64,000 nt of DNA from the NCBI GenBank assembly GCA_028279805.1, contig JANQMZ010000007.1, positions 214,399 through 278,398 on the forward strand, written 5' to 3'. The notes beneath the pieces are model-generated. The model was not told the origin of the DNA and did no database searches. It saw nothing but the letters and a program-made list of their open reading frames with translations. Each line of letters begins with the position of its first letter. Positions within the stretch are counted from its first letter, which is position 1. Shown here piece after piece: positions 1-64,000 of the stretch. Source of the stretch: an archaeon. Its GTDB lineage: Archaea > Iainarchaeota > Iainarchaeia > Iainarchaeales > JANQMZ01. The translations under genes and the position numbers were made by a program.

Positions 1-318
1 TTTTAATTTCTGAGAATTTGGGGAAGCAATCAGAAAGCCTATGCCATAATAAAACGCTTTTGCTGCAATTACATCACTTTTGTTCAGATTAATGCCAAAA
101 ATTTTTTTAAAAAATTTTTTCGGATTCAAAACTTTTGAAGAATATTTTGAAACAATTTTTGATTTTTGTTCAAAATTTCTAACCATTTTATCAAGCTGTT
201 CTTTTTCTTCGGGAACAACACAACATCTTTGGTTAACAACATGAAAAGCTTTTTTTGGATTTAAGCCTTGTTTGATTAATTCCTGAAAAACAGTTTCAGC
301 TTTTTCCAGTGAAAGCAT
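1..318 (-). CDS. hypothetical protein, N-terminal fragment (gene runs off the window start)
   Basis: ATG at 318..316 on minus strand; open frame to base 1 without stops (MLSLEKAETVFQELIKQGLNPKKAFHVVNQRCCVVPEEKEQLDKMV...). Absent from supplied track because truncated. Confidence 0.4.
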   Translation of the reverse strand, partial: MLSLEKAETVFQELIKQGLNPKKAFHVVNQRCCVVPEEKEQLDKMVRNFEQKSKIVSKYSSKVLNPKKFFKKIFGINLNKSDVIAAKAFYYGIGFLIASPNSQKLK

Positions 319-351
319 GTTCAATTAATGGTTTGAAAATATTTAAATCTT

Positions 352-1254
352 TTAGAAAAACAGATATAATGCTATAAATCCTGCTATGAACAAAAAATTG
401 TGAAAGTATACGGCTCGATAAAGAAATCCGATGTCCGCCTGGTGCGGCCTTCGCAAAGCATTCCAGTAAATTGGCAAAAAAAACAATGAAACAAAAGCCA
501 GCAAAGCAAACCTTGAAGGCAAAAAACCTATTACCTGTTCGTTTAATCTGAAAAGCTCGTTAAAGCTTAACAATGTAAAAGACAATGCGCCGATTATTAA
601 GGAAAAGTATGACAAAATTCTTATTTTCCTCTCACCAAAAACCGCAGCAGAACTTTTATAACCTAATTTTTGTTCATGTTGTTTGCTTGACAACCTGTAC
701 AAGGCATATCCTCCGAATTGCACTCCCAAAACAAACAACACAGCTAACAATGGAGCTGAAAAATTTGGAACAAATAATGTCCAGCCGGCATAAAACCTGA
801 AAAACGGATTAATCAAGGAACCTGAAATCAAATCAAAAGGAGCTTTTTTTTTCAGATTAAAAGGTTTTAAAGTGTAAAAAATCTGGTTAACAAGCATTGC
901 AGTTAAACAAATTAAAAAATAAAAATTTAAAGAAAAAGCAATAAGAAAAGAAAAAAGTATTAAAAAAATTGCAAAAATTAAAGCATGCCGTGGCAAAACT
1001 TTTCCTGAAGGAATTGGCCGAAATTTTTTAACCTTGTGCTTCAAATCAGCTTCCCAGTCAGTATAATCATTCAAAGTATACAGGCCGGACCATAATGCTG
1101 CAACAGCAATAAAACCATACAAAAACAAATTAAAATCAAGAGAAACAGGAATAACGTAAGAAGCAATGATTACAGCAATAATCATATTGCCAAAACTTTT
1201 AGTCCATTCAGCCGGACGCATTAAATGAATTAAACCGTTTAAAAAAGAAAGCAT
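352..1254 (-). CDS. UbiA-superfamily membrane prenyltransferase (archaeal lipid/quinone prenyltransferase-like)
   Basis: 300 aa, about 8 hydrophobic segments, Asp-rich motif LNDYTDWEAD (NDxxDxxxD) characteristic of UbiA family. Confidence 0.6.
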   Translation of the reverse strand: MLSFLNGLIHLMRPAEWTKSFGNMIIAVIIASYVIPVSLDFNLFLYGFIAVAALWSGLYTLNDYTDWEADLKHKVKKFRPIPSGKVLPRHALIFAIFLILFSFLIAFSLNFYFLICLTAMLVNQIFYTLKPFNLKKKAPFDLISGSLINPFFRFYAGWTLFVPNFSAPLLAVLFVLGVQFGGYALYRLSSKQHEQKLGYKSSAAVFGERKIRILSYFSLIIGALSFTLLSFNELFRLNEQVIGFLPSRFALLAFVSLFFLPIYWNALRRPHQADIGFLYRAVYFHNFLFIAGFIALYLFF

Positions 1255-1382
1255 AAGAAATAAAAGTGAAATTAAGCTTTTTTTAATGTTTTGGATAAAA
1301 AAACAAATCCAAAAAATGCCTCAATTTAATTCTTTTTAAATGAGAAACTTTTATAAAACTCAAAAAACAATGTTTTACTGAA

Positions 1383-1853
1383 ATGCCAAAAAAAATGCCA
1401 CATGAAACGCCTCGAGAAAAAGGCAACCAAAAACATTCGGGAAGACCCGGAGAGAGAAGTGCAAATGTTTCTGAGGAGTTAAAAAGAATAACCGGGGAAT
1501 TGGAAAACACAGATCCTTATGCCAGAGAAAAAGCCAAAGCCGACCTTATACACTTAAGAGGCCCGGAAGTTGCACAGGAACTAATAAGAGCATTAAATCA
1601 TCCTAATCCAGAGGTCAGAATTGAAATTGTCAGAAAACTTGGAGTTATGGAAGACCCGCAAACAGTAAACGCATTAGCAAGAATACTAGAAGAAGATTCT
1701 GATGTCAGAGTCAGAGCTGCAGCTATCGGAACACTTGGAAACATCGGAGGCCCTGAAGCAGTATCAGCGCTGGAAAAAGCACAAAATGATTCCAACCGCC
1801 AAATCAGGGAAGAAGCTGGCTGGACACTTGGACAAGCAAAAAGAAAACAATAA
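1383..1853 (+). CDS. HEAT/PBS-lyase-type repeat protein
   Basis: Tandem approx 30 aa repeats ...NPEVRIEIVRKLG...DSDVRVRAAAIGTLGNIGGPEAV...NRQIREEAGWTLGQ typical of HEAT_2/PBS lyase repeats. Confidence 0.55.
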   Translation: MPKKMPHETPREKGNQKHSGRPGERSANVSEELKRITGELENTDPYAREKAKADLIHLRGPEVAQELIRALNHPNPEVRIEIVRKLGVMEDPQTVNALARILEEDSDVRVRAAAIGTLGNIGGPEAVSALEKAQNDSNRQIREEAGWTLGQAKRKQ

Positions 1854-1877
1854 AAAAAATAAAAAATTTCGAGAAAG

Positions 1878-1886
1878 CTTTATAAA
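1878..1886 (+). promoter_or_regulatory. candidate rRNA operon promoter TATA box (ctttataaa); a second candidate aaaattaaat lies at 2056-2065
   Basis: Archaeal TATA consensus TTTAWATA-like sequences in the AT-rich leader upstream of the 16S processing stem. Confidence 0.25.
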
Positions 1887-2100
1887 CCTCGTTAAATACT
1901 ATTAGTAGGGGCTGAGGAAATAACTGAGAGACTTTTACCCTCTTTTCAATTGAAAAGAAAAAGGTGAAAATCTCATCTATTTACCCATTTTTAGCCAAAT
2001 TTTAGGTTTAAAGCTCCGCATCAAAAAAATAATTGAAAAATTTTTTCAGATGCATAAAATTAAATGAGCACTTTCGCTTTTGAAAGTGTGATGTATAACA

Positions 2101-2128
2101 CCTGTGAACATGGGAAATTCGTACAGCT
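2101..2128 (+). other. 16S rRNA processing stem, 5' strand (pairs with 3677-3704)
   Basis: cctgtgaacatgggaaattcgtacagct is reverse-complementary to agctgtacgaacccaaaaagttcacagg downstream of 16S; typical archaeal bulge-helix-bulge-type pre-rRNA stem. Confidence 0.7.
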
Positions 2129-2177
2129 AAGCTGAACAAATTAACCCATAAGTGCAAACAATTCTATTAGTACCCAA

Positions 2178-3663
2178 ATTCCAGCTGATCCTGCTGGCGA
2201 ACACTGCTATTGAGATTCGATTAAGACATGCAAGTCTGAGAAACAAAGTTATGGTTGTTTCTGGCGAACGGCTCAGTAACACGTGGGTAATCTGCCCTTG
2301 GAAAGAATTAAACCCGGGAAACTGGGCATAATGTTCTATAGGCAAAATATTCTGGAATGATTTTTTGCTAAAAGGTTGTAACACCATGCTGTTACAATGT
2401 CCAAGGATGAGCCTGCGGTGGACTAGGTTGTTGGCGGGGTAACTGCCCACCAAGCCTTTGATCCATACGGGCCTTGAAAGAGGTGGCCCGGAGAAGGGAA
2501 CTGAGATACGGTCCCTAGCCCCACGGGGTGCAGCAGTCGCGAAACCTTTACAATGCACGAAAGTGTGATAAGGGAATCTCAAGTGCTACTTTTTGTGGCT
2601 TTTGCCAACTTTAAAAAGGTTGGCGAATAAGTGGAGGGCAAGATACGTGCCAGCCGCCGCGGTAACACGTACTCCGCAAGTGGTGTTCACTAATATTGGG
2701 CCTAAAACGCCTGTAGCCTGTTCAAAAAGTTTTTGGTGAAATCGGCAAGCTCAACTTGTCGAAGTGCCAAAAATACTGTTGAACTCGAGACCGGGAGGTG
2801 TGAGAGGAATTTTCGGAGTAGCGGTGAAATGTTATGATCCCGAAAGGACCACCAGTAGCGAAGGCGTCTCACAAGAACGGTTCTGACGGTGAGAGACGAA
2901 AGCTGGGGGAGCGACCCGGATTAGATACCCGGTTAGTCCCAGCCGTAAACGATGTGGATTAGGTGTTCTGACACTGTAAAGTGCTGGAGCGCCACAGCGA
3001 AGGCGTTAAATCCACTGCCTGGGGAGTAAGGTCGCAAGGCCGAAACTTAATGGAATTGGCGGGGGCGCACTACAAGGGGTGGATGCTGCGGTTTAATTGG
3101 ATTCAACGCCAGACAACTCACCAGGGTTGACAGCACAATGATGGACAGTCTGAAGGGCTTTCCTGAGGCGCTGAGAGGTGTTGCATGGCCATCGTCAGCT
3201 CGTACTATGAAGCGTCCTGTTAACTCAGGCAACGAGCGAGACCCACGCCACTAGTTGCTATTCACCTATTAGGTGGAGCACTCTAGTGGGACTGCTTGCG
3301 TAAGTGAGAGGAAGGAGTGGGCCACGGTAGGTCTGTATGGCCCGAATGCCCTGGGCTACACGCGGCATACAATGGTTAAGACAATGAGTTTCGAGTCCGA
3401 AAGGACAAGGTAATCCCCTAAACTTAACCTCAGTCCGGATTGAGGGTTGCAACTCACCCTCATGAAGCTGGAATCCCCAGTAATCGCGTGTCATTATCGC
3501 GCGGTGAATAAGTCCCTGCGCCTTGCACACACTGCCCATCAAGCCAGCTGAATAGGGTTTGGATGAGCTGTTTTCATCTGAGGATATCAATTCCATGTCC
3601 TGTAAGGCGGGCTAAGTTGTAACAAGGTGTCCGTAGGGGAACCTGCGGACGGATCACCTCCTT
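2178..3663 (+). rRNA. rrs: 16S ribosomal RNA (archaeal)
   Basis: 5' end ATTCCAGCTGATCCTGCTGG, internal GTGCCAGCCGCCGCGGTAA, 3' end GGATCACCTCCT; approx 1485 nt; ends +-5 nt. Confidence 0.9.
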
Positions 3664-3676
3664 AATTTATCAGCAA

Positions 3677-3704
3677 AGCTGTACGAACCCAAAAAGTTCA
3701 CAGG
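3677..3704 (+). other. 16S rRNA processing stem, 3' strand
   Basis: Complement of 2101-2128. Confidence 0.7.
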
Positions 3705-3771
3705 TAAAAATGGCTGAATATGAGTATTTAAAACATTTAAATGTTTTCAATCAAAAAGTTCTATAGTGTTT

Positions 3772-3802
3772 TATGTGCTATCTTTAGATAGCACCTGAAG
3801 CG
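3772..3802 (+). promoter_or_regulatory. conserved palindromic TATA-containing element upstream of tRNA-Ala (tatgtgctatctttagatagcacctgaagcg)
   Basis: Near-identical 31-nt copy at 36569-36599 upstream of tRNA-Ser(GGA); TATA-like tttagata 42 nt from tRNA 5' end; stem gtgctatct/agatagcac. Confidence 0.45.
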
Positions 3803-3824
3803 GAGTGTCCGTACGCAATCGGAC

Positions 3825-3897
3825 GGGCTCATAGCTCAGCTGGTAGAGCGCCGCCTTTGCAAGGCGGAGGCCACGGGTTCGATCCCCGTTGAGTCCA
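3825..3897 (+). tRNA. tRNA-Ala (anticodon TGC) in 16S-23S spacer
   Basis: GGGCTCATAGCTCAGCTGGTAGAGCGCCGCCTTTGCAAGGCGGAGGCCACGGGTTCGATCCCCGTTGAGTCCA; cloverleaf folds, G3:U70 Ala identity pair, T-loop TTCGATC, no encoded CCA. Confidence 0.9.
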
Positions 3898-4139
3898 TGC
3901 CCGATGTTTCGGGCGGGAACGTGTCATTTGCAATGACACTGGCACTTTGCGGAGTGCAAATTAGACTTAAATCCATTTTTTGGATTTATTGTTCCGTTTG
4001 GAACTGCGGGTCTGTCGCTTTTGACGGACTTAAGTAATTGACGTATGTTTTTTTCAAAACAAGGTTTTGAAATTGTCACTGAAAGTGATATGTAAAGTGC
4101 GCTTGTAAAATAGCGCCGCAAAGCACAGCGTCGGTTTTG

Positions 4140-4193
4140 CATTGGTAGGCAAATTGGTCTATTAATTAGTCATTAATTCAGCGAGTACAAGAG
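4140..4193 (+). other. 23S rRNA processing stem, 5' strand (pairs with approx 7154-7215)
   Basis: gcattggtaggcaaattggtctat...gtacaagag complementary to ctcttgtac...ggtagaccaagcctacaaccaatgc after 23S. Confidence 0.6.
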
Positions 4194-7162
4194 TTAATAC
4201 TAAGCCAGCTAGCGAATAACTTGGCTCAACCACCGATGACAGGCGTGGCAAGCTGCGATAAGCCATGGCGAGACGCATGCAGTCTTTGAACCATGGATTC
4301 CTTAATTATTCCGAAAGGAAGGGTAATGCGGTGAATTGAAGCATCTTAGTAACCGCAAGAAAAGAAATCGAATGAGATACCGTTATTATCAGCGAGAGAA
4401 AACGGTTCAGGTCAAACCGAATCCTTCATTGCAAAATGTTGGAAATGTGGTGTGAGCAGTTTACATCCAAATTTATTAGAAGAAGTTTTCTGGAACGTAA
4501 TGCCATAGAGGGTGAAAGCCCCGTATTTAAAATTTTGGAGGATGATTTTCTGTTTCAAGAGTAGCGTGCATTGGATATTGTGCGCAAACATGGGCATCTT
4601 TAATGCCTAAACCTAAAAATGTGTTGAGTCCGATAGTGAACTAGTACTGTGAAGGAAAGTTGAAAAGCATCCCTGACGGGAGTTTAAAAGCGTTTGAAAC
4701 TAGTTGGTGATTGGCTGATGCAGCGTGAAAGAAACGATTCTCTTAAAAGAAACTTTTTGAAAAATTGGAATCGATAAGAGATGATCAGCGTTGCATCGTT
4801 CGTCTTGAAACACGAGCGAGGGAGTTTGTTGTTGTGGCGAGATTAATTTCATTATGAAAGAAATCATAGCGAAAGCGAATAGTTCGCAGCTTCGGTGAGG
4901 AACAAAGTATGTTCTGCTTTTAGTCACTGCAACAAGACCTGAAAACAGGTGATCTATTCTTGGGCAAGATGAAGCCCTCCTTCCGGGGGGTGGAGGTCTG
5001 AACAGTAGCTAGTCTATCTGCACTGATGATCTGAGAATAGGCGTAATATGCGACTCGAACCTGTCGATAGCAGGCTCCTCTTAAAGTAGCTCTCAGGCTA
5101 GCCTGGTTGGAGAAGCCATATGGTGTAGAGATACTGATTAAAAAGTACTGGGGCGAGAGCCCTAGCTTTTTTGTCAAACTCCAAAGTCATATGGTTTGTA
5201 GAAAACCGGAGTAGGAGCATTCGGGTAAGCCGAATGTTCTTGAGGGGAACAACCCAGTCGTAGGTTAAGGCCCATAAACACCAGTTAAGTGTTAAACCGA
5301 AGGGTGTTCTTATGCTAAAACAGTAGGGAGGTTGGCTTAGAAGCAGCCATCCTTTAAAGAATGCGTAACAGCTCACCTACCTAGGATGAGAGCCCCAAAA
5401 ATAATCCGGGCTAAACTGGTTGCCGATACCTACGGGCACTCATTTTTTGAGTGGTTCAATAAAGAGGTATTCTGATGGAGTTAAAGCAAGGCAGTAATGT
5501 CTTGTGAATCTTTCAGAAAAATGGATCCTCGTGCTAGTATTAACTATTGAGCGGTGAGAATCCGCTCCCCCGAAAGGACAAGGGTTCCTTAGCGCTTATT
5601 ATAAGCTAAGGGTCAGTCGGCCCTAAGCATGTTCATAACTTGAAACATGCAAAAGGGAAACAGGTTCATATTCCTGTACTATTCAAATACGCTTTCGGCA
5701 ACGAATGGCTATTTTTTGACGCTTTGAGCTAGGAAAGTTTTCTTGTCTGAAAACTTAACAAGCATAGTTCTTTGGAGAACTGTCATTGTGAGAAAAAGAA
5801 TAAAGCTTGGAATAGCCGCAAGGTTTTTCCGATGCTCATAGCCCTTGAAAAGAAAAATAGCAAGAATTTTGAATAACCGTACCGAGAACCGAGAAAGGTG
5901 TCCTGGCTTAGGAAGCCAAGGGGTATCAGGATAACAACGTTGAGGGAATTCGGCAAATTAGCCCTGTATCTTTGGTATAAGGGGTGCCTGTTTTGAAGAA
6001 AGCAGGTTTCAATAGCAAAGGGAGTCCGACTGTTTACTAAAAACACAGGTCCCTGCAAGTCTGTAAAGATGTGTATAGGGGCTGACTTCTGCTCACTGCC
6101 AGTACGTGAAACTCCGGTTCAATGGAATTAAGCGCTGGTAAAGAGCGGGCCTAACTCTGAGGCTCTTATGGTAGCGTAATACCTTGCCGGTTTATTGCCG
6201 GCTTGCACCAACGAAGTAACGAGATTCCCACTGTCCCCAACATTGGCCTGATGAACTCGCTGCCCGGTGAACATGCCGGGGACTTCCAACGGGAAGAGAA
6301 GACCCCACGGAGGTTTACTACAGTCTGATGCTGTGATATAATTTTTGGAGTACAGTGTAGATGGGAGTAATCGAAATAATTTCGCTAGGAATTATGGATA
6401 CATCAATGGAACACCATCCTTCAAAAATTGTACCGCTTACTCGTAAGAGGACACCATCAGGTGGGTAGTTGGACTGGGGCGGTACGCCCCTGAAACAGTA
6501 TCAGGGGCGCCCAAAGGTCTGCTCAGACGAGTCGGGAATTCGTCGTAGAGTGCAAGAGCAAAAGCAGGCTTGACCTTGTTTCACAAAGCAAGAAACGAGG
6601 ATTCGAAAGAACGGTCTAGCGAACGACAGTGTGCCTTTTAAAGGGGCCCTGTTCTGACAGTGAACTTACCCTGGGGGTAATTGTGTTGTCGTGGGTAAGA
6701 GTACACATCGACCCCACGGTTTGCTGCTTCGCCGTCGTCTCATGGCATCCTGGGCGTGCATAAGCGCCCAAGGGTGGAGGTGTTAACTCATTAAAGCCGT
6801 ACGTTAGTTGGGTTGAGAACGGTGCGAGCCAGTTTTGATCCTATCTGTTGGAAGTGCAAGGTGACTGAGGGGAAGCTCCAATCAGTACGAGAGGAACGTT
6901 GGGTCGCAGCCACTGGTTTACCAGTTGTTTGACAAAGCATTGCTGGGTAGCTACGCTGTAACTGATAAGGGCTGAAAGCATCTAAGCTCGAAGCAGTCCC
7001 TGAAAAGAGTCACCTATGACTGAATATGTTTTTTCTGCGGAAAAAATATCTAAGTCCGAGAGTTCCCGTAAAAGACGGGTTTGATAGGCTGGAAGTGTAA
7101 GCTAAAAGCTTCGGCGATTAGTTAAGCTCACCAGTACTAAACACTTGAGTTGACTCTTGTAC
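4191..7162 (+). rRNA. rrl: 23S ribosomal RNA (archaeal)
   Basis: 5' region ...ggcaagctgcgataagccatggcgagacgc; 3' region ...ggctgaaagcatctaagctcgaag...ccagtactaaacacttgagttgactc; approx 2970 nt; ends approximate (+-15 nt). Confidence 0.85.
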
Positions 7163-7215
7163 AAAGAACAGTGAGTTTGTGGCAAATTGGTAGACCAAGC
7201 CTACAACCAATGCAT
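7154..7215 (+). other. 23S rRNA processing stem, 3' strand
   Basis: Complement of 4140-4193. Confidence 0.6.
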
Positions 7216-7217
7216 GT

Positions 7218-7232
7218 TTTTTATTTTTTTTG
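7218..7232 (+). terminator. oligo-T tract (ttttttattttttt) after rRNA operon
   Basis: Archaeal intrinsic terminators are T-runs; no 5S gene follows. Confidence 0.5.
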
Positions 7233-7772
7233 AATAATGTTGATTGCATGAGCAGATTAAGAGAATTAAAAAAAGCGAAAAATGAAACCAAAAACAATTC
7301 AATGATTTGGCTGGTTGCCGGAATTGTTGTATTGCTTGGAATTGGAAGTGCTTTGTTTTTATTTAGTGGATCATCCAATTCCGGAAATTCTTCAGAATTG
7401 AATACTGCCGGTTTAAGTTTTCCTTTGGTTAATGTTCACTGGCATGCCACTCCTATTGTAAATGTTTGCGGTGAAAACAAGCCAATTCCTGTTGCGCCTG
7501 TTACTGACCATTTGTTGCACACTCATGAGGACAGATTAATTCATATTGAAGGCACTGTTAACAGCCCTGAACAAATTACTTTAGGCCGGTTTTTCGGTTT
7601 GGTTGGAGTTAAATTTTCTTCAACTCAGTTGTTGGATAAAACAAATGGCGATGTTTGTGAGAACACTGGACAGCCTGGAAAAGTTTCAATGACTGTTAAT
7701 GGTGTTCCAAGTGAAGAGTTTGAAAACCATGTTGTAAGGCATGGTGAAACAATTATAGTAAGTTTTGATTAA
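7230..7772 (+). CDS. hypothetical exported/membrane protein (start uncertain; may be at Met 7248 or later)
   Basis: 180 aa ORF; N-terminal hydrophobic helix IWLVAGIVVLLGIGSALFLF then Ser/Asn-rich linker; annotated start lies inside the rRNA terminator T-run. Confidence 0.45.
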   Translation: MNNVDCMSRLRELKKAKNETKNNSMIWLVAGIVVLLGIGSALFLFSGSSNSGNSSELNTAGLSFPLVNVHWHATPIVNVCGENKPIPVAPVTDHLLHTHEDRLIHIEGTVNSPEQITLGRFFGLVGVKFSSTQLLDKTNGDVCENTGQPGKVSMTVNGVPSEEFENHVVRHGETIIVSFD

Positions 7773-7810
7773 TCAATAAGCTTTTTATACTCTCAATGAG
7801 CAATTATAAT

Positions 7811-8133
7811 GTAAGGTAGTGAAAGGGCAGTTAAGGAATTCTCTGAATTCTTAGGAAAGTCCACCCACTCGTTAAAAATCTCGCAAGAGAAATTCTCGAA
7901 AGGGAGTCCATTGGAACAGAAACGAACTCAGGCAAACTTTGACAATGATAAAAAATTGAGTTGTTTGTTTTTGGGATGAAACGGCTGATGGTTTGAGTGC
8001 AAGTCATTGAGACGCTTAGACGAATGCTGCCAAGATGTGCTTTGTCAAAAAAGCAGGAATCAACAACAGAATGATTCTCGGTTTTTGAAACCGTATCCTA
8101 ACAGAAGGTGGCTTACTCTTCACTGCCTTACAT
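7811..8133 (+). ncRNA. rnpB: RNase P RNA (archaeal type)
   Basis: ORF-free 400 bp gap; CR-I motif AGGAAAGTCC at 7851-7860; CR-V motif ACAGAAGGTGGCTTAC at 8101-8116 with P4 covariation (GTCCACC/GGTGGC); terminal P1 pairing gtaaggtagtgaa / ttcactgccttac; upstream TATA ctttttatac approx 25 nt before 5' end; followed by T-run. Confidence 0.75.
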
Positions 8134-8147
8134 TTTTTTGCTTTTTA
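8134..8147 (+). terminator. T-run (atttttttgcttttt) after RNase P RNA
   Basis: oligo-T immediately 3' of predicted P1 helix. Confidence 0.4.
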
Positions 8148-8181
8148 AATGCGATAGGAATATATATGTGAAAAAGCAATA

Positions 8182-9078
8182 TTGTTTTCTATGGCTAGTG
8201 GAAGTTTTAAAAGAGGTGCTGCGATTCTTTCTCTCGTTGGCGCTTTGGCTGCATCTCCAGTGGTGGAAAGAACCGCTGTCAGGATGAATGCTCCGGCAAT
8301 AAGAAAACAGGTTGATGTAACGCTTAAGAGGTCTGGTGAAAGAGCTGGTGTTAGATCATTTCAAAAGCGTGCTTCAGAAATGACTCAGTATGTTAAAAGA
8401 AGCAATCAGGCTCATAGACAAGGTAATGCCGGGCAAGCAGCCCAGTTTAGAAATCTGGCAGAAAAAAGAGCAGTCGAACTTTATGCTGATTCTGGATTTA
8501 TTTTGAGAAAAAATCCAAGACTAAGAGATAGAATTATGGCAGATCCAGAAGGTTTTCCTTCTTCTACTTCTTCCACAAAGCGATCTGAACCAAAAAGCAA
8601 GCCGTATGATCCATTTTGGATGTTTGGCGGGGGAGTTATTGGTTTTCTTGTATTTTATTTTTTCTTTATTGACGGAGATAATGGATATTCAAGTACGCGA
8701 GAATTAAGAGAAGAGACAGAAGAATTAAAAGAAAGAGAAAAAACTTCTTCTTCTGAACCGCCTCAGCCAGATCCTTTTGAAGAGGTGGTTAAAGAAACTA
8801 AATCTGAATTAGAACAAGTGGAAAAAGCACTTGGTGAACATTATGTTTCTGCTTCGGGTTTGGAAAGATCTGAATTGAAAGCACTTTCTGAAAAAAAGGA
8901 AAGGCTTGAAGCCCGACTGCAATCATTAAGGGATGCTCAAAAAGTTGTCCAACAAGGGGGAAACCTTAAACAATTAATTACAGCTTTAGCTGAAAAAGGT
9001 GCAAGAAAAATGAAACATGAAGCTAGGGAAGCTCCAGGAGCGCCTAAAAGACAACCTAGAAGAAGACCGGGAAGATGA
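8182..9078 (+). CDS. hypothetical protein: basic Arg/Ala-rich N-domain, one TM helix, Glu/Lys coiled-coil C-domain
   Basis: 298 aa ORF; WMFGGGVIGFLVFYFFFI TM; noticeably higher GC (approx 42%) than surrounding genes; no recognisable family. Confidence 0.5.
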   Translation: MFSMASGSFKRGAAILSLVGALAASPVVERTAVRMNAPAIRKQVDVTLKRSGERAGVRSFQKRASEMTQYVKRSNQAHRQGNAGQAAQFRNLAEKRAVELYADSGFILRKNPRLRDRIMADPEGFPSSTSSTKRSEPKSKPYDPFWMFGGGVIGFLVFYFFFIDGDNGYSSTRELREETEELKEREKTSSSEPPQPDPFEEVVKETKSELEQVEKALGEHYVSASGLERSELKALSEKKERLEARLQSLRDAQKVVQQGGNLKQLITALAEKGARKMKHEAREAPGAPKRQPRRRPGR

Positions 9079-9112
9079 CATTTTTAATCTTTTGTTTCTT
9101 TTTCTTTTTGTT

Positions 9113-9349
9113 ATGGTTAAAAGAAATGATTTGATTGCAGTTGCTTTTGTTGCATTGGTTTTGGCTGCGGTTGGTTATTTGTGGATGACTGATGGTTCTC
9201 AGCCAAAGCATGATTCTCATGGTTCTGATCACGGGCACGGAGAAGAACATGATGATGAGCACGGAACTCATGCTGATGATTCTCATGAGAATGAAACTGC
9301 TCATGCTCAAAGTTTTTTTGAATTAAAACGCTTTAATCATGCTTTTTAA
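9113..9349 (+). CDS. small membrane protein with His/Asp-rich tail (metal-binding candidate)
   Basis: Start taken at internal Met (MVKRNDLIAVAFVALVLAAVGYLW...) to avoid overlap with upstream ORF; tail HDSHGSDHGHGEEHDDEHGTHADDSHENETAH. Confidence 0.4.
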   Translation: MVKRNDLIAVAFVALVLAAVGYLWMTDGSQPKHDSHGSDHGHGEEHDDEHGTHADDSHENETAHAQSFFELKRFNHAF

Positions 9350-9392
9350 CCCAAGAAATGCTTTTAAAGCACTTTAACTATTTATTTCTAAC

Positions 9393-12059
9393 ATGGGTTT
9401 GGACAAAAAAAAACTGGCAAAACAATTTCAAAAAGACTGGAAAAAACACTACAAAGTGAAATTCTTAGAACAAAGCGGTTTTAAAAGAATTAAATGTCAG
9501 TCCTGCGGAAAACATTTTTGGTCATTGGATTCTGACAGAAAAACTTGTGCTGATTCAAGTTGTGTTGGATTTGAATTTATCGGACAAAAAGGAAAAAATT
9601 TGGGTTATACTGAAACATGGGAAAAAATTGAAAAATATTTTACAAACAAAGGACACAAATCCATTACCCGTTATCCAACTGTTTGCAGGTGGCGTGATGA
9701 TTTATATTTTACTAATGCTTCAATTATTGATTTTCAGCCTTACGTTGTTTCCGGTGAAATTGAGCCTCCGGCAAATCCTTTGATTGTGCCACAGCCAAGC
9801 ATCAGGTTTAGTGATATTGAAAATGTCGGAGTAACAGGACAGCATTATTCTTCGTTCATAATGTTCGGACAGCATGCTTTTAATTCAAAAAAAACAGGAT
9901 TGTTTTACTGGAAAGATGAAGCACTGGAACATGATTTTAATTATTTAACAAAAGTTTTGGGCGTAAAAAAAGAAGACATAACTTTTATTGAAGATGTTTG
10001 GATGGGTGGAGGAACTTTTGGCCCGAGTATTGAATATGCAGCAAAAGGTGTGGAACTGGGTAATTGTGTGTTTATGCAGTTTAAAGATTTGGGTAAAGGA
10101 AAATTTGAGGAATTGCCGACAAAAGTTATTGATATGGGAGCCGGACTGGAAAGGCTGGCATGGTATACTAATGGCAGCCCCACAAGTTATGAAATTACAT
10201 TCGGACCTGTTGTGCAGAAAATGAAAAAAAATGCAGGCATAAAAATTGACAACAAGTTGTTCACAGAATTTTCAAAACTTTCAGGTGCACTTGACGTTGA
10301 AACTCATAATGTTAAAGAAAAAAGAGAAAAAATTGCAAAGCAATTAAAAGTTGATGAAGAGGAATTTTTTGGCACTTTAAAGCCTTTGCAGGCTGTTTAT
10401 GCTTCAGCAGACCATTTGAAAACATTGCTGTATACGGTTGGTGACGGGCAAATGCCAAGCAATGGTTCAGGCGGATATAATCTGAGAATGCTGTTAAGAA
10501 GAGTTTTTGGTTTTAATGAAGAGTTTGATTTAAGGCTTGATTTTATCCAGGTGTTAAGAGAACATGCTGATTATTTGAAAGATTTTGACCCGATTTTAAA
10601 AGAAAATGTTGAAACTGTTGTTCAGGTAATTGAAGAAGAAGAAAAAAAGTTTGAAGAAACAAAATTAAAAGGAGCAAGAAAAATTGAAACAATTGTTAAA
10701 AAGAATAAAAAAATTGATTCAAAAGAATTAATTAAATTATATGAAAGTGATGGTATTTCTCCTGAATTAATTGAAGAAAAAGCACAGGAAGCCGGTGTTA
10801 AAATAAATATTCCTGAAAATTTTTATGGTTTGATTGCTGCAAAAAATGAAAAAGACAAAAAACTGATAAAACATGAAATTGATGTAAGGCCTTACAAAAA
10901 AACAAAAACATTGTTTTATGAGGATTCTTATTTAAGGGAATGCAATGCAACTGTTTTGGGAGTAATAGACAAAGGAATTATTTTGGATCAGACTGTTTTT
11001 TATGCAGAGGGAGGAGGACAGGAATCCGATGAAGGTTTTATTGACGGCATAAAAGTTGAATTTGTTGAAAATGTGGACGGAGTATTGATACATTTTGTTG
11101 AAAATCCTGATAAATTTAAAAGAGGAAAAAAAGTTTTTTGTGAAATTGATTGGAACAGAAGAATTGATTTAATGAGGCATCATACCGGTGCTCATCTGTT
11201 AAATGCAGCAGCAAGACAGGTTTTGGGAAAACATGTCTGGCAGACAGGAGCCCATAAAGCAAGAGAAAAAGCACATTTAGATATAACCCATTACAAGCGT
11301 ATTACCGGTAAAGAATTAAAACAAATGGAGTTATTGGCTAACCAGTTTGCATTGGAACAGCATGAAGTTGAAACAATGTTTATGCTGAGAAATGAAGCTG
11401 AAAAAAAATACGGATTCAGGTTATACCAGGGAGGGTTTGTGCCTGGAAAAACAATCAGAATTGTTAATGTTAAAAGTGTTGATGTTGAAGCATGCGGCGG
11501 AACACATTTAAAAAATTCGTCAGAAGTCGGGTTATTCAAAATTTTAAAAAGAGAAGGAATTCAGGACGGAGTTGAAAGAATTGTATATGTATGCGGGTTG
11601 CCTGCAATTAAGGAAATGCAGAAAAAAGAAAGCTTGTTAAAAGATGCAGCTGAAAAACTTTCGGTTCCTGAAAAAAGTTTAACAAAAACAACTCAAAGAT
11701 TTTTTAATGAATGGAAAGAGCAGAAAAAAACAATTGAATCACTGGAAAAAGAATTGATTGAATTAAAAACAGCAGAATTGCTGAAAATGGATGAAGAGAT
11801 AATCACAACTTATGTTCACGGACTGACTGCACAGGGTTTGATGAATTTGGCTAAAAAAGTTTTAAATGAAAAAGAAAATTCTTTATTGATAATAGGTTCA
11901 GGGGAAAATGTTTTTGCATTATCCGGAAAAAAATGTTCAAAAAATGCAAAAAAAGAACTGGCATTATTGTTACAGGAAACAAAATGGCAGGGTGGAGGCA
12001 ATGAAAAGCTTGCAAGGGGCAAAGTCCAAAATGCAAAAGAGTTGGAAAAACTGCTTTAA
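9393..12059 (+). CDS. alaS: alanyl-tRNA synthetase, archaeal type
   Basis: 888 aa; N-terminal Zn motif IKCQSCGKHFWSLD...CADSSC typical of archaeal AlaRS; editing-domain motifs HHTGAHLL and CGGTHL. Confidence 0.92.
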   Translation: MGLDKKKLAKQFQKDWKKHYKVKFLEQSGFKRIKCQSCGKHFWSLDSDRKTCADSSCVGFEFIGQKGKNLGYTETWEKIEKYFTNKGHKSITRYPTVCRWRDDLYFTNASIIDFQPYVVSGEIEPPANPLIVPQPSIRFSDIENVGVTGQHYSSFIMFGQHAFNSKKTGLFYWKDEALEHDFNYLTKVLGVKKEDITFIEDVWMGGGTFGPSIEYAAKGVELGNCVFMQFKDLGKGKFEELPTKVIDMGAGLERLAWYTNGSPTSYEITFGPVVQKMKKNAGIKIDNKLFTEFSKLSGALDVETHNVKEKREKIAKQLKVDEEEFFGTLKPLQAVYASADHLKTLLYTVGDGQMPSNGSGGYNLRMLLRRVFGFNEEFDLRLDFIQVLREHADYLKDFDPILKENVETVVQVIEEEEKKFEETKLKGARKIETIVKKNKKIDSKELIKLYESDGISPELIEEKAQEAGVKINIPENFYGLIAAKNEKDKKLIKHEIDVRPYKKTKTLFYEDSYLRECNATVLGVIDKGIILDQTVFYAEGGGQESDEGFIDGIKVEFVENVDGVLIHFVENPDKFKRGKKVFCEIDWNRRIDLMRHHTGAHLLNAAARQVLGKHVWQTGAHKAREKAHLDITHYKRITGKELKQMELLANQFALEQHEVETMFMLRNEAEKKYGFRLYQGGFVPGKTIRIVNVKSVDVEACGGTHLKNSSEVGLFKILKREGIQDGVERIVYVCGLPAIKEMQKKESLLKDAAEKLSVPEKSLTKTTQRFFNEWKEQKKTIESLEKELIELKTAELLKMDEEIITTYVHGLTAQGLMNLAKKVLNEKENSLLIIGSGENVFALSGKKCSKNAKKELALLLQETKWQGGGNEKLARGKVQNAKELEKLL

Positions 12060-12071
12060 AAGGTGTTATAA

Positions 12072-14948
12072 GTGAATTTTAGCTCTATTGAAAAAAATAG
12101 TCAGAAAACTTGGGAAGATGAAAAACTTTTTTCTCCGGAAATTGATTCAGAAAAAAAAGGATTTTACATTCAGGTTGCTTACCCGTATCCAAGCGGGGCA
12201 ATGCATATAGGACATGCAAAAACGTACACTACTACAGATATTATTGCAAAATACAAAATGCTTGCAGGCTATAATGTGTTAATGCCAATGGGATGGCATG
12301 TTTCAGGAACACCCGTGCTGGCAAGCGTTGAAAAATTAAAGGAAAAAGATTCTGAAACAGTTAAAATTTTTACAGAAAATTTTAAAATTCCTGAAAAAGA
12401 TTTAAAAAAAATGCATACGCCTGATGGCCTTGTTAATTATATGGTTGATGAAGCGGAATACGGTTACAAAAAAGGAATGAAAATTTTGGGATTCGGAATT
12501 GACTGGAGAAGAGAGTTGAAAACAATTGATGAACAATATAAAAAATTTATTGAATGGCAGTATGAAAAACTGAATCAAAAAAAATTAATCGGAAAAGGAA
12601 AATATCCGATTCGTTATTCACCAAAAGACAAAATGGCTGTCGGAGACCATGATTTGAAAGAGGGAGAAGGAATAGGAATTCAGGAATTTACTTTGCTGAA
12701 ATTCAAACTTGAAGGATTTAAGAACAGGTTTTTGGTTGCAGCTACTTTAAGGCCTGAAACAGTTTACGGGCAGACAAATTTATGGTTAAATCCGGAATAC
12801 AAATACACTGTCATAAAAACAGGTAAAGAGGAATGGATTTTAAGTGAAAAAGCGGCAGAAAAGTTAATTTATCAAAAAGAAAACATAAAAAAAATTGGGA
12901 AAATGAACTCAAGAGAGCTTTTAGGTGAAAAAGTTGAAGCTCCTGGAATTGACAGAAAAATTCCGATCTGGCCTGCTTCTTTTTGTGATCCTGAAATTGG
13001 CTCAGGAATTGTAACAAGTGTTCCGAGTGATGCTCCTATCGACATGGCCGCTTTGATTGACCTGCAGTCTGATGAAAGCATTGCAAAAAAACACGGGCTT
13101 GATTTTGAGGAAATTAAAAATACAAAAATTATTCCGATTATTAAGACCAAAAAATTCGGAGAAAATGCAGGGGAAAAAATTTTAAAAGAAATGAATATAA
13201 AAAATCAAAAAGAGCTTGATAAGCTAGAAAAAGCAAAAGAAATTGTTTACAAAGAAGGGTTTCATTCAGGAGTCATGCTTGAAGCTGCCGGAAAATTCAA
13301 GGGATTAAAAGTTTCAAAAGCAAAAGATTTGATTAAGGAAGAATTGATTAAACAGGGAAAAGCTGATTTATTTTTTGAACTTGAAGGAAAAGTTGTTTCC
13401 AGGTCGGGCGGAGAATGTGTTGTTCGTTTGCTTGATGACCAGTGGTTTGTAAAATATGGCAATAAAGAATGGAAAAAGAACAGTAAAAAAGATTTGGACG
13501 GAATGAAAATTGTTCCGGAAGTTTTTAGAAAACAGTATGAACAGATTTTTAACTGGCTTGATGACAAGCCTTTGACCCGTGCCAAAGGCCTGGGTACAAA
13601 ATTTCCATGGCAAAAAGACCAGGTAATTGAACCGCTGGGAGATTCAACTGTTTACATGGCTTATTTTACTATTGCACATTTGATTAATACAATTGAAGCT
13701 CAAAAGTTAAACGATGAGTTTTTTGATTTTATTTTTCTGGGAAAAGGTTCAGCAAAAAATGTTGCCGATAAAACCGGTTTAAAAGTGGATTTAATTGAGG
13801 AATTGAAAAAAAATTTTGATTATTGGTATCCTCTGGCTTTTAATGTTTCAGCCATTGAATTGATTCCGAATCATATGAGTTTCAGCATTTTTCAGCATAA
13901 TGCAATTTTTCCTCAAAACAAAAGGCAGATTGGCACAATTAATTTGGGAATGCTTATTTTGGAAGGAAAAAAAATGAGCTCATCAAAAGGAAATGTTATT
14001 CTGATTAATGATATTTGCAAAAAAATGGGAACTGATTATGTCAGGTTTTCTTTAATGAATTTTGTTGAACCGTGGGAAGAAATGAACTGGCAGTCAAAAG
14101 AAGTGTCAAAAGGAATTAAAAATTTGAATAATTTTGTTGAACAAATTTTCAAACTTGCAAACTCGGTTGATGAAGAAAAAATTGATTTAAAAAAATTAAA
14201 TGATGTGGATAAATGGTTTTTGAACCGGATAAATTTTAGAATTAACAATTATATTGGAAAAATGAATGAATTTGAATTAAGATCAGCCTTGCAGGAAATG
14301 TCCTTTAATTTGGCAAAAGATTTTAAGTGGTATAAAAGAAGAAATTCAAAATTAAACAATGCGATTATTTTTTATTTTGTTAAAAACTGGTGTAAAATTA
14401 TTTCACCTTTTATGCCTCACCTGGCTGAAGAATTATGGAGGCATGTTTTGAAACAAAAAAACTCCGTTTTTTTATCAGGTTTGCCTGAAAAGCAAAAAAT
14501 TGACAAATCAGTGGGGGCGGGAGAAAACTTAATTGAAAAAGTTTTGGATGACGTTATTGCCATTAAGGCTTTGGCTAAAATTGAAAAACCTAAAAAAATT
14601 GTTTTTTACATTGCCGATGAATGGAAATGGAATGCTTTGAAATTGCTGAAAAAAGTGGACAGGCCTGATTTTGGCTTGGTTATAAAAACTTTAATGGCTG
14701 ATAAAACTGTTAAAAAACAGGGTAAAACTGCTCAACTGGTAGCAAAAGAATTTTCTTCAAGATTAATGGAGTTTAAAGATTTGGAAAAAATTGATGAGGA
14801 AAAAATTTTGAATGATTCAAAGGAGTTTCTGTTAAAGGAATTGAATGCTCAAAAAATTGAAATTTTTCATGAGAAAAAATCAGGTTTTGACCCCCAAAAC
14901 AAAGCGGTTAAATCAATGCCGGGAAAGCCTGCAATTTATTTGGAGTAA
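12072..14948 (+). CDS. leuS: leucyl-tRNA synthetase, archaeal/eukaryal type
   Basis: 958 aa class I aaRS; HIGH motif (PYPSGAMHIGHAKTY) and KMSKS motif (KMSSSKGN). Confidence 0.92.
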   Translation: MNFSSIEKNSQKTWEDEKLFSPEIDSEKKGFYIQVAYPYPSGAMHIGHAKTYTTTDIIAKYKMLAGYNVLMPMGWHVSGTPVLASVEKLKEKDSETVKIFTENFKIPEKDLKKMHTPDGLVNYMVDEAEYGYKKGMKILGFGIDWRRELKTIDEQYKKFIEWQYEKLNQKKLIGKGKYPIRYSPKDKMAVGDHDLKEGEGIGIQEFTLLKFKLEGFKNRFLVAATLRPETVYGQTNLWLNPEYKYTVIKTGKEEWILSEKAAEKLIYQKENIKKIGKMNSRELLGEKVEAPGIDRKIPIWPASFCDPEIGSGIVTSVPSDAPIDMAALIDLQSDESIAKKHGLDFEEIKNTKIIPIIKTKKFGENAGEKILKEMNIKNQKELDKLEKAKEIVYKEGFHSGVMLEAAGKFKGLKVSKAKDLIKEELIKQGKADLFFELEGKVVSRSGGECVVRLLDDQWFVKYGNKEWKKNSKKDLDGMKIVPEVFRKQYEQIFNWLDDKPLTRAKGLGTKFPWQKDQVIEPLGDSTVYMAYFTIAHLINTIEAQKLNDEFFDFIFLGKGSAKNVADKTGLKVDLIEELKKNFDYWYPLAFNVSAIELIPNHMSFSIFQHNAIFPQNKRQIGTINLGMLILEGKKMSSSKGNVILINDICKKMGTDYVRFSLMNFVEPWEEMNWQSKEVSKGIKNLNNFVEQIFKLANSVDEEKIDLKKLNDVDKWFLNRINFRINNYIGKMNEFELRSALQEMSFNLAKDFKWYKRRNSKLNNAIIFYFVKNWCKIISPFMPHLAEELWRHVLKQKNSVFLSGLPEKQKIDKSVGAGENLIEKVLDDVIAIKALAKIEKPKKIVFYIADEWKWNALKLLKKVDRPDFGLVIKTLMADKTVKKQGKTAQLVAKEFSSRLMEFKDLEKIDEEKILNDSKEFLLKELNAQKIEIFHEKKSGFDPQNKAVKSMPGKPAIYLE

Positions 14949-15373
14949 AAACCTTTGTTTTCATAATCTAAATACATTTTACAGCATAGTGAACCTTTGC
15001 TTACAGCTTCATGCAAATCTTCCGAAGTGCCCCATTTTATTGCTTGATATTGTGTAATTCCTTTTATAGGCTGAGGTGCTTTTGGTTTTCCGTGCACTAT
15101 CTCTGCTTCATATTCTTTCATATTAAGAATATATTTTTCCCGTTCTGTCTGGTCTTCCCCAATAAGTTTAATTATTTTGAGCTTTACTCCAAGTTTTTGT
15201 TTTCCTGAACGCAATGTTGCTTTTTCAAAAGATTCATCTTCTTTAACTGAACCTGCTGGTAAACCCCAAGCCCCTGGCAGGTTTTCATCATCGTCTGGCC
15301 TTTTAACTATTAAAAATTTTGATCTGTCTTCAGTGTAAATCACATAAGAAATTGCGTTCTTTACTGGTTTCAT
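14936..15373 (-). CDS. Nudix-fold protein with degenerate Nudix box
   Basis: 145 aa; ...FLIVKRPDDDENLPGAWGLPAGSVKEDESFEKATLRSGKQKLGV fits Nudix fold but REUxEE is RSGKQK (catalytic Glu residues absent). Confidence 0.5.
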   Translation of the reverse strand: MKPVKNAISYVIYTEDRSKFLIVKRPDDDENLPGAWGLPAGSVKEDESFEKATLRSGKQKLGVKLKIIKLIGEDQTEREKYILNMKEYEAEIVHGKPKAPQPIKGITQYQAIKWGTSEDLHEAVSKGSLCCKMYLDYENKGFYSK

Positions 15374-15412
15374 ATCTTTTATAGGAGCAGAGACTTATAT
15401 AAAATTTTTCAT

Positions 15413-17197
15413 TTATTTTGAGAGTCCTTCTTCAACATTTGTAACTTTTTTAACTTTTTTAAGTGCTTTCATGGCTTTGTCAAATTTGGTTTTTGTTTTT
15501 GCATCAACCCTGAATTCAACGTAAAGATTTTGACCAAGCCTTTCCTGATAAACATTTTCAATATTTATTTTAAATTTTGAAAGCACGCCAGTTAAGTCAT
15601 GCATTAAGCCTATTCTGTCACCTGCTCTTACAAAAATATATTTTAAACCTATTTTTTTGTCGGATTTTCTGGTTGACAATTTTAATGCTTTTATTATTTT
15701 TTCTTTTGTCTGAAGAGAATTTGTCATCTGAAGCCAGTCCGTTGAAACTGTTTTCTTTTTTGATTTGACGCATTCAATTCTGTTTCCGGAATGAAGTTCT
15801 GTGAAAAAAGGAACTTCTTTTCCGTTAACAAAAACTTTTTTTAGGTTGTTTCCTGTGTTTTTGTCAATGTGATATGCATAGTCCAGAGCAGTTGAATGTG
15901 AAGGTAAAGAATCAATTTTGCCGCTGTTGTCAAAAACAAAAATATGGTTTTGCAAAAATTCTTCTTTTAATGCGTCAAAAAATTTGTCACTTGACGCCAG
16001 TTTTAATTCTAAAACAGCTGCGGCTCTTCCAAGTTTTTTCTGGTAAAGAGTTTTTGAGCCTTTTTCAGGATCCAGGGCTGCTATTCCTTTTCTGGCAATT
16101 TTGTCCATTCTTTCAGAACGAATATAAACACGTACAGGCAGGCCTTTTGGGCCCAAAACTGTTGTGTGAATTGAACTGTATGTTCCGTCTCTTGGAACCG
16201 CTATAAAGTCTTTTAATTTTCCGGGAATTGGGTAAAAAGTTGAATGAATTAAACCTAAAACTTCATAGCATTCAGTGAAATTTTTGGTAACAACTACCAG
16301 TACAAGATAGTCATATATTTCGTCAAGTGAACGGTTTCCTTTTTTCATTTTTGCATAAATGTTATACAAGCTTTTTTCAAGAGTGTAAAAACGATAATTT
16401 CTGAAAGGAAAAACAATTTTGTTTTTTAAAATTTGAATCATTGAATCTGTTTGTTTTAACTTTGATTTTTTTTGTTTTTTAATTTTTTCTGACAATTCCT
16501 GAAATATTTTTGGTTCAAGAATTTTAAAACTTGAATCTTCCATTTCCCTTGCAATTGAATGCAATCCGAACCGGTGTGCTAACGGTGCATAAACCTGTAA
16601 AATTTGGTTGGCAATTCTTTTCCTTTTTTTTGGTTTTAAATATGATAATGTTCTTGAATTATGAAGCTTGTCTGCAAGTTTTATCAAAATGACTCTGTAA
16701 TCTTTTACCGATGCCAACAAAAGTTTTTGAAAAGATTTTAATTCTGCGGTTTTTCTTCCTTCAAGGGAAATTATGTCAAGTTTTGTTACTCCTTTAACAA
16801 GTTCTAAAACTGTTTTTCCGAATTTTTCTTCAACTTCTTTTTCTGTAGCATCAGTATCTTCCAAAACGTCATGCAATAGTCCTGCAATTATTATTTCATT
16901 TGAAACGTTGTATTCAAGCAAAATGTTTGCAGTTTCATAAAGATGAACAAAATATTTTTCGCCCGATTCTCTTTTTTGTTTTGAATGTTTTTCTTCGGCA
17001 AAAATAAAAGCTTCTTTTATTTTTTTTATATTTGGTTTTTTTATGTTTTTCCTGGCTTTTTTTAATAAAAGTTTTAATTCTTTTCTGAAAAGTTTTGCTT
17101 CTTTTTTTGTAAATGCTTTTAAAAAATCAAGTTTTGGCAGGCTTGGAACGCTTTTCAAAATGGGTTTTTTTGACATATTATAGTATATTTGAAGCAA
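15413..17197 (-). CDS. long RelA/SpoT homologue (RSH): HD hydrolase + (p)ppGpp synthetase + TGS + ACT domains
   Basis: 594 aa; HD motif LLHDVLEDT; synthetase motifs YNIYAKMKKGNRSLDEIYDYLVLVVVT and SIHTTVLGPKGLPVRVYIRSERMDKIARKGIAA; TGS-like HIFVFDNSGKIDSLPSHSTALDYAYHI...VNGKEVPF; C-terminal ACT-like segment. True start may be Met at 17176. Confidence 0.8.
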   Translation of the reverse strand: MLQIYYNMSKKPILKSVPSLPKLDFLKAFTKKEAKLFRKELKLLLKKARKNIKKPNIKKIKEAFIFAEEKHSKQKRESGEKYFVHLYETANILLEYNVSNEIIIAGLLHDVLEDTDATEKEVEEKFGKTVLELVKGVTKLDIISLEGRKTAELKSFQKLLLASVKDYRVILIKLADKLHNSRTLSYLKPKKRKRIANQILQVYAPLAHRFGLHSIAREMEDSSFKILEPKIFQELSEKIKKQKKSKLKQTDSMIQILKNKIVFPFRNYRFYTLEKSLYNIYAKMKKGNRSLDEIYDYLVLVVVTKNFTECYEVLGLIHSTFYPIPGKLKDFIAVPRDGTYSSIHTTVLGPKGLPVRVYIRSERMDKIARKGIAALDPEKGSKTLYQKKLGRAAAVLELKLASSDKFFDALKEEFLQNHIFVFDNSGKIDSLPSHSTALDYAYHIDKNTGNNLKKVFVNGKEVPFFTELHSGNRIECVKSKKKTVSTDWLQMTNSLQTKEKIIKALKLSTRKSDKKIGLKYIFVRAGDRIGLMHDLTGVLSKFKINIENVYQERLGQNLYVEFRVDAKTKTKFDKAMKALKKVKKVTNVEEGLSK

Positions 17198-17211
17198 TTT
17201 ATAAAAATCTT

Positions 17212-19023
17212 TTACATTTGCTCTAATGGTTCAACATTTAACAATTTTAAGGCTTTTTTCAGGACAATTGAAAAAGCTTTTACAAGTGAGAGTCTTGCTT
17301 TAACGGTTTCCTTGTTTTCAGCATTTAAAACGGGGATATCCTGGTAAAAAGAATTAAACGAGGTGGCCAATTCGTTTAAATAAATGCATAAATGATGCAT
17401 TGAATTTGAAGAGCGGCTTTTTTGAACAGCATCTTTAAAATGCCATAATTTTTTTATAACTTCAAGTTCTTTTTTTTCTTTCAACAAAGAAAAATCTGCA
17501 TTTTCAGGATTTGAAGCTTTTCTTAAAATTCCTTTTGCTCTTGCATAAGAATACATTAAATATGGTCCTGAGTCTCCCTCAAAAGATAATGATTGCTGGG
17601 GAACAAATGTAAAATTTTTTTTGGAATCAATTTTTAACATTGAAAATTTTATTGCTGCAAGAGCTATTTTTAACGCTCTTTTTTCTAATTCATCTTTTTT
17701 TACATTTGGAAATCTTTTAATAATTTCTTTTTGTGCGGAATTTTTTAACTGTTTTATTAAATCATCAGCATCAATTGTGTTGCCTTCACGGCTTTTTAAT
17801 TTTCCTTCAGGCAATAAAACCAGGCCATAACTTAAATGATGAGATTTTTTTGCTTCACTGTAACCCAATAAATCCATTATTTTGAACAATTGTTTAAAAT
17901 ACAAGTCTTGTTCTGATGCAACAACATAATAACTTTCATCAAATTTGTAATCTTTAAATTTTTTTAACATTAAAACCATGTCCTGGTTAATGTAAATTGA
18001 TGAACCGTCTGAGCGCAGAATTATTTTGTTCGGAATTTTATATTTTTCCAAATCAGCTATAATTCTGTTTTTATCATCTTTAACAAAAACACCTGTTTTT
18101 AGCCCTTTTTTTATCAAAGGTTTTGCTTTGTCATACAAATCTGATTCAAAATAAATTTTGTCAAATTCTGAACCGAATGTTTTGTAAGTTTCTTTAAAAC
18201 CTTCAAGAGCCCAGTCTCTTGATTTTTTCCATAATGCTCTTACATTTTTATCTTTTCTTTCCCAGTCTAAAAGCATTTTTTGTGCTTCTTTTTCAAGTGT
18301 TTCATCTTTTTTTGCTTTTTCGTGAAACAAAACATAATATTTTCCGGCAAACTTGTCTCCTTTTAATTTTTCTTTTTCAGGTGTTGAATTTTTTCCGAAT
18401 TTTTTGTATGCAACAAGCCCCTGGCAGATGTGAATGCCCCGGTCATTTATTATGTTTACTCGTGCGACTTTGTTTTCATAAAATTCGAGCAAATTTGAAA
18501 AAGCCATTCCGATGCTGTCATTTCTTAAATGCCCTAAATGTAAAGGTTTATTTGGATTTGGCTGGGAATATTCCACTACAATTTTTTTATTTTCAGGTTT
18601 TGGTTTTCCAAAATTTTCTTTTTTTTCAAAAATTTCTGTTAAAATTTTTTGAGTTAAAAATGTGCTGTTGACAAAAAAATTCAGATAAGGCCCTGCTGCT
18701 TCCGCTTTTGATAATTCTTTTGGCATTTTTAATTTTTGTGAAAGATTTTTTGCAATTTCATTCGGGTTTTTTTTAAGCTCTTTTGCGAGCAAAAAACAGG
18801 GAAAAGCGTAATCACCGAGCTTTGAATCCGGGGGAATTTCCAACGCTTTTATTATCTGCTTTTCTTTTAATGAGGAAACTTCCTTGGATAAAAGTTTTGC
18901 GATTATTGTTTTAAAATGCATGGAATAATTAGAAAAAACCCTTTTAATAAGGTTTTCCAGCTCTACTTTTTTTTGGTGAAATTGGATGTATGCAGTATCT
19001 TCATCCGGAGGAAAAGACAGCAC
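17212..19023 (-). CDS. argS: arginyl-tRNA synthetase
   Basis: 603 aa class I aaRS; HIGH-region NPNKPLHLGHLRN; C-terminal DALR anticodon-binding region. Confidence 0.88.
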   Translation of the reverse strand: MLSFPPDEDTAYIQFHQKKVELENLIKRVFSNYSMHFKTIIAKLLSKEVSSLKEKQIIKALEIPPDSKLGDYAFPCFLLAKELKKNPNEIAKNLSQKLKMPKELSKAEAAGPYLNFFVNSTFLTQKILTEIFEKKENFGKPKPENKKIVVEYSQPNPNKPLHLGHLRNDSIGMAFSNLLEFYENKVARVNIINDRGIHICQGLVAYKKFGKNSTPEKEKLKGDKFAGKYYVLFHEKAKKDETLEKEAQKMLLDWERKDKNVRALWKKSRDWALEGFKETYKTFGSEFDKIYFESDLYDKAKPLIKKGLKTGVFVKDDKNRIIADLEKYKIPNKIILRSDGSSIYINQDMVLMLKKFKDYKFDESYYVVASEQDLYFKQLFKIMDLLGYSEAKKSHHLSYGLVLLPEGKLKSREGNTIDADDLIKQLKNSAQKEIIKRFPNVKKDELEKRALKIALAAIKFSMLKIDSKKNFTFVPQQSLSFEGDSGPYLMYSYARAKGILRKASNPENADFSLLKEKKELEVIKKLWHFKDAVQKSRSSNSMHHLCIYLNELATSFNSFYQDIPVLNAENKETVKARLSLVKAFSIVLKKALKLLNVEPLEQM

Positions 19024-19639
19024 TTTTGCATTGTTTAAGGCATTGGAACAAAATTTTAAAGTAACTCATCTGATTCATGTTTACAATCCGGATACTTCAA
19101 GGGTAAGATTTCATGGTTATAAGCCTGAAATGGTTTCAAAACAAGCTGAACTTTTAGGGCTAAAGGAAATTATAAAACCCACAAGATCTGAAAAATTTGA
19201 ACAGGATTTTGAACTTGTTTTAAAAGAAGCAAAAAAACAGGGAATAAAAGGGTTGATTTTTGGAAATCTTTTTCTTGAAGATGTAAGAGAATTTTATCAA
19301 AAAAATGTCACAAATGCAGGCCTGGAATATTATGATGTTTTATGGAAACAGCCGACTGAAAAAGTTTTAAAAAATTTTATTAAAACCGGTTTTAAAGCAA
19401 TTATAACTTCGGTTTGGTTAAAAAAACTTGATAAAAAATTTTTAGGAAAACATATTAATGAAAAATTTTTAAAAGAAATTAAAAAAGAAAAAAATGTTGA
19501 TTTCTGCGGAGAAAACGGAGAATATCATTCTCTTGTTTTTAACGGGCCGTTATTCAAAAAACCGCTGGAATATGAAACATTTGGTGTTCATGAAGAAAAG
19601 GAAAACATTTTTTTGGATATAAGAAAAAAAGAAAATTAA
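18986..19639 (+). CDS. PP-loop ATPase of diphthamide-synthase family (Dph6/MJ0570-like)
   Basis: 217 aa; N-terminal PP-loop SSGGKDS; family typical of archaea/eukaryotes; 5' end overlaps argS on opposite strand. Confidence 0.65.
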   Translation: MYAVSSSGGKDSTFALFKALEQNFKVTHLIHVYNPDTSRVRFHGYKPEMVSKQAELLGLKEIIKPTRSEKFEQDFELVLKEAKKQGIKGLIFGNLFLEDVREFYQKNVTNAGLEYYDVLWKQPTEKVLKNFIKTGFKAIITSVWLKKLDKKFLGKHINEKFLKEIKKEKNVDFCGENGEYHSLVFNGPLFKKPLEYETFGVHEEKENIFLDIRKKEN

Positions 19640-20280
19640 ACTGCTTGTGCTTTTTCCTGTTTTCTTTTAAATCGTTTTAATCTGAACGTGTCTTCTCTTT
19701 CCATTTCTTCAAGCCTTAACTGAATAAATTTGGCATCCAGTTCCATTGCGGGAATAATGTTGAATTCCAAAGCATTTACCCTGCGTTTTGTTTTGCCTAT
19801 TTCCATCAATAATTTTTTTAAAGTGGTTTCAATTTCAGCTGCAATAATAATATTTTTAATTAAAGTGCCGTAACTTTTGGCGGCATCATCAATGTAAGCC
19901 GATGTTCCAATTACACCATAACCTCTCTCATTAAACTTCCATTCTAAAACACTTGAATCTGAATCAATTTCAGGGACCCTTACACCCATAACCATTTTGC
20001 TGTTAACATTTAAATTTAATTCAGAAACTCTTCCAAGAGCAGCTGATTTAACAGAAAAAGTTCCTTCAATTGCCCTTGCAAGATTAATTGAATCAGTTGC
20101 TTTTTTAAAATTTTGATTTAACTCTGACTTCATTTCTTTTGCTTTTTCAAAAACTTTAAAAAATTCTCTTATTAAACCGTCTCTTTTTCTCTGAAGCAAA
20201 GAATGCCCGGATTTTGCCAGCTTGATTTTTCTCCTCAGTTTTAATAACTCGGAACGAGTTGGTTTAATGTCTTTAGCCAT
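19636..20280 (-). CDS. atpD: A/V-type ATP synthase subunit D
   Basis: 214 aa; MAKDIKPTRSELLKLRRKIKLAKSGHSLLQRKRD conserved N-terminus of subunit D. Confidence 0.85.
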   Translation of the reverse strand: MAKDIKPTRSELLKLRRKIKLAKSGHSLLQRKRDGLIREFFKVFEKAKEMKSELNQNFKKATDSINLARAIEGTFSVKSAALGRVSELNLNVNSKMVMGVRVPEIDSDSSVLEWKFNERGYGVIGTSAYIDDAAKSYGTLIKNIIIAAEIETTLKKLLMEIGKTKRRVNALEFNIIPAMELDAKFIQLRLEEMEREDTFRLKRFKRKQEKAQAV

Positions 20281-20289
20281 TTTTTCACT

Positions 20290-21717
20290 TTATTCTTTTT
20301 CAGTAACAGTTTCTTTTTCTTTCTCTTCAGGTTTTTGTTCCTGAACATTTTCTTCCACAGGTTTTTCAGTGTAATATTTTTCAATTAATTCTTCATCAAT
20401 TCTTGTTAACTCTGTTCTCGGCAACAAGGATAACAAGTCCCAGCCAAGATTTAATGTGTCATCAATTGACCTGTTTTCATGGTTTCCCTGTGCAATAAAT
20501 TTTTGTTCAAAATTGTCTGCAAATTTTAAAAATCGTTTATCCCTGTCACTCATTGCTTCCTCACCAACAATTGTAACAAGCCCTCTTAAATCCCGTCCCT
20601 CTGCATAAGCAGCATACAGCTGATTCGAAACCGCTTTATGGTCCTCTCTTGTTTGTTTCGGGCCTATGCCTGCATTCATTAACCTGCTTAAACAGGGCAG
20701 AACATCAATAGGCGGCATGATTCCTTTTCTGTTCAAATCTCTTCCCAGAACAATTTGCCCCTCGGTAATATACCCTGTCAAATCGGGAACAGGATTTGTA
20801 ATGTCATCTCCTGGCATTGTTAAAATTGGCACCTGTGTAACAGAGCCTTGTTTGTTTTTGATTAAGCCTGCTCTTTCATAAATGCTTGCCAAATCTGTAT
20901 ACATGTAACCAGGATAACCACGCCTGCCCGGAACTTCTTCTCGTGCCGCGCCTATCTCCCTTAAAGCTTCACAGTAATTTGTCATGTCAGTCAAAATAAC
21001 AAGCACGTCCATTTTTTCTTCAAAAGCCAGGTATTCTGCGGTTGTCAAAACCATTCTTGGCGTAATTAACCTTTCAATTGCAGGGTCGTCTGCCAGATTC
21101 AAAAAAATTGCAGTTCTTTCCAGTGCACCTGTCTCCTCAAAATCACGGATAAATTGCTGGGCTTCCTCGCTTGTAATTCCCATAGCCCCAAACACAACTG
21201 CAAAATTTCCTCCTTTGGCTTTGGATTGTCTTGCAATCTGTAACGCAATTTCATTGTGAGGCAAACCTGAACCTGAAAAAATCGGCAGCTTTTGTCCTTT
21301 AACCAAAGTATTCATTCCGTCTATTGTTGAAATGCCTGTCTGAATAAAATCTTTAGGAGAATCTCTTGAAAAAGGGTTGATAGCAGCGCCATTAACATCT
21401 TTTTTTTCTTTTGGAATAATTTCAGGACCTTTGTCTATCGGTTTTCCAAGACCTGAAAAAACTCTGCCAAGCAAATCTTTTGACACGCCAAGCCGGATTG
21501 TTTTTCCCGTAAATTTAACAGTTGAAGCTTTTTCTATTCCGGATGTTCCTTCAAAAACCTGTACAACAACAACATCTTCAGATGTGTCCAGTACTTGTCC
21601 GTTTTTTTTCTCAGAACCCAAATCTATTTCAACCAATTCTCCGAATGAAACGTCGTGTGTTTTTTCAACAAAAATTAAAGGGCCTGCAACTTTTGAAATT
21701 GTTTTATATTCCTTCAT
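20290..21717 (-). CDS. atpB: A/V-type ATP synthase subunit B
   Basis: 475 aa; alpha/beta-family non-catalytic subunit motifs ([17 protein letters not shown]). Confidence 0.9.
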
Positions 21718-21720
21718 TTT

Positions 21721-23481
21721 TTATCCTCCAATTAAACCATTAACCTCTTTTTCAATTTTTTCAGAAATTTCACTGATTTTTTTGTTAAAATTTTTTTCTT
21801 CAATTAATCTTGCTTTAACAAGCTCGTTTTTACTTTCAATGTTTGTAACAGCTTCGACACTGACACCTTTATCTACAGCATTTTCCGCCAAATCTCCAAA
21901 TGAAATAATTGCTTTTAACAATCCGGATTGTTTTTTTAAAGAACAAAAAGAATCAATTTCATGAAAAGCATTCTGCTGCAAAAAAGCTTCCCTGATAATT
22001 CTTGCAATTTCCAATGTTAACCTTTCTTTTTCCGGTAAAGAATCAGAACCAACAAGCTGAACAATTTCCTGCAGTTCGTCTTCTTTTTGCAGAATATTCA
22101 TTGCCTTTGTTCTTAAATAAATTGAATCCTTTGAAACATTGTCAACATACCATTGCTTTAACGGCTCATTATACAAAGAATAAGAATTCAGCCAGTTAAT
22201 TGCCGGAAAATGCCTTCTGTGAGCCAATTTTGCGTCCAATGCCCAGAAAACTTTTGTAATTTTTAACGTATTTTGGGTTACAGGTTCAGAAAAATCTCCG
22301 CCTGGCGGGGACACAGCACCTATTGCTGTAACCGAACCAATTCTTTTTTTGTCAGAGCCTAAACAGCTTACCCGGCCGGCCCTTTCATAAAATTCAGCCA
22401 GTCTTGCAGCAAGATATGCAGGATAACCTTCTTCACCCGGCATTTCCTCCAGTCTTGATGAAATTTCTCTCATTGCTTCAGCCCATCTTGAAGTTGAATC
22501 CGCCATCAATGAAACATCATAACCCTGGTCTCGAAAATATTCTGCAATTGTCATTCCGGTATAAATTGAAGCTTCTCTTGCAGCCACCGGCATGTTGGAT
22601 GTGTTTGCAATTAAAACAGTTCTTTCCATTAACGGCCTGCCGGTTTTAACATCCTGCAATTCCGGAAATTCTGTTAAAACTTCCGTCATTTCGTTTCCTC
22701 TTTCACCACAGCCGATATAAACAACGATTTCAGCATCAGACCATTTGGCTAACTGTTGTTGTGTAACCGTTTTTCCGGAACCGAACGGTCCTGGAATGCT
22801 TCCTGTTCCACCTTTTGCAATCGGAAAAAAAGTATCCTGCAGTCTTTGTCCTGTGATTAAAGGAATTTCAGGAAACAGTTTTTCTTTTGAAGGCCTTGGC
22901 CTTCTTACAGGCCAGTAATGGCCCAGATATAATTTTTCACCGTTGTCTAATTCGCCAATTGTTTCTTTTACGGTAAAAGAACCTGATTTAATTTTTTTAA
23001 TTTTGTGTGAAACTTTTCCGGTAATTGTAGGCGGAATCATTATTTTGTGAACAATGTTTTCTGTTTCCTTAACAGTGCCAATCACATCCCCGCCTGAAAC
23101 TTTGTCACCTTTTTTTACTGTTGCATTAAATTTCCACTTTTTTTTAACATCCAAGCCGGGAACATCTGCTCCTCTTAAAATAAAATTTCCCATTTGTTTT
23201 ACAAGAACAGGCAAAGGCCTCTGAATTCCGTCATAAATCTGTCCAAGCATTCCCGGTCCCAGAAAAATTGACAAAGGTTTTCCTGTGTTTGAAACTTTTT
23301 CTCCCGGTTTTAATCCGGTTGTTTCCTCATAAACCTGAATTGTAACTTTGTCGCCGGAAATCTGAATAACCTCACCCATTAATTCTTCTTCACCGACTTT
23401 AACCAAGTCATACATTCTTGCTTTCAGTCCCTGTGCAACAACAACAGGTCCGGAAATTCTGTAAATTTTTGCTACTTCCAT
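21721..23481 (-). CDS. atpA: A/V-type ATP synthase catalytic subunit A (no intein)
   Basis: 586 aa; Walker [10 protein letters not shown]; A-subunit-specific N-terminal domain. Confidence 0.92.
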
Positions 23482-23771
23482 AAGTCCACCCCAACATTTT
23501 GTTTAATCATTTCACGCAGGCTTACTTCCTGCCCGGTTTCAGATAATGTCACTATAACCGGTGTAACAGCCTTTTCAAGCCTTTTTTTTGTGTTAAAAGA
23601 TAATGCCTGAAAATCTTTTTCCTCCATTACCAGCACACCAAAATCCTGGTTGCCGATTAGCCTGTTTACTTTTTCATCAATCTCTTTGTCTGTTACAACA
23701 AAAGAATGTTTTAAACCTGCCAACTGAAAGCCTGTTACAAAATCATCAGAACCAATTATTGCCATTTCCAT
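23472..23771 (-). CDS. atpF: A/V-type ATP synthase subunit F
   Basis: 99 aa; position between C and A in operon; [17 protein letters not shown] typical. Confidence 0.75.
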
Positions 23772-24749
23772 TCAAATCACCAAATGCTGTTCTATTATTT
23801 CAGAATCAATATTGTTATGTTTTCCTCTTATAATCAAACGCAAATTCCTCACTTCATTTTCTTTTGCCAAAAAATAACCCAAAACAGGTGCAAAAGTTCT
23901 TTTAAAAATATGAACTTTTCTTATAGCAGTTTTGAGCAATTTTTTTCTTAAACTTAACGGGTTTTCAGGTTCTGATTCTTTTGACTTAATCTTTTTTTTA
24001 TTGTTGTCAAATCCTTTAATTAAATATTTTTCAATTTCTTCATCTTCAAATCCTTCATTTTTTGCCCTTATTTTATTCAACTGGTTTAAAATTTTGACTT
24101 CATCCGACATGTATTTTTTTAATTCGGGCTGGCTTTCCTGAACAACAAACTCGTAATAATATTTATCCAGTTCATCTTCCAGAACTCCCAGATTTTCCTG
24201 ATTGCTTCTTAAAATTTCATAATAAGGTTCGTTTTTAAGCATTAGAACAGCTTCATCAAAATCTGAAGCATTTTCAACAATGTTTTCAAAAAATTGTTTT
24301 AAATGTTCATCAAAAACAATCAGGTTGTTTAAAATTTCACTTTTTGATGTTTTTGTCAGTTTTCCTCTTAAAATTGTTTTAACATTAAAAATTTCCCATT
24401 TTTTTAAATATAATCCAATCTGGTGTCTGGCGTTTTTCATTGAAAAGCTGTAAATTTTTTTAAACGTATTTTCAAGATTTTTATTCAATCCGTATTCAAT
24501 TAAAACAACGCCTGAATATTTTAAAGCCAGTTCACTTATTTCTTTTCTGTAAGTTGTTTCACCCAAATATCTTGTAAGTTCATTTACACTCATTTTCAAA
24601 AGTTTTTGGTAATCATTTTCTGTTAAAAGTTCATGTTTCATCGCCCTTACTCTTGTATTGGTGTAAGCAAAACCTCTTCTGTTTTCAGAAAGATTATTCA
24701 AATAAATTTTTTGCAAGTTCATTAAAATTTTCCTCTTTAATTCTTTCAA
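23772..24749 (-). CDS. atpC: A/V-type ATP synthase subunit C (V0 d-like); start probably internal Met near 24722
   Basis: 325 aa; N-terminal YTNTRVRAMKHELL motif; operon context. Confidence 0.8.
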   Translation of the reverse strand: MKELKRKILMNLQKIYLNNLSENRRGFAYTNTRVRAMKHELLTENDYQKLLKMSVNELTRYLGETTYRKEISELALKYSGVVLIEYGLNKNLENTFKKIYSFSMKNARHQIGLYLKKWEIFNVKTILRGKLTKTSKSEILNNLIVFDEHLKQFFENIVENASDFDEAVLMLKNEPYYEILRSNQENLGVLEDELDKYYYEFVVQESQPELKKYMSDEVKILNQLNKIRAKNEGFEDEEIEKYLIKGFDNNKKKIKSKESEPENPLSLRKKLLKTAIRKVHIFKRTFAPVLGYFLAKENEVRNLRLIIRGKHNNIDSEIIEQHLVI

Positions 24750-25257
24750 GAATTATTTCAAAAGTTTGGTCAACACGAATTGTTTTGTCCGCATTTTCCA
24801 GAATCACGCCTCCAAGGCATTCAATTTCACCTGAAAAAGACAATTCAGGAAAAGCTTTCATGACAAACTTTTTATCCTCTTTATTGGAATAAAAAAATTT
24901 AGCATCAGGAAGCTCGTTTAAACCTATTTTAACAGTATTTTCAAGCACTTTTTCTTTTTGTTTTTTTGGCATTTTTTTGATTTTGTCAAAGGTTTTTTCC
25001 ATGATATCCCGTACAACATCTCTTTTGAATTTCATTGACTTTTTTTTAATCAAAATTTCAGTTGCAGAAATTTCTTTCCTGTCAAATTCCTGTGCAAATT
25101 CAAGCGTTTTTTTCTTTGTTTTTGCATGAAGTTTGTCTGCTTTTTTCCGCGCTTCTTTTTCAAGCGAAGACGCTTCCTGTTGCGCTTGTGAAACTATGCG
25201 TTTCTCTTCTTCATGCGCTTGTGACAGTATGCCATCCAATACTTTTTTGAGAGTCAT
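24694..25257 (-). CDS. atpE: A/V-type ATP synthase subunit E
   Basis: 187 aa, helical N-terminus, operon position K-E-C. Confidence 0.75.
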   Translation of the reverse strand: MTLKKVLDGILSQAHEEEKRIVSQAQQEASSLEKEARKKADKLHAKTKKKTLEFAQEFDRKEISATEILIKKKSMKFKRDVVRDIMEKTFDKIKKMPKKQKEKVLENTVKIGLNELPDAKFFYSNKEDKKFVMKAFPELSFSGEIECLGGVILENADKTIRVDQTFEIILERIKEENFNELAKNLFE

Positions 25258-25286
25258 TTTTTCTCCTTAAAAAACTTTTTCAATTT

Positions 25287-25514
25287 TTAACCGGCTAATC
25301 CGATTATCAGAATGCTTGTAACAAGTCCAAAAATGACAATTGTTTCAGGTATAACCATTAGAATCAATGAAGGAACAAAAAGTTTTTCATTTTCAGCTAA
25401 TGCTCCCAAAGCAGCTGTGCCTATTTCAGTTTCTGCTTTTGCCGCAGAATACGCGGATATTCCGATTGCAAAAGCCGCTGCAAATGCAACCATTCCCAAT
25501 TCAAGTTCTACCAT
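25287..25514 (-). CDS. atpK: A/V-type ATP synthase proteolipid subunit K (c), two-helix form
   Basis: 75 aa; two TM helices, conserved carboxylate in IPETIVIFGL. Confidence 0.8.
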   Translation of the reverse strand: MVELELGMVAFAAAFAIGISAYSAAKAETEIGTAALGALAENEKLFVPSLILMVIPETIVIFGLVTSILIIGLAG

Positions 25515-25574
25515 CTTTTAATCTCCTCCTGTTTTTTTTACCATATTAAAAGTTAGGTAAGTATAATTTTTTAT

Positions 25575-27386
25575 TTAATCCCCTCTTTTCCACCCGAAAG
25601 GCATATATCTTATGCCATTTCCTTTGTAAAATTTTGTAAAAAATTCAACATAATGCAATCTCATGCTCTGAATAAATGAGCCCATTACTCCGAGCCACAA
25701 ATTTATTGCATGCCCCAACAAAATTACTATTAAGCCTATAATAAAACCTGTAATACCGTTCCAGATATGCTGTCCTGCCAGATTATTTATAATTAAGGCA
25801 AGCTGCACTGAAGATAATCCTATTCCAAAAAGTCTTGCATATGAAATAATGTGTCCTACTGCTGACGGAATTTCAATTATTCCTGCAAACCCTTCCCCTT
25901 TAACCATTAAAACCAATGCGATTAGTGAAATTATCCCGCCTGAAATTAATCCAAAGCTGATCATTCCAAAGTTTTCCAAAATAACAAGCGCAACTCCTAA
26001 CTCCAGCAAAATCCATGAAATTCCTTCCTCAATCGCCCCCATCAAACCATGTTTTGCAAAACCGTTTACAGCCTTTAAAACAAAACCAAGGTTTATGTGT
26101 AATACGCCCACCAGCACTGAAATTAAAAGCATTTGAGTAATTCCATGAACCCTGTTAATCAAAGGATTGTGAACAAACTCTACTCCAAAAAATTCTGCAA
26201 AAACAAATCCAAAAAATATTGTTGAAATGCTTGAAAGCAAAAGAATTGTCAAAAGATTTTTCAGCTGTTTTCCTGGCTTTAAAAGCCTTAAACCGGTGTA
26301 AGATATCAAAAAAACAAGCAAGCCGTAACCCACGTCTCCAAGCATAAAACCGAAAAATAAAGGAAAAGTTATTGAAAACAAAACGGTGGGATCTAATTCA
26401 TAATATTTTGGCAAAGAATACAAGTCCAGAAACAGTTCAAAAGCATTTGTTGGTTTAGGATTTTCAAGCTTTGTAGGAGCTTTTTCCCCGGCGTCAAATT
26501 TTTCAATATGAATTCTTTTTTTTGCAGCCAGACTTAAAGAATTTTCAAATTTTTGCAAGCTTTCAGCAGGAATCCAGCCGTTTACAAAAAAAGAACGCAT
26601 GGATGAAGCAAACTGAAGAGGCGCTTCAGCTTTTTCATTTAACTGTGTTAAAGCCTGTTCAAATGAATTGATAAAAAGTTTATGTTTTTTTTTAATTGCC
26701 CTTAATTCTTTTCTTTTAAGCCTTATTTTTTTTCTGACGCTTGCCAGCATTGATTCAAGTTCTTTTTTTGATTCGTCAAACTTGATTTCAGATTCAGCAA
26801 AACCATGTGACAATAAAATTTTTCTGGTTTTCTCTTCCTCTGAAAGAGGAACAACAAGAATGAAAGCATTAGCTGTTTCCTCATTGTTTCCCATTAAATA
26901 ATATGACTTGACTTCATTTTTCAGTTCAGGTTCGAAATCTGACTGGCAAACTCCCTTAAACAGTTTAACATTTGAATAACCTTTAAGCAAAAAAGGCTTA
27001 ACATTAAGATTCAAAACAGGTTCTTCAAGTTTTCTTTTAATTGCCTCTCTTTCCTTCCTTAATCCAGTTAATTCAGAGTTTAGAAATTTAACTTCCTCAA
27101 AAATTTTGACAAATCTTGCATTAGCCTGTGAAATGTTTTCAATTTTTTTAATTTTTTTGCTTTTCCTGATTTTTAACAAGTCAATAACAGAACGCAGTTC
27201 AACCAAAGTCTTTGAATATTCTGAAGCTTCATCAAAAGAATTGCCTGAATTAAAAAAATCATTTTCTTTTTTTTTGAAAGGATTCACATGCAAAAGATTT
27301 AAGTCATACAATGAGCCTATAATTTCCTTCATCAAATTTTTAGGGCCGGAAATTCTGACCTTAACCATTTCTTCAGCGTGAAACAC
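25575..27386 (-). CDS. atpI: A/V-type ATP synthase subunit I (a)
   Basis: 603 aa; soluble coiled-coil N-half plus multi-TM C-half with conserved Arg region (YARLFGIGLSSVQLALI). Confidence 0.85.
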   Translation of the reverse strand: MFHAEEMVKVRISGPKNLMKEIIGSLYDLNLLHVNPFKKKENDFFNSGNSFDEASEYSKTLVELRSVIDLLKIRKSKKIKKIENISQANARFVKIFEEVKFLNSELTGLRKEREAIKRKLEEPVLNLNVKPFLLKGYSNVKLFKGVCQSDFEPELKNEVKSYYLMGNNEETANAFILVVPLSEEEKTRKILLSHGFAESEIKFDESKKELESMLASVRKKIRLKRKELRAIKKKHKLFINSFEQALTQLNEKAEAPLQFASSMRSFFVNGWIPAESLQKFENSLSLAAKKRIHIEKFDAGEKAPTKLENPKPTNAFELFLDLYSLPKYYELDPTVLFSITFPLFFGFMLGDVGYGLLVFLISYTGLRLLKPGKQLKNLLTILLLSSISTIFFGFVFAEFFGVEFVHNPLINRVHGITQMLLISVLVGVLHINLGFVLKAVNGFAKHGLMGAIEEGISWILLELGVALVILENFGMISFGLISGGIISLIALVLMVKGEGFAGIIEIPSAVGHIISYARLFGIGLSSVQLALIINNLAGQHIWNGITGFIIGLIVILLGHAINLWLGVMGSFIQSMRLHYVEFFTKFYKGNGIRYMPFGWKRGD

Positions 27387-27726
27387 TTTTCAATTCCTCT
27401 AAAAATTTTTTAAAAATAAAATTAACCTGTTTTGAAGTTTTTGGAATTACCTTTTTCTTCAAAGAATTCAACTTTTTTTCAGCTTTTACCTTAATTTCTT
27501 TTTTCTTTTTTTCAATTTTTTTCTCTTCCTGTGAAAAAATTTTTTCACGGAATTTAGCATCATTTTTTTCAGCATTAATTCCGACCTGAAGAGCTGATTT
27601 TTTTGCTTTTTCAAGAATTTGAAGTTTTTGCTTTTCAGCTTTTTCAACAATTTTTTGAGCCTGAATCTCAGTTTCCTTTATTTTTTCAAGTGATTCTTCG
27701 CTTGATTGTTTAACCAGTTGAGACAA
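27373..27726 (-). CDS. atpH: A/V-type ATP synthase subunit H (peripheral stalk)
   Basis: 117 aa all-helical K/E-rich, first gene of operon. Confidence 0.6.
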   Translation of the reverse strand: MSQLVKQSSEESLEKIKETEIQAQKIVEKAEKQKLQILEKAKKSALQVGINAEKNDAKFREKIFSQEEKKIEKKKKEIKVKAEKKLNSLKKKVIPKTSKQVNFIFKKFLEELKSVSR

Positions 27727-28123
27727 AATTAATCCCCCAAAACATTGCCAAAATGCTTAAAACAAATGAAAACACAACACGTTTTTAAAGCTTTTTAGCC
27801 GTTTTAAAGCAAAAACAAGCATTATACGGAAAATATATACAAAAAGAAAAAGAAAAAAGTTGTTAGATTCTCTAATTTTTGATTGTTAAAAAGTTTGAAT
27901 TTCAAAATAAAAATTGATAATAAGTTCTTTGAAGACACTATTGACAGCGTCAGAAGTTTTTCGGAATTTTTGACGCTACTTTTTTCAAATTTTTAAGCTT
28001 TCTCCCCCTGAAGCACTGCCCAACATTTTTTTGTTGGGCTGTTTCTTTTTACATTTTTCAGGTTTTTAAAAAAAAGGCTATAAAAACATTATCTTTTTTT
28101 ATTTTTCATCGGGGATTTTTTTA

Positions 28124-28879
28124 ATGATTCAGAATTCTTTTTGCTTTTTAAAATCCGGGGATATAAGAATTGAAAAAATTTTATGGCAGGAAGGAGTCAA
28201 AAACTGGAAAGATTTTTACAATTTAAACGGATCATCAGAATTAAAACAGCAGGAAATTGATTTGCTGGGAAATGAATTAAAAGAAGCCGAAGAAGAATAT
28301 GGTTCTGAAAACTCTGACTATTTTTACAAGCTTTTTCCTGAATCAGAAAACTGGAGACTGTTTAAAGATTTTGAAAAAAACACAATGTTTTTTGATATTG
28401 AATGCACCGGTTTAGGCTTTAATGATAAGACTACGATGCTTGGCACTCTTTTCAGGGGAAAATTTAATGCTTTGATTCGCGGGCAAAATCTTTCAAGGGA
28501 GAATGTTGCAGAAGAATTGAGAAAAGCAAAATTGCTTGTTAGTTTTAACGGAAGCCAGTTTGATATTCCTTTTTTGGAAAAAGAATTCAGAGTCAAAATA
28601 AACATTCCGCATGTTGATCTGCGTTTTACAGGTTACCAGATTGGATTAAGAGGTGGGCTAAAAAGCATTGAAAAAGAATTAAATTTTCAAAGAGATGAAG
28701 AAATTCAGAATGTTGATGGCTTTGAAGCAACCAGGTTGTGGAGAAATTATTTAAAAGGAAACAAAAAATCTTTACAGACCCTGGTGGAATACAACAAGTA
28801 TGATGTTGAAAATCTGGAAAAATTAATGAACCATTGTTATAATAAGCTGAAAAAAAAGAGATTAAATGAAGAAAATTAA
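28124..28879 (+). CDS. DEDD-type 3'-5' exonuclease (RNase H-like fold, YprB/PF13482-like)
   Basis: 251 aa; Exo I FFDIECTGL, Exo II SFNGSQFDIPFL, Exo III YNKYDVENL. Confidence 0.65.
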   Translation: MIQNSFCFLKSGDIRIEKILWQEGVKNWKDFYNLNGSSELKQQEIDLLGNELKEAEEEYGSENSDYFYKLFPESENWRLFKDFEKNTMFFDIECTGLGFNDKTTMLGTLFRGKFNALIRGQNLSRENVAEELRKAKLLVSFNGSQFDIPFLEKEFRVKINIPHVDLRFTGYQIGLRGGLKSIEKELNFQRDEEIQNVDGFEATRLWRNYLKGNKKSLQTLVEYNKYDVENLEKLMNHCYNKLKKKRLNEEN

Positions 28880-29169
28880 AGCACTGTTAAAGTGCCATTT
28901 CTTCCTGTGCCGACCTGTTTGTCGCCTCTGAATTCTGAAACCCAGCCGTTTTCAATTTTAACGGTGTCTCCTTCTTTAACCTCTGCACATTGTTCGTTCC
29001 ACAAAGTCAGGCTAACCTCACCGGAATCGTCTTTTGCAGCACAAGTGCATACTTTTCCTGCACCTTTTTCAGTGGCAAAATCTCTTACCTCTCCTTTGCT
29101 TACAACCTCAAGAGTAATTTCATCTACAGCCGTTCTAGGCTTCAAATCTTCTACTTTCATCAAATTCAC
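28876..29169 (-). CDS. single OB-fold nucleic-acid-binding protein (RPA/SSB-like)
   Basis: 97 aa beta-rich; pattern similar to tRNA_anti/RPA OB domains; convergent with exonuclease, 4 nt overlap. Confidence 0.4.
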   Translation of the reverse strand: MNLMKVEDLKPRTAVDEITLEVVSKGEVRDFATEKGAGKVCTCAAKDDSGEVSLTLWNEQCAEVKEGDTVKIENGWVSEFRGDKQVGTGRNGTLTVL

Positions 29170-29238
29170 CTCAAATATAAGTGTAACAATTCAACACCTA
29201 AAATGTTTAAAAAGGCTTTTGATTGTTTTAAAAAAATT

Positions 29239-30189
29239 TTAAAGCTTAAAAACCATGTTTTTTAAAGTCAGATTATGAATTACAATCCAGTTAAGCAATG
29301 TAACAAAAGCTGCAAAAATTATTGCACTCACTCCTGTCAAAAACTCGGGAATGTTTAAAGCCAGAACAAATGCAATAAAAACGAACTGCAAAAAGAAACC
29401 AAAAAAAGCATTCAATCCGAAAATTCTTAAAAATTCGGCTTTAAATTTTTTGAATTCAAACAAATAATAAAACAACAAAAACAAAAAAACTGAAACTCCG
29501 GCTGAAAAAACAACATAGCTTTCTGAAACCGTTAACCTTGCCAAAGGAATAAAAAAACTTAAAACAATTCCCAAACCTGTTAACAAAAAAGCAAGAGAAA
29601 AAGTTTTCAGAACAAATTTTTTTTTCTCAGCAAAAAAATTTCCGACAATTAAACCTATTACAACAATAAATGTCCATGTTAAAATTCCGGGCAGCCCGCC
29701 TTCCCCAAAATTTACAGCCAAACTGTGAAAAAAAGGGTGTTGCAACAGAAAAAAATGAAGCAATATTAAAAAAAAAGCAAAAACAAATTTGAACAAATTA
29801 TTTTTTGAACTGACAAAGAATGCAATAAAATAGGAAGCTCCAATTGCTTCCAAAACACCCCAGACCAACTGCAATGAATTGCTTCTTACCAGATTGTCTC
29901 CAAGCATTCCGATTAAAATAAGCAGAACAGAACGCTTCAAAACATGTTTTGTTATTTTTTCATTTGACTGTTTTAATATTTTTTTTCTTTTTTGCATTGA
30001 AAAATGAAGTGAAACTCCTACAATAAACAAAAAAAATGGAAAAATTAAATCAACAAAAGTTATTCCTCCGATACCATCAGGAAAATGTTTTAACGCAAAA
30101 GGAATCAATGAAAAAAAAGCCAAAGTGTTTACAAAAATCATTGATAAAACGGAAAAACCTCGAAAAATATCAACAAAATCATAACGCAT
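29239..30189 (-). CDS. polytopic membrane protein (DUF1624/acyltransferase-3-like?)
   Basis: ORF track gives 29239-30258; N-terminal 23 codons overlap the conserved tRNA-Arg trailer hairpin (ATG sits in hairpin loop), so start placed at Met 30189. Confidence 0.45.
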   Translation of the reverse strand: MRYDFVDIFRGFSVLSMIFVNTLAFFSLIPFALKHFPDGIGGITFVDLIFPFFLFIVGVSLHFSMQKRKKILKQSNEKITKHVLKRSVLLILIGMLGDNLVRSNSLQLVWGVLEAIGASYFIAFFVSSKNNLFKFVFAFFLILLHFFLLQHPFFHSLAVNFGEGGLPGILTWTFIVVIGLIVGNFFAEKKKFVLKTFSLAFLLTGLGIVLSFFIPLARLTVSESYVVFSAGVSVFLFLLFYYLFEFKKFKAEFLRIFGLNAFFGFFLQFVFIAFVLALNIPEFLTGVSAIIFAAFVTLLNWIVIHNLTLKNMVFKL

Positions 30190-30266
30190 GTAAACCAGCC
30201 AAATATGCAAACAAAGTAAACCAGTGCTGCCGAAGGCGCACGTTCCCACCCGAAACATCGGGCTAG

Positions 30267-30338
30267 CGGACCCGGAGGGATTCGAACCCTCAACCCACAG
30301 CTTAGAAGGCTGTTGCGCTTCCGTTGCGCCACGGGCCC
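30267..30338 (-). tRNA. tRNA-Arg (anticodon TCT)
   Basis: GGGCCCGTGGCGCAACGGAAGCGCAACAGCCTTCTAAGCTGTGGGTTGAGGGTTCGAATCCCTCCGGGTCCG; good cloverleaf; acceptor stem contains G3:T70 wobble. Confidence 0.85.
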
Positions 30339-30431
30339 TTTTTTAGCTATTAATTGTGGTTTGATAGATTTTAAACCTTTTTTAATTAAATTCAAAAACC
30401 TATTTAAAGCATTAAACAATAATAATTAGCA

Positions 30432-31283
30432 ATGATTCAAAGAAACTGGATTTTAATAGGAGTAATTGTAATTGCTCTTGGCTGGATTTTTTTAAATTTT
30501 GACACTGGCCTGCCTTTTGATACGCAGGAAAATAATGAGGCAAATGTTTTGAATGAACCTGTTTTGAATTCTGAAACTGTTGAAACAAGTGTTAATTTTT
30601 TACAAAATAGTGTGACATTTGCAGATGAAAAAGATTTGGTGAGTACCATTTTTATGAGCCGCAAGGTTGACACGGAAAATGAAGACGAACCGTTTGTTTT
30701 TCAGGGAAGAGAGTATCAGATTGTTATAAACAAAAGCAGCAAAGTTCTGGAAGTAACTTATAATGATTTGGAAAATAAAAAAATGCGTTTTTCTGTGCCT
30801 TATGAAAATGAAGCTTTTTCAAAAAATTCTGTAAGTTTTTCAAATGCGTTTGATGAAAAAGAAGCTGAATTTAAATATTTTGTTTTTGAAAATGAAAATC
30901 TTGTTTATTTTTTTTTAACCGCACAATCTTTTCCTTTGCAGGGGCAAAATTTTTTAAGATTTGAGGGAACTGATACAGACGGAGACGGAGCTGTAGATAT
31001 AGATTATTATGCAAGAGATGCAGAAGCTTTTGGTTTTGATTCAGGTGATTCAATGCCTCTGGTCGGGCACTTTGTTCTTTCAAACAAAGGAAAAGATGTG
31101 AAAGTTTTTGTTAACACTTTAAATGATGCTTTAATTGTTCCTGATGAAACTTTTTCCTATTATTTGGGTCCGGTAATGTTTGACGGGAAATTTTTTAATG
31201 AAACAGGAAAAACAGCTGTTGATTCAGCGGGAAACCAGTTTCAGCTTGACGAAAAAAAAGTTTTAGTTGTTCTTGCTCCTTAA
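30432..31283 (+). CDS. hypothetical secreted/membrane-anchored protein with DxDxDG calcium-binding-like motif
   Basis: 283 aa; N-terminal TM ILIGVIVIALGWIFL; GTDTDGDGAVDIDY motif. Confidence 0.45.
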   Translation: MIQRNWILIGVIVIALGWIFLNFDTGLPFDTQENNEANVLNEPVLNSETVETSVNFLQNSVTFADEKDLVSTIFMSRKVDTENEDEPFVFQGREYQIVINKSSKVLEVTYNDLENKKMRFSVPYENEAFSKNSVSFSNAFDEKEAEFKYFVFENENLVYFFLTAQSFPLQGQNFLRFEGTDTDGDGAVDIDYYARDAEAFGFDSGDSMPLVGHFVLSNKGKDVKVFVNTLNDALIVPDETFSYYLGPVMFDGKFFNETGKTAVDSAGNQFQLDEKKVLVVLAP

Positions 31284-31998
31284 AATTAGTGGTTTTATGG
31301 AAAAAGCAAAAAACAGGAAAAAAAATTTTACCGCAATAGCATTGTTTGTAATAATGCTTGGAAGTTCACTGGTTTTGTTTTACCACATGCCTGAGCTTAT
31401 TGCCCCTGTTTTAGCCACTTTAATAGGAATAAGCATTGTTTTTTTAATCTGGAAAGCAATTCACGGCCCCGGTTCTGTTAAAGAACTTTTAAAGCAAAAA
31501 AGAAAAATTTTGAAAGAAATAAGCATAACAGAAAAAGAGTTTTTCAAAAGAAGGTTATCCGAAAAAGATTACAGGGAGATGATGCAGCAAAAACAAACTG
31601 AATTAATTAAAATTGAGGGAAAAATTGCAGGAATTGAATCAAAAAAATCATTAAAAGAAGAAAAAACAACAAACCTTGCAAAAAACAAACAACATGCTTT
31701 AAAAAAATTATTAGAAGAAAAAAAAAGACTGTCAGATGAAAGAAAGCTTATTGACATAAAATTTCATAAAAGAAAAATTAATCAGCAAATATACGAACAA
31801 CTTGTTAAAAAAAACAAGAAAGAAGAAGTGGAAACAGAAGCATCAATCCAGCAAATTTACAGTGAAAAAACAATTGATGAAATAATGACTGGTTTAAAAA
31901 ACAGGTTAAAAGAACTTGAAAAAGAAAAAAAAATAAGAGCAAAAGGAGAAAAACAGATAATGGAAGAAGATATAATTGAAAGTGTTTCAGAAGAATAA
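31267..31998 (+). CDS. membrane protein with long Lys/Glu-rich coiled-coil tail (start possibly Met 31297)
   Basis: 243 aa; two N-terminal TM helices then charged helical repeat. Confidence 0.4.
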   Translation: MFLLLKISGFMEKAKNRKKNFTAIALFVIMLGSSLVLFYHMPELIAPVLATLIGISIVFLIWKAIHGPGSVKELLKQKRKILKEISITEKEFFKRRLSEKDYREMMQQKQTELIKIEGKIAGIESKKSLKEEKTTNLAKNKQHALKKLLEEKKRLSDERKLIDIKFHKRKINQQIYEQLVKKNKKEEVETEASIQQIYSEKTIDEIMTGLKNRLKELEKEKKIRAKGEKQIMEEDIIESVSEE

Positions 31999-32010
31999 TT
32001 AAATTAGTGA

Positions 32011-32490
32011 TTATGAAATTTTTTCAAGCAAATCCGAAGCAAATTTTTTGATTTCCTCTGTTTTTTTTTCATTCAAATCAAACAAAGATTTAACAGTAAC
32101 AGAACTTACAACATCTGCACCCATAGTACTTAAAATTCCTGACAATTTTTGAACTGTTTTTCCTGCAAGTGCAACTGAAGAGCAAAAAATTCCGAATTTT
32201 TTATTTTCAACATTTTTAAGTTTTCTTACAAAATGTTCAACAACAGGATGCATTGAAAAATTGCTGACAGGCGTCCCGACAATAATCAAATCAAAAGACT
32301 TAACATCAACCAGGTCCTCCTCAAAATCAATTTTTTCAAGTTTGGAATATTCATCTACTTTTACTTCTTTTTTTGGCTTTAATTTTAAAAACTTTATTTT
32401 AAAATTTTTTAATTTGAAAAAATTTTTCAAAGCATTAGCCATTGACTCAGCATTGTCAGCTTTTGAATAAAAAGCAATTAAAACATTCAT
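32011..32490 (-). CDS. flavodoxin-like fold protein
   Basis: 159 aa; MNVLIAFYSKADNAE...DLIIVGTPV pattern of flavodoxin/NADPH-dependent FMN reductase family. Confidence 0.5.
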   Translation of the reverse strand: MNVLIAFYSKADNAESMANALKNFFKLKNFKIKFLKLKPKKEVKVDEYSKLEKIDFEEDLVDVKSFDLIIVGTPVSNFSMHPVVEHFVRKLKNVENKKFGIFCSSVALAGKTVQKLSGILSTMGADVVSSVTVKSLFDLNEKKTEEIKKFASDLLEKIS

Positions 32491-32582
32491 TTTAACACAA
32501 CCTATTTTTACTACAATTATATTAAAACTATTTTTCTCAGGATCATTCTGAATAAAACTGAGCTTGCATTATTTAAAAAACT

Positions 32583-33119
32583 TCAGTAATAACGCCTTAT
32601 AAAAAAATACAAAAATACCGCAATTAAGGAAAAAGCAATCCAGTAACCCAAATCATTAAAAGCAGGCTGTTCAACCGGTTTTTCTTTTTCTTCTGATTCA
32701 AAATTGTTTTGAACAAAAACCTGTAAAATAAATCCAAATTTTATTTGTTCATTTGAAACAGGCTGAATTACAAATTTTGTCCTGTGATTTCCCTGTGAAA
32801 AATTTTCAGGAGGATTAATTGAATAACTTATTTCTTTTTTTTCACCGGGTTCAAGTTTTACAGATGAATGGCTTAAAGATGAAAATTTTTGCAAATCATC
32901 AATAACATCATCATTTATTCCCAAATCATTGTTAACTCTTAATGAAACTTCAATTGGTTTATTTGAATCGTTTTCAACAAAAAAAGAACCGTTAATTTTT
33001 TCACCTGTAAAATCATGATAAATTGTTAAAGGTTTTACAATAATAGCCGGAGACAAAGCAAATGCCTGTGTTAAAAAAATCAAAAAAAACAAAAATGTGA
33101 AAATTTTTTTAAAAAACAT
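32583..33119 (-). CDS. secreted beta-rich protein with C-terminal TM anchor
   Basis: 178 aa; signal peptide FTFLFFLIFLTQAFA, C-terminal WIAFSLIAVFLYFFIRRYY; immediately downstream of large surface protein. Confidence 0.4.
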   Translation of the reverse strand: MFFKKIFTFLFFLIFLTQAFALSPAIIVKPLTIYHDFTGEKINGSFFVENDSNKPIEVSLRVNNDLGINDDVIDDLQKFSSLSHSSVKLEPGEKKEISYSINPPENFSQGNHRTKFVIQPVSNEQIKFGFILQVFVQNNFESEEKEKPVEQPAFNDLGYWIAFSLIAVFLYFFIRRYY

Positions 33120-33130
33120 TTAAAAAACCA

Positions 33131-35362
33131 TTAAGTGCAAGGAGCTGCAGCAGAATCATCAGCTGCTGTTGTATCTTCCGCAATGTAAAAAGTTACATTT
33201 ACATCCAAAGATGTTGTATCCGGTTCATCATCCGGAACAAGAATTGCAATTCCAACATTAATTTTATCATTAGTTGAATCAAGCTGTTCACAAATCTGGC
33301 CTGAATTTCTGCCCAGACCAACAATGTTAAAATCAGTCCAGCCTGTCTGAGCAAAACCACCTTCACAGGAACTAGCCACATTGTTATCTGAAATAAACCT
33401 GAAATAATTCCTGTCAGAACCTCCGCTTGTACCATTCCAGGATAATTGTTGTGCACAAGTGCTGACATCAATATCAACATTTCCGGTATTGGTAATCAAA
33501 AAAGGAGTGTCACTATCTCCATTTTCATCAGAAGCACCGTTGTTTAAAGTAAAAGTCATGGGGCTGTTTGTAACATCAATTGTAACAGTTGAAGCAACTG
33601 CCTGGGTTGTAATTGTTCTGTCAGTTCCCAAGGACGTGTTAGCATCAGCTTTTGTTCCGTTTCCAGAAAATCTTAACTCATAAGCTTGAGCTGTTGTAGT
33701 GCTGTTCACATCCCATTTAGGAGTATAACTTTGATTATAAGCCAAATGGGTTGACTGAGGATTTGCGCCTGAAGTAATATACAAAGGGCTTGTGTTAACG
33801 GTATTCATGTCCCAAAAGTCTGTACATCCCGCGCCAACACAATACTGTAAAGTTGTGTCAACAACTCCACAATTAGCATCATTGCATGTTACTGTTCCTT
33901 CAACCAAAAATTCTTCACTCACATTAATTGTAGTGTTCGCATCAGACGGAGGAGAAGTAATATTAAAACTTAAATTTCCATCCTTTTCAGTGTAAGAAAC
34001 ATTAATGTCAATATTATCCCAAAATGACCTTAAGCCTGTTGGAAAAGAAGTTGGATTTGCAACAGCATAAACACCAAAATCAACATGGTTAATGTCAGCA
34101 GATGTCCAGGTTGTTCCCCACAAATCATTTGTTGCCCCAACAGTTTCACGAATCGGAGTTGTGCTTGCAATACTTGCAGTTGACTTTGTATCACCGGTTG
34201 CTGTTCCCGCTTTAACCAGCTGCAAATCTGTTTGCCAAGTGTTTCCTGTCTGAGTATGCCTTTCAACTCTAACTTCAATTCCGTTAATTTGAGCTCCTAC
34301 AGGAACATCAAAATCAAAATCATCATAAGTTGCTTCTCCTGCAATAGCAACATACCTGTTGGTTGTATTAACATCATCAGAAGTCCACGCATTGTTTGGG
34401 TTATCAACACCGTCGCTTGAAGCTGTTGCAGTCGGATCCTTAAAGCTTCCCGGTTCAGACAATGTTAAAGTTCTGTCTGTTCCCGAAGAATTTCCGGTAT
34501 TTGCCTTTGTTCCGCTTGCCTGTACCCTTAATTCATATGATTGGGCAGTAAAACTTGATTCAACAACCCAGCTTTGAGTAAAACTTTGATTATAACCCAA
34601 ATGCTGGCTCTGAGGATTGTTACCAGAGGATAAAAACAAAGGAGCCGAAGCATCAGAATTCATATCCCAAAAATCAGTGCAACCAGAACCGACACAGTAT
34701 TGTAAATTTGCATCAACAACTCCACAATTAGCATCATCACACGTTACTGACCCTTCAACCAAAAACAAGCTGTTTGTATCAATTGTTGTATTGGCATCAG
34801 CTGACGGAGTAGTAATGCTTGCAGTAAAATTCCCATCATTCTCAGTATAAGAAACACTAATATCAACATCATCCCAGTTCGCAGGATCTCCACTAATAGG
34901 AGCAGTTCTTACTAAACCAACACCAAAGTCTGCGCTGTTAATATCTGCAACGGTTAAAGTTGTTCCCCACATATCCGTGGTTGACCCGGCTGTCTGAGTC
35001 ACATCACTGGTAGAATTAGTTTGAAAGGAACTGGAATCTGTGTTTCCAATAAGTCCTGTGCTATCTCTTAACTGTGCAGTAGTGGTTATGGTTGAAAACC
35101 CTGTAACTTTCCATTCAAGCCTAACCCTGATTCCGTTAATTGTTGCACCAATTGGAATATCAAAACCGAAAGTGTCATAATGACCGGTTTGACCCAAACC
35201 ACAAGTTGTTCTTGAATCATCGGAAGCCCAGGCATTATCAGGACTGGAACAAGTTCCCGAATGAGTTGCTGTCGGATCAGTAAAAGCTGTGTCAGTTGCA
35301 AAAACAAGCAATGCTGAAAATATTAATAAGAATAAAACCATTAACCCCGAAGCATTTTTCAT
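33131..35362 (-). CDS. large secreted Thr/Ser/Asn/Asp/Gly-rich surface protein with two approx 285 aa tandem repeats
   Basis: 743 aa; signal peptide; repeated blocks DPTAT...NAW(A/T)SDD...INGI(R/E)VR... and VTC(D/N)DANCGVVD..LQYCVG(S/A)GCTDFWDMN...; Cys pairs. Confidence 0.6.
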   Translation of the reverse strand: MKNASGLMVLFLLIFSALLVFATDTAFTDPTATHSGTCSSPDNAWASDDSRTTCGLGQTGHYDTFGFDIPIGATINGIRVRLEWKVTGFSTITTTAQLRDSTGLIGNTDSSSFQTNSTSDVTQTAGSTTDMWGTTLTVADINSADFGVGLVRTAPISGDPANWDDVDISVSYTENDGNFTASITTPSADANTTIDTNSLFLVEGSVTCDDANCGVVDANLQYCVGSGCTDFWDMNSDASAPLFLSSGNNPQSQHLGYNQSFTQSWVVESSFTAQSYELRVQASGTKANTGNSSGTDRTLTLSEPGSFKDPTATASSDGVDNPNNAWTSDDVNTTNRYVAIAGEATYDDFDFDVPVGAQINGIEVRVERHTQTGNTWQTDLQLVKAGTATGDTKSTASIASTTPIRETVGATNDLWGTTWTSADINHVDFGVYAVANPTSFPTGLRSFWDNIDINVSYTEKDGNLSFNITSPPSDANTTINVSEEFLVEGTVTCNDANCGVVDTTLQYCVGAGCTDFWDMNTVNTSPLYITSGANPQSTHLAYNQSYTPKWDVNSTTTAQAYELRFSGNGTKADANTSLGTDRTITTQAVASTVTIDVTNSPMTFTLNNGASDENGDSDTPFLITNTGNVDIDVSTCAQQLSWNGTSGGSDRNYFRFISDNNVASSCEGGFAQTGWTDFNIVGLGRNSGQICEQLDSTNDKINVGIAILVPDDEPDTTSLDVNVTFYIAEDTTAADDSAAAPCT
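33605..35290. repeat. internal tandem duplication (period approx 855 bp) inside the surface-protein gene
   Basis: Homologous plus-strand shadow ORFs at 33792-33995 and 34617-34850 end 855 nt apart; protein repeats align. Confidence 0.6.
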
Positions 35363-35403
35363 GTTATTAAATAGTTGTTTTAATTTTAAAAAAGAATGCT
35401 ATT

Positions 35404-35832
35404 TCAGTTTAACAGCTTTTCAAATGCTTTTAAAATGTTGTTGGCAACGCCTTTAATTTCATCTTTTGCATATTCAACATGCGTCCATTTTAATCCAACT
35501 TTGTCTTTTTTAAACCGTGGAATTATGTGCACATGCAAATGAAAAACTTCCTGTCCGGCGGCTTTACCGTTTGAAACATGAATATTATAGCCGTCAGCTT
35601 TTACAGCATCAACAGTTGCTTTTGCAACTTTTTTTGAAGCTTTAAAAATTTTTTCAATCAAATCTGAGGGCAATTCGTTAAAATCTTTAAAATGCTGTTT
35701 TGGAACAATTAAAGTGTGGCCTTTGCTTGCAGGATTAATATCCAAAAAAGCCACAATGTCTTTGTTTTCAAAAACTTTTGTGGCAGGTAAATCATTTGCA
35801 ACAATTTTACAAAAAACACAGTCATTGCTCAT
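35404..35832 (-). CDS. HIT-family (histidine triad) nucleotide hydrolase
   Basis: 142 aa; HIT motif VFHLHVHIIP. Confidence 0.8.
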   Translation of the reverse strand: MSNDCVFCKIVANDLPATKVFENKDIVAFLDINPASKGHTLIVPKQHFKDFNELPSDLIEKIFKASKKVAKATVDAVKADGYNIHVSNGKAAGQEVFHLHVHIIPRFKKDKVGLKWTHVEYAKDEIKGVANNILKAFEKLLN

Positions 35833-35863
35833 GCCAAAATTAAAACAGCAAATTGCTAAAAAA

Positions 35864-36388
35864 TTAACCTTTGGTTATTTCAACAATTTTCACTGAAAAA
35901 ATTAAAGTTTTTCCGGCTAAAAAATGATTAAAATCAACTTTAACAGTTTGATTGTCAACTTCAACAATTTTTCCCCTTTGACCATTTAAAACAAGTTCAG
36001 TTCCGATTTCCGGAACAATTCCCTGGTCTTCAAACTGGCTTAATGGAACTCCAACAATTAAAGAAGAATCAGTTTCACCATAACCGTCTTTCGGAGCAAT
36101 AACCAAATCTTTTTCCTCATCAAGCTTTAATCCAATAACACCATTATCAAAACCTTTAATCATTTGACCTGCTCCCGCCTTAAACTCTAAAGGGTCACGC
36201 CCTTCACTTGAATCAAAAACAGAACCGTCTTCCAGTTTTCCGGTATAATGAACTTTAATAGTGTCACCAGATTCAACAATTTTACTCATATCAACATCAA
36301 CTCCTTTATCCGTTTCAACATTACCCTGATTTGAAGTGCATCCCAACACCAACAAAAACAATCCTAAAATTAAAACAATTTTTTTCAT
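35864..36388 (-). CDS. FKBP-type peptidyl-prolyl cis-trans isomerase, lipobox-type signal peptide
   Basis: FKBP core GDTIKVHYTGKLEDGSVFDSS...LEFKAGAGQMIKGFDNGV; N-terminal MKKIVLILGLFLLVLGCTS; annotated start 36454 rejected (extension overlaps conserved hairpin element). Confidence 0.75.
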   Translation of the reverse strand: MKKIVLILGLFLLVLGCTSNQGNVETDKGVDVDMSKIVESGDTIKVHYTGKLEDGSVFDSSEGRDPLEFKAGAGQMIKGFDNGVIGLKLDEEKDLVIAPKDGYGETDSSLIVGVPLSQFEDQGIVPEIGTELVLNGQRGKIVEVDNQTVKVDFNHFLAGKTLIFSVKIVEITKG

Positions 36389-36462
36389 AAAATGAAATAA
36401 CTTACAAAACATTTTTAAGTCCCAGTGAAACTGGGACGTTCGCAGCCGGAACACCGGCTAAG

Positions 36463-36546
36463 CGCAGGGGACGAGATTTGAACTCGCGCGTTCCGAAGAA
36501 CACAAGCTTTCCAGGCTTGCGCGTTAAACCACTCCGCCACCCCTGC
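36463..36546 (-). tRNA. tRNA-Ser (anticodon GGA), long variable arm
   Basis: GCAGGGGTGGCGGAGTGGTTTAACGCGCAAGCCTGGAAAGCTTGTGTTCTTCGGAACGCGCGAGTTCAAATCTCGTCCCCTGCG. Confidence 0.85.
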
Positions 36547-36568
36547 AAACCGATTGCATAATTGATTT

Positions 36569-36599
36569 TATGTGCTATCTTTAAATAGCATCTGAAGCG
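36569..36599 (+). promoter_or_regulatory. second copy of palindromic TATA-containing element (tatgtgctatctttaaatagcatctgaagcg), 42 nt upstream of tRNA-Ser(GGA) on the opposite strand
   Basis: 29/31 identical to 3772-3802; TATA tttaaata. Confidence 0.45.
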
Positions 36600-36682
36600 T
36601 TCCGTCCGGACGCAACCGCGCTCTCAAGAGCGCAAGTGCTATCGCAGATAGCACGCGGATTGTCCCTACGCAATGGGACAAG

Positions 36683-36766
36683 CGCAGAGAGAGAGATTCG
36701 AACTCCCGCGTTCCGAAGAACACCAGGTCTCAAGCCTGGCGCGTTAAACCACTCCGCCATCTCTGC
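36683..36766 (-). tRNA. tRNA-Ser (anticodon TGA), long variable arm
   Basis: GCAGAGATGGCGGAGTGGTTTAACGCGCCAGGCTTGAGACCTGGTGTTCTTCGGAACGCGGGAGTTCGAATCTCTCTCTCTGCG. Confidence 0.85.
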
Positions 36767-36933
36767 ATCGCCTGTGTTCAGGCGGCAAACTTGCTGCTTT
36801 CAGCAGCAAATCCGAAGCTTTGCTTCGGAAGTCCCAATGCAATTGGGACGTTCTCACGCGGAACACCGCGTAAATGGACAATTATTGCCCTAATGCTTAC
36901 CAATTAAAGAATTTAAGTGTTTTAAATACTTCT

Positions 36934-38046
36934 ATGAAAAAGGATTTTCTTGTTTTAGAGGATAAACTGGAGCGAATTACTGATGAACTGGATACTGATT
37001 TGTCAAAATATATTACTCCGGTTAATGCTATAAGTGAAGAGAAAAAGTTTTTTGAAGCATTGGAAAAAGGCGAGGAATATAATCCTGTTTTTGAATATTT
37101 GCCAAAAAACCCGCTTTATTCTCATTTGAAAATGAGCCCTGAATATAAGGAAAAATTAACAGAATTAACTTTGATTCAGACAGGGGAAAAAGGTGTGTCA
37201 AAATTGTTAGGTAAAAAAAAACAGGATTTGATTAAAAAAATGGAATTTATCAGAATGATTGGAACTGAAAAGTTCGGGGAACAATCAGTCGAATTTTTTG
37301 GAAAGCCAAGCAAAAAACTTGTAAAAGATTCAATTAAAGAATTGAAAAAAAAAGTTAAACCGGATGAAAAAAACATTTCAGCTGAAAAAATGGTTTCAGA
37401 ATTAAAAAATTTTTTAAAAAAGAAAAAAATTAAGTTTAATGTTTTAATTGAGGAAAAAATGTCAGCAGATGCAGCTGTTTTAAATTCTGTTCACGAATTA
37501 AGAATCAGAAAAGATGCAATGTTTTCAGAATTGGATGTTAAAAGATTAGAAATTCATGAAATTGAAACACATATTTACAGGCATTTGAATGGTCACAGGC
37601 AACCGTATAAACTTTTTTTAACAGGCACTGACAGAAACTGGTTGATTACAGAGGAAGGGTTGGCTGTTGCAAATGAAAAACTGTTTAATTGTTGCAGTTC
37701 TGCCAGGTTAAAAAAATATGCAGGCAGGGTTTTGTCCGTTCATAAAAGTCTGAATAATTCTTTTTATGATGTTTTTAAATATTTGGAAAAATTTTTTGAA
37801 CCGGAACAGGCTTTTAGAATTGCTTTGCGTTCAAAAAGAGGAACTTGTATTACTGAAAATCCGGGAGGTTATACAAAAGATTATTTTTATTCAGAAGGAA
37901 TTAAAAGAATTAATAAATTTTTAAAAAAAGGAAACATTGAAGACTTGTATTATGGTAAAATTTCAATTGAAGATATTAATGAATTTAAATCAATTCCCGA
38001 ACTTGTTAAACCAAAATATTTACCTGATTACAAAAAGGTTTTGTAA
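36934..38046 (+). CDS. DUF1704-family protein (MATCAP-like putative metallopeptidase; HExxxH + EEGLA motifs)
   Basis: HEIETH (HExxxH) followed approx 30 aa later by ITEEGLAV (QEGLA-like); start moved to Met 36934 because 36874-36933 overlaps hairpin array. Confidence 0.5.
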   Translation: MKKDFLVLEDKLERITDELDTDLSKYITPVNAISEEKKFFEALEKGEEYNPVFEYLPKNPLYSHLKMSPEYKEKLTELTLIQTGEKGVSKLLGKKKQDLIKKMEFIRMIGTEKFGEQSVEFFGKPSKKLVKDSIKELKKKVKPDEKNISAEKMVSELKNFLKKKKIKFNVLIEEKMSADAAVLNSVHELRIRKDAMFSELDVKRLEIHEIETHIYRHLNGHRQPYKLFLTGTDRNWLITEEGLAVANEKLFNCCSSARLKKYAGRVLSVHKSLNNSFYDVFKYLEKFFEPEQAFRIALRSKRGTCITENPGGYTKDYFYSEGIKRINKFLKKGNIEDLYYGKISIEDINEFKSIPELVKPKYLPDYKKVL

Positions 38047-38192
38047 TAATGCGAACGAAGTAAGCAAGTGTCACTGAAAGTGGCACGCCGATTGCGCCTA
38101 GGCAATGGCGCTGGGACAGAAAGTAATAAATAATCCAAAATCCTACTTTTTCCGTAAGTTTTGCCTTACTTATAGCTGAAAAAGGGGATTTT

Positions 38193-39107
38193 ATGGCGGA
38201 TATAACTGGACAATTGCTTCAAACAGGAAGCGAGTTTTTAGACGCTTTAAACCCTTTATGGGTTATTATTGTTACTGTTATTGTTGCCAAGCTTTTTAAT
38301 CTTCTGGCAAACAAGTTCATGGCAAGAGTTTCAAAAAATATTAAGGTTCATGAAACACAGTTTTTGCTTGCTATTCGATTTATTTCTGCTTTAATTTATT
38401 TTACGGGTTTTATTGTTGCAGGTTCAATGATTCCTGAACTGCAGTCAGTGGCTGTTTCAATTTTTGCATCCGCAGGTATTCTTGCAATTGTTGTCGGTTT
38501 TGCTGCACAGCAAACTTTGTCTAATTTTATTTCCGGAATTTTTATAGGAATGTTTCAGCCTTTCAGGGTTGGGGACAGGATTACAATTGAAAAAGAATAT
38601 GGCGTTGTTGAGGACATTACTTTAAGGCATACTGTTATCAGAACAAGGGATAATAGAAGAGTGGTTGTTCCAAATTCTCAGATTAATGACAGCATGATTA
38701 TTAATTATACTATTAATGATGCAAAAATTTTACGGGAAGTTGATGTAACCATAAGTTATGATTCTGATATTGATTTTGCCAAAAAAATACTGGAAAAAGA
38801 AATCAAAAAACTGCCTGATTTTCACGGAATAATTAAAAAATCTGAAATAATGGGAGAAAAAGATGTTTTAATCAGAGTTGTTGACCTGGGAGAATTCGGA
38901 ATAAAATTAAGATGTTATTTTTGGGCTCCCGACTGGGCTACTTCAAGAAGAATGAAACAAAAACTTCTTGAAAATGCTAAAAAAGCTTTTGACAGGGAAG
39001 GAGTTGAAATTCCTTATCCTTACAGAACAATTGTTTACAAAAAAGATTTAAAAAAAACAAGAAAAGCGCCGCAGAAAAAAAGAAAAACAAAATCTAAAAA
39101 AAATTAG
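38193..39107 (+). CDS. mscS: small-conductance mechanosensitive channel (MscS family)
   Basis: 304 aa; TM helices then conserved MscS beta domain FRVGDRITIEKEYGVVEDITLRHTVIRTRDNRRVVVPNSQI. Confidence 0.85.
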   Translation: MADITGQLLQTGSEFLDALNPLWVIIVTVIVAKLFNLLANKFMARVSKNIKVHETQFLLAIRFISALIYFTGFIVAGSMIPELQSVAVSIFASAGILAIVVGFAAQQTLSNFISGIFIGMFQPFRVGDRITIEKEYGVVEDITLRHTVIRTRDNRRVVVPNSQINDSMIINYTINDAKILREVDVTISYDSDIDFAKKILEKEIKKLPDFHGIIKKSEIMGEKDVLIRVVDLGEFGIKLRCYFWAPDWATSRRMKQKLLENAKKAFDREGVEIPYPYRTIVYKKDLKKTRKAPQKKRKTKSKKN

Positions 39108-39301
39108 ATTGTTAATGGGGAAAAGCCAGGGAACCGACAAGCGGTATAGCTTCACCCCTTAACTCCCAACACACGTAGTAATAATTTTACGATTTGTTTA
39201 AAAACTTAATTCGCAAAAATGCTACATAAAATTTTATACATAATTTTTTTGTTTTTTTAACTTAACACTTGTTATTTAAGTTTTTCTTAAAAGAAATTAG
39301 T

Positions 39302-41098
39302 ATGGTTTCAGATAAAATTGCTGTTGTTGATTTCGGAGGACAATATGCACACCTTTTGGCCAGAAGAGTCAGAGAGTTAGGTGTTTTTTCTGAAATTTTA
39401 CAGCCAAATGCTTCGAAAAAAGATTATTCTGATTTTAAAGGAGTCATTTTAAGCGGGAGTCCTTACAGCATTTGCGATTTGCATGTCCTGAAATGGAAAA
39501 ATGATTTGTTTAAAATGAATATTCCGGTTCTGGGAATTTGTTACGGGCACCAGCTTATAATGAGAGAAAATGGAGGGGAAATACGGAGAGCTCCAAGCAC
39601 GGAATTTGGTTCTGCAAAAATGCATGTTTTAAACAAAAAAGGCGTTTTTAAGGGTTTAAAGGGCAAAAGCGTTGTATGGATGTCTCATAATGATGAAGTT
39701 TCTTCTCTGGCGCCCGGATTTGAGGTTATCGGAAAAACAGCTGACTGCAAATATGCCGCTATTGCAAATTTTGAAAAAAAATGGTTCGGTTTTCAGTTTC
39801 ATCCGGAAGTAACTCATTCAGAGGAAGGGCAAAAAATGTTGAAAAATTTTGTTTTCAATGTCTGCCAATGCAAAAAAGAATGGAGTTTAAAGGATTTTAA
39901 AAAACAAAAAATCAGGGAAATCAGAAAAAAAGTGGGCAAAAAAAATGTTTTTTTACTGGCTTCAGGCGGAATTGACTCAACTGTCTGCCTTGCCTTACTT
40001 TTAAAATCATTGCCAAAAAAACAAATTCATGCTTTTTTTATTGACACCGGTTTGATGAGACAAAATGAGCCAAAACTAATTCAAAAAAGTTTTGAAAAAA
40101 TGGGTTTTAAGCTCAAAATTGTTAAAGCAGGAGAAGAATTTTTATCAAAACTAAGAAATGTTTCAGACCCAGAACAAAAAAGAAAAATTATTGGAAAAAT
40201 TTTTTTAGAAGTCAAAGACAAAGAACTTGAAAAACTTAAAGTTAATACAAAAAACTGGATTCTGGCACAGGGAACAATTTATCCGGACACAATTGAAAGT
40301 GCGGGAACAAAACATGCAGACAAAATCAAAACACATCATAACAGAATTGAAGAAATTTTAAAAGAATTAAAAAAAGGAAAAATAATTGAACCAATTGAAG
40401 AATTATACAAAGATGAAGTAAGATTTTTAGGAAAAGAATTAGGATTGCCTAAAAAATTTATTGAAAGGCATCCTTTTCCAGGACCCGGATTGGGAGTCAG
40501 AATTTTATGTTCCAACGGAAAACAAATTCAAGGAAAAAAACTGGAACAAAAAATTAACAATTTTTTAAAAAAAACAGGTTATAAGGCTAAAATTCTGCCG
40601 GTTAAAAGTGTGGGGGTTCAGGGAGATTTAAGAACTTACAAAAAAGCTGTTGCACTTGAAGGAAAAATTGATTTTCAAAAGATTGAAAAACTGTCAACAC
40701 AAATAACAAACAGGTTCAGGGAAATTAACCGGGTTGTTTTGCTTTTATCCCCTCAAAAAATTAAAAAATTAAAAATGTTAAAAGCATTTTTAACTGATGA
40801 CAGAATTAAAATGGCACGGGAAGCAGATGCTGTTTCAATGAATGTTGTAAAAAAAAATAGTTTGTTAAAAAAAACATGGCAGTTTCCCACAGTTTTAATT
40901 CCCGTGCAAGTTAACGGTTTTGGGGAGAGTATTGTTTTAAGGCCGATTGAAAGCCTGGAAGCAATGACTGCAAAATTTTACAAAATGCCAAAAAAAGCTT
41001 TGAAGGAAAATGTTAAAGGAATTTTAAAAATTCCGAGAATTGGAACTGTTTTTATGGATGTTACACACAAGCCTCCTGCCACAATTGAATGGGAATAG
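39302..41098 (+). CDS. guaA: GMP synthase (glutamine-hydrolysing), fused GATase + ATP-PPase form
   Basis: GATase VVDFGGQYAHLLARRVRELGVFSEI; PP-loop LASGGIDSTV; HPFPGPGLGVRILC; C-terminus KPPATIEWE; ORF track start 39269, Met 39302 preferred. Confidence 0.88.
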   Translation: MVSDKIAVVDFGGQYAHLLARRVRELGVFSEILQPNASKKDYSDFKGVILSGSPYSICDLHVLKWKNDLFKMNIPVLGICYGHQLIMRENGGEIRRAPSTEFGSAKMHVLNKKGVFKGLKGKSVVWMSHNDEVSSLAPGFEVIGKTADCKYAAIANFEKKWFGFQFHPEVTHSEEGQKMLKNFVFNVCQCKKEWSLKDFKKQKIREIRKKVGKKNVFLLASGGIDSTVCLALLLKSLPKKQIHAFFIDTGLMRQNEPKLIQKSFEKMGFKLKIVKAGEEFLSKLRNVSDPEQKRKIIGKIFLEVKDKELEKLKVNTKNWILAQGTIYPDTIESAGTKHADKIKTHHNRIEEILKELKKGKIIEPIEELYKDEVRFLGKELGLPKKFIERHPFPGPGLGVRILCSNGKQIQGKKLEQKINNFLKKTGYKAKILPVKSVGVQGDLRTYKKAVALEGKIDFQKIEKLSTQITNRFREINRVVLLLSPQKIKKLKMLKAFLTDDRIKMAREADAVSMNVVKKNSLLKKTWQFPTVLIPVQVNGFGESIVLRPIESLEAMTAKFYKMPKKALKENVKGILKIPRIGTVFMDVTHKPPATIEWE

Positions 41099-41125
41099 TT
41101 GCGGTAGGGCGTTCTAACACAATCT

Positions 41126-41148
41126 TATTGATAACGATTATCAATAAC
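41126..41148. promoter_or_regulatory. Fur-box-like perfect inverted repeat TTATTGATAA-cga-TTATCAATAA
   Basis: 10-bp arms, 3-bp spacer, 12 nt upstream of fur start; resembles the GATAATGATAATCATTATC class. Confidence 0.55.
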
Positions 41149-41159
41149 TTTATAAAGTA

Positions 41160-41576
41160 TTGTCAATAAAAATTGAAGAGAAGGTAGTTTTCGTGGAAGA
41201 AAGAAAAACAAAACAAAAAAATGCGCTTAACAAAATATCAAAAAAACTAGGAAAATTTTTTTCAGCAGAAGAATTGCATAATAAATGCGAAACAGAGGGA
41301 CAGAACATAGGAATAGCCACCATATACCGGTTCCTGAAAAAAGAGGCTGAAAACGAAAACCTAAATGTGTTTGAATGCGAGGGTAAAAAAATATACTCAC
41401 GTTCAGAAAATGAGCACAGCCATTTCACTTGCACAAACTGCCATAAAAAAGTGCATCTGAAAACCCCTATGAAAATATTTAAGGAATTAAAAAAGCAAGC
41501 AAATTTCACGTTGGAAGCATTTCAGATAGAAATTGCGGGATTGTGTGAAAATTGCATTTCAAAACAAGCACAATAA
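41160..41576 (+). CDS. fur: Fur-family metalloregulator (Fur/Zur/PerR)
   Basis: 138 aa; winged-helix GIATIYRFL; metal site HSHFTCTNCHKK...CENC. Confidence 0.75.
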   Translation: MSIKIEEKVVFVEERKTKQKNALNKISKKLGKFFSAEELHNKCETEGQNIGIATIYRFLKKEAENENLNVFECEGKKIYSRSENEHSHFTCTNCHKKVHLKTPMKIFKELKKQANFTLEAFQIEIAGLCENCISKQAQ

Positions 41577-41641
41577 GCACAATCCTGGGTAAAACAACAA
41601 ATTAGATTTAACAAAATTAAACAAACAGGGAGGTAGTACAA

Positions 41642-41899
41642 ATGGAAAAGAAATTGTATATAGGAAACGTGGATTATCAAACCACAAAAGACCAATTAGG
41701 AGATGCGTTCTCTGAATTTGGTGAAATAAGGGACATATTCATCCCTACTGACAGGGAAACAGGAAAATCACGAGGATTCGCATTCCTGACTTTTAGCGAA
41801 GAGGAAGACGCAGATAAAGCAATTCAGGCAATGAACGGTAAAAAATTCAACGGAAGAGAACTCTCAGTTTCCGAAGCACGACCAATGAACAGAAGATAA
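41642..41899 (+). CDS. RRM-domain RNA-binding protein
   Basis: 85 aa; RNP-2 LYIGNV and RNP-1 RGFAFLTF. Confidence 0.8.
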   Translation: MEKKLYIGNVDYQTTKDQLGDAFSEFGEIRDIFIPTDRETGKSRGFAFLTFSEEEDADKAIQAMNGKKFNGRELSVSEARPMNRR

Positions 41900-41966
41900 C
41901 AAAAGCAAGAAAAAATGGCCTCTTTTGGAGAGCATAAAAAACCAAATACGTTATGAGGAGAGGTAA

Positions 41967-43622
41967 TTGGAAGATAAAAAAAAGAAACGACGTGCACTTT
42001 TAGGAGATAAAGAAATAAAGCTAATTGGCAATAGACCAAAAGAAATGCAACAGATAAAAGGAAAATTTGCAATACCTGCTGCAAGAAATACCAAAAAATC
42101 TCTCAGGTTAAAAGGTCTTTCAAATGGCACTCTGATTCTTTCAACACTACCAAACATCGGAAAACATGCATGCGTAAGACAAATACTGGATGTTGAAGAG
42201 AAAAGTGAAAAAATACTCGGAAAAAAAATTCCAATTTATCATGTTTCCTCAGACGAACCTGAAAAATGGGGGGAAGTCACCGAGATTCACCCTAATGTTA
42301 AAGCAAAAGGATATTCAATTTACAAAATGAATAATGAAGAAAAAAAAGAATTTCTCAATAATTTTGGAGTCGAAGTTGAAAACAACCAAAGAATAGCACA
42401 CGGACTATTCGGAATAAAAAATGGAAAAATAATGACTTCTCTTATTCCAACAATCCAAATGGGAAACCCGGATGTGAATCGCTTTCTAAAAAAATTCCAA
42501 AGTAAAATTGAACAAAGAAATCACGCAGACATAATTATTGTCGGGGCGGGAGCAGCAGGAATCGGTATGGGAGTGCTTTTGCAAAAAATCGGAATCGATT
42601 TTATTATTCTTGAAAAAAAATCAATAGGAGAATCATTCAAAAAATGGCCAAAAGAAATGCAGTTCATTTCCCCCTCGTTTACAGGAAATTTTTTTGGAAT
42701 GCCAGACCTTAATGCAATAACACCTGAAACTTCGCCCGCATACAACTTTCTAACAGAACACCCTTCAGGAAAACAATACGCTAAATACTTAAAAGGGGTT
42801 GCAAACTATTATGAACTTCCAATTTTTACAGGAGTAGAAGTCAAATCAATTACAAAGAAAAAAGAAAATTTCCTAATAAAAACCAAAGACAACGAACTTC
42901 ACTCTAAATTTGTTATTTGGGCTGGAGGAGAATACCAATATCCAAATGATAATCCTTTTCCAGGCGCACAGTATTGCATACATAATTCAAAAATAAATAA
43001 TTGGAGCAAGTTCTATAATGGAGAATATCTTGTTATTGGCGCCTATGAATCGGGAATAGACGCTGCTTATCAGCTTGCAAAAAAAGGAATGAAAGTGGTT
43101 GTTCTTGATTCAGGGAATGAAATGACTAATGTTCAAAGCGATTCAAGCTATTCATTATCCCCTTTCACAAGGGAACGATATTTAGAACAAAAAGCAAGCA
43201 TAAAAATCGTTCCAAACGCAAAGGTAAAAGAAATTCAGCAAAAAAATGGCAAGTTCATAGCAGTAACTGAAGATGGAAGAACATTCAAAACAAAAACAAA
43301 ACCAATTCTTGCAACAGGTTTTAAATCAAGTCTTTCTTTAATTGGCGAATTATTTTCAAGAGAACAAGGAGTTGTTCAACTAACTGAGAATGACGAGTCA
43401 AAAAAAACCAAAGGATTATTCCTTGCCGGGCCACAGGTTCGACATAAAGATGCAATTTTTTGTTTCATATACAAATTCCGGCAAAGATTCGCTGTTATTG
43501 CAGAAAACATTGCAAAAAGATTGGGAAAAACAAACAATGCAAAAAAGATTATTGAAGAATATAAAAATCAAAATTTTTATCTGAAAGATTTAAGCTGCTG
43601 CGGAGATGACTGCCCATGCTGA
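41967..43622 (+). CDS. FAD/NAD(P)-binding oxidoreductase (flavin monooxygenase / pyridine-nucleotide-disulfide family) with approx 180 aa basic N-terminal extension
   Basis: Rossmann ADIIIVGAGAAGIGMG and second dinucleotide fold EYLVIGAYESGIDAAYQLAKKG; C-terminal CCGDDCPC. Confidence 0.5.
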   Translation: MEDKKKKRRALLGDKEIKLIGNRPKEMQQIKGKFAIPAARNTKKSLRLKGLSNGTLILSTLPNIGKHACVRQILDVEEKSEKILGKKIPIYHVSSDEPEKWGEVTEIHPNVKAKGYSIYKMNNEEKKEFLNNFGVEVENNQRIAHGLFGIKNGKIMTSLIPTIQMGNPDVNRFLKKFQSKIEQRNHADIIIVGAGAAGIGMGVLLQKIGIDFIILEKKSIGESFKKWPKEMQFISPSFTGNFFGMPDLNAITPETSPAYNFLTEHPSGKQYAKYLKGVANYYELPIFTGVEVKSITKKKENFLIKTKDNELHSKFVIWAGGEYQYPNDNPFPGAQYCIHNSKINNWSKFYNGEYLVIGAYESGIDAAYQLAKKGMKVVVLDSGNEMTNVQSDSSYSLSPFTRERYLEQKASIKIVPNAKVKEIQQKNGKFIAVTEDGRTFKTKTKPILATGFKSSLSLIGELFSREQGVVQLTENDESKKTKGLFLAGPQVRHKDAIFCFIYKFRQRFAVIAENIAKRLGKTNNAKKIIEEYKNQNFYLKDLSCCGDDCPC

Positions 43623-44590
43623 ACTTGCTTTCCCTGCTTAAAACTTACAGACCAACAGCAATATTTCTAATCTCAATTATTTTCGGATCACTACTGGGAA
43701 TATTTTCAAAAGAATCGGGATTACTGCTTGGAAGCTACTTGGACCATATTATACTTGCACTTGTATTTTTTATTTTTCTCGAAGTTCCTTTTGAAAACAT
43801 CCTAAAAGGAATTAAAAATATTAAATTCATAAGCGTTGCATGGGCAACAAACTTTATCCTTATCCCCATAATCGGATTTGTAATTGCATCTTTATTCCTG
43901 CAGGAAGCCCCATTATTTTTAATCGGGCTTTTCATATACTTCATGGCACCTTGCACTGACTGGTTTTTAGCTTTCACTAAAATCGCAAAAGGAGATACAG
44001 GATTAGGATCTGTTCTTCTGCCAATAAACATGATTACTCAATTACTACTCTATCCAGTTTACCTGTTTATTTTTGTAGGTTCAACACTAGAAACAAACAT
44101 ATCAACAATTTCCAATACTCTCCTTAATTGGTTTTTACTACCATTTGCCACAGCAACCATACTACGCCTGGTTTTAAGAAAACTTACCAAAGAGAACACA
44201 AAAGAAAAGATTGCAAACGCTACAACCTTTATTACAGAAGGAATTCTTGCAATTCTTATAATATCAATATTCGCCACGAACATTGCCAAAATATTAAATC
44301 ATTTGGAAATGCTTACACTAGTCTTAGCAGCGGTTTTCACATTCTTTGTAATAATTTATATAATAACCGAAAAAATATCCCGCCATCTTCATTTTTCACA
44401 TCCAATGCACGTACTATATACTATGACAACTTCCGCGCGAAACTCCCCATTAATGTTAGGTATAACTATTGCTGCATTCCCTCAACAACCACTCATATAC
44501 GCAGCACTCATCATAGGAATGCTTGTCGAATTTCCCTATTTAGCAATTGTTTCAGCAGTTCTTCAAAAACCAAATAAAAAACCATTTTAA
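43616..44590 (+). CDS. ACR3/BASS-superfamily permease (arsenite-efflux-like)
   Basis: 324 aa, approx 10 TM; resemblance to ACR3 around LVFFIFLEVPFENILKG...VAWATNFILIPIIGFVIASLFL. Confidence 0.45.
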   Translation: MLNLLSLLKTYRPTAIFLISIIFGSLLGIFSKESGLLLGSYLDHIILALVFFIFLEVPFENILKGIKNIKFISVAWATNFILIPIIGFVIASLFLQEAPLFLIGLFIYFMAPCTDWFLAFTKIAKGDTGLGSVLLPINMITQLLLYPVYLFIFVGSTLETNISTISNTLLNWFLLPFATATILRLVLRKLTKENTKEKIANATTFITEGILAILIISIFATNIAKILNHLEMLTLVLAAVFTFFVIIYIITEKISRHLHFSHPMHVLYTMTTSARNSPLMLGITIAAFPQQPLIYAALIIGMLVEFPYLAIVSAVLQKPNKKPF

Positions 44591-44668
44591 ACCCACTGAT
44601 ATTTAGGTAAAAAAACAAGGTTTTCTTATAATAACGTTCACAATGAAATCAAATGGAAACAATTTTTT

Positions 44669-45052
44669 TCATGGAATGAGAAGTTTTGCGTATTCAATTT
44701 TTTTGTTTTTTTGAAATTTTTTAAGCATTTTTTTTATTTCCTGTGACTGGCCGTTTATGACAAACATTTCAAGACATTTTCCGTTTGATAAATGATTATG
44801 AATTTGGGTTCTGATTAAAGAATTGAATTCGTGTCTTATTTTTGATATTTCTTCCGGTTTGTCCCTGTGGGTTACAAAAATTACTGCGTCTGAAAAACCT
44901 GTGAGCTCTGCTTTGTTTTTGTATTCATCCACGAGCAAATTAAGAGCTGCTCGAATTGTTTCGCTTCTCCCTGAAAACTCAAACTCGTTTTCCATTTTGT
45001 TTACTTGTTCAAGCAAATCTTTTCCCAAGGACATGCTGATTATTTCTGCCAT
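44669..45052 (-). CDS. nikR: NikR-type nickel-responsive regulator (RHH + ACT-like metal-binding domain)
   Basis: 127 aa; N-terminal ribbon-helix-helix ISMSLGKDLLEQV...SRSETIRAAL; C-terminal VIFVTHRD...HEF...HNHLSNGKC His/Cys cluster. Confidence 0.7.
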   Translation of the reverse strand: MAEIISMSLGKDLLEQVNKMENEFEFSGRSETIRAALNLLVDEYKNKAELTGFSDAVIFVTHRDKPEEISKIRHEFNSLIRTQIHNHLSNGKCLEMFVINGQSQEIKKMLKKFQKNKKIEYAKLLIP

Positions 45053-45060
45053 GAAATCAC

Positions 45061-45122
45061 GTTAATAACAAATTAAAAAAACACTAAAAATATTATTAAC
45101 AAATAAGTTTAAAATTATTAAC
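45061..45122. promoter_or_regulatory. candidate metalloregulator operators in nikR-znuA divergent promoter: GTTAATAA-N24-TTATTAAC plus a third TTATTAAC 22 nt downstream
   Basis: Inverted/direct repeats seen directly; third copy overlaps znuA TATA (gtttaaaatt) region. Confidence 0.35.
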
Positions 45123-45153
45123 TATGGTTTTTTCCTACAGGTGATTCTTTTTT

Positions 45154-46095
45154 ATGTTAAAAATTTCAAGTGTTTTATTAGTTTTTTTAATAATTATTTC
45201 CGGGTGTACAACCCAGCCTGTTGAAAATGAAGGATTGCAGGCAGTTGCAGGCTTTTATCCGTTTTATGACATAGCCAGAAATGTAGGCGGGGAAAAAGCA
45301 GATGTTTCTGTTTTGGTTCCTCCTGCAACCGAGCCGCATGCTTTTGAACCCACTCCTGGCGATATTTTGAGACTAAACCGGGCAGATTTGTTTATTGGCA
45401 CCGGTGTTGATTTTGAGGAATGGGAAGATAACATTGTAGCAGGTCTTGACCCAAACGTCAGACTGGTAAAAGCAAACAAAGGAGTAGAACTTTTGAAAGC
45501 AGAAGAAGATGAACATCATGAAGAACATGAAGAAGAAATACATGAGGAAGAAGAGGAAGAACACCACCATCATGATCATGGCGAATTTGACCCGCATTAT
45601 TGGGTTTCTCCTAAAAATGCAGTCAAAATCACAAACACAATAAAAGAATCTTTTATGGAAGCAGATTCAGAAAATGCTGCTTATTATGAAAGCCAGGCTG
45701 ACAAATTTATTTCAGAACTTGAAGCTTTGGATAATGAGTATACAACAAGACTTAATAACTGCAAACAGGACAGAGTTTTAACAACTCATGCTGCCTTTGC
45801 ATATCTTGGCAACGATTATGGTTTTATACAAATACCAATTTTGGGTTTGAGTCCTGAATCAGAGCCGACTCCTGGGGAAATTGCAGGACTGGTTGAAGAA
45901 GCAAAAGAACATGAACTAAAATATGTTTTCTTTGAAGAGCTTGTTGATCCACGGGTTGCTGAAACAATTGCCTCGGAAACAGGAACTGAAACACTTGTAT
46001 TAAATCCTGTTGCAGGTTCAAAAAAAGACGAAGGTTATTTAAGAATCATGAGAAACAATCTTGATAATCTTGAAAAGGCATTAGAATGTCAATGA
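45154..46095 (+). CDS. znuA: metal ABC transporter substrate-binding lipoprotein (ZnuA/TroA family) with His-rich loop
   Basis: 313 aa; lipobox IIISGCTT; loop EDEHHEEHEEEIHEEEEEEHHHHDHGEFDPHYW. Confidence 0.8.
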   Translation: MLKISSVLLVFLIIISGCTTQPVENEGLQAVAGFYPFYDIARNVGGEKADVSVLVPPATEPHAFEPTPGDILRLNRADLFIGTGVDFEEWEDNIVAGLDPNVRLVKANKGVELLKAEEDEHHEEHEEEIHEEEEEEHHHHDHGEFDPHYWVSPKNAVKITNTIKESFMEADSENAAYYESQADKFISELEALDNEYTTRLNNCKQDRVLTTHAAFAYLGNDYGFIQIPILGLSPESEPTPGEIAGLVEEAKEHELKYVFFEELVDPRVAETIASETGTETLVLNPVAGSKKDEGYLRIMRNNLDNLEKALECQ

Positions 46096-46790
46096 ATTCA
46101 ATAAAAGTTGAAAGCGTTTCTTTCCGATATTCAAAAGAATCAGTTATTGAAAATCTTTCTTTTGAAATGAAGAAAGGTGATTTTGTAGGGATTTTAGGAC
46201 CTAATGGATCGGGAAAGACAACGCTGATAAGACTGCTTCTTGGTTTCCTGAAACCTGAAAAAGGAAAAATAAGCATTTTTGGAAAAAATGTTTTCAAGGC
46301 AAGAGAACTTATCGGATATGTTCCACAGAAGCTTGACATTGACAGGAGTTTTCCGGGAACTGTAAGGGAGATGCTTGAACTGGTCAAAAGCAAAAGCGGG
46401 AATGAAATAATTAATCTTATGGAAATTAACCAGCTTTTTGATCAAAAATTTGTTGAACTGTCTGGAGGGCAACAACAAAGGGTTATTACTGCAATGTCTC
46501 TTCTTAAAGAGCCTGAAATACTTATTCTTGACGAGCCTTCTTCCGGAATTGATGTGAAAGGGCAAACAAAATTTAACGATTTGTTAAGCAGGCTGAATGC
46601 AGAGAAAGGAGTTACAGTATTATTAATATCTCATGATGTAAACCTGGTTTCAAAATATGCTAAAAAAGCGCTTTGTGTGAATAAAGGTCATTATTGTTTT
46701 GGTGCAACAAAAGAATTGCCAAAATTTATCAAAGAAACTTTTGGGAAAGACTATAAATTTTATCCGCATTACCATGGTGATTCTCATTGA
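46086..46790 (+). CDS. znuC: metal ABC transporter ATPase
   Basis: Walker A GPNGSGKTT, signature LSGGQQQRV, Walker B LILDEPSSGID. Confidence 0.85.
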   Translation: MSMNSIKVESVSFRYSKESVIENLSFEMKKGDFVGILGPNGSGKTTLIRLLLGFLKPEKGKISIFGKNVFKARELIGYVPQKLDIDRSFPGTVREMLELVKSKSGNEIINLMEINQLFDQKFVELSGGQQQRVITAMSLLKEPEILILDEPSSGIDVKGQTKFNDLLSRLNAEKGVTVLLISHDVNLVSKYAKKALCVNKGHYCFGATKELPKFIKETFGKDYKFYPHYHGDSH

Positions 46791-47581
46791 TTGAAATGTT
46801 CCAATATGCCTTTGTGCAAAAAGCATTTATTGCAGGAATACTGGTTTCAATAACAACCGCTTTGCTTGGAGTAATTCTGGTTCAGAAAAAATTATCCTTG
46901 CTTGGAGACGGATTGTCTCATGCAGCATTCGGCGGAATGGCAATAGGTCTTCTTTTCAACATTAATCCTTTGTTAAGTGCTTTGACCGTTGCAATTATTG
47001 CCTCAATTGGTATTGAAAAAATACTTGACAAAATAAAGTCACAGGGAGACGCAGCAATAGCAGTAATTTTGTCAACAGGAATGGCTATTGCAATTACAAT
47101 CATAGGATTAATCAGGGGATTTAATGTAAATCTTTTTAGTTTTCTTTTTGGAAGTATTCTTTCAATTAACAATTTTGATTTAATGCTTTTAATAGTTTTA
47201 TCCGTGCTTGTAATTGGAACAATTTTAATATTCAGAAAACAAATCTTATTTTTAATTCTGAACAAAGAACTTGCAGAGCTAAATGGAGTGGACACAAAAA
47301 AAATAAATTACACGATAATGATTTTATCGGCACTAACAGTAATTTTGGCAGTGCGTGCTGTTGGAATATTGCTTGTAACCGGAGTGATTGTAATGCCAGC
47401 ATTGGCAGCCCTGCAAATCTCAAAATCTTTTTCTGACACTTACAAAAAAACAATTGCAATCAGCTTGTTTGGAATGGTTGGCGGAATAATGCTGGCAATA
47501 TTGTTTGACCTTCCTCCAAGCGGCATAATCATACTGACAATGACAGCCATCTTGCTAATAACATTTTTTTTGAAAAAATAA
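46787..47581 (+). CDS. znuB: metal ABC transporter permease (ABC-3 family)
   Basis: 264 aa, 8-9 TM, operon with znuA/znuC. Confidence 0.8.
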   Translation: MIEMFQYAFVQKAFIAGILVSITTALLGVILVQKKLSLLGDGLSHAAFGGMAIGLLFNINPLLSALTVAIIASIGIEKILDKIKSQGDAAIAVILSTGMAIAITIIGLIRGFNVNLFSFLFGSILSINNFDLMLLIVLSVLVIGTILIFRKQILFLILNKELAELNGVDTKKINYTIMILSALTVILAVRAVGILLVTGVIVMPALAALQISKSFSDTYKKTIAISLFGMVGGIMLAILFDLPPSGIIILTMTAILLITFFLKK

Positions 47582-47652
47582 GGCTATTGTCACACTTTTA
47601 AGCCTATTACGTGGGAATAATTTAAATAGTAGAAAAACATACTTTTAGCATT

Positions 47653-48000
47653 ATGAAGGGGTTTAAAGGCATTTTAGTATTATTTGCTTTGATTTTTTTG
47701 CTTGGATTTGTTTCAGCTGAAGCACAGGAAAATTCAATAATGGGATTAATAACAGGTTTCATGAGCGGTTTCAGTTCAAATGAAATCGTTGAACAGATTA
47801 GTGATTCGTTGCCGGAAGAGTTAGAAGAATTTGGTCCGGGAGATGACGGAGTTATGACGGGACCGGGTGACGATGGTAAAATGGTTAAAGGGCCTGGCGA
47901 TGACGGAAAAATGGAACAGGTTTCTGTTTCAAATCCTGTTGATGCTGTTACTCAAACAATTGGAAATATTTTAAGCGGAATTTTCGGATTTTTTGGCTGA
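47653..48000 (+). CDS. small secreted protein with GPGDDG(x)M tandem repeats
   Basis: 115 aa; signal peptide ILVLFALIFLLGFVSAEA; repeats GPGDDGVMT/GPGDDGKMVK/GPGDDGKME. Confidence 0.45.
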   Translation: MKGFKGILVLFALIFLLGFVSAEAQENSIMGLITGFMSGFSSNEIVEQISDSLPEELEEFGPGDDGVMTGPGDDGKMVKGPGDDGKMEQVSVSNPVDAVTQTIGNILSGIFGFFG

Positions 48001-49371
48001 TTAGTTCTCATCGCAAATTTTTCGTGCAAAAGGCAATGCAAACAAAACATTTTCAGAATTAAAATATTCCTGTTTTTCTTTAACCAGGTCTCCTGCAAAA
48101 CCGGTTAAAAAAATTCCGGCAAGAGCAGAATCCATAGGAGAATTTGTTGCTGAAAAAGCTCCAATGGTTCCTGCAACCAGGTCGCCTGTGCCTCCGGCAG
48201 TCATTTTTTCATTGCCTGAATGATTGTAAAAAACTTTTGAACCGTTTGAAATAATATCAGCCGGGGCTTTTAGCACAATAGTGCATTTGTATTTTTTTGC
48301 CATTGTTTTAACATTTTTTGCATTTGGTTTTAATTTGAATGTTTTTTCAAATTCTGTTCTGTGAGGAGTTAAAACAATATTTTTGTGCAACAATTTTTTA
48401 TCAAGCAAATGCAATGCTCCTGCATCCAAAACAAATTTTTTGTTTTTAAATTTTTTTAACAAAAAATTTACAAGTGCCTTATTTTTGGAATTAACTTCCA
48501 GGCCGGGCCCGATTACAATTGAATCTGCGCGTTCAGCAAACATTTGAGCATTTTTTTTATTCAACTCTGAAGCAATAAAATTTGGAGATGTTTTTTTCGC
48601 CACATTCAGGTTTTCTTTAACGCTTAAAACAAAAACCAAATCAGAAAAATATGTAGCAGCTTTTGCTGCAAAAATCAATGCTCCGTGAAATTTTTTAGAA
48701 CCCCCAATTACGAGAGTTTTGCCATTATCTCCCTTTTTAGAGCCTTTTTTGGGTTTTTTTAGCAGTTTTACGTTTCCAGGGCCTGTATATGAATGGAATT
48801 CTTTTGGTGCTCCAAATTCAAGCAAAATTCCTTTTGAATGCTTTTTTGTTATAAGGCAGTAAACTTTGTCGGCTTCAAGGGAATGTGTCGGAATATCCAA
48901 TGCAACCTTTTTTGCTTTTGATTTGTTAATCAGGTTTACAGCTGACTGCACAGGCTCTTTTAAGTTTCCCTTAATGCCGGAACCGATAATTGCATCAACA
49001 ATTATTTCAGAATCAATTTTTTTTGGTAATTGTTTTGGGCTTTCAACAAAATTTATTTTTGTATTGGTATTTTTTAAAATTATAAAATTTCTAAAAGCTT
49101 CATCTGTTGAAATTTGTTCCTGTGTTCCAAGTAATGTTACCTGAACGGAATTTTTTGGAGCAAGATAACGGGCCATTACAAAACCGTCGCCTCCGTTGTT
49201 GCCAAGGCCGCAAAAAATGTGCACTTTTTTTCCAGAACCAAAATCTTTCTGCAATTGTTCTGCAAAAGTTCTTCCCACGGATTCCATCATCTGGGTAACA
49301 GTTAAACCGTAATACTGAAAATTTGAGTCAACTGCTTGTGCTTTTCTAACGGATTCGGGTAAAACAGGCAT
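48001..49371 (-). CDS. nnr: bifunctional NAD(P)H-hydrate repair enzyme Nnr (epimerase + ADP-dependent dehydratase)
   Basis: YjeF_N GLGNNGGDG; YjeF_C GGTGDLVAG. Confidence 0.8.
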   Translation of the reverse strand: MPVLPESVRKAQAVDSNFQYYGLTVTQMMESVGRTFAEQLQKDFGSGKKVHIFCGLGNNGGDGFVMARYLAPKNSVQVTLLGTQEQISTDEAFRNFIILKNTNTKINFVESPKQLPKKIDSEIIVDAIIGSGIKGNLKEPVQSAVNLINKSKAKKVALDIPTHSLEADKVYCLITKKHSKGILLEFGAPKEFHSYTGPGNVKLLKKPKKGSKKGDNGKTLVIGGSKKFHGALIFAAKAATYFSDLVFVLSVKENLNVAKKTSPNFIASELNKKNAQMFAERADSIVIGPGLEVNSKNKALVNFLLKKFKNKKFVLDAGALHLLDKKLLHKNIVLTPHRTEFEKTFKLKPNAKNVKTMAKKYKCTIVLKAPADIISNGSKVFYNHSGNEKMTAGGTGDLVAGTIGAFSATNSPMDSALAGIFLTGFAGDLVKEKQEYFNSENVLFALPFARKICDEN

Positions 49372-49397
49372 AAGGCAGATTATGGTGGTAAATTGTT

Positions 49398-49808
49398 TTA
49401 AATTTTAACATTTTCAATTTTTGTTTCTTTTGGATTTTTTTGGTGTCTGGCTAATCCTGTTTGTAAAACAATTATTCCAAGCAAAGCACATTTTGAACGG
49501 GCTTTAGCTGTTTCACCAATAATGTCATAAATGTCCTGTGCTTTTAAATTTAAAATTTCTTCAATTGTTTTTCCTTTAACAATTTCAGTTAAAAGTGACG
49601 CTGAAGCCAAACTTAAAGAACAGCCGTGGCCTTCAAACTTAATATCTTCAACTTTGTTGTTTTTTAATTTTAAAGTATAAGTAACACTGTCACCGCATGA
49701 CCTGTTTCCACCGCCAAATTCCAGGTCAGCCGGATCAATTTTTCCTTTGTTTAAAGGATTTTTATAAGCTTTCAAAATTGTTTCATTGTAAAGTTCTTTT
49801 GCTTCCAT
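49398..49808 (-). CDS. sufU: SufU/IscU-type Fe-S cluster scaffold/sulfur acceptor
   Basis: 136 aa; NRSCGDS...GHGCSLSLASA motifs. Confidence 0.75.
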   Translation of the reverse strand: MEAKELYNETILKAYKNPLNKGKIDPADLEFGGGNRSCGDSVTYTLKLKNNKVEDIKFEGHGCSLSLASASLLTEIVKGKTIEEILNLKAQDIYDIIGETAKARSKCALLGIIVLQTGLARHQKNPKETKIENVKI

Positions 49809-51092
49809 TCAAACACCAAAAATTTTAACAGCATCGTTCAAAGCATCAATCAGAACATCAATTTCTTTTTCAGTATTGTAAATGTAAAAACTTGCCCTCA
49901 CAGTATGTTCAACACCCAAAGCATGCAACAAAGGATGAGTACAATGAGCTCCTGCTCTGACCGCAATTCCATGAGTGTCCAAAACAGAAGCAACGTCATG
50001 AGGGTGAATGTCAGCAATATTAAATGATATAACACCTGCCCTTTTATCGGTTTTAGGGCCGTATAATTGAATTCCTTTAACATCTTTTAATGCGTTTAAA
50101 GCATATTCAACCAGTTTATGTTCATGTTTTAGAATTTTATCCATTCCAATTTTGTTCAGATAATCAACTGCTGCACCTATTCCGATTCCTCCTGCAACAT
50201 GAGGCGTTCCGGCTTCAAATTTCCATGGCAACATGTTCCATTCGGTTTTTTCAACTGAAACCGAGCTAATCATTTCACCGCCAAACAAAAAAGGATTCAT
50301 TTCTTCAAAAGCTTCTTTTTTTCCGAATAATCCGCCTGTTCCCGTTGGTGCCAGCATTTTATGACCGGAAAAAGCAAAAAAATCACAATTCAAATCTTTA
50401 ACATCAATTTCCATATGAGGAATGCTTTGAGCCCCATCAACAATAGCCAGAGCATTTTTGTCATGAGCTTTTTCAATTAATTCTTTAACCGGATTAATTG
50501 TTCCCAAAGTGTTTGAAACATGAATAACTGAAACAATTTTTGTTTTATTGGTAAGCAAAGAATCAAAACTTTGCATGTCCAGTTCTCCGTCTTTGGTTAT
50601 GTCAACATATTTTACCTTAAATCCTAATTTTTTTCCCAAATATTGCCATGGAACAAAATTTGCATGGTGTTCCATTTTTGTAATTAACACTTCATCATCT
50701 TTTTTCAAATCCAATCCAAGAGAATAAGCCAAAATATTTAATGATTCTGTTGTGTTTTTTGTAAAAACAATTTCATCCCATTCACTGTTAATAAAGTTTC
50801 CAACTTTTTCATGAGCTTTTTCATAAGCTTCGGAAGCCTCCTCACTTAAAGCATGCAATCCACGATGAACATTTGCATTATAATTTGAATAAAAATCATT
50901 TACTGAATCAATAACCTGTTTTGGTTTTTGTGTTGTGGCAGCATTGTCAAAATAAACCAATGGCTTATCATGCACTTTTCTTTCAAGAATTGGAAAATCT
51001 TTTCTAATGCTTTCAATGTTCATATTTTCACAAAAAACAAGGTTATTTGACGTTAAAATCTTTTTCCCATTTTTTTTGAATCCTTTTAACAA
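49809..51092 (-). CDS. sufS: cysteine desulfurase SufS (start likely Met 51023)
   Basis: PLP-Lys SGHKMLAPTG; active-site RAGAHCTHPL. Confidence 0.88.
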   Translation of the reverse strand: MLKGFKKNGKKILTSNNLVFCENMNIESIRKDFPILERKVHDKPLVYFDNAATTQKPKQVIDSVNDFYSNYNANVHRGLHALSEEASEAYEKAHEKVGNFINSEWDEIVFTKNTTESLNILAYSLGLDLKKDDEVLITKMEHHANFVPWQYLGKKLGFKVKYVDITKDGELDMQSFDSLLTNKTKIVSVIHVSNTLGTINPVKELIEKAHDKNALAIVDGAQSIPHMEIDVKDLNCDFFAFSGHKMLAPTGTGGLFGKKEAFEEMNPFLFGGEMISSVSVEKTEWNMLPWKFEAGTPHVAGGIGIGAAVDYLNKIGMDKILKHEHKLVEYALNALKDVKGIQLYGPKTDKRAGVISFNIADIHPHDVASVLDTHGIAVRAGAHCTHPLLHALGVEHTVRASFYIYNTEKEIDVLIDALNDAVKIFGV

Positions 51093-52233
51093 TCATTTCA
51101 CTGGCTTCTGAGTCCAATTCTGTTAAAAGTTCCTTAAAAAATGAAAACATAAGCATTTTTCTGGCGCCCCGTTCATCAAATCCTCTTGACCGCAAATAAA
51201 ACATTTTATCTTCATCAACCTGAGCAACAGTTGCTGCATGAGTTGCCTTAACATCATCTGCTTCAATTTCAAGGCCGGGAATGGCTACAAGCTTTGATTC
51301 AGGGCTTAAAAGCATTCCATGAGCTTCTAACAAGCCGTCAGTTCTTTGGGCTTTTGGCAAAACTTTTATCATTCCGTCAAAACTTGTTCTTGCTTTATCA
51401 GCCAAAACTCCTTTTAAAACAGTAAAACTTTTGGCATCAGGAACTGAATGCAATGAAAGCAAGTCAAAGTTTAATTTTTGTTCTTTTGCAAACAAAACCA
51501 AATCATATTGCTTATAATTAGAACCTTGTTTTACTAAATTGTTTATCTGAGAAAAATTCATTAATTCAACGTCAGCAAAAACATTAAACAATAATAATTC
51601 TGAATCTTTTTCAATTAAAGAATTGTTAAAAACAAAACCATTGTTTAATTTGTCATAAATTGTTGCTAAGCTTATTTTTGATTCATTTTTAATATTTGTT
51701 GTTGTGCTTAAAGCAAAATCTTTTTCTGAAGAAATATTCTGAATAATTGTTAAACCCTGAATTTGCGGTTCAGCAAAATATAAATTTTTTGCAATACAAC
51801 CATTTTCAAAAACTAAATTTAAATGTAAAAAAGAATCTGGTTTTGCAGATTTTATGTAAACAAAATAACCTGAATTAAAAAAAGCATTTGGAAAAGCCTG
51901 AAACTGGTTTTTTGGTTTTTGTTCATTGTTTAATAAAGACAAAATTTTGTCTTTGTGTTTTTCAAACGCTTTTTCAAATGGCAAAATTTCAAATTCAACA
52001 TTTTTTTGTTCAATTATTTCAATTTTTGGTTTTTGTTTTGAATTGGCTTGAAGAATTGTTTGAATTTTTGTTTCATAATCCGGAACGTCAAAAGAAACAC
52101 TTTTTTTTAACGGTTTTTTTTCAAACAATTCCAGATTTGTTTTTTTATAATTTTTAATTTGATTTTCAAGTTCGGAAAAAGTTAAAGTCATTTTATCACC
52201 TTTAACCAATGCTGCCTTCCATTTCCAGTTCAA
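51043..52233 (-). CDS. sufD: Fe-S cluster assembly protein SufD (start likely Met 52191)
   Basis: C-terminal [22 protein letters not shown] (SufB/D family). Confidence 0.8.
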
Positions 52234-53620
52234 TTAACCTGTTTAATTCGGCTGCATATTCCATCGGCAAAGATTTAACGAATGGCTGAATAAAACCTAA
52301 AACAATTAATGTTAAGGCCTGTGATTCTGTCAAGCCTCGTGACATTAAATAGAATAATTGGTCTTCACCGATTTTTCCAACTGTTGCTTCATGAGTCAAA
52401 GAAGCGGTCGGATTGTCAACCTTAATTGTTGGATAAGTGTCACTGCGGGATTTGTCATCAATCAGTAAAGCGTCGCAAACCACGTTTGCTTTGCAGTTTT
52501 TGGCATTTTTGGCAATCTGCAAAATTCCCCTGTAAGAAGACCTGCCTCCTTCTTTGCTTATGCTTTTGCTTGTAATGTTGCTTGTTGTATTTGGAGCTAA
52601 GTGAACTGCTTTTGCTCCTGCATCCTGTGATTGTCCTTTTCCTGCCAGTGCAATGCTTAAAATTTCAGCTTTGGCTCCCTGTCCAAGCATGTAAACAGCC
52701 GGATATTTCATTGTAACCTTGCTTCCTAAATTTCCGTCAACCCATTCAACTGTTGCATTTTCATAAGCAAACGCCCTTTTTGTAACCAGATTATAAACAT
52801 TTGAAGACCAGTTCTGAATTGTTGTATAACGAACTTTGGAGTTTGGCAAAGCAACAACTTCAACAACAGCTGAATGCAATGAATCAGCAGTATAAACCGG
52901 TGCAGTACAACCTTCAATGTAATGAATTTTGCTTCCTGGTTCCGCGACAATTAAAGTTCTTTCAAACTGGCCGATTCGTTCAGCATTAATTCTGAAATAA
53001 GCTTGTAATGGAATGTCTGATTGAACATTTTTCGGAACATAAACAAAGCTGCCGCCAGACCAGACAGCAGTATTCAACGCTGCAAACTTGTTGTCATTGT
53101 GTGGAATGATTTTTGTAAAATATTTTTTTACAATTTCAGGAAATTGTTTTAAGCCTTCATCCATGCTTAAAAAAATTATGCCTTTTTCTTCCAATTCTTT
53201 TCTTAAATTGTGGTATACGACCTCAGAATCAAATTGTGCTCCGACTCCTGCTAAAAATTCTCTTTCAGCTTCCGGAATTCCAAGCCTTTCAAACGTGTTT
53301 TTAATTTCTTCAGGAACATCGTCCCATGATTTTGAATCAGTTGCTTTTGGTTTCATGTAATAAATAATGTCATCAAAATTAATTTTGCTTAAATCGGCAC
53401 CCCATTTTGGCATTGCCATTTTTTTAAATGCTTTAAAAGCCTTTAATCTTAAATCAAGCATCCATTTTGGTTCATTTTTAATTTTGGAAATGGCTGCAAC
53501 TGTTTTTTCACTTAAGCCTTTTTCTAAAATTAAATCATAAGCAGCATCAACAGAAAAATCGTATTTGCTATAATCTGTTATAGCAGCTGCTTTTTCCTGT
53601 TTTGTAAGGGTTTTAGGCAT
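52202..53620 (-). CDS. sufB: Fe-S cluster assembly protein SufB
   Basis: 472 aa; C-terminal [26 protein letters not shown]. Confidence 0.9.
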
Positions 53621-54403
53621 TTACAATAACTCCTCGTTTTTGATTTCAATGCCTTGTTCTGCTAAAAATTTAACATAGCCTTTTTCGTCTAATTCATCTG
53701 CAAGTTTTTTGTCGCCTGAAGCAACAATTTTTCCGTCAACCAAAACATGAACAAAATCAGGTTTTAAATGATTTAAAATTCGCACATAATGAGTTATAAC
53801 CAAAGCCCCAAATTCTCCACCTCTAACAGAGTTAACTGCGTCGGAAACAAATTTTAAAGAATCAATGTCCAGGCCTGAATCGGTTTCATCGAGGATAGCC
53901 ATTTTGGATTTTAATGTCAGCATTTGTAAAATTTCAGCACGTTTTTTTTCTCCTCCTGAAAAACCAACATTTAAATCACGCTGAGGCAAATCTTCTTTCA
54001 AACCCAGTTCTTTTGATTTTTCTTTTATTAATTTTTTAAATTCCATTAAAGTTTGCTCAGTTTTAGGATGCAATGATTTGTTTGCTTCCTGTAAAAAAGT
54101 GTTAAAAGGCAAACCCTCAACTTCCATTGGATACTGAAAAGACAAAAACAATCCAAGTTTTGCTCTTTCATCAGGCTCCAAATCCAGAATGCTTTTATCA
54201 TTGAATAAAATTTCTCCTTTTGTAACTTCATAACGAGGATGACCCATTATTACATTAGCCAAAGTGCTTTTGCCCGAACCATTGGGGCCCATGATTGCAT
54301 GAACCTCCGGAGAACTAATTGTTAAATTAATTCCTTTCAGAATTTTTTTTCCCTCAATTTCAACGTGCAAGTTTTTAATTTCAAGTTTTGTCAAAAAAAT
54401 CAC
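53621..54403 (-). CDS. sufC: Fe-S cluster assembly ATPase SufC
   Basis: Walker A GPNGSGKSTL; ABC signature FSGGEKKRAEI. Confidence 0.9.
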   Translation of the reverse strand: MIFLTKLEIKNLHVEIEGKKILKGINLTISSPEVHAIMGPNGSGKSTLANVIMGHPRYEVTKGEILFNDKSILDLEPDERAKLGLFLSFQYPMEVEGLPFNTFLQEANKSLHPKTEQTLMEFKKLIKEKSKELGLKEDLPQRDLNVGFSGGEKKRAEILQMLTLKSKMAILDETDSGLDIDSLKFVSDAVNSVRGGEFGALVITHYVRILNHLKPDFVHVLVDGKIVASGDKKLADELDEKGYVKFLAEQGIEIKNEELL

Positions 54404-54730
54404 CTAACATTTGTTGCAATGGCCACCGCAAGAATGCGAAAAATGATAATCGGCCATCTGAAAAACGTTTTTGTTTTTCTCATTTAATTCTTCCCTGACA
54501 GAATCCTTCAAAGAATAAATTCTTTGCTTTCCAAGCTTTTTAACTTCTACATAATTACATGTTTTTAAATTTTGCAAAGAATGGGAAACATGGGATTGTT
54601 CTGCATTTAAATCATTGCATAATTCCTGAACGGATTTTGGTGAATCCATTAAATCCTGAATTATCTGGACGCGCAATTCGTTTGAAAGAGTGTCAAAACA
54701 TTTGTGATATGGGACTGTTTTCAGACTCAT
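54404..54730 (-). CDS. ArsR/SmtB-family HTH regulator with C-terminal Cys/His cluster (candidate suf regulator)
   Basis: 108 aa; wHTH SVQELCNDLNAEQSHVSHSLQNLK; C-terminal HSCGGHCNKC. Confidence 0.6.
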   Translation of the reverse strand: MSLKTVPYHKCFDTLSNELRVQIIQDLMDSPKSVQELCNDLNAEQSHVSHSLQNLKTCNYVEVKKLGKQRIYSLKDSVREELNEKNKNVFQMADYHFSHSCGGHCNKC

Positions 54731-54749
54731 ATGATAAATTGTTCATATG
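54728..54749. promoter_or_regulatory. palindrome CATATGA-N8-TCATATG overlapping the regulator start codon, adjacent TATA (tttaaata on minus)
   Basis: Seen directly; candidate autoregulatory operator. Confidence 0.3.
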
Positions 54750-54777
54750 AACCTATTTAAAGATATTGGGTCAAAAA

Positions 54778-55425
54778 TCATGAAAATTTAAGCTTTTTCA
54801 TTGTTTTATGCATGTTTTTTGACTTGAAAATGGTTGAGCCTGAAACCAATATATTGGCTCCTGCTTGAATGCATTTCGGAGCTGTTGTTTCATCAATGCC
54901 TCCGTCAACCTGAATTAAAAATTTTAATTTTTTCTTTTTGCGTTGTTCTGCCAAAAATTTGATTTTTTTTAATGTGCTTGGCAAAAATTTTTGGCCGCCA
55001 AAACCGGCATTTACTCCCATTACCAGAACATAATCACAGTATTTTAAATAGGGTAAAACTTTTTTTTCTGAAATTTTTGCATTTATAACCAAGCCCGGTT
55101 TTGCCTCCATTCTTTTTAGTTTTTGAAGCAGTTTTTTGGGGTTTTTTGAGGTTTCCACGTGAAATGAAACCATGTCGGCTCCTGCTTTAACAAATTCCGG
55201 TGCAAATTTGTCAGGATTTGAAATCATTAAATGAACATCAAACGTTTTTCTGGTTATTTTTCTGCATTTTTTTATTACGGGCAAACCAATTGTAATGTTT
55301 GGCACATAATGGCCGTCCATTACATCCCAATGCAATAAGTCTGCTCCTGCTTTTAGAACGCGTTTTGTTTCTTTTTCAAGGTTTGCAAAATCGCTTGAAA
55401 GCATTGAAGGAGCAATTTTAGTCAT
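54778..55425 (-). CDS. rpe: ribulose-phosphate 3-epimerase
   Basis: MTKIAPSMLSSDFANL...HWDVMDGHYVPNITIG...HLMISNP; track start 55494 trimmed to Met 55425. Confidence 0.85.
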   Translation of the reverse strand: MTKIAPSMLSSDFANLEKETKRVLKAGADLLHWDVMDGHYVPNITIGLPVIKKCRKITRKTFDVHLMISNPDKFAPEFVKAGADMVSFHVETSKNPKKLLQKLKRMEAKPGLVINAKISEKKVLPYLKYCDYVLVMGVNAGFGGQKFLPSTLKKIKFLAEQRKKKKLKFLIQVDGGIDETTAPKCIQAGANILVSGSTIFKSKNMHKTMKKLKFS

Positions 55426-55573
55426 TTGAATCAAAAGGAAAAGGAATAAAAAGAATAAAAAGTATTCTACATTGTCTGGTGAAAAAGGATACAAAGACTT
55501 TTAAAGTCTTTTAAACCCAGTATTTAAAATTAAAAAAATGCTTTTTTTATAGAAGAAAACAGGGAAGATTTTA

Positions 55574-57529
55574 GTGGCTTTTGAATTCATTTTACCTTCG
55601 GCAATACTCGCATTAATTTCAGCCGGAGTTCTGGCTTTTATTGTTGTTGGAAAAGACCATGGCAATGAAAAAATTCAGGAATTGTCAACAGCAATCAGGG
55701 AAGGAGCATTTGCTTATTTGAAAAAACAGTATTCAATGCTCGCCGTTTTTGTTGTTTTGGTTGCAATAGTTTTATGGCAGGTTTTGGGCAATGAAGCTTT
55801 GGCTGTAAATTTTGTTTTGGGAGCAATCGCTTCCACTCTTGCAGGTTTTGTGGGAATGAATATTGCCACACTGGCTAATGCTAGGACTACTCAGGCTGCA
55901 ACAGTAAAACTTGAAGAAGCTTTAAGGGTTGCATTTTTTTCAGGAGCAGTACTGGGATTGTTTGCTGTTGGAATAGGATTACTGGGAATAAATTTATTGT
56001 ATGATTTTTTTGGTTCAACTGAATTAATTTTTGGTTTTGCTTTCGGAGCAAGTTCAGTTGCATTGTTTGCAAGAGTCGGCGGAGGAATTTACACAAAAGC
56101 AGCGGATGTTGGGGCAGACTTGGTTGGAAAAGTTGAAGCTGGAATTCCGGAAGATGATCCAAGGAACCCAGCGGTTATTGCTGACGCTGTAGGGGATAAT
56201 GTTGGTGATGTTGCCGGAATGGGAGCAGACTTGTTTGAAAGTTATGTCGGGAGTATTATTGCTGCAATGGCTTTAGGAGTTTTAGCTTTTGGTTCAGAGG
56301 GATTGTTTTTGCCGATGATTATTGCAAGCATCGGAATTGTCTCATCAGTTTTAGGAATTTTATATTTTAATTTTTTCAGAGGAAAAAACATTGGTTCTTC
56401 TTTAAGAAACGGAACAATTGTTGCAGCTGCATTAGTTGCATTTTCAACTTATTATTTTATAACAGAGTTTACCGGAATTGACATTGGAGTATTTTATTCA
56501 ATTATTTCAGGTTTGATTGCGGGTTTATTGATTGGTTTTATTACTGAGTATTATACTTCACATGATTTTAATCCGACAAGGTTTTTGTCAAAAAGTTCTG
56601 AAACTGGTTCGGCTACAAACATTATTGCAGGATTAAGCTTGGGAAGCAAATCAACTGCTTTGCCAATACTTGTAATTGGTTTGGCTACTTGGACTGCTTT
56701 TCATTTCGGAGGAGTTTATGGAATTGCTTTGGCAGGAGTTGGAATGCTGTCAACTCTGGGAATAACATTGGCTGTTGATGCTTATGGTCCGGTTGCGGAT
56801 AATGCAGGCGGATTATCTGAAATGGCAGGATTGGGTAAAAAGATTAGAAGCAGGACAGATGCTTTGGATGCAGCCGGTAATACTACTGCTGCTATTGGCA
56901 AAGGTTTTGCAATTGGTTCAGCTGCGTTAACTGCTTTGGCTTTATTTAATGCTTACGCTGCTACAACTGCAATTGAAGCAATTAATATTTTGAATCCGAC
57001 TGTGATAATTGGCTTGTTAATCGGTGCAATGCTGCCTTATTTGTTTGCAAATTTTGCAATGTCGGCGGTTGGACAGGCAGCAGAGGAAATGATTTTAGAA
57101 GTTCGAAGACAATTTAAACAAATTAAAGGCTTAATGAAAGGCAAAGCAAAGCCTGATTATAAAAGATGTGTTGAAATTTCAACCAATGCAGCATTAAAAA
57201 GAATGATTGCTCCGGGTTTGCTGGCAATATTTTCACCATTGGTGTTCGGTTTATTGTTAGGACCGGAAGCTGTTGGTGGCTTGCTGGCAGGAGCTCTTGC
57301 TTCAGGAGTAGTTCTTGCAATAATGATGGCTAATGCCGGCGGAGCATGGGATAATGCCAAGAAATATATTGAGTCAGGTAATTTCGGAGGCAAAGGTTCA
57401 GATGCTCATAAAGCAGCTGTTGTTGGAGATACAGTTGGGGACCCTTTTAAAGATACTGCAGGGCCAAGCTTAAACATTCTCATTAAACTGATGAGTATTG
57501 TTTCAGTTGTTTTTGCAGTGTTATTTTAA
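55574..57529 (+). CDS. hppA: membrane-bound proton/sodium-translocating pyrophosphatase
   Basis: 651 aa, approx 15 TM; signature [19 protein letters not shown] and [17 protein letters not shown]. Confidence 0.9.
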
Positions 57530-57580
57530 AAAAAATTACAAGAGGTGACAATTTTGGCAGAAGACAGATTTGGCAGAGAA

Positions 57581-57715
57581 ATGCATAAAACAACTTGTTC
57601 TGACTGTGGTCAGGAAACAGAAGTTCCATTCAAACCAGATGGAGAAAGACCGGTTTATTGCAAAGACTGTTATGAAAAACACAAAAAACCATTTAAGAGA
57701 AATGACAACTTTTAA
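57581..57715 (+). CDS. small zinc-ribbon protein (CxxC-x17-CxxC), 44 aa
   Basis: MHKTTCSDCGQETEVPFKPDGERPVYCKDCYEKHKKPFKRNDNF; not in ORF track (under 60 aa); alternative TTG start at 57554. Confidence 0.4.
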   Translation: MHKTTCSDCGQETEVPFKPDGERPVYCKDCYEKHKKPFKRNDNF

Positions 57716-57864
57716 TGCACATTAATCAGTTTATTATTTTCTTAAACTTAATTTTCTAATTCTTTTTTTTTATTTTTAAAATGAAGCGGAAGCAAGAACA
57801 TCTGTTTTTGACGAATTTTTTTGCAATTAATTAAATTTAATTAAAAGGTTTTCCGTTCCATTTT

Positions 57865-58842
57865 TTGCTAAAAACTGTTTTTTGGTGTGAGAGTTTGGGA
57901 AACATTTTGGTAACAGGTTCGTCAGGGCAAATCGGAACAGATTTAACCGAAGCTTTGGCTAAAAAATTCGGAAAAGAAAAAATAATCGGAGCAGATAGAA
58001 AAGAACCCAAAAACAGGAATGATTTGGGAAAGTTTGAGAAAACAGATGTTACCCGTAAAGAAAATCTTGAAAAACTTGTAAAAGAAAATAATGTTGAAAC
58101 AATTTATGATCTGGCTTCATTGTTATCAGCAACCGGTGAAAAAAAACCGGATTTGGCATGGTTTGTTAACATTAGTGCTTTGAAAAATTCTCTTGATTTG
58201 GCAAGAGAAAATTCAATAAAAGTTTTCTGGCCAAGTTCAATTGCTGTTTTTGGCCCTTCAACTCCGAAACAAAATACGCCTCAGCAGACAATTCTGGAAC
58301 CTAATACAATGTATGGCATTACAAAAGTTTCAGGCGAATTATTGTGCAATTATTATTTTAAAAAATATAATGTAGATGTTCGAAGCATAAGGTATCCTGG
58401 CTTGATTAGTTATAAAACTGAAGCAGGCGGGGGTACAACAGATTATGCTGTTGAAATTTTTTATGAAGCTTTAAAAAACAAAAAATATGAATGTTTTTTA
58501 AAAGAAGATTCAACGCTGCCAATGATGTATATGCCTGATGCAATCAACGGAACAATTAAGTTAATGGAAACAGATGAAAAAAATATTAAAACAAGATTGG
58601 GTTATAACATATCTTCACTGAGCTTTTCACCTGAAGAAATTGCAAATGAAATTAAAAAGCATATTCCTGAATTTGAATGCTCATATAAGCCGGATGAAAG
58701 GCAGAGAATAGCTGATTCCTGGCCGCAGTCAATTGATGATTCAAAAGCAAGAGAAGACTGGAACTGGAAACCGGAATATGATTTGGAGAAAATGACTGTT
58801 GACATGCTTGAAAAGCTTAAAATAAAATTGGGTGTAAAATAG
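57865..58842 (+). CDS. tdh: L-threonine 3-dehydrogenase (NAD-dependent epimerase/dehydratase-fold type)
   Basis: 325 aa; Rossmann VTGSSGQIGTDL; immediately upstream of kbl. Confidence 0.7.
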   Translation: MLKTVFWCESLGNILVTGSSGQIGTDLTEALAKKFGKEKIIGADRKEPKNRNDLGKFEKTDVTRKENLEKLVKENNVETIYDLASLLSATGEKKPDLAWFVNISALKNSLDLARENSIKVFWPSSIAVFGPSTPKQNTPQQTILEPNTMYGITKVSGELLCNYYFKKYNVDVRSIRYPGLISYKTEAGGGTTDYAVEIFYEALKNKKYECFLKEDSTLPMMYMPDAINGTIKLMETDEKNIKTRLGYNISSLSFSPEEIANEIKKHIPEFECSYKPDERQRIADSWPQSIDDSKAREDWNWKPEYDLEKMTVDMLEKLKIKLGVK

Positions 58843-58844
58843 TT

Positions 58845-60026
58845 ATGGCAAAAGCTGATGAATTTTTAGGAAAAGAAGTTTCAAGACTAAAAAAAGAACA
58901 TTTAAACTGGACTTTGAGGGAATTACAGTCATCTTCAAAACCTCATGCAAAAGTTGATGGTAAAGATGTTCTGATGCTGTGCACTAACAATTACCTTGGT
59001 TTTAGTACTCACCCAAAAATAATTAAAGCAATGGTTGATGCAACGGAAAAATGGGGTGCGGGAGCGGGAGCTGTTCCGGTTTTATCTGGCAGAACCTCTT
59101 TACAAATTGAATTTGAAGAAAAACTTGCAAAGTTTAAGGAAGTGGAAGCAACCTTGTTGTGCCAGACAGGTTTTGCTGTTAACTCAGGATTGATTCCACA
59201 AATTGTTGGACAAGGTGATTTGGTTATATCGGATCAGTTAAATCACGGCAGCATTATTGACGGAGTAAGATTAACAAAAGCGGACAGAGGAATTTATGCT
59301 CATAACGATATGAATGAATTGGAAAAAGTTTTAAAGGAAAATAAAGGCAAGCATAAAACAACTTTGATTATAACCGACGGAGTTTTTTCAATGGATGGGG
59401 ATATTGCTCCTTTGGATGAAATTGTAAAACTGGCTGAAGAATTTAATGCAATGGTAATGGTTGACGATTGCCATGGAGAAGGGGTCATGGGGAAAGGCAA
59501 AGGAGTTGTTGCTCATTTTGGTTTGCAGGGAAAAGTTCACATTGAAGGCGGTTCTTTGGGAAAAGCTTTTGGAGTAATGGGTGGCACTATTGCAGGTTCA
59601 AAGGATTTGATTGAATTTGCTTATAATAAATCACGGACATGGTTGTTGAGCACCGCGCATCCACCCGGAATGGTTGCAGCTTGCATTGCAGCCGTTGATG
59701 TTTTGGAATCAGAGCCGGAGCATGTGGAAAATTTGTGGAACAACACTAATTATTTTAAAAAACAGCTTGACAGCCTTGGTTTTAATACCGGCAACAGCCA
59801 GACACCAATTATTCCCATTATTACCGGTGACCCGGGTTCAGCACAGGAATTTGGAAAAATTTTAATGGAAAAAGAAAATATTTTTGTTACTCCAATTGTT
59901 TATCCGATGGTTGCAAAAGAATTGTCAAGGTTAAGGGTTCAAATGCATGCTTTGCTGACAAGAGAAGATTTGGATAAAGCACTTGAAGCAATTGAAAGAA
60001 TTGGCAAAAAATTAAAAGTCATTTAA
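58845..60026 (+). CDS. kbl: 2-amino-3-ketobutyrate CoA ligase (glycine C-acetyltransferase)
   Basis: 393 aa PLP fold-type I; SMDGDIAPLDEIVKLAEEFNAMVMVDDCHGEG. Confidence 0.85.
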   Translation: MAKADEFLGKEVSRLKKEHLNWTLRELQSSSKPHAKVDGKDVLMLCTNNYLGFSTHPKIIKAMVDATEKWGAGAGAVPVLSGRTSLQIEFEEKLAKFKEVEATLLCQTGFAVNSGLIPQIVGQGDLVISDQLNHGSIIDGVRLTKADRGIYAHNDMNELEKVLKENKGKHKTTLIITDGVFSMDGDIAPLDEIVKLAEEFNAMVMVDDCHGEGVMGKGKGVVAHFGLQGKVHIEGGSLGKAFGVMGGTIAGSKDLIEFAYNKSRTWLLSTAHPPGMVAACIAAVDVLESEPEHVENLWNNTNYFKKQLDSLGFNTGNSQTPIIPIITGDPGSAQEFGKILMEKENIFVTPIVYPMVAKELSRLRVQMHALLTREDLDKALEAIERIGKKLKVI

Positions 60027-60127
60027 ATGCATTTCAAAGCTGTTTTAACCTAAAAAAAACCTTATTATTAACTTTTTAACGAGATTAAACAAAAATTTAA
60101 TAAGTTATCAGAATACAATAATATATC

Positions 60128-60334
60128 ATGGTTTTCAAAAGCAATGTGTGGAGAGTTTTCACAGGAGTTACTTTAATTGTACTTGCAGTGTTTTTCCTGT
60201 TAAGCGGTTTAAGATGGTTAAAATTTCCTTTCATAAATGTTGAAACGGATACACTTATTTCATTTGTTTTGATTGTATTGGGAATGGCAGTACTTTATTC
60301 AGGAATTGCCGGAGAAAATGGGGAAGACCATTAA
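60128..60334 (+). CDS. small two-TM membrane protein
   Basis: 68 aa, two hydrophobic helices. Confidence 0.3.
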   Translation: MVFKSNVWRVFTGVTLIVLAVFFLLSGLRWLKFPFINVETDTLISFVLIVLGMAVLYSGIAGENGEDH

Positions 60335-60808
60335 CTATTTTTGTTTTAGTTCCCCGAAATAATCTAAAAATTTTTTAGTTGTTTTTAAAATATATGTTCT
60401 GCCATATTTTTGCCTTGAAATAAATCCTTTTTCAAGAAGTTCTTTTACATGGTCATAAGCTTTTGTGTTTCTATATTTTACAACTTTTGACTGAATTATG
60501 GGTTGCTTGTATGAAATTAAAGCAAGAGTTTTCTGAACTCCTTTGTTTAAATCTGATTCGGCCGCAAAATGATTAACTTTTCCCTGCAGTTCAGGTTTAA
60601 CTCTCATTGAAAAAGAATCATTTTCCCTGTCAATAATTATTTCCAGGCCTGAATTTTTTTCAACATAATCATTTTTTAATTCTTTTAACAGTGAAATAAT
60701 TTCAATTCTTTCCATAATGCCTGTTGTTTCCTTTAATTCTTTTAAAGTCAAAGAACCTGAAGCCATAAAAAGTGAAGCTTCCAAAACCTGTTTTTCATTT
60801 GAAGACAT
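60335..60808 (-). CDS. scpB: segregation and condensation protein B (ScpB-like winged-helix)
   Basis: 157 aa; LEASLFMASGSLTLKEL N-terminal wH typical of ScpB. Confidence 0.6.
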   Translation of the reverse strand: MSSNEKQVLEASLFMASGSLTLKELKETTGIMERIEIISLLKELKNDYVEKNSGLEIIIDRENDSFSMRVKPELQGKVNHFAAESDLNKGVQKTLALISYKQPIIQSKVVKYRNTKAYDHVKELLEKGFISRQKYGRTYILKTTKKFLDYFGELKQK

Positions 60809-60835
60809 GTAAACACTATTAAGGAAAAAAATTGT

Positions 60836-61066
60836 TTAAATTAGTTTCTTTCCCTTCTCATCCAGCACATGAATCACATTAACGGGGCAGTTTTTTGCCG
60901 CCTCCATGTTTGAATCAAAATCATTTTCATTAATTTCTTTTTTTTTAAACTGTGCCTGTCCGTCCTCTTCCATAAACCAGTTTTCAGGGCATAAAACAGG
61001 GCAGGTGCCGCATCCAATGCAACCCGGCCTGTCATATTCAATTTTGTGTTTTGACAAGAAAATCAC
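60836..61066 (-). CDS. single-cluster ferredoxin
   Basis: 76 aa; CIGCGTCPVLCP ... CP cluster ligands. Confidence 0.7.
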   Translation of the reverse strand: MIFLSKHKIEYDRPGCIGCGTCPVLCPENWFMEEDGQAQFKKKEINENDFDSNMEAAKNCPVNVIHVLDEKGKKLI

Positions 61067-61069
61067 GGT

Positions 61070-61855
61070 TTAATATTTTTCAACATGAATTTTTTCAGGT
61101 TTAAAGCCCAATTCTTTGAATAATTCAGATGTTTCTTCAACAGCTGCAGGAATTCCGCATGCATAACAATGTGCCTCGTTTCCTGCTTCAAATTTTGTTT
61201 TTTTAATAATGTGCTGAATGAATCCTTTTTCTCCCTGCCAGTCTGAATCGTTTTTGTCTCCGCAACAAGGATAAAAATGAAAATTTGGCCAAGATTTTTC
61301 TAAAGCGTTTAATTCTTCTCCGTATAAAAATTGTTTTGAATTTCTAAAACCAAAAAACAAATGAACCGGTTTTGAAAAATTTCCTTCTTTTAACAATCTT
61401 AACATTGAAATAAATGGGGCAATGCCTGTTCCTGTTGCGGAAAAAATATATTCTTTTACTTCTTCTTCAGCCAAATTAAATCTGCCATATGGTCCTTTTA
61501 CAATTAATTCTGAACCCACTTTAACATTTTTGTTAACATAATCGCTTAAGCCGCCTGGTTTTTCAATTCTTAAGCATAATTCGATTATGTTTTTTTCTTT
61601 CGGGGAAGAACACATTGAATAAGCTGCAAATCTTAACTGGTCGGGCTTGTTTCTGTCCATAAAACCCGGCGGGGCAAGCATTATGAATTGCCCTGCTTTG
61701 AATTCAAAGTCTTCATTGTGTTTCAATATTAAAATTTTTGCAATTCCTCCCTCGTCGTCTTTGTATTCTTTTATTTTTTCAACTGTGCAGGAAAATTCTT
61801 TAATGTTCATTAAATCACAAAAAATAGAATTATTTACTGTATTCTTCTTCAACAA
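61070..61855 (-). CDS. FNR-like FAD/NAD(P)-binding oxidoreductase (PyrK / sulfide-dehydrogenase gamma-like)
   Basis: 261 aa; FAD-binding RFAAYSM, NAD-binding GTGIAPF, C-terminal Cys cluster CCGD...CYACG. Confidence 0.65.
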   Translation of the reverse strand: MLKKNTVNNSIFCDLMNIKEFSCTVEKIKEYKDDEGGIAKILILKHNEDFEFKAGQFIMLAPPGFMDRNKPDQLRFAAYSMCSSPKEKNIIELCLRIEKPGGLSDYVNKNVKVGSELIVKGPYGRFNLAEEEVKEYIFSATGTGIAPFISMLRLLKEGNFSKPVHLFFGFRNSKQFLYGEELNALEKSWPNFHFYPCCGDKNDSDWQGEKGFIQHIIKKTKFEAGNEAHCYACGIPAAVEETSELFKELGFKPEKIHVEKY

Positions 61856-62081
61856 AAGAGTTTAAGTCTTTTAATAATTTTTCAATTGTTTCATTGTCCA
61901 TGCCGTGGCCTTTTGCTCCGCCTTCAATGGATTCGTGGAATCCAAAATGACAACCGAAACAATGCAAGCCATATTCTGCCATAACGTCAGCTGTTTTTGG
62001 ATATTCTCCAACCATTTTGGCAACAATCGTATCCTTAGTTATTTCAGCCATATAATCAATAATATTTGATGTTTTAAGCAA
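61830..62081 (-). CDS. DUF1858-type small redox protein (CFGCH motif)
   Basis: 83 aa; YGLHCFGCHFGFHESIEGGAKGHGMD. Confidence 0.55.
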   Translation of the reverse strand: MLKTSNIIDYMAEITKDTIVAKMVGEYPKTADVMAEYGLHCFGCHFGFHESIEGGAKGHGMDNETIEKLLKDLNSFVEEEYSK

Positions 62082-62111
62082 TTAAAAACTTTTCCGTGCA
62101 ATCATTGAAGT

Positions 62112-62633
62112 ATGAAAATTTATACAAAAAAAGGAGATTCGGGAAAAACAAGTTTTGGAATAAAAAGAGTTCCAAAAAATTGCATTGAAGTTAAAGCTTT
62201 GGGAAACGTTGATGAACTGGATGCTTTAATTGGTTTGGCTGTTTCAAAAAAATTAAGTCAAAAAAATGAAGGTTTAGCATTGAAAATCCAAAATGACTTG
62301 CATAGAATTACTGCTGAATTGGTTGGACTGGGAAAAAAAGGCTCAGAAATTCAGGAAAAAGACATTAAATTTCTTGAAGAAACAATTGATTCATTTGAAT
62401 TGCCGGAATTAACAAAATTTATTTTGCCAGGCGGTTCAGAGCAGGGAGCATTATTGCATTTGTGCAGGGCTGTTTCAAGAAAAACAGAACGTTCAATTTT
62501 GGATGCTGAAAAAAATATTAAAATTTCAAAAGAATTAAAGGCTTATGTTAACAGGTTAAGTGATTTGTTTTTTTCAATGGCCCGGTTTGAAAATTTAGAA
62601 AATGGTTTTGAAGAAAAAAATCCCGATTATTAA
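62112..62633 (+). CDS. PduO-type ATP:cob(I)alamin adenosyltransferase
   Basis: MKIYTKKGDSGKTSFG...ALGNVDELDALIGLA family signature. Confidence 0.8.
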   Translation: MKIYTKKGDSGKTSFGIKRVPKNCIEVKALGNVDELDALIGLAVSKKLSQKNEGLALKIQNDLHRITAELVGLGKKGSEIQEKDIKFLEETIDSFELPELTKFILPGGSEQGALLHLCRAVSRKTERSILDAEKNIKISKELKAYVNRLSDLFFSMARFENLENGFEEKNPDY

Positions 62634-63331
62634 ATTACAATAAAACCGGAGTTTTGCAGTAAGAAAATTATTGTAGCATACAAAAATGCTCCGCTTAAAA
62701 AGAAAGTCAGGCTGCCTTTTTGTTCTTTTGGCAGATAATCTTTTATTATAACGTAAAGCATTACTCCGACAACAAAAGCCAAAACCATGTCATAAAATTT
62801 TAAAAACTCAACAAAAATAGAAGCTAAAACCATTCCGATTAAAACATGTGAAGATAAAAGAATCTTCAAAGGAAAATGTCCCTTAACGCCCTCATCCAAT
62901 GTTTCAAAAGACAAAGAACCAAAAGCAGTATTCAACCAGACCGGAAAAAACAATAACAAAACCATTGAATTGCTGATTAAAGAAAATTCAAACAAAACAA
63001 TTCCCAAAGCAATATAATAAATAAAAAAAGCAATTGAATGAGCCTGTTTTAATTCTCTAAATAATCTTTCAGGCCGGGCGTGACTGTAAATATGCTTTTC
63101 AATAACATGAAAAACAATAAAGCCAAACAATACAATAAAAAATAACTGGTTATGAAAAATTGAAGCAGTTGTACTGATAAGCAAAGGCAGCAATCCTAAA
63201 AAAATGTAGGAAATTGTTACGCCTGAAGCAAAAGAAATTAATTCATTCCTTAAAGGGTTCAATCTTGTTAAAACTATTTCTCCAAAAAAATGAGTTAAGC
63301 CTAAAACAAGCCCCAACCAGTATACAAACAT
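62630..63331 (-). CDS. polytopic membrane protein, unknown function
   Basis: 233 aa, 7-8 TM. Confidence 0.4.
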   Translation of the reverse strand: MFVYWLGLVLGLTHFFGEIVLTRLNPLRNELISFASGVTISYIFLGLLPLLISTTASIFHNQLFFIVLFGFIVFHVIEKHIYSHARPERLFRELKQAHSIAFFIYYIALGIVLFEFSLISNSMVLLLFFPVWLNTAFGSLSFETLDEGVKGHFPLKILLSSHVLIGMVLASIFVEFLKFYDMVLAFVVGVMLYVIIKDYLPKEQKGSLTFFLSGAFLYATIIFLLQNSGFIVI

Positions 63332-63369
63332 GGCAAATTATAGAATTTTTTTATTATTAAAAGTTTTGA

Positions 63370-63966
63370 TTATTTGAAAGATTTGCCGCAGCCACAGCTT
63401 GCGCTTGCATTTGGGTTGGAAATCTTAAAACCGGATTCGTTTAAAGTGTCCAAATAATCGATTCTTATTCCCTGCAATTGTTCCAATTTGTCTTTTGGAA
63501 TGAAAACTTTTATTCCTTCAATCTCAAATTCCTTGTCTTCAGGTTCTTTTTTTTCTTTTAAATCCAGCAAATAATGCATTCCCGCACAGCCGCCCGGAGC
63601 AGCATCAATTCTTAATCCGGCGCCGTTCTCTGAATTTTTTTGAATTAAATCTTTTAATTTTTCAACCGCTCTCGGAGTCAAATCAATGTCTTTTTGTTCT
63701 GCCGGTTCTTCTTTTTGTTTTTTTGCAGCCAGATTATTCAAATCTTTTAACAAATCATTAATTGTTTTTTCATCCATTCCGTGAGCCATTGCCCCGGCCT
63801 CAATTGATTCAAACGGATTGACATGGCATCCGACGCAATGCAATCCATAACTTAGCATTACTTCAACGCTGTCAGGATATTTTTGAACCAGGTCACCAAT
63901 AATCATGTCCCCTTTGATTAATTGTTTTTGTTCTGTTTCCATAAACTTACACAAGTATTGCTTCAA
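63370..63966 (-). CDS. fusion of DUF1858 domain with A-type Fe-S carrier (IscA/HesB) domain
   Basis: N-terminal YGLHCVGCHVNPFESIEAGAMAHGMD; C-terminal LRIDAAPGGCAGMHY...ISNPNASASCGCGKSF. Confidence 0.65.
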   Translation of the reverse strand: MKQYLCKFMETEQKQLIKGDMIIGDLVQKYPDSVEVMLSYGLHCVGCHVNPFESIEAGAMAHGMDEKTINDLLKDLNNLAAKKQKEEPAEQKDIDLTPRAVEKLKDLIQKNSENGAGLRIDAAPGGCAGMHYLLDLKEKKEPEDKEFEIEGIKVFIPKDKLEQLQGIRIDYLDTLNESGFKISNPNASASCGCGKSFK

Positions 63967-64000
63967 AACAAGTATTTAAACCTAATGTTAAGGATTTTTT

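Follow-up and report, generated by a model that had tools for sequence, protein, structure and literature searches.

Module A is a previously uncatalogued element of about 45 nt, made of two hairpins, which occurs next to the tRNA genes of the 64,000-nt stretch of archaeal DNA analysed here (the window). Alignment and folding revealed a constant order of parts: a first hairpin of 6-7 bp (P1) closed by an invariant UGUU loop, a linker G-N-GAAC, a second hairpin of 8 bp (P2) with GU...AC ends and a U-K-C triloop, and a final U. Four canonical copies are present in the window, each on the sense strand of its tRNA unit, together with one degenerate copy in inverted orientation (Table 1). Both the structure of module A and specific unpaired nucleotides within it are under constraint. 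Our preferred reading, still a tentative one, is that module A may act in cis as an RNA boundary or recognition module in the tRNA precursor spacers of this archaeal lineage.

Table 1. Positions of the RNA genes, promoter-like sequences and hairpin elements in the window
Feature	Position	Strand	Parts	Basis or score
Archaeal 16S rRNA	2178-3662			Rfam
20-mer, second match, upstream of tRNA-Ala	3723-3742	+		
tRNA-Ala leader with module B in opposite orientation	3762-3824	+	hairpins 3775-3794, 3807-3824	
tRNA-Ala(UGC), in 16S-23S spacer	3825-3897	+		ARAGORN and Rfam
Module A copy 1, after tRNA-Ala	3898-3942	+	P1 3899-3914 (loop UGUU 3905-3908), linker GGGAAC 3915-3920, P2 3921-3939, U 3940	covariance model, 66 bits
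23S rRNA	4187-7160			Rfam
Archaeal RNase P RNA	7815-8127			Rfam
Module A copy 2, after tRNA-Arg	30221-30265	-	P1 30263-30248 (loop 30257-30254), linker GGGAAC 30247-30242, P2 30241-30224, U 30223	covariance model, 60 bits
tRNA-Arg(UCU)	30267-30338	-		ARAGORN and Rfam
Promoter-like TTTAAAAT	~33 nt upstream of tRNA-Arg			
Module A copy 3, after tRNA-Ser(GGA)	36417-36461	-	P1 36459-36444 (loop 36453-36450), linker GCGAAC 36443-36438, P2 36437-36419, U 36418	covariance model, 65 bits
tRNA-Ser(GGA)	36463-36546	-		ARAGORN and Rfam
Ser-Ser spacer, module B directly after tRNA-Ser(UGA)	36547-36682	-		
Promoter-like CATAAAATC, in Ser-Ser spacer	~27 nt before tRNA-Ser(GGA)			
tRNA-Ser(TGA), anticodon UGA	36683-36766	-		ARAGORN and Rfam
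Degenerate inverted copy of module A	36768-36811	+ (opposite tRNA)	P1-like hairpin 36769-36784 (UGUU loop), GCAAAC, hairpin 36791-36809 (UUC loop)	covariance model, 33 bits, E 7.5e-6
Module A copy 4, tRNA-Ser operon leader	36829-36873	-	P1 36871-36856, linker GAGAAC 36855-36850, P2 36849-36831, U 36830	covariance model, 65 bits
TATA-like, promoter-like 20-mer AGTATTTAAAACACTTAAAT, tRNA-Ser operon	36911-36930	-		
Partial module relative, 3' UTR of MATCAP-like gene	38047-38105	+		18-20 bits, opposite strand

The window has a G+C content of 34.8%. Rfam identified archaeal 16S, 23S and RNase P RNA genes in it, which marks the host as an archaeon, and the closest homologues of three of its proteins, atpA (79%), AlaRS (68%) and a MATCAP-like protein (48%), are labelled Candidatus Diapherotrites. 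A search of the whole window with Rfam 15 at the gathering threshold returned nothing but rRNAs, RNase P RNA and tRNAs; ARAGORN and Rfam called the same four tRNAs. CCA is not encoded by any of these four genes. Such genes are expected to depend on an endonucleolytic cut at the discriminator for 3' processing, and this is therefore predicted here. A stable hairpin lies within 1-4 nt of the 3' end of each of the four tRNAs. The 16S and 23S genes are bracketed by inverted repeats (processing stems). Plain oligo-T tracts, and no module A, are found at the RNase P RNA gene and where the 23S gene ends. The 20-mer AGTATTTAAAACACTTAAAT has two matches in the window against 0.17 expected: one is placed such that it would start the transcript of the tRNA-Ser operon near 36900, and the other, upstream of tRNA-Ala, differs from it only at the Y position.

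The first-pass annotation had reported an element of roughly 25 nt after tRNA-Ala, tRNA-Arg and tRNA-Ser(GGA) and had named it a 3'-trailer motif. All three copies are present at these places, and the first hairpin and the linker are real, but P2 had been missed: the GTG or GTC that follows GAAC is the start of this second hairpin, and it covaries with its partner strand. Copies 1-3 begin 2-5 nt past the discriminator, with a variable gap of 1-4 nt, and the bases that precede P1 are UA, UUA or U. In copy 2, P1 is closed by a G.U pair and P2 contains one bulged A. The four canonical copies continue after P2 with UGGCAC, UGGUUUAC, UUAAAAAU or UUCCGAAG; no U-tract directly follows the hairpins, which bears out the earlier statement that the element is not an oligo-T terminator. 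The name of trailer motif fits the three copies that abut tRNA 3' ends but not the others. Copy 4 does not follow any tRNA: it is located in the tRNA-Ser operon leader, about 65 nt ahead of tRNA-Ser(UGA) and about 27 nt past the predicted transcription start. The degenerate inverted copy adjoins tRNA-Ser(UGA) on its 5' side, at a distance of 2 nt, and, read as tRNA-sense RNA, forms two hairpins with GAA and AACA loops. The partial relative in an mRNA 3' UTR consists of UGCGAAC, 11 nt and a hairpin GUGUCAC-UGAAA-GUGGCAC, and lacks P1.

Conservation of module A within the window exceeds chance, as the first-pass annotation had claimed. The pattern TGTTYCGGNNGNGAACGT, which that annotation had itself proposed, has 4 matches when up to 2 mismatches are allowed in the window against 0.10 expected, and none of 100 shuffled sequences reached 4. 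A covariance model was built from the four canonical copies of the window only; it scores them at 60-66 bits, with E-values of about 1e-12 to 1e-13. In an alignment of six sequences, 12 of the 14 base pairs show compensatory (double) changes and 98.8% of the cells are paired, a level that was reached in none of 500 shuffles and that collapsed in controls with slid partners. Among the four canonical copies, 13 of the 16 unpaired columns are invariant compared with 9 of the 27 paired columns (Fisher p = 0.004). This higher conservation of unpaired columns points to sequence-specific recognition of the loops and the linker. Module A thus probably serves tRNA precursor RNA as a signal, either for recognition or as a boundary. 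Constraint on both the fold and the unpaired residues is unlike what is seen in repeats that have been recently copied and decay neutrally.

The element could also be a double-stranded DNA site, bound by a regulator or a chromatin protein at tRNA gene borders or at adjacent promoters. In two cases the module directly precedes the TATA-like box of the gene that follows, and copies face outward on both sides of tRNA-Ser(UGA). We consider this very unlikely, as the conserved parts TGTT and GAAC are asymmetric and the downstream genes are functionally unrelated. The compensatory changes in the stems and the G.U pairs on the sense strand moreover argue for a folded single strand over duplex DNA. 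Folding of both strands showed that the sense RNA is more stable than the antisense RNA in 6 of the 7 tRNA-flank regions of the window, with 15 G.U pairs in the sense folds versus 4 in the antisense folds; in relatives the comparison of sense and antisense stability gave a mixed picture. A test for insulation of tRNA folding by the flanks gave no significant effect: in each of the four tRNAs, native flanks did not raise the predicted probability of the acceptor stem above that with shuffled flanks (fraction of shuffles at or above native, 0.10-0.73), and the outcome for tRNA-Ala is dominated by a predicted 2.3 kcal/mol mis-fold in the tRNA body and leader.

As an RNA boundary or recognition module, the element might work as follows. 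The tRNA would be transcribed without CCA, and P1 would fold at once, 2-5 nt beyond the discriminator. The hairpin would hold the GC-rich trailer away from the acceptor stem and would leave a short single-stranded gap for the cut by RNase Z. The invariant UGUU loop, the G-N-GAAC linker, the U-K-C loop and the 3' U would be read by a partner particular to the lineage; an RNA-binding protein that belongs to the machinery for processing or termination is the most likely candidate. After cleavage, the two hairpins would cap the RNA that carries them against nucleases. Behind a tRNA this would be the trailer or the RNA further downstream; in the case of the leader copy it would be the operon transcript, at its 5' end. 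The analysis shows the sequence, fold and covariation of the element, the surplus conservation of its unpaired residues, its placement at tRNAs and its partial retention at an orthologous tRNA. In this scheme we infer the transcription of the element, the role of RNase Z as the nuclease, and both the existence and the identity of the binding partner. That the element functions in tRNA processing or binds a protein, as the first-pass annotation had proposed, is still the most reasonable reading. The variable spacing of 1-4 nt from the discriminator counts against the RNA-module reading.

Synteny walks were started from the homologues of MATCAP, atpA and AlaRS. The neighbourhood recovered in relatives comprises the ATP synthase operon, tRNA-Arg, the two tRNA-Ser genes and GMP synthase, as well as UbiA, the rRNA operon, RNase P RNA and AlaRS. 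The retrieved loci L077, L082, L094 and L095 yielded no tRNAs. The 16S rRNA of the window organism is 80-84% identical to that of the retrievable relatives. In locus L081 (about 84% 16S identity), an orthologous copy follows the syntenic tRNA-Ser(GGA) and scores 27.7 bits with the window-only model. It reads UU-GUCCGG-CUGCUC-CCGGAC-AGAGAGC-GUCCCGCU-UAAC-AGCGGGAC-UAG: architecture and position are those of module A, while the loop and the linker differ. Similarity to the window in the other spacer sequence of L081 is not evident by eye. A third genus (L082) contains a unit with the same CUGCUC loop and AGAGAG linker as L081 and with compensated stems (27.6 bits). This unit lies in a hairpin cluster of about 290 nt that ends in a T10 tract; the retrievable sequence around the cluster contained no tRNA, and Rfam in E-value mode gave no relevant match there. 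The UGUU loop and GAAC box noted by the first-pass annotation are invariant among the canonical window copies but specific to the lineage, relatives having another loop and linker or a hairpin only. A partner that co-evolves with the loop and the linker would explain why these sequences are specific to a genus and yet conserved within it.

In L087 and L088, a GC-rich tetraloop hairpin lies 1-3 nt after tRNA-Ala, with the stem CGCGG/CCGCG followed by UGGGAUC in L087 and with a UUCG loop in L088. The leader of tRNA-Ala in L088 matches the module A model in antisense, and a hairpin of the L088 type occurs in inverted orientation in the tRNA-Ser(UGA) leader of L081. Unrelated hairpins occupy the same position in L084 and L085, which counts against the RNA-module reading. 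As an outgroup we used 5 loci from unrelated archaea with T-rich trailers, obtained by a metagenome scan with the conserved 3' half of tRNA-Ser; the 7 outgroup archaeal tRNAs have T-rich, unstructured trailers, with no hairpin abutting the tRNA end. These T-rich trailers, together with the oligo-T tracts at the ends of the RNase P RNA and 23S genes, count for the RNA-module reading. The exact pattern CGRTGTTYCGSSYGNGAACGT has 4 matches in IMG/VR and 72 in a collection of one-genome-per-species contigs in which the source genome is absent. We attribute these matches to chance, since all are single, nearly all are in GC-rich genomes, and they lack hairpins. The canonical form of the module was found in one genome, within the 64 kb examined. 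We found no description of module A in the literature on archaeal tRNA trailers, Diapherotrites, archaeal NusA and archaeal REPs.

Module A is not the only hairpin unit near the tRNAs. The trailer of tRNA-Ser(UGA) is formed by module B, composed of UUGUCCC-AUUGCGUA-GGGACAA, AAUCCGC and GUGCUAUC-UGC-GAUAGCAC, and further hairpins follow it in the Ser-Ser spacer, where the module A covariance model gives a weak partial match of 18 bits. The minus strand of the tRNA-Ala leader carries the same 8-nt loop AUUGCGUA, with one stem pair compensated. Module B is thus found in opposite orientations at two tRNAs, and this counts against the RNA-module reading. Perfect 8-bp hairpins with a 3-nt loop are concentrated in the tRNA flanks of the window, which appear as a mosaic of hairpin module types (A, B and GUCACUGAAAGUGAC). 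In the tRNA-Ser leader, the forward and inverted copies of module A are separated by a 19-nt hairpin. A repeat search of the whole window was dominated by AT-rich low-complexity matches.

This mosaic brings in the main rival explanation, to which we give a lower but substantial probability: module A would belong to a family of small palindromic hairpin repeats, comparable to REP/BIME, that multiply as DNA, possibly with the help of a single-strand DNA transposase. Such repeats would persist where a compact genome tolerates them, in tRNA spacers that are trimmed by RNase P and RNase Z, and effects at the RNA level, such as nuclease protection, would be secondary. Like multi-copy extragenic palindromes, which are often paired in opposite orientation, the five copies of module A and the other hairpin families lie in spacers only. 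Both orientations are represented, by the degenerate copy of module A, by module B and by the antisense match in the L088 tRNA-Ala leader. The arrangement in the tRNA-Ser leader resembles a REPIN, the stem geometry of 8 bp with a 3-nt loop is uniform, a related unit occurs in the tRNA-less cluster of L082 and a partial one in an mRNA 3' UTR, and the conserved residues are lineage-specific, as in REP families (PMC3733652). A mobile or repeat origin accounts for the inverted copy at a tRNA 5' end, the tRNA-less cluster copy and the 3' UTR partial at least as well as a dedicated processing signal does.

Several observations nevertheless set module A apart from such repeats. Four of its five copies are in sense orientation, the G.U pairs function only on the sense strand, and three copies abut a tRNA 3' end to within 1-4 nt. 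Despite about 16% divergence in 16S, the orthologous tRNA-Ser(GGA) has kept its copy. The stems have diverged by many compensatory changes while the loops are invariant, which is a signature of selection and not of recent copying. REP palindromes carry an unpaired GTAG or CGTC tag at one end (PMC3733652). Module A lacks this tag: the CGUC or CGUG string spans the linker and the first two bases of P2, so that the G and U after GAAC are paired. REP and BIME hairpins share with module A the short GC-rich stems of 8-9 bp with small loops, the location in transcribed extragenic DNA, the mosaics in both orientations and a lineage-specific consensus, and they too are thought to act as RNA elements in stabilisation or termination (PMC3733652). 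The archaeal element differs from them by its fixed pair of dissimilar hairpins, its conserved purine-rich linker, its contact with tRNA 3' ends and its bias towards the tRNA sense strand. No RAYT, IS200/IS605-type or other transposase was detected among the 38 window ORFs scanned against Pfam. REPs and RAYTs have been described from bacteria. The two readings are compatible, and module A is possibly a domesticated repeat.

The position of the copies relative to genes downstream would also suit a signal at the level of transcription. In this unlikely reading, archaeal RNA polymerase would respond to module A either as a terminator or insulator before the promoter of the next gene, or as a nascent-RNA read-through element analogous to boxB-boxA or put RNA. 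A co-oriented gene lies downstream of every canonical copy (23S rRNA, tRNA-Ser, an acetyltransferase-like ORF and FKBP). For tRNA-Arg and tRNA-Ser(GGA), no T run of at least 5 precedes the next co-oriented ORF, which begins about 28-31 nt after the module, as judged from the start of the Pfam alignment and from the sequence. The copy after tRNA-Ala precedes a T6 tract (3976-3981) and a T7 tract (4048-4054), both before the 23S gene. Bacterial boxB/boxA are found in the operon leader and in the 16S-23S spacer after a tRNA, a layout that is mirrored by one leader copy and one rRNA-spacer copy of module A. Work on archaeal termination emphasises U-tracts and aCPSF1 (PMC8716108). In module A, however, no U-tract lies directly after P2, and a terminator is not expected in an operon leader. 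To our knowledge, hairpins are not required for archaeal termination. An antiterminator would in turn be unexpected where a monocistronic tRNA unit ends, except if tRNA and following gene share one transcript. A pattern search found no module A in the rRNA operon leader. Intrinsic terminators also place stable GC-rich hairpins at the 3' end of short transcription units, but without the conserved loop and linker of module A, with the U-tract that it lacks, and not in a leader. With boxB-boxA and phage put RNA it shares a hairpin combined with a conserved single-stranded box, or two hairpins, in nascent RNA; unlike boxB-boxA, it has no similarity to the boxA sequence and is also found at the ends of single-tRNA units. 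We know of no NusB-boxA system in archaea.

The inverted copy raises the question of long-range pairing within the tRNA-Ser operon. In sense RNA, this copy could pair with copy 3 over 18 bp, interrupted by three 1x1 mismatches, and the helix would close precisely where the two-tRNA unit has its outer borders; their cofold has a predicted energy of -53.4 kcal/mol versus -46.9 kcal/mol for the separate hairpins. Module A would then be half of a leader-trailer processing stem, from which the two-tRNA-Ser unit is excised by a nuclease specific for double strands or bulges. Structured spacer elements bracketing stable RNAs, as in archaeal pre-rRNA and pre-tRNA processing stems, offer a parallel. 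We assign this explanation only a small probability. Any copy is complementary to the inverted copy by construction, and a partner exists in the Ser operon only, not for tRNA-Ala or tRNA-Arg (2 of the 3 units); copy 4 is left unexplained. The helix contains only 1x1 mismatches and no bulge-helix-bulge motif, that is, two 3-nt bulges on opposite strands with a 4-bp helix between them. P1 and P2 are instead perfect hairpins that fold locally. They would form ahead of the long helix, and their deficit in stability is only 6.5 kcal/mol, to which no penalty for the long-range loop has yet been applied.

Catalysis by the element itself was considered as well. HDV-like theta ribozymes are located downstream of phage tRNAs, within 5 nt of the tRNA 3' end, and have been proposed to act in 3'-trailer removal (PMC10879173). 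Module A might by analogy be a small ribozyme of a new type that releases the tRNA 3' end by cleaving itself: it is a small structured RNA, the position of 3 of its 4 copies is compatible with such a role, and its about 16 invariant loop and linker nucleotides on a covarying scaffold of about 45 nt are comparable to those of small ribozymes. We regard this as extremely unlikely. A search with Rfam 15, with E-values up to 10, gave no match to a ribozyme family, including the HDV family, in regions 3663-4186 and 36380-36960. In the nested double pseudoknot of HDV-like ribozymes (helices P1, P1.1, P2, P3 and P4), the 5' strand of P1 begins at the cleavage site and encloses P3 and the 5' strand of P2. 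P1 of module A closes on a 4-nt loop and leaves no room for these P2 and P3 helices, so that this fold cannot form; the context of a catalytic C in J4/2 is likewise absent. Module A also differs from theta ribozymes by its host, a cellular archaeon, and by its variable spacing, since a gap of 1-4 nt would leave extra nucleotides on the tRNA. Residues that look catalytic are replaced in relatives, which have the CUGCUC loop and the AGAGAGC linker. The hammerhead core (CUGANGA, GAAA) is absent, and the linker YGNGAAC does not resemble it; the Rfam search gave no match to hammerhead, twister, twister-sister, pistol or hatchet ribozymes either. The DNA-site and ribozyme readings rank lowest, below those of a transcription signal and of a leader-trailer stem. 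More broadly, and with little probability in our view, the module could be the RNA half of a lineage-specific RNP or catalytic system that forms or marks the 3' ends of DPANN tRNAs, either as a new small ribozyme or as the docking site of a dedicated factor co-evolving with the loop and the linker. Such a system would be an accessory or alternative pathway to plain trimming by RNase Z and would also handle the RNA downstream of the tRNA.

Other known classes of elements were compared with module A and set aside. Pairing of GAAC with the loop GUU into a pseudoknot is sterically implausible, as a connecting strand of 3-4 nt cannot span a 6-bp stem. A K-turn would need a second GA and a GA/GA arrangement flanking a helix, which are absent. 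The four copies lack the C (RUGAUGA), D (CUGA) and ACA boxes of box C/D or H/ACA guide RNAs and have no Rfam match to them. A riboswitch was set aside because the downstream genes are unrelated, and neither an integron attC site nor the ORB box of a replication origin fits the element.

In archaea, the tRNA body and an oligo-T terminator, together with RNase P and RNase Z, are assumed to suffice for processing the ends of tRNAs. The DPANN lineage studied here, which has a small genome, spends about 45 nt per tRNA on an element whose unpaired nucleotides are more constrained than its stems. If module A is a recognition signal, it would imply an unknown factor in archaeal tRNA maturation or in the insulation of transcription units, and would provide a compact pair of RNA and partner whose members co-evolve from genus to genus. 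As a REP-like repeat, it would instead extend such elements to Archaea, in a niche strikingly targeted to tRNAs.

The module also affects gene prediction. The first-pass annotation had ascribed spurious N-terminal extensions of two neighbouring ORFs to an ATG in the loop. Both starts do lie inside P1: ORF 29239-30258 begins at an ATG in the tRNA-Arg copy, and ORF 35864-36454 at a GTG, instead of an ATG, in the tRNA-Ser copy. As these two ORFs start falsely within P1, module A should be masked in annotation.

The order UbiA, 16S rRNA, tRNA-Ala, 23S rRNA, RNase P RNA and AlaRS is kept in the window (352-12059) and in the relatives L084, L085, L087 and L088, despite a 16S identity of only 80-84% to these relatives. 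A 5S rRNA was found neither in the window nor at these loci. The tRNA-Ala of L084, which carries an intron, was detected by Rfam and missed by ARAGORN. In L088 a direct repeat, CCGCACNNGCCGGGCGTTCGGC, brackets tRNA-Ala together with its trailer hairpins.

Near-identical copies of the TATA-like 20-mer AGTATTTAAAACAYTTAAAT were found twice in the window, against 0.17 expected. Its occurrence upstream of both tRNA-Ala and the tRNA-Ser operon suggests that the rRNA spacer holds an internal promoter before tRNA-Ala; TATA-like boxes likewise precede tRNA-Ala in L085 and L084. The spacer also contains T6 and T7 tracts, a type of sequence that as a rule terminates transcription efficiently in archaea. 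Either the 23S gene would have its own promoter, for which a TAAAATA box is the candidate, or the polymerase would read through.

Coordinates of the sequence features in the window and in loci from relatives
Feature	Position (strand)	Locus	Context
TATA-like 20-mer AGTATTTAAAACAYTTAAAT	3723-3742 (+)	window	within 16S-23S spacer, ~80 nt upstream of tRNA-Ala
TATA-like 20-mer AGTATTTAAAACAYTTAAAT	36911-36930 (-)	window	upstream of tRNA-Ser operon
T6 tract	3976-3981 (+)	window	between tRNA-Ala and 23S rRNA
T7 tract	4048-4054 (+)	window	between tRNA-Ala and 23S rRNA
TAAAATA box	near 4107	window	candidate promoter of 23S gene
Module B	3762-3824 (+)	window	5' side of tRNA-Ala
Module B	36634-36682 (-)	window	3' side of tRNA-Ser(UGA)
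GC-rich structured island 1	38047-38132 (+)	window	intergenic, 3' of MATCAP-like gene
GC-rich structured island 2	39116-39179 (+)	window	intergenic, 3' of MscS gene
Long RelA/SpoT-type protein	15413-17197 (-)	window	HD, RelA_SpoT, TGS and ACT domains
tRNA-Ala with ~17-nt intron in anticodon region	4372-4461 (+)	L084	Rfam
Direct repeat CCGCACNNGCCGGGCGTTCGGC	4264-4285 and 4455-4476, approximate (+)	L088	rRNA spacer
GC-rich hairpin cluster, ~290 nt	60-375 (+)	L082	z = -5.0; T10 tract at end

The hairpin module B is laid out as GUCCS-AUUGCGUA-SGGAC, followed by AMUCCGC and then by GUGCUAUC-NNN-GAUAGCAC. Its two copies share an identical 8-nt loop and differ by a compensatory change at one stem pair. 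The copies at tRNA-Ala and tRNA-Ser(UGA) are oppositely oriented with respect to their tRNAs. At both sites the module reads outward from the tRNA gene.

Two structured islands in intergenic DNA have no Rfam match at the gathering score. Island 1 contains UGCGAAC and a hairpin, GUGUCAC-UGAAA-GUGGCAC, which occurs a second time in the rRNA spacer (4074-4090); island 2 contains GGGAAC.

The starts of three window ORFs are probably set too far upstream. Those of ORFs 29239-30258 (-) and 35864-36454 (-) are an ATG and a GTG, respectively, within the first hairpin (P1) of module A, the two-hairpin element near the window tRNAs, and the Pfam match of the former begins at residue 25. As called, the 390-aa MATCAP-like ORF (36874-38046 (+)) overlaps the predicted tRNA-Ser promoter, and an in-frame ATG at 36934 better fits the lengths of its homologues.

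The hairpin cluster of the relative L082, in which neither a tRNA nor an Rfam match was found, could represent an array of repeats or else an ncRNA missing from the annotation. It comprises repeated GCACGGCUUUCAGCCGRGC hairpins and a unit that shares its loop and linker with the module following tRNA-Ser(GGA) in L081. The 226-aa gene call spanning this cluster is probably spurious.

The gene of the RelA/SpoT-type protein of this DPANN archaeon keeps its position in L080, L085 and L088; to our knowledge, (p)ppGpp enzymes of this type are uncommon in Archaea.

Follow-up and report, generated by a model that had tools for sequence, protein, structure and literature searches.

The archaeal contig analyzed here carries a gene for a long RelA/SpoT homologue (RSH) in which the residues of the hydrolase site are intact and most of those required for (p)ppGpp synthesis have been replaced. 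We put at roughly 65% the reading that this gene belongs to a long-RSH subfamily of DPANN archaea (Diapherotrites/Iainarchaeota type) that had a bacterial Rel-like origin and now functions as a hydrolase-only 3'-pyrophosphohydrolase, with its synthetase domain serving as a pseudo-synthetase (pseudo-SYNTH) scaffold. The whole stretch of DNA that was analyzed, 64 kb in length, is called the window below.

The RSH gene and its archaeal host

The RSH gene lies on the minus strand (15413..17176) and encodes a protein of 587 residues followed by a stop codon. The uninterrupted reading frame (15413..17197, minus strand) extends to a TTG codon at 17197, but the likely start is the ATG at 17176, because this start was called in two assemblies (NCBI and Logan), which give an identical protein. 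The profile searches proposed with the original prediction recovered all four of its Pfam domains above their curated cut-offs (HD_4, 3.4e-43; RelA_SpoT, 3.3e-22; TGS, 2.1e-6; ACT_4, 6.2e-8), and thus the TGS and ACT domains are present as claimed. An HD domain (PF13328) followed by a RelA_SpoT domain (PF04607) on one polypeptide is the arrangement by which a long RSH is recognized. The best sequence match was Bacillus subtilis Rel (6yxa, E 1e-96), and the N-terminal region of the AF2 model (pLDDT 84.9) superposed on Staphylococcus aureus Rel with a TM score of 0.93 and an rmsd of 2.3 Å.

The archaeal context of the gene was confirmed by several markers. Archaeal 16S rRNA, tRNA-Ala, 23S rRNA, and archaeal RNase P RNA genes (2178..8127, plus strand) lie 7 kb from the RSH gene, and the intervening alaS (9393-12059) and leuS (12072-14948) genes, both on the plus strand and convergent with the RSH gene, match the archaeal aminoacyl-tRNA synthetase (aaRS) models TIGR03683 and TIGR00395. 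The contig also carries an A-type ATPase and diphthamide synthase, and AtpA relatives point to Diapherotrites/Iainarchaeota (DPANN). Native codon usage had been claimed, and the composition of the gene (GC 0.307, GC3 0.223) is indeed close to that of 15 other genes (0.346±0.032 and 0.252±0.026, respectively), a result that does not favor recent insertion. The gene is a multidomain long-RSH homologue on a truly archaeal, non-chimeric contig, and it looks native rather than recently inserted.

For comparison, 60 sequence clusters of the clade containing the window protein were set against 205 other RSHs. Neighbor-joining (NJ) trees, which are crude, recovered the clade as monophyletic in 98 of 100 bootstrap replicates when the HD and SYNTH domains were used together, and again with the HD domain alone although support was weak (24/100). 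Beyond the clade, the nearest sequences are ordinary RSHs about 720 residues long, a few of them with bacterial names. No bacterial donor could be named, as the clade lay at a similar mean distance from all outsiders (about 1.07-1.11). A genome-contig search with the single window protein returned two bacterial RSH loci only and no archaeal relatives. The gene was nevertheless found in related genomes when it was sought there: there are 10 clade loci, their taxonomy inferred from AtpA and aIF2-gamma relatives, and the block ATPase-argS-RSH-leuS-alaS, which includes the alaS and leuS genes given above, is common to relatives. In the relatives that share this block, the RSH is only 36-40% identical to that of the window.

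The proximity of those ordinary RSHs is what could be said for the contig being chimeric or contaminated and the gene bacterial, or for the gene being a decaying pseudogene left by a recent transfer. Both can be regarded as already refuted. The same gene order is present at the RSH locus of the independent Logan assembly, archaeal rRNA genes are close by with archaeal-type aaRS genes between, the argS-RSH pair is found on nine other archaeal contigs, GC and GC3 are native-like, and the reading frame is intact across all 60 clusters with invariant HD residues. Neither of the outcomes named beforehand as fatal to the prediction, failure to recover PF04607 or a chimeric contig, was observed.

The premise that an RSH is unexpected in an archaeon is, however, out of date. 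Among Diapherotrites, 69% have been reported to carry RelA/SpoT, as have members of other DPANN phyla, with a bacterial origin predicted (Li et al. 2021, PMC8407392). That one-sentence report was all that was found in the literature on ppGpp or the stringent response in DPANN, Diapherotrites, or Iainarchaeota, and neither the hydrolase-only anatomy nor the linkage to argS was found in the searchable literature.

Residue states of the HD and SYNTH domains

The HD (p)ppGpp-hydrolase domain (16562..17011, minus strand; residues 56-205) has the intact motif that had been predicted. An active-site check found all eight residues for catalysis and Mn binding in place (R69, H78, H102, D103, E106, D107, D169, and N173, equivalent to RelSeq R44, H53, H77, D78, E81, D82, D144, and N148), and each is found in 58-60 of the 60 clade members. 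HD is also the best-conserved domain of the clade (identity 0.49; SYNTH, 0.43; TGS, 0.39), whereas in the other RSHs the three values all fall at 0.56-0.58. From these residues we infer that hydrolase activity is retained in the clade protein. The HD domain would be its catalytic part, and the most likely activity is that of a Mn2+-dependent 3'-pyrophosphohydrolase acting on (p)ppGpp, or on a close 3'-pyrophosphorylated nucleotide, to give GDP/GTP plus PPi.

The claim that the ppGpp-synthetase motifs are present fared less well. The PF04607 fold is recovered (16076..16375, minus strand; residues 268-367), but the catalytic and ATP-binding residues R241, R269, E324 (an essential Glu), and Q326 and the AAHW motif are replaced. 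The substitutions in the window protein are R241 to L, S247 to N, R269 to V, E324 to R, Q326 to Y, and AAHW to AALD (B. subtilis numbering); D264, K243, K251, Y308, and H312 are kept. The replacements at 324 and 326 are R349 and Y351 in the numbering of the window protein. Among G240, R241, D264, R269, E323/324, Q325/326, and AAHW, only D264 is retained. The same pattern extends through the clade. G240 is found in 0/60 clade members versus 182/205 other RSHs, R241 in 5/60 versus 202/205, and R269 in 0/60 versus 201/205, whereas H343 and W344 are absent from all 60 and present in 203 and 201 of the 205, respectively. Position 324 is Lys in 54 and Arg in 3 of the 60 clade members but Glu in 204 of the other 205, and position 326 is Tyr in 41/60 versus Gln in 203/205. 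Note that in RelSeq the single substitution E323Q abolishes synthesis (PMC13299517). These residue states suggest that (p)ppGpp synthesis has been lost in the clade protein.

The SYNTH domain is nevertheless constrained rather than decaying, because D264, K243, K251, Y308, and H312 are kept and conservation extends to the replacement residues K324 and Y326. It may therefore have a non-canonical activity or bind nucleotides. One rival reading, which we consider very improbable, is that it has been neofunctionalized as a metal-independent or otherwise non-canonical nucleotidyl or pyrophosphoryl transferase, or as a dedicated nucleotide sensor, and that Lys324 and Tyr326 have taken on new functions. 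The conserved replacements and retained residues, together with a within-clade identity that is still 0.43, are what such a history would leave. However, without G240, R241, and R269 the domain lacks the ATP-binding elements, structural or regulatory constraint of the kind seen in Acinetobacter baumannii SpoT could account for the conservation, and we know of no precedent for such a domain. In the hydrolase-only reading, the synthetase domain would survive as a non-catalytic scaffold or regulatory pseudo-SYNTH.

The C-terminal region and neighboring genes

The protein is not full length as had been claimed. It scored 459 bits against TIGR00691 (spoT_relA), below the cut-off of 499.2 bits, and covers only positions 1-457 of the 687 in that model. 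The TGS domain (15767..15940, minus strand; residues 413-470) and the C-terminal ACT/RRM domain (15431..15640, minus strand; residues 513-582) are separated by only about 40 residues, which the AF2 model folds as two short helices with neither a helical (HEL) nor a zinc-finger (ZFD) domain. PF19296 and PF28438, found in bacterial RSH matches, occur in no clade member, and the median number of residues following TGS is 116 in the clade versus 274 in other RSHs, a deficit of about 158 residues relative to bifunctional Rel. Of the ribosome-contacting set the window protein thus has only ACT/RRM. Moreover, the TGS histidine responsible for stacking on the CCA end of tRNA (B. subtilis H420, Escherichia coli RelA H432) is Asp in the window protein and is found in 0/60 clade members versus 204/205 other RSHs. 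In the bacterial protein H420E abolishes CCA recognition (PMC7797070).

The original prediction took the enzyme to be a core stringent-response factor that senses uncharged tRNA. With the site for making alarmones, the residue that senses tRNA, and the domains that bind the ribosome all lost, the gene probably does not encode a bacterial-style starvation sensor. Such a bifunctional Rel-like factor would make (p)ppGpp on uncharged tRNA and otherwise degrade it, with the aaRS neighbors reflecting that role. The presence of all four Pfam domains, the retention of D264 and several nucleotide-contacting residues, and the tight linkage to argS fit this picture. We nonetheless judge it very unlikely given the clade-wide change of E324 to Lys or Arg and of Q326 to Tyr with loss of R241 and R269, the synthetase-dead phenotype of the single RelSeq change, and the loss of the TGS histidine and of the HEL and ZFD domains. 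Every one of these lost features is present in another archaeal RSH type (P0014), an intact DPANN version. In the hydrolase-only protein the bacterial ribosome-based machinery for sensing uncharged tRNA would be gone, and TGS and ACT would be kept as intramolecular regulators of hydrolysis, of which ACT may sense an amino acid.

The three aaRS genes named in the prediction, alaS, leuS, and argS, are all present, but argS (17212..18921, minus strand) is upstream rather than downstream of the RSH gene on the RSH strand, where its stop codon precedes the RSH ATG by 35 nt. In 9/10 clade loci argS stands immediately upstream of the RSH gene, with the two genes overlapping in two, where a TGATG overlap is seen, and argG-argH are near the RSH gene in two clade loci. 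In contrast, argS was upstream in 0/80 control loci, which came from a metagenome-contig search with the clade alignment that picked up HD-motif patterns shared with bacteria. These control loci are mostly bacterial-looking and all synthetase-intact. The linkage may reflect a functional coupling of the RSH to ArgRS or arginine. A TATA-box-like element, TTTTTATAAA (17198..17207, minus strand), has its center about 26 nt before the RSH ATG and may be a putative archaeal promoter of the RSH gene itself.

No second RSH or SAS gene, and no other alarmone synthetase gene, was found within the 64 kb window. A Nudix-fold gene (14936..15373, minus strand) lies 40 nt downstream of the RSH gene and was considered as a partner (p)ppGpp pyrophosphatase by comparison with bacterial Ndx8, MutT, and NudG. 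It was rejected because it adjoins the RSH gene in none of the nine other clade loci and because its Nudix box is degenerate (REUxEE to RSGKQK), with the three catalytic glutamates missing.

An active HD hydrolase might instead have a substrate other than (p)ppGpp, such as NADPH (as for metazoan MESH1), (pp)pApp, pGpp, or a 3'-pyrophosphorylated tRNA end. Were it the tRNA end, the proximity of argS would point to a role related to tRNA or arginine. Several observations lean this way: (p)ppGpp is undetected in archaea, no alarmone synthetase was seen in the window, argS and in places argG-argH accompany the gene, and the fold matches include human MESH1 structures with NADPH and PAPS bound (5vxa and 9chy), the HD family thus being able to use other substrates. 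We consider it unlikely, since the HD-site residues are invariant and the same as those of bona fide (p)ppGpp hydrolases, and a related DPANN lineage has an apparently synthesis-competent RSH, so that alarmones may exist in DPANN communities. Loss of the CCA-reading TGS residue is a further point against this reading.

Relation to known RSH proteins and implications

The closest functional parallel to the proposed (p)ppGpp-type hydrolase is the SpoT of A. baumannii and other Moraxellaceae (SpoT[Hs], PDB 7qpr), which matched the window protein by sequence (E 5e-51) and by Foldseek (E 1e-27 to 3e-28). A. baumannii SpoT is a long RSH whose only activity is hydrolysis, its pseudo-SYNTH having a regulatory role and its TGS serving as a scaffold (PMC9974481). 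Like the clade as read here, it combines an intact HD with a dead pseudo-SYNTH and a TGS that is a scaffold rather than a tRNA reader. The details differ, however: A. baumannii SpoT has lost the Asp equivalent to D264 and has Q changed to T, whereas the clade protein keeps D264 and has E324 changed to Lys or Arg. The bacterial protein retains the HEL and ZFD domains and works beside RelA, whereas the clade lacks both domains and has no known partner synthetase. The two are not grouped in trees, the clade being separate from all 205 other sequences (98/100). Loss of synthesis in the clade is independent of, and convergent with, that in A. baumannii SpoT, and the likeness is functional.

The bifunctional Rel proteins (B. 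subtilis Rel 6yxa, RelSeq 1vj7, and S. aureus Rel 7oiw) are the best sequence and structure matches and share the HD-SYNTH-TGS-...-ACT order and identical HD active-site residues. Unlike them, the clade protein lacks the synthetase residues, the TGS His420, and the HEL plus ZFD region (roughly 158 residues), and its host is archaeal. Small alarmone hydrolases and MESH1 (3nqw, 5vxa, 6yvc, and 7qoc) resemble the clade in being HD-fold hydrolases without synthetase activity of their own and in occurring in lineages in which (p)ppGpp is hard to detect, but they are single domains of about 180-200 residues rather than a four-domain protein of 587. Plant RSH1 is a long RSH outside Bacteria, of horizontal or endosymbiotic origin, that has kept its hydrolase and lost synthetase function. 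It differs from the clade in being a plastid protein with another substitution pattern and a full C-terminal region, and in acting alongside the RSH2/3 and CRSH synthetases. The Woesearchaeota/Nanoarchaeota-type long RSH (P0013-P0016, about 645 residues; locus L012) is also on a DPANN contig and is likewise shorter than bacterial Rel and without PF19296. It keeps the E-x-Q-x-R-T and AAHW motifs, the TGS histidine, and a RelA_RIS domain, does not adjoin argS, and is not the sister of the clade (0/100).

In the scenario we favor, a bacterial Rel-like enzyme would have been acquired anciently by DPANN archaea and is now native. It has long been asked whether archaea use (p)ppGpp at all, and the DPANN RelA/SpoT annotations (PMC8407392) read "synthetase/hydrolase". 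As the gene of the Diapherotrites type represents a separate form, monophyletic and truncated, that is hydrolase-only by our reading, its presence should not be read as a sign of a stringent response of the bacterial kind. Another RSH form, apparently able to synthesize, is carried on a Woesearchaeota/Nanoarchaeota-like contig. The clade adds an independent case of Acinetobacter SpoT-type loss of synthesis that bears on why a pseudo-SYNTH is kept, and the conserved argS-RSH pair hints at a connection to arginine or ArgRS.

More speculatively, and with considerable doubt, Iainarchaeota-type DPANN may over a long period have vertically maintained a dedicated alarmone hydrolase, tightly linked to argS (sometimes by translational coupling, and in places with argG-argH), without a synthesis-competent RSH of their own. 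If so, these organisms could genuinely contain (p)ppGpp, or a related 3'-pyrophosphorylated nucleotide, as a metabolite supplied by an unknown enzyme or by bacterial neighbors or hosts. Alternatively, the Lys324/Tyr326 pseudo-SYNTH could have a new activity, possibly linked to arginine or ArgRS, or the enzyme could be a defense against alarmone-type toxins.

RelA/SpoT homologue and its archaeal host

The ORF at 15413-17197 (reverse strand) is open without a break, and its first in-frame ATG (17176) gives a 587-residue product identical to the protein called on the 853,278-bp NCBI contig. The same protein with the same neighbours was present on an independent 24-kb Logan assembly of run SRR20820740. 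The Pfam matches, all above gathering scores, were HD_4 (3.4e-43), the synthetase domain RelA_SpoT (PF04607; 3.3e-22), TGS (2.1e-6) and ACT_4/ACT (6e-8), the four domains named in the original prediction. B. subtilis Rel (6yxa) matched with an E-value of 1e-96 (residues 44-516). With 27 relatives as input, AlphaFold2 gave a model (mean pLDDT 84.9, pTM 0.73) whose N-terminal half superimposed on S. aureus Rel with a TM-score of 0.93 and an rmsd of 2.3 Å. Given the ORF, the domains, the Rel match and the superposition, the gene encodes a genuine RelA/SpoT homologue (RSH). Contrary to the earlier claim, the protein is not full-length: the helical and zinc-finger domains (PF19296 and PF28438), present in every bacterial match, are absent, ACT follows TGS after only some 40 residues, the part beyond TGS is 116 residues long (median 274 among other RSHs), and the score falls under the curated cut-off of TIGR00691.

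The contig is archaeal. Rfam detected complete archaeal 16S (2178-3662, +) and 23S (4187-7160, +) rRNAs and, about 650 nt downstream of the latter, an archaeal RNase P RNA (7815-8127, +). The rRNA operon has the order 16S-tRNAAla-23S, and no 5S rRNA match was found anywhere in the 64-kb window. Between this operon and the RSH gene, alaS and leuS are recognised as archaeal by the equivalog models TIGR03683 and TIGR00395; the other side of the RSH gene holds a diphthamide synthase gene and the whole of an A-type ATPase operon. Among named sequences, AtpA is closest to those of Candidatus Diapherotrites/Iainarchaeum (72-79% identity), which points to a DPANN host, probably Iainarchaeota-like. The RSH gene has a GC of 0.307 and a GC3 of 0.223, deviating from 15 other genes by no more than about 1.2 SD, in keeping with the native codon usage proposed earlier. 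Taken with the archaeal RNAs, synthetase models, ATPase and AtpA relatives, this composition excludes for practical purposes a chimeric contig or a recent insertion of the RSH gene; the second assembly agrees.

Elsewhere in the window a 390-residue protein (36874-38046, +) matched Pfam MATCAP (PF08014, the microtubule-associated tyrosine carboxypeptidase family; 2.7e-55), which is unexpected in a DPANN archaeon. A 743-residue ORF (33131-35362, reverse strand) with no significant Pfam match has a composition unlike its neighbours (GC 0.40; 1.3% Lys versus 9-16% in most other tabulated genes); it could encode a surface protein or be foreign to this genome.

Archaea were described as having no long RSHs and only sporadic small ones (Atkinson et al. 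2011, PMC3153485). The presence of RSHs in such archaea is nevertheless already known, because RelA/SpoT proteins, predicted to be of bacterial origin, were reported in 69% of Diapherotrites, 41.7% of Woesearchaeota, 21.3% of Pacearchaeota and 19% of Nanoarchaeota (Li et al. 2021, PMC8407392). No description of the truncated, putatively hydrolase-only anatomy or of the argS linkage was found in the searchable literature.

Hydrolase and synthetase residues across the clade

The protein aligns without gaps to B. subtilis Rel across the catalytic region and thus residues map directly. All eight hydrolase residues (RelSeq R44, H53, H77, D78, E81, D82, D144 and N148) are kept, in line with the intact HD motif noted before. 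The ppGpp-synthetase motifs it was said to carry are substituted (B. subtilis numbering): R241 by Leu, S247 by Asn, R269 by Val, E324 by Arg, Q326 by Tyr and AAHW by AALD. The observation behind the original prediction is real but was over-read. D264, K243, K251, Y308 and H312 are retained. According to the summary of Hogg et al. in PMC13299517, D264 and E323 are the essential synthetase carboxylates and E323Q abolishes synthesis. The TGS histidine responsible for stacking against the CCA end of tRNA (H432 of E. coli RelA, H420 in B. subtilis; PMC7797070) is replaced by Asp.

Among the best 120 database matches, every protein of 480-670 residues without E-x-Q-x-R-T also lacked AAHW and kept HDxxED; nearly all proteins of roughly 720 residues kept all three motifs. 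The set was extended with the 150 top-ranking representatives of a profile search across 1.84 billion proteins, and neighbour-joining trees were built on 265 sequences. Sixty short archaeal proteins, including that of the window, formed a single clade (bootstrap 98/100, HD plus synthetase columns), recovered in 63/100 with synthetase columns alone and, weakly, in 24/100 with HD columns alone. G240, R269 and H343 occur in none of the 60, versus 182, 201 and 203 of the 205 other RSHs; R241 is kept in 5/60 versus 202/205. Position 324 is Lys in 54 and Arg in three clade members (Glu in 204/205 others), position 326 is Tyr in 41 (Gln in 203/205), and the TGS histidine is absent throughout (0/60 versus 204/205). 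The eight HD residues are each kept in 58-60 of the 60. Conservation within the clade declines from HD (0.49) through the synthetase domain (0.43) to TGS (0.39), whereas in other RSHs all three lie at 0.56-0.58. Loss of the synthetase motifs is therefore a family trait rather than a private lesion of the window gene. Given distance-based trees, weak support from HD columns alone and rapid evolution of the clade (mean distance among its members 1.02), no bacterial donor can be named.

Clade members also have a Lys/Arg-rich extension ahead of the HD domain (K+R 25.5% and D+E 10.7%, versus 17% and 16.5% in other RSHs), here the N-terminal 45 residues (17041-17176, reverse strand), which could be a nucleic-acid-binding tail or mere AT-bias.

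A second archaeal long RSH type of about 645 residues (P0013, P0014, P0015 and P0016) differs from the clade. P0014 (647 residues; locus L012, 2579-4522) keeps HD, E-V-Q-V-R-T, AAHW and the TGS histidine, has a RelA_RIS domain, is unlinked to argS and is not sister to the clade (0/100, neighbour-joining). Its contig encodes ribosomal protein S6e and an aIF2-gamma closest to those of Woesearchaeota/Nanoarchaeota.

Linkage to argS

Ten clade loci were compared (the window, L004-L011 and L094). In nine, argS lies immediately upstream of the RSH gene on the same strand, the exception being L006 (part of the loci were checked by tblastn). L009 and L011 have a TGATG overlap of the two genes; the spacing is 5 nt in L094 and 35-73 nt elsewhere. 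In contrast, argS was found within 5 kb in none of 80 synthetase-intact RSH loci from metagenomes, and thus the pair is specific to the clade. It also outlasts rearrangement of its surroundings. Divergent ATPase genes flank the pair in L007-L011, leuS is convergent in L007, L009, L010 and L011, and alaS is convergent in L004 and probably L008. The window's ATPase operon (I, probably c, E, C, possibly F, A, B, D; 19636-27726, reverse strand) reads toward argS, whereas in those five relatives its I-c-E-C part points away from argS, which indicates inversion of the operon beside the conserved pair. This persistence argues for a single ancient acquisition of the RSH gene followed by vertical descent and suggests selection for the linkage, although linkage does not prove a functional connection.

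In two relatives argG-argH directly precede argS-RSH on the same strand (L005, 645-7698, plus argF; L094, 1642-7704), giving an arginine-themed cluster with the RSH gene as its last member. TATA-box-like AT-rich elements precede, by about 26 nt, the ATG of the RSH gene (TTTTTATAAA, 17198-17207, reverse strand) and that of a Nudix-fold gene (TTTTATATAA, 15395-15404, reverse strand), so the RSH gene may also own a promoter, with TTTTTATAAA the candidate. Archaeal promoters that give leaderless mRNAs would be expected to show this spacing; chance occurrence is possible in a 31% GC genome.

Predicted function

The Nudix-fold gene (14936-15373, reverse strand), which follows the RSH gene at a distance of 40 nt, was not found beside RSH in the other clade loci. 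Its Nudix box is degenerate (REUxEE to RSGKQK), with all three catalytic glutamates replaced relative to E. coli NudG (2rrk) and MutT (4v14), and its product may be a second pseudo-enzyme beside the pseudo-synthetase. The window also encodes a GMP synthase (39269-41098, +), which concerns guanine-nucleotide supply, and a membrane H+-pyrophosphatase (55574-57529, +; E 1.5e-267), which handles PPi, a product of the proposed hydrolase reaction.

A. baumannii SpoT provides a precedent: by experiment it is hydrolase-only, its pseudo-synthetase domain is strictly regulatory, TGS buttresses the HD site, and hydrolysis is activated by the C-terminal region (PMC9974481). The archaeal clade is predicted to have reached the same state through other substitutions, keeping D264 and reversing the charge at E324, and has gone beyond it in deleting the helical and zinc-finger domains.

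In some Rel enzymes the ACT domain is a site of binding for branched-chain amino acids and stimulates hydrolysis. Given the arg-gene neighbourhood, we speculate that arginine is a candidate ACT ligand. A serious rival is an active hydrolase with another substrate, the candidates being (pp)pApp, modified tRNA ends or, by analogy with MESH1, NADPH. The evidence best supports a monofunctional HD hydrolase acting on nucleotides of the (p)ppGpp type, in which the pseudo-synthetase, TGS and ACT domains would serve as scaffold and allosteric regulators. The gene is a native archaeal derivative of a long RSH, and its product most likely acts only as a hydrolase and not as a stringent factor.

Follow-up and report, generated by a model that had tools for sequence, protein, structure and literature searches.

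We find that a tRNA-Arg(UCU) gene, lying in a 64-kb stretch of archaeal DNA (here called the window, meaning the whole stretch that was analyzed), carries in its acceptor stem the G3:U70 wobble pair, the textbook case of a single base pair setting tRNA identity. Sequence comparison suggests that the tRNA is most likely functional and of an ordinary kind, adding one more case to a recurrent and under-discussed archaeal class of tRNA-Arg in which G3:U70 is combined with the discriminator base G73. The major arginine tRNA of archaea appears commonly to sit one mutation away from the alanine mark, or directly on it, beside a canonical alanyl-tRNA synthetase (AlaRS).

The original prediction took G3:U70 to be the dominant AlaRS determinant, and the literature agrees, according to which the pair is the chief determinant of alanine identity in every domain of life and often suffices by itself (PMC9976931; PMC8583063). 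Transplanting G3:U70 into another tRNA has often been enough for alanylation in bacteria and eukaryotes, including E. coli, yeast, plants, and human cells (PMC9976931; PMC7954030), and a tendency among non-alanine tRNAs to stay clear of G3:C70 and A3:U70 has been noted, since a single mutation would then switch their identity (PMC7954030). [quoted passage not shown] The arginine identity set consists of A20 in the D-loop, C35, U36 or G36, and A73 or G73 (PMC9976931). A literature search for papers specifically on G3:U70 in archaeal tRNA-Arg returned none.

The tRNA-Arg(UCU) gene and its synthetases

The gene (Table 1) is called as tRNA-Arg(tct) at 30266-30338 by ARAGORN, which sets the anticodon at gene base 33, and it matches the Rfam tRNA family over the full model (1-71, running from 30338 to 30267) with 69.2 bits (E 5e-13; the gathering score is 29) and zero noncanonical pairs flagged. 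Numbered from 1 to 73, it lacks residue 17, and CCA is not encoded. The 5' part of the RNA reads GGGCCCG-U-G-GCGC-AACGGAA-GCGC-A-ACAGC-CUUCUAA-GCUGU, and the 3' part continues as GGGUU-GAGGG-UUCGAAU-CCCUC-CGGGUCC-G. Its acceptor stem, GGGCCCG/CGGGUCC, has six Watson-Crick pairs and a single wobble among its 7 bp (1:72 G-C, 2:71 G-C, 3:70 G-U, 4:69 C-G, 5:68 C-G, 6:67 C-G, 7:66 G-C). Rfam and ARAGORN recover the 7-bp acceptor stem, the D, anticodon, and T arms, and the conserved tertiary nucleotides, all of which are in place (U8, A14, G18, G19, A21, U33, G53, U54, U55, C56, A58, and C61). The D-loop is unusually short, with 7 nt (AACGGAA, that is, A14 A15 C16 G18 G19 A20 A21). A TATA-box-like element, TTTAAAAT, precedes the gene. 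An archaeal TATA box lies about 26 nt upstream of the transcription start, so the position of TTTAAAAT fits and would leave a short 5' leader; we regard it as the candidate archaeal promoter of the gene.

Table 1. Coordinates, strands, and supporting evidence of the features discussed, in window positions
Feature	Position	Strand	Evidence or remark
tRNA-Ala(UGC), in the 16S-23S spacer	3825-3897	+	ARAGORN, Rfam; GGGCUCA/UGAGUCC, A73
RNase P RNA	7815-8127		Rfam
AlaRS, 888 aa, full-length archaeal type	9393-12059	+	Pfam tRNA-synt_2c and tRNA_SAD
RelA/SpoT-type protein, 594 aa	15413-17197	minus	HD_4, RelA_SpoT, TGS, and ACT domains
ArgRS, longest ORF 603 aa (569 aa as called in Logan contig L040)	17212-19023	minus	Pfam
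G+C-rich segment of about 45 nt	30222-30266	minus	directly 3' of tRNA-Arg(UCU)
tRNA-Arg(UCU) gene, 72 nt	30267-30338	minus	ARAGORN, Rfam RF00005, Logan contigs
Discriminator G73 (A73 in tRNA-Ala)	30267	minus	sequence
U70, wobble partner of G3 (A on the + strand)	30270	minus	sequence; Logan contig L040 agrees
Anticodon UCU, positions 34-36	30304-30306	minus	ARAGORN; C35 and U36 are ArgRS determinants (PMC9976931)
G3, acceptor stem	30336	minus	sequence; Logan contig L209 agrees
TTTAAAAT, TATA-box-like element	30368-30375	minus	30-37 nt upstream of the mature 5' end
Predicted secreted protein, 743 aa	33131-35362	minus	internal duplication
tRNA-Ser genes, GGA and UGA, in tandem	36462-36546 and 36682-36766	minus	135 nt apart

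The two critical bases are found again in an independent Logan assembly of run SRR20820740, in which two contigs end inside the gene and together reproduce G3 and U70; one (L209) stops at ...AAAAAAGGGCCCGTGGCGCAACGGAAGCGCAACAGC, corresponding to positions 1-31 of the tRNA, and the other (L040) begins with TTGAGGGTTCGAATCCCTCCGGGTCCGCTAGCCCG, corresponding to positions 47-73. The two contig ends, at positions 31 and 47, flank the anticodon arm, as would be expected if the sample contains the central k-mers of the tRNA in multiple genomic contexts or variants.

The original prediction of a tRNA-Arg(TCT) with G3:U70 in a clean cloverleaf is borne out by the ARAGORN and RF00005 calls, by the sequence itself, and by the two Logan contigs, and refolding with ARAGORN returns the same tRNA and supplies the strand, earlier left unstated, as minus. 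It had also likened the stem to that of the resident tRNA-Ala, and rightly so, since acceptor pairs 1-4 of tRNA-Arg(UCU) and tRNA-Ala(UGC) are identical; position 73 differs (G vs A). The alternative acceptor register giving G3:C70, which it had raised, does not exist, as the flanking bases, A at -1 and C at +74, do not pair.

The segment directly 3' of the gene is G+C-rich (CTAGCCCGATGTTTCGGGTGGGAACGTGCGCCTTCGGCAGCACTGG) in a 33% G+C genome. It was considered as a second RNA and rejected, as its fold is not better than that of shuffled sequences (z-score -1.16) and it has no Rfam matches. Use of the tRNA as the attachment site of an integrated element was likewise rejected, with partial copies of the tRNA halves (at most 3 mismatches) absent across the 64 kb.

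The window encodes both synthetases of interest. Residues 19-887 of its AlaRS align with residues 7-893 of the Archaeoglobus fulgidus AlaRS (3WQY) at E 5e-187. In the A. fulgidus enzyme Asn359 reads U70 from the major groove and Asp450 is the minor-groove reader (PMC8583063; PMC11392972). In the alignment, Asn357 of the window AlaRS is the equivalent of Asn359 and Tyr105 that of Tyr95, while Glu451 takes the place of Asp450, a position at which the Pyrococcus horikoshii AlaRS also has Glu. As judged by these residues, the AlaRS of this organism is of the standard G:U-reading type. A split, G:U-independent AlaRS of the kind found in Nanoarchaeum was rejected, as the window AlaRS is one 888-aa protein, and its alignment with the A. 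fulgidus counterpart runs from end to end. ArgRS, whose gene is 11 kb from that of tRNA-Arg(UCU), has the Arg_tRNA_synt_N (N-terminal, D-loop-binding), tRNA-synt_1d (catalytic), and DALR_1 (anticodon-binding) domains of Pfam.

The archaeal nature of the window, which has a G+C content of about 33%, is evident from its archaeal SSU and LSU rRNAs and archaeal RNase P RNA (Rfam). The closest homologues of its V-ATPase subunit I are 41-45% identical and come from metagenome-assembled genomes (MAGs) labelled Ca. Diapherotrites, Aenigmarchaeota, Micrarchaeota, and 'ainarchaeum'. By sequence, the organism belongs with the DPANN-type archaea, and the databases searched contain no close relative of it.

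Pair 3:70 in archaeal arginine tRNAs

Close orthologues of the gene were sought by sequence pattern and by synteny. A pattern built on the 7-nt D-loop (GCNNAANGGAANNGC...CTTCTAA...GGTTCGAATCC) had no archaeal match among GTDB species representatives, matching only 6 bacterial contigs, and is too narrow to recover archaeal orthologues. The adjacent HGSNAT-like membrane protein has a best relative of at most 39% identity, on a contig without a tRNA, and the relatives of V-ATPase subunit I (41-45% identical) have no tRNA within 10 kb.

A broader pattern, CTTCTAA-N13-GGTTCRAATCC-N3-CGGGYCCG, was scanned against metagenomes, leaving position 3 free and admitting C or U at position 70. It fixes positions 66-69 as CGGG and 71-73 as CCG, so that G73 is forced for the UCU species. 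Because the sample of at least 120 loci is constrained by this pattern, the frequencies of the 3:70 states are only indicative: per locus, the matches listed have G:C in 70, G:U in 22, and A:U in 18, the remaining loci being intron-containing, split, or truncated tRNA genes, and the 80 distinct full-length tRNA-Arg(UCU) sequences among the matches listed, the window tRNA included, have G:C in 51, G:U in 15, and A:U in 14. The window tRNA shares G3:U70 with 14 other distinct UCU sequences among the matches listed, and by this count (15/80) G:U at 3:70 is not rare in archaeal tRNA-Arg(UCU). The other tRNAs of the same archaeal loci (34 distinct sequences, neither Ala nor Arg) have wobble pairs at 3 of their 238 acceptor pairs, and at 3:70 in none. 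Both tRNA-Ala genes seen, in the window and on contig L176, have G3:U70 with A73.

To assign the G:U carriers to taxa, we took the names attached to the 90%-identity clusters into which proteins encoded on their contigs fall. They comprise Methanobrevibacter (L151 and, via shared neighbors, L106, L118, L174, and L181), Archaeoglobus-like contigs (L121 and L081), a Geoglobus-like contig (L133), Methanophagales (ANME-1; L129 and L132), Methanothrix (L105), MAGs of the 'Halobacteriota' (L149 and L193), and Ca. Woesearchaeota, another DPANN lineage (L107). Independent origins of G:U were judged by this taxonomy because single-linkage clustering of the tRNA cores, which chained 61 of the 80 sequences into one cluster, was uninformative. 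In the cultured A. fulgidus DSM 8774 (CP006577), the region anchored by ProRS has no tRNA within 10 kb, so that the assignment to Archaeoglobus rests on metagenomic contigs and their 90% protein clusters.

Evidence free of the search pattern comes from a second isoacceptor. On five metagenome loci there is a neighboring tRNA-Arg(CCU) gene outside the selection made by the pattern, and it likewise has G3:U70 and G73. In addition, Methanobrevibacter loci were obtained through a neighboring TIGR00375-family protein, a route that is blind to tRNA sequence, and all six have tRNA-Arg(CCU) and tRNA-Arg(UCU) in tandem, both with G3:U70 and G73; the six come from two protein clusters, one of them named M. 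thaueri. The Methanobrevibacter tRNA-Arg(CCU) stem, GGGCUUG/CAAGUCC, differs from the UCU stem at 5:68 and 6:67. All 11 tRNA-Arg(CCU) genes observed have G1-C72, G2-C71, G3-U70, and G73, with the discriminator unconstrained by the search. As far as these sequences tell, Methanobrevibacter has G3:U70 as a fixed, non-transient feature of its two AGR-reading tRNA-Arg species.

The window tRNA fits the recurrent archaeal group of tRNA-Arg(YCU) with G3:U70 that these genes define, sharing with the other members G1-C72, G2-C71, G3-U70, G73, and an AGR-reading anticodon (UCU or CCU), and with the woesearchaeotal member an identical anticodon stem (ACAGC/GCUGU). The other members are not close orthologues, core identity to the window tRNA reaching at best 78% among the matches listed. 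With canonical archaeal tRNA-Arg(UCU), whose stem is GGGCCCG/CGGGCCC, the window tRNA has in common the anticodon, G73, A20, the 5-nt variable loop, the GGGUUCGAAUCCC T-arm, and every stem base except position 70; it differs in having U70, and hence the wobble, where the canonical tRNA has C70, and in its unusually short 7-nt D-loop.

These results call for a revision of the earlier interpretation, since G3:U70 is not peculiar to the JANQMZ01 genome. The pair and its stem context are real, but the rarity and the risk of mischarging that had been implied do not hold up, as G3:U70 with G73 recurs in at least five other lineages. Comparison with relatives had been proposed as a check, and at the level of the Archaea the feature does prove to be a conserved one in some lineages, with G73 as the candidate compensating anti-determinant, while close orthologues from the organism's own lineage were not found in the searches above.

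Pair 3:70 of archaeal AGR-reading tRNA-Arg would, on the interpretation we favor, be free to vary among G:C, G:U, and A:U, becoming fixed in some clades. A rather unlikely alternative is that G3:U70, together with G73, has been positively selected in these tRNAs for a function of its own and is more than a neutral intermediate between G:C and A:U; taken jointly, the options for such a function would include an ArgRS determinant or kinetic tuner, a modification or processing mark, or an anti-determinant against another synthetase, and each would be compatible with faithful arginylation. That G:U is as frequent as A:U among the matches listed (15 vs 14 distinct tRNA-Arg(UCU) sequences) would fit such selection, as would the absence of wobble at 3:70 from the 34 other tRNAs, where only 3 of 238 pairs are wobbles, and its retention in two Methanobrevibacter isoacceptors that have diverged at 5:68 and 6:67. 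However, 51 of the 80 sequences among the matches listed have G3:C70, which argues that G:U is not required in general, none of the known ArgRS determinants is at 3:70, common ancestry may be all that links the two Methanobrevibacter isoacceptors, and the scan pattern biases the sample.

Several further observations were made on the loci surveyed. The tandem tRNA-Arg(CCU)/(UCU) genes on Methanobrevibacter and related contigs (L203-L208, for example L203 at 7185-7392, and L106, L118, L151, L174, and L181) adjoin the TIGR00375 protein and an F420-non-reducing hydrogenase operon, and on L181 two identical tRNA-Arg(UCU) copies flank the CCU gene. Sixteen loci have a proper tRNA-Arg(UCU) 3' half, starting with the anticodon loop, but an unrelated 5' side (L082, L117, L127, L143, L144, L147, L155, L157, L158, L160, L162, L163, L178, L179, L195, and L199); their appearance is that of archaeal tRNA genes that are split or contain an intron. 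The tRNA-Arg(UCU) genes of phages and giant viruses in IMG/VR have U3:A70, A3:U70, or G3:C70, and G:U in none. Among those on contigs L045-L079, which match the 3' pattern used above, the stems are mostly GGUUCCG/CGGGACC, combining U3:A70 with a U4:G69 wobble at the position that is mischarged by eukaryotic AlaRS. The viral genes were set aside as a guide to the archaeal state, being uninformative for archaea.

Charging by ArgRS or AlaRS

We consider it probable that the gene yields a working tRNA-Arg(UCU) that is charged by ArgRS, with AlaRS kept off and G3:U70 tolerated. The tRNA would be the main reader of AGA and possibly of AGG. In the window, 27 ORFs contain 401 arginine codons, of which AGA accounts for 56% and AGG for 25% (together 81%), so that the tRNA must be charged faithfully; appreciable mischarging would reach most arginine positions, and selection for fidelity must therefore be strong. 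ArgRS would charge it through the usual identity set, which is complete (A20, C35, U36, and G73), and by gripping both the anticodon and the D-loop it may win the kinetic competition against AlaRS. The alanine identity set, on the other hand, is present in G3:U70 and in the secondary element G2-C71 and lacks A73, a base that tRNA-Ala conserves and that is listed among the determinants in Bacteria; G73 replaces it.

It is this G73 that would keep AlaRS off. Arutaki et al. found that any base replacing A73 strongly lowers alanylation by the Nanoarchaeum equitans AlaRS, in an experiment on minihelices with the alpha subunit alone, as distinct from a full-length AlaRS acting on a full tRNA (PMC11392972). 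In the A. fulgidus complex, N6 of A73 is 3.1 Å from the carbonyl of Gly361, and N1 of A73 is 2.8 Å from the hydroxyl of Tyr95 (PMC11392972). A guanine at position 73 would flip the donor/acceptor character at both contact atoms, and these base-specific contacts of archaeal AlaRS to N6 and N1 should thus be impossible for G. The tyrosine that contacts A73 is conserved in the window AlaRS as Tyr105, which would count in favor of faithful arginylation. For the E. coli system, A73 counts as just one among several secondary alanine determinants. With G73 and ArgRS competition combined, the tRNA would accept alanine to no harmful degree.

Other considerations count against this reading and would favor a tRNA of dual identity, in which AlaRS charges a meaningful fraction and AGA, perhaps with AGG, is statistically decoded as Arg or Ala, an outcome that is either tolerated or adaptive. 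The window AlaRS is canonical and retains the G:U-reading Asn357 and an acidic residue, Glu451, in the places of Asn359 and Asp450; the pairs G1-C72, G2-C71, G3-U70, and C4-G69 are the same as in the cognate tRNA-Ala; and by analogy with E. coli, yeast, plants, and human cells, where transplanted G3:U70 led to alanylation, the pair might suffice here too. We nevertheless judge a mistranslating tRNA improbable, as AGA and AGG make up 81% of arginine codons and would spread the load proteome-wide, G73 stands in place of A73, a base that helps archaeal AlaRS to recognize its tRNA, the ArgRS identity set is complete, and the fixation of G3:U70 with G73 in Methanobrevibacter, together with its presence in several other orders, argues that the combination is benign.

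The tRNA-Ala/AlaRS system, as seen in the A. fulgidus complex (3WQY), shares with the window tRNA-Arg a G3:U70 in the context of G1-C72, G2-C71, and C4-G69, and differs in that G73, the UCU anticodon, and A20 mark the latter for ArgRS. Non-alanine tRNAs with an alanine wobble mark are also represented by the yeast tRNA-Pro C70U variant and by human tRNA-Cys and tRNA-Thr with G4:U69 (PMC7954030; PMC8583063). Their alanylation was shown experimentally, and they are minority gene copies or are cross-edited; unlike them, the window tRNA would read the majority arginine codon, and the G3:U70 state is widespread and in places fixed.

The remaining explanation, that G3:U70 is a sequencing or assembly error or that the gene is a decaying pseudogene, is scarcely credible: although the stem is one base away from the common archaeal GGGCCCG/CGGGCCC and the check for a second copy was confined to the 64-kb window of the source genome, the independent Logan assembly has the same G3 and U70, the Rfam score (69 bits) is on a par with that of tRNA-Ala, the conserved tertiary positions are complete with a TATA-like box upstream, and the G3:U70 state is present in the tRNA-Arg of many other archaea.

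A bolder proposal, which we advance tentatively and hold to be doubtful, is that in Archaea the alanine mark alone is insufficient, with A73 as a co-equal determinant, and that G3:U70 with G73 is either a selected signature of AGR-reading tRNA-Arg or a means of low, regulated Arg-to-Ala decoding. If this were true, the signature might tune ArgRS kinetics or serve as a handle for another enzyme, or AGR codons might be subject to regulated Arg-to-Ala decoding in the carriers, including the DPANN organism of the window and the gut methanogen Methanobrevibacter.

The carriers constitute a natural test set for how an archaeal AlaRS rejects a tRNA with G3:U70, with A73 vs G73 as the candidate feature, and some of them, such as Methanobrevibacter, are cultured. 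For annotation, the gene should be called a functional tRNA-Arg(UCU), with no recoding implied.

Other features of the window

Translation-related genes lie close together in the window, at 2178-8127 (16S rRNA, tRNA-Ala, 23S rRNA, and RNase P RNA) and 9393-19023 (AlaRS, a LeuRS-like class I synthetase, and ArgRS). The RNase P RNA begins about 650 nt past the 23S gene, and no 5S rRNA match reaches the Rfam threshold within the 64-kb window. Between the LeuRS and ArgRS genes lies a gene for a RelA/SpoT-type protein (Table 1). Homologues of the long-form (p)ppGpp synthetase/hydrolase are unusual in archaea.

Two tRNA-Ser genes in tandem have nearly identical D and variable arms. A long stretch is duplicated within the 743-aa protein predicted to be secreted: the two blocks, similar to each other and about 270 aa long, both close with a Cys-rich 'CDDANCGVVD...QYCVG.GCTDFWDMN' segment. 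The protein probably resides at the cell surface.

Follow-up and report, generated by a model that had tools for sequence, protein, structure and literature searches.

Two families of hairpin elements at tRNA and rRNA gene boundaries in a Diapherotrites-like archaeon

The tRNA-Ser locus

Two tRNA-Ser genes, set in an array of short GC-rich hairpins, lie on the minus strand of the 64-kb stretch of archaeal DNA analysed here (the window). Together with 3.7 kb to its left and 9.3 kb to its right, ~77 kb were in view, or ~9% of the genome (853-kb contig). The features of the locus, with covariance model scores for the two element families that we call T-modules and L-elements, are as follows:

36419..36459 (-), T-module A, 3' trailer of tRNA-Ser(GGA), 68.7 bits
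36463..36546 (-), tRNA-Ser(GGA), found by ARAGORN and by Rfam (60.8 bits)
36572..36621 (+), L1, second hairpin partly degenerate, L model 38.9 bits
36618..36633 (no strand assigned), orphan GC hairpin GCGCUC-UUGA-GAGCGC (minus-strand writing) between L1 and L2
36636..36679 (+), L2, antisense to the tRNAs, L model 61 bits
36683..36766 (-), tRNA-Ser(TGA), found by ARAGORN and by Rfam
36769..36809 (+), T-module C, diverged and on the opposite strand, 34.3 bits, E = 3e-6
36811..36829 (no strand assigned), orphan GC hairpin UCCGAAGC-AAA-GCUUCGGA (minus-strand writing) between the convergent C and B
36831..36871 (-), T-module B, 5' start of the tRNA-Ser(TGA) leader, 65.5 bits
36911..36930 (-), promoter-like 20-mer AGTATTTAAAACACTTAAAT with a TATA-type box inside

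The two tRNA genes are 84–88% identical, and the ends of the duplicated 88-nt tRNA-Ser unit coincide exactly with the borders of the flanking elements. Module A begins 3 nt (CUU) past the discriminator of tRNA-Ser(GGA), and directly beyond it stands TTAAAAAT, ~25 nt upstream of the start codon of an FKBP gene. At the other end, module B lies ~40 nt downstream of the promoter-like motif and stops 64 nt short of the 5' end of tRNA-Ser(TGA). The 20-mer is identical in 19 of 20 positions to 3723–3742 (+), upstream of tRNA-Ala, and is presumably the promoter of the tRNA-Ser operon. Between the modules, C starts 2 nt off the 5' boundary of tRNA-Ser(TGA), L2 abuts the 3' end of the same gene and L1, on the other strand, precedes tRNA-Ser(GGA) by 26 nt; neither ARAGORN nor Rfam detected a plus-strand tRNA between L2 and C. 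Two open reading frames that run into the hairpin array, 36636–36893 (+) and the GTG-extended 35864–36454 (-), are mechanical artefacts of ORF calling.

Scanning for perfect hairpins with a stem of at least 6 bp and at least four G/C positions in the 5' arm returned 28 in the window, ten of them within 36419–36871 (binomial p ~4e-15), which bears out the array of at least ten GC-rich hairpins claimed in the original prediction. The 500-nt region also folds far better than its shuffles (z = -7.5 and -9.0 on the two strands). A CRISPR-like array was rejected on account of the irregular spacing. All six further hairpins that had been listed are present: those at 36770–36783 and 36791–36809 together make up module C, those at 36636–36654 and 36662–36679 make up L2, and most other hairpins in the array are likewise L-elements. 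What had been read as a GNRA loop on the minus strand of 36791–36809 is instead a UGAAA pentaloop, or a GAA triloop on an 8-bp stem, and not a canonical GNRA tetraloop. The sequences and coordinates given for A and B were correct, as were their 80% identity and compensatory stem changes: the direct repeat (36417–36461 and 36829–36873) is 82% identical over 45 nt and 80% over the 41-nt module, with AGCCGG/CCGGCU in A against ACGCGG/CCGCGU in B for hairpin 1, and GUCCCAG/CUGGGAC against GUCCCAA/UUGGGAC for hairpin 2.

Recurrence and covariation of the T-modules and L-elements

On the tRNA strand, a T-module is built of a 6-bp stem with a UGUU loop, a GNGAAC linker and a 7-bp stem starting with GU. 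Module A reads AGCCGG-UGUU-CCGGCU / GCGAAC / GUCCCAG-UUUCA-CUGGGAC, and the diverged module C reads CGCCUG-UGUU-CAGGCG / GCAAAC / UUGCUGC-UUUCA-GCAGCAA. Within the 64 kb there are exactly four UGUU hairpins followed by GNGAACGU, three of them 1–3 nt past a discriminator (tRNA-Ala, tRNA-Arg and tRNA-Ser(GGA)). The covariance model built from the four strong copies recovered those four and copy C and nothing else in the window, which holds at least five T-modules. The copies of both families outside the tRNA-Ser locus are:

3775..3824 (+), L-element in the tRNA-Ala leader, L model 59.5 bits
3899..3939 (+), T-module after tRNA-Ala in the 16S-23S spacer, 66.9 bits
4073..4116 (+), diverged L-type element upstream of the 23S processing stem, 52.5 bits
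30224..30263 (-), T-module directly after tRNA-Arg(TCT), 60.3 bits
38068..38111 (+), L3, L model 63.1 bits
1–31 of the flanking contig L196, L-element abutting the 5' end of tRNA-Glu, sense to it

At least four of the five T copies end within 4 nt of a tRNA boundary (p ~1e-10), so their closeness to tRNAs is not due to chance. A and B do bracket the tRNA-Ser tandem as the original prediction described, but three more modules of their type, for which it had advised a search, lie in the 64-kb window; the two are not a unique functional pair and the bracketing is incidental. The additional copies also contradict its suggestion of an att-like footprint, in which A and B would be what remains after a mobile element had entered or left the tRNA-Ser locus. 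Transfer RNA genes are common integration targets, and archaeal att repeats contain the 3' part of a tRNA, hardly differ from each other and surround an element that carries an integrase. The direct repeat around tRNA genes is the likeness here, whereas all of these defining features are absent: the repeat overlaps no tRNA gene and holds no tRNA sequence, its copies share only 80% identity and their stem changes are compensated, the 371 nt from A to B contain two tRNAs and hairpins but no integrase, and three more copies sit at unrelated loci, after tRNA-Ala (32 kb off), after tRNA-Arg (6 kb off) and, for the fifth copy, on the other strand. Nothing in the region resembles plasmids, and its sole similarity to phages is the tRNA-Ser gene. 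A plasmid or phage origin was dropped for that reason, and we reject the att footprint as having a negligible probability. Derivation of the module from the 3' half of a tRNA was rejected too, since the five modules align with four tRNAs no better than shuffles do and there is no partial Rfam tRNA match, although UGUUC...GAACG recurs as the variable-arm stem of tRNA-Ser.

Selection on structure, which had been proposed from A and B, is borne out across the five T copies, which are paralogs of a single genome rather than sequences from different species: all 13 pairs stay paired (64/64 cells) with double changes in 11 of them, and this was reached by none of 500 shuffles. Among the four strong copies, variable columns make up 17 of 26 paired positions compared with one of ten in loop 1 plus linker (Fisher p = 0.007), and loop and linker are nearly invariant in all five. 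This pattern argues strongly that T-modules are under selection on structure together with specific unpaired bases. Each folds into two hairpins at -18 to -25 kcal/mol (-24.8 kcal/mol, z = -4.7 for A; -23.1 kcal/mol, z = -4.8 for B), with z between about -4.2 and -4.8 for four copies and a weaker -2.2 for the tRNA-Arg copy. The latter has a G.U pair in hairpin 1 on the tRNA strand and the sole interruption among the module stems, a 1-nt bulge; it agrees with the tRNA-Ala copy in 24 of 25 positions over hairpin 1 plus linker. A single nucleotide separates the tRNA-Ala discriminator from its module, and B alone among the sense copies has no tRNA ahead of it.

Runs of at least five T are lacking directly downstream of the structures, the sequences there being UUAAAAAUGUUUUG (A), UGGUUUACUUUGUUUG (Arg) and UUCCGAAG (B), and a terminator scan listed no site at the modules; an intrinsic or oligo-T terminator was therefore rejected. 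The tRNA-Glu gene, which has no T-module, carries T8 directly past its 3' end. An archaeal origin-recognition box, suggested by CCAGTGAAAC in module A, was dropped as it is not common to the other copies.

L-elements normally abut the 5' ends of stable RNAs. L2 reads GUGCUAUC-GCA-GAUAGCAC / GCGGAUU / GUCCC-UACGCAAU-GGGAC, the second hairpin in the tRNA-Ala leader is GUCCG-UACGCAAU-CGGAC and ends at tRNA position -1, and the pre-23S copy reads UUGUCAC-UGAAA-GUGAUA / UGUAAAGU / GCGCU-UGUAAAAU-AGCGC. The UACGCAAU loop is the invariant unpaired part, 96.7% of cells are paired, and four of five pairs in hairpin b show double changes. L3 has no adjacent tRNA; it stands between a MATCAP-family gene (stop codon at 38046) and a 304-aa gene (38193), co-oriented with both. 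The rRNA processing stems in the window pair ~2100–2128 with 3677–3705 (16S) and 4138–4158 with 7181–7214 (23S).

The first hairpin of some L copies, an AT-rich palindrome in L1, bears a TATA sequence (TTTAGATA in the spacer copy, TTTAAATA in L1) and is centred 28.5 nt upstream of a conserved ACGCAA, near the archaeal TATA-to-start spacing. Such palindromes could act at the DNA level, by binding a dimeric DNA-binding protein or as promoter or insulator of the stable-RNA genes; the L palindrome would then serve as a promoter, perhaps in both directions, and the T-module would form a roadblock separating a tRNA gene from the promoter that comes next. The position of L1 ahead of tRNA-Ser(GGA) and that of TTAAAAAT ahead of the FKBP gene fit this, and a symmetric site would suit occurrence in either orientation. 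We nevertheless consider control at the DNA level improbable. L2, L3 and the pre-23S copy have no TATA in the first hairpin (their loops are GCA and UGAAA), and as it is absent in three of the five copies with a readable hairpin, the palindrome was dropped as a general promoter. The stems change freely with compensation, preserving the pairing and not a recognition sequence, and the conserved bases are the unpaired, asymmetric ones. Furthermore, G.U pairs are read on the sense strand of the tRNA-Arg module, L3 and the pre-23S L copy; they make sense only in RNA and therefore favour folding at that level.

The modules could also be independent small RNA genes, released as stable 40–45-nt RNAs acting in trans. 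Their fold is compact and stable with conserved single-stranded bases, and an RNase Z cut would free a trailer starting 1–3 nt ahead of hairpin 1. The suggestion of an undescribed small structured RNA in the original prediction is right as far as the lack of any Rfam match goes. There is nothing to favour an independent gene over a cis element, however, and we think such a gene very improbable. The modules have no promoter of their own, their sole single-stranded stretch is 6 nt long, and one copy is inside the rRNA spacer. A box C/D or H/ACA sRNA was rejected after reading five T and six L copies, none of which has a C box or an internal loop, CUGA being present in only two L copies.

Proposed precursor spacers or possible mobile palindromes

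The explanation that fits best had been among those first proposed, namely that the elements belong to the leaders and trailers of precursors. We suggest that T-modules and L-elements are cis-acting structured spacers of the precursor transcripts of stable RNAs in this DPANN (Diapherotrites-like) archaeon, and give this an about even chance of being correct. In favour of it are the recurrence at fixed places, with a module 1–3 nt after three tRNAs and B between the promoter-like motif and tRNA-Ser(TGA), the covariation, the stable folds and the non-random orientation, since the three T copies in trailers and the two L copies that abut a tRNA (tRNA-Ala and tRNA-Glu) are all sense to that tRNA. 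We infer that the modules are transcribed, and the context fits this, since B is downstream of the 20-mer shared with the tRNA-Ala leader and no run of at least five T follows A or the Arg copy. Each module would fold on its own into GC-rich hairpins while the AT-rich precursor is being made, placing the hairpins 0–4 nt away from where RNase P and RNase Z cut. This could keep the flanks from invading the tRNA cloverleaf, fix the positions of the processing sites, and leave the neighbouring RNA (the next tRNA, pre-23S or downstream mRNA) hairpin-capped and resistant to exonucleases. The invariant unpaired bases (the UGUU loop and GNGAAC linker in T, the UACGCAAU loop in L) may be the contact for a putative protein or nuclease.

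Several observations weigh against such spacers. L2 and C, the flanks of tRNA-Ser(TGA), are on the wrong strand, L1 too is antisense to the tRNAs, L3 is not beside a tRNA, B is not a trailer, and neither family was found in 96 kb of relatives. Covariation among paralogs would arise equally in selfish palindromic repeats that need their hairpin. Neither element is required for tRNA maturation, given that tRNA-Glu has no T-module and tRNA-Arg no L-element, and the hairpin ending at position -1 of tRNA-Ala might hinder RNase P rather than help it.

Selfish palindromes are the main rival, and in our view a possible but doubtful one. As REP/BIME- or MITE-like, short non-autonomous repeats, the elements would be spread by a hairpin-recognising transposase or by recombination and pile up in the harmless flanks of stable-RNA genes, with hairpin and unpaired bases kept for the mobilising enzyme on single-stranded DNA and any effect on RNA a by-product. 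Both orientations are indeed present (C, L1 and L2 antisense to the tRNAs), the copies cluster in one array where C and B are convergent partners around the 36811–36829 hairpin, subfamilies exist (the Ala/Arg pair and the 80% identical A and B), L3 is between protein genes, and the L covariance model gives a weak score to T read as its reverse complement, as if the two came from one common hairpin type. Absence from the relatives (96 kb) and from the scanned public collections is typical of young, lineage-specific repeats, and a Logan contig terminates within an L-element, as occurs at repeats. Bacterial REPs are likewise hairpin repeats of 20–40 bp with family-typical loops, often as dimers (PMC3733652). 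On the other hand, the ~77 kb in view hold only five T and six L copies, nine of these 11 in tRNA or rRNA transcription units, while most of the ~70 other intergenic regions in view are empty. The offset to the tRNA ends is fixed at 0–4 nt, all five copies at tRNA-Ala, tRNA-Arg, tRNA-Ser(GGA) and tRNA-Glu are in sense orientation, and G.U pairs occur on the sense strand. A GTAG/CGTC head is inconsistent, with no such tag in hairpin 1 and CGUC (A and B), CGUG (Ala and Arg) or CUUG (C) heading hairpin 2. Lastly, neither a Pfam scan of 20 ORFs of the window nor the precomputed annotation of L143, L196 and L001 with Pfam domains showed a transposase.

More speculatively, the elements could form a lineage-specific RNA punctuation system, or represent hairpin repeats homing precisely to the borders of tRNA genes, whatever their orientation, as the first of this kind in Archaea; we regard this as a tentative and rather unlikely proposal. 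As punctuation, two-hairpin signals would mark the points at which tRNA, rRNA and mRNA are separated in the polycistronic transcripts that a reduced DPANN genome makes. A putative protein or nuclease would read the T signal by its UGUU loop and GNGAAC linker and the L signal by its UACGCAAU loop. The arrangement L2–tRNA-Ser(TGA)–C, with both flanks opposite to the tRNA strand, hints at boundary-homing repeats.

Known elements, database searches and relatives

In a survey, REP/BIME families (GTAG- and CGTC-tagged) were reported from bacterial phyla only, and bacterial REPs have been proposed to be RNA stabilisers or terminators (PMC3733652). Like them, our elements are short (20–40 nt) GC-rich hairpin repeats with family-typical loops in non-coding, probably transcribed DNA, and look lineage-specific, with both orientations and clustered partners; the module hairpins measure 16–20 nt and are joined into 40–50-nt units. 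Unlike them, the unit is two hairpins with a conserved linker and no consistent GTAG/CGTC head, in the ~77 kb in view it is fixed 0–4 nt from tRNA ends and not spread over extragenic DNA, no RAYT or IS200-IS605-type transposase was seen among the ORFs and annotations scanned from the ~9% of the genome in view, and the host is an archaeon. The 3' inverted repeats of chloroplast and bacterial transcripts, reportedly described by Stern and Gruissem in 1987 as elements for processing and stability, probably act by blocking 3'-5' exonucleases and setting the ends. They too are stable stem-loops just past the mature 3' end with no terminator U-tract, but are gene-specific and share no common sequence family, whereas here one module recurs at several tRNA genes. 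In the DPANN archaeon Nanoarchaeum equitans, dicistrons of a tRNA and a C/D box sRNA are reportedly co-transcribed (Randau, 2012). These resemble our loci in having a small structured RNA directly beside a tRNA that is, or here would be, released by tRNA processing enzymes; the modules differ in lacking C/D or C'/D' boxes, a guide region and a K-turn. Archaeal rRNA operons have leader-trailer helices and bulge-helix-bulge processing stems (PMC11404451), which likewise give structure to the sequence flanking a stable RNA within one precursor. By contrast, the modules are local hairpins and not long-range pairings, and have no 3-nt bulges. The bulge-helix-bulge motif (two 3-nt bulges with a 4-bp helix between) was rejected as the stems are uninterrupted but for the 1-nt bulge in the Arg copy and, judged by sequence, the modules do not appear to be splicing-endonuclease substrates.

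To our knowledge, the production and maturation of stable RNAs in DPANN archaea are little understood. Non-coding sequence is scarce in their small AT-rich genomes, yet here ~450 nt of GC-rich hairpins surround two tRNA genes. With one covarying module 1–3 nt off the RNase Z site and another where RNase P cuts, the elements would give a handle on precursor processing in this group, or on end protection or transcript separation. Should they prove mobile, Archaea would have a rare example of REP-like repeats, and one that unusually prefers tRNA borders. Whichever reading is true, the T and L covariance models can be used directly on the full genome and its sister genomes.

T and L match no known RNA family: in Rfam 15 only the two tRNAs pass at the locus, the other best scores being at most 22 bits against thresholds of 50–190, and our literature search found no description of such elements. 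A pattern scan of genome contigs with CGRTGTTYCGNNNGNGAACGT gave chance matches only among the matches listed, mostly in bacteria (GC 39–75%), viral-contig scans for the L and T patterns gave chance matches only, and a metagenome-contig scan that anchored the tRNA T-loop to the module gave 21 matches, about the number expected by chance, none with the hairpin. Neither covariance model found a match in 96 kb from seven loci of Diapherotrites relatives, and synteny walks in relatives via the FKBP, GuaA and MATCAP homologues encountered no tRNA-Ser cluster; the covariation that the original prediction had proposed to seek in relatives was found among the paralogous copies, while the relatives' loci (96 kb) are without the element. 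The two families look lineage-specific. The closest relative, with a GuaA 68% identical, is represented by a 3.6-kb contig. The gene order MATCAP-GuaA-H+-PPase is kept in Diapherotrites, and the tRNA-Ser(TGA) gene of one relative has a plain TATA promoter and an oligo-T tail.

Hairpin modules at the tRNA-Ser pair

The hairpin array at the tRNA-Ser pair is real, with solid statistics behind it. Of 28 GC-rich perfect hairpins in the window, ten lie inside 36419-36871 (p about 4e-15), and on both strands the predicted fold of this region beats shuffled sequence by 7-9 standard deviations. The sequences originally given for A and B, the two-hairpin repeats near the pair, were confirmed, and the claims of a direct repeat (here 82% identity) and of compensatory stem differences were borne out; all the other hairpins listed with them are present. 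The minus-strand loop at 36791-36809, taken for a GNRA loop, is actually UGAAA, or GAA on an 8-bp stem, and not a canonical GNRA tetraloop.

Stable-RNA genes (Rfam/ARAGORN) and hairpin elements (T-modules and L-elements)
2178-3662: 16S, archaeal rRNA operon
3825-3897: tRNA-Ala, between 16S and 23S
3899-3939: T-module, directly after tRNA-Ala
4073-4116: diverged L copy, upstream of the 23S processing stem
4187-7160: 23S, archaeal rRNA operon
7815-8127: archaeal RNase P RNA
30224-30263: T-module, directly after tRNA-Arg
30267-30338, minus: tRNA-Arg(TCT)
36419-36459, minus: T-module A
36463-36546, minus: tRNA-Ser(GGA)
36572-36621, plus: L1, partly degenerate
36618-36633: orphan hairpin
36636-36679, plus: L2 (hairpins 36636-36654 and 36662-36679)
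36683-36766, minus: tRNA-Ser(TGA)
36769-36809, plus: T-module C (hairpins 36770-36783 and 36791-36809)
36812-36828: orphan hairpin
36831-36871, minus: T-module B
38068-38111, plus: L3, between the MATCAP-family gene and the next downstream gene
L196 (Logan contig) 1-107, some 3.6 kb to the left of the window: tRNA-Glu(TTC) with L-type leader hairpin, AACCG-UACGCAAU-CGGUU, and T8 tail

A and B had been seen as a bracketing pair, but they are not unique, and three more copies exist in the window. Read on the tRNA strand, a T-module consists of a 6-bp stem capped by a UGUU loop, then a GNGAAC linker and a 7-bp stem that starts with GU, ends with AC and has a loop of 4-5 nt. A UGUU hairpin followed by G.GAACGT occurs four times in 64 kb, at A, at B and after tRNA-Ala and tRNA-Arg (3899-3939, 30224-30263). 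The covariance model R1, built from these four copies and run on the window without filters, recovered its inputs at 60-69 bits and found a fifth copy, C, on the plus strand (34 bits, E = 3e-6), with its start 2 nt away from the 5' boundary of tRNA-Ser(TGA). No other match in the window reached E = 0.01 (next best about 0.05 and 0.09), and R1 gave zero matches in the adjoining sequences (9.3 kb to the right, L143; 3.7 kb to the left, L142). The first hairpin of each of the three trailer copies starts 1-3 nt past the discriminator base.

Across the five copies, all from one genome, 64 of 64 pair cells hold standard pairs, with 11 of 13 pairs changed on both sides; none of 500 shuffles equals this pairing and slid controls reach at most 41%. 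Variable columns in the four strong copies comprise 17 of 26 paired positions, against 0/4 in loop 1 and 1/6 in the linker (Fisher p = 0.007). Structure and particular unpaired bases have therefore both been kept. Every copy is predicted to fold into exactly two hairpins (-18 to -25 kcal/mol). The invariant UGUUC (loop) and GAACG (linker) are mutually complementary (36444-36443 region), and also form both variable-arm strands of both tRNA-Ser genes (UGUUC-UUCG-GAACG; about 36500-36515 and 36720-36735); overall similarity between T-modules and tRNAs is not significant.

L-elements and orientation

A second two-hairpin family, the L-elements (hairpins a and b), accounts for most hairpins left over in the array. 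The copy in the tRNA-Ala leader reads GUGCUAUC-UUUA-GAUAGCAC / CUGAA / GCGGAGU / GUCCG-UACGCAAU-CGGAC, and its 3' end is position -1 of the tRNA. The tRNA-Glu copy stops 1 nt short of its tRNA; the Logan contig breaks within it, as an element with further copies in the genome would lead one to expect. Four of the five pairs of hairpin b have changed on both sides, around a nearly constant 8-nt loop. The L-element model gives reverse complements of T-modules 13-18 bits, at 3892-3942 (-), 36761-36812 (-), 36416-36453 (+) and 36828-36865 (+), and both families contain a 7-8-bp GUG...CAC hairpin whose loop is of UGAAA/UGCAA type; they may be of common origin.

The elements adjoining tRNA-Ala, tRNA-Arg, tRNA-Ser(GGA) and tRNA-Glu are all sense to their own tRNA. 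The exception is tRNA-Ser(TGA), on the minus strand, which is flanked on the plus strand by L2 and C; the order L, tRNA, T matches that at tRNA-Ala exactly. Between L2 and C, no tRNA could be detected on the plus strand. The 88-nt duplicated unit of the two tRNA-Ser genes ends precisely at element borders. The tRNA may have flipped via the inverted repeat of its acceptor stem or been replaced by a tRNA-Ser copy in inverse orientation, or the elements may have inserted without regard to orientation. L1, L2, C and L3 run in the direction of the plus-strand genes after them, and A and B in that of the tRNAs, so that, provided both strands are transcribed, there could be a transcript on which each element is sense. 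G.U pairs are few, and those that occur (tRNA-Arg hairpin 1, L3 hairpin a, pre-23S hairpin a) are without exception on the sense strand of the element itself, an argument for folding as RNA rather than for a role in DNA alone. A promoter or insulator acting at the DNA level, which we consider improbable, would suit the L palindromes with a TATA but not those without.

Function and origin of the elements

Of the three original readings, leader or trailer of a tRNA precursor fared best: the fixed offset from tRNA ends and the sense orientation at four tRNAs stand, while the function is one we infer. We give roughly even credence to T and L elements being cis-acting structured spacers of stable-RNA precursors, favoured by that placement, by covarying stems with fixed unpaired bases, by sense-strand G.U pairs and by the lack of terminators. 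The hairpins would fold autonomously and insulate the tRNA, would frame the cleavage sites of RNase P and RNase Z and would leave neighbouring RNA with hairpin-capped ends; the invariant loop and linker may be a protein contact. The main rival, a REP/BIME-like selfish palindromic repeat, is possible but less probable. It accounts for antisense copies, clustering, subfamilies, L3 and the absence from relatives, but fits poorly with fixed offsets and few copies away from stable-RNA genes; moreover, there is no consistent GTAG/CGTC head (PMC3733652), and no transposase is visible (20 window ORFs against Pfam, plus annotation of L143, L196 and L001). The spacer and selfish-repeat readings are compatible, not exclusive.

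No Rfam family matches T or L elements. An independent small RNA is quite unlikely. The att-like footprint is very unlikely indeed, A and B not being a unique pair; plasmid similarity was absent and the sole phage match was the tRNA-Ser gene itself. Pattern scans of genome contigs and metagenomes gave chance matches only, among the matches listed, as did scans of viral collections. Models R1 and R2 (L-elements) found no match in seven loci (96 kb) of Diapherotrites relatives, reached via FKBP, GuaA and MATCAP homologues, where a plain TATA promoter precedes the sole tRNA, a tRNA-Ser(TGA), and an oligo-T tail follows it. Since about 77 kb here contain 11 elements and those 96 kb none, the elements look lineage-specific. 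What began as one repeat pair becomes, judged from sequence, two covarying families of hairpin modules, undescribed so far and associated with stable-RNA genes in a single DPANN lineage; they belong with kinds of element already known, as structured precursor flanks or as REP-like repeats.

Transcription units and genomic setting

A TATA-type box lies in a 20-nt sequence, AGTATTTAAAACA(T/C)TTAAAT, that 3723-3742 (+) and 36930-36911 (-) share at 19/20 identity, upstream of the tRNA-Ala leader in the 16S-23S spacer and of B and the tRNA-Ser operon. This sequence looks like a promoter common to both units; B would then lie about 27 nt from the start of a leader of 130 nt, and the rRNA operon would have an internal promoter. 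Downstream of tRNA-Ala, the sense strand of the spacer carries T6 (3976-3981) and T7 (4048-4054); T runs of such length normally stop archaeal RNA polymerase. These runs and the internal promoter-like motif suggest that 16S, tRNA-Ala and 23S may be transcribed in pieces. No run of at least 5 T follows module A or the tRNA-Arg module; A is followed directly by TTAAAAAT, about 25 nt ahead of the FKBP start codon. tRNA-Glu, without a T-module, has a convergent gene opposite and T8 straight after its 3' end.

The flanks of 16S (2100-2128 with 3677-3705) and of 23S (4138-4158 with 7181-7214) are complementary and make up processing stems of the usual archaeal kind. 23S is followed, 650 nt downstream, by the RNase P RNA gene; the whole window, operon included, lacks a 5S rRNA gene.

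The FKBP gene adjoining the tRNA-Ser pair is on record in both the 853,278-bp NCBI contig and the Logan assembly of SRR20820740. FKBP, GuaA and the MATCAP-family protein have their closest homologues at 45-68% identity, the named ones mostly Candidatus Diapherotrites, so the host is a poorly sampled DPANN archaeon. The order MATCAP-family protein, GuaA, H+-pyrophosphatase is kept in Diapherotrites relatives (L191, L193 vs 36934-57529), but the tRNA-Ser cluster and FKBP gene upstream are not, which puts the hairpin-rich cluster at a synteny break.

Protein-coding DNA in the window is about 30-35% G+C. A very A/T-rich 737-bp stretch (27387-28123) without an ORF of at least 120 aa contains a bacterial-style hairpin and T-run at 28018-28050 (GCCCAACA-UUUUUU-UGUUGGGC, then UGUUUCUUUUU); its Rfam matches are weak, sub-threshold and driven by the hairpin. 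The secreted-looking 743-aa protein at 33131-35362 (-) has an internal duplication of ~300 aa and gives no Pfam match above threshold; it is probably a surface protein specific to this lineage.
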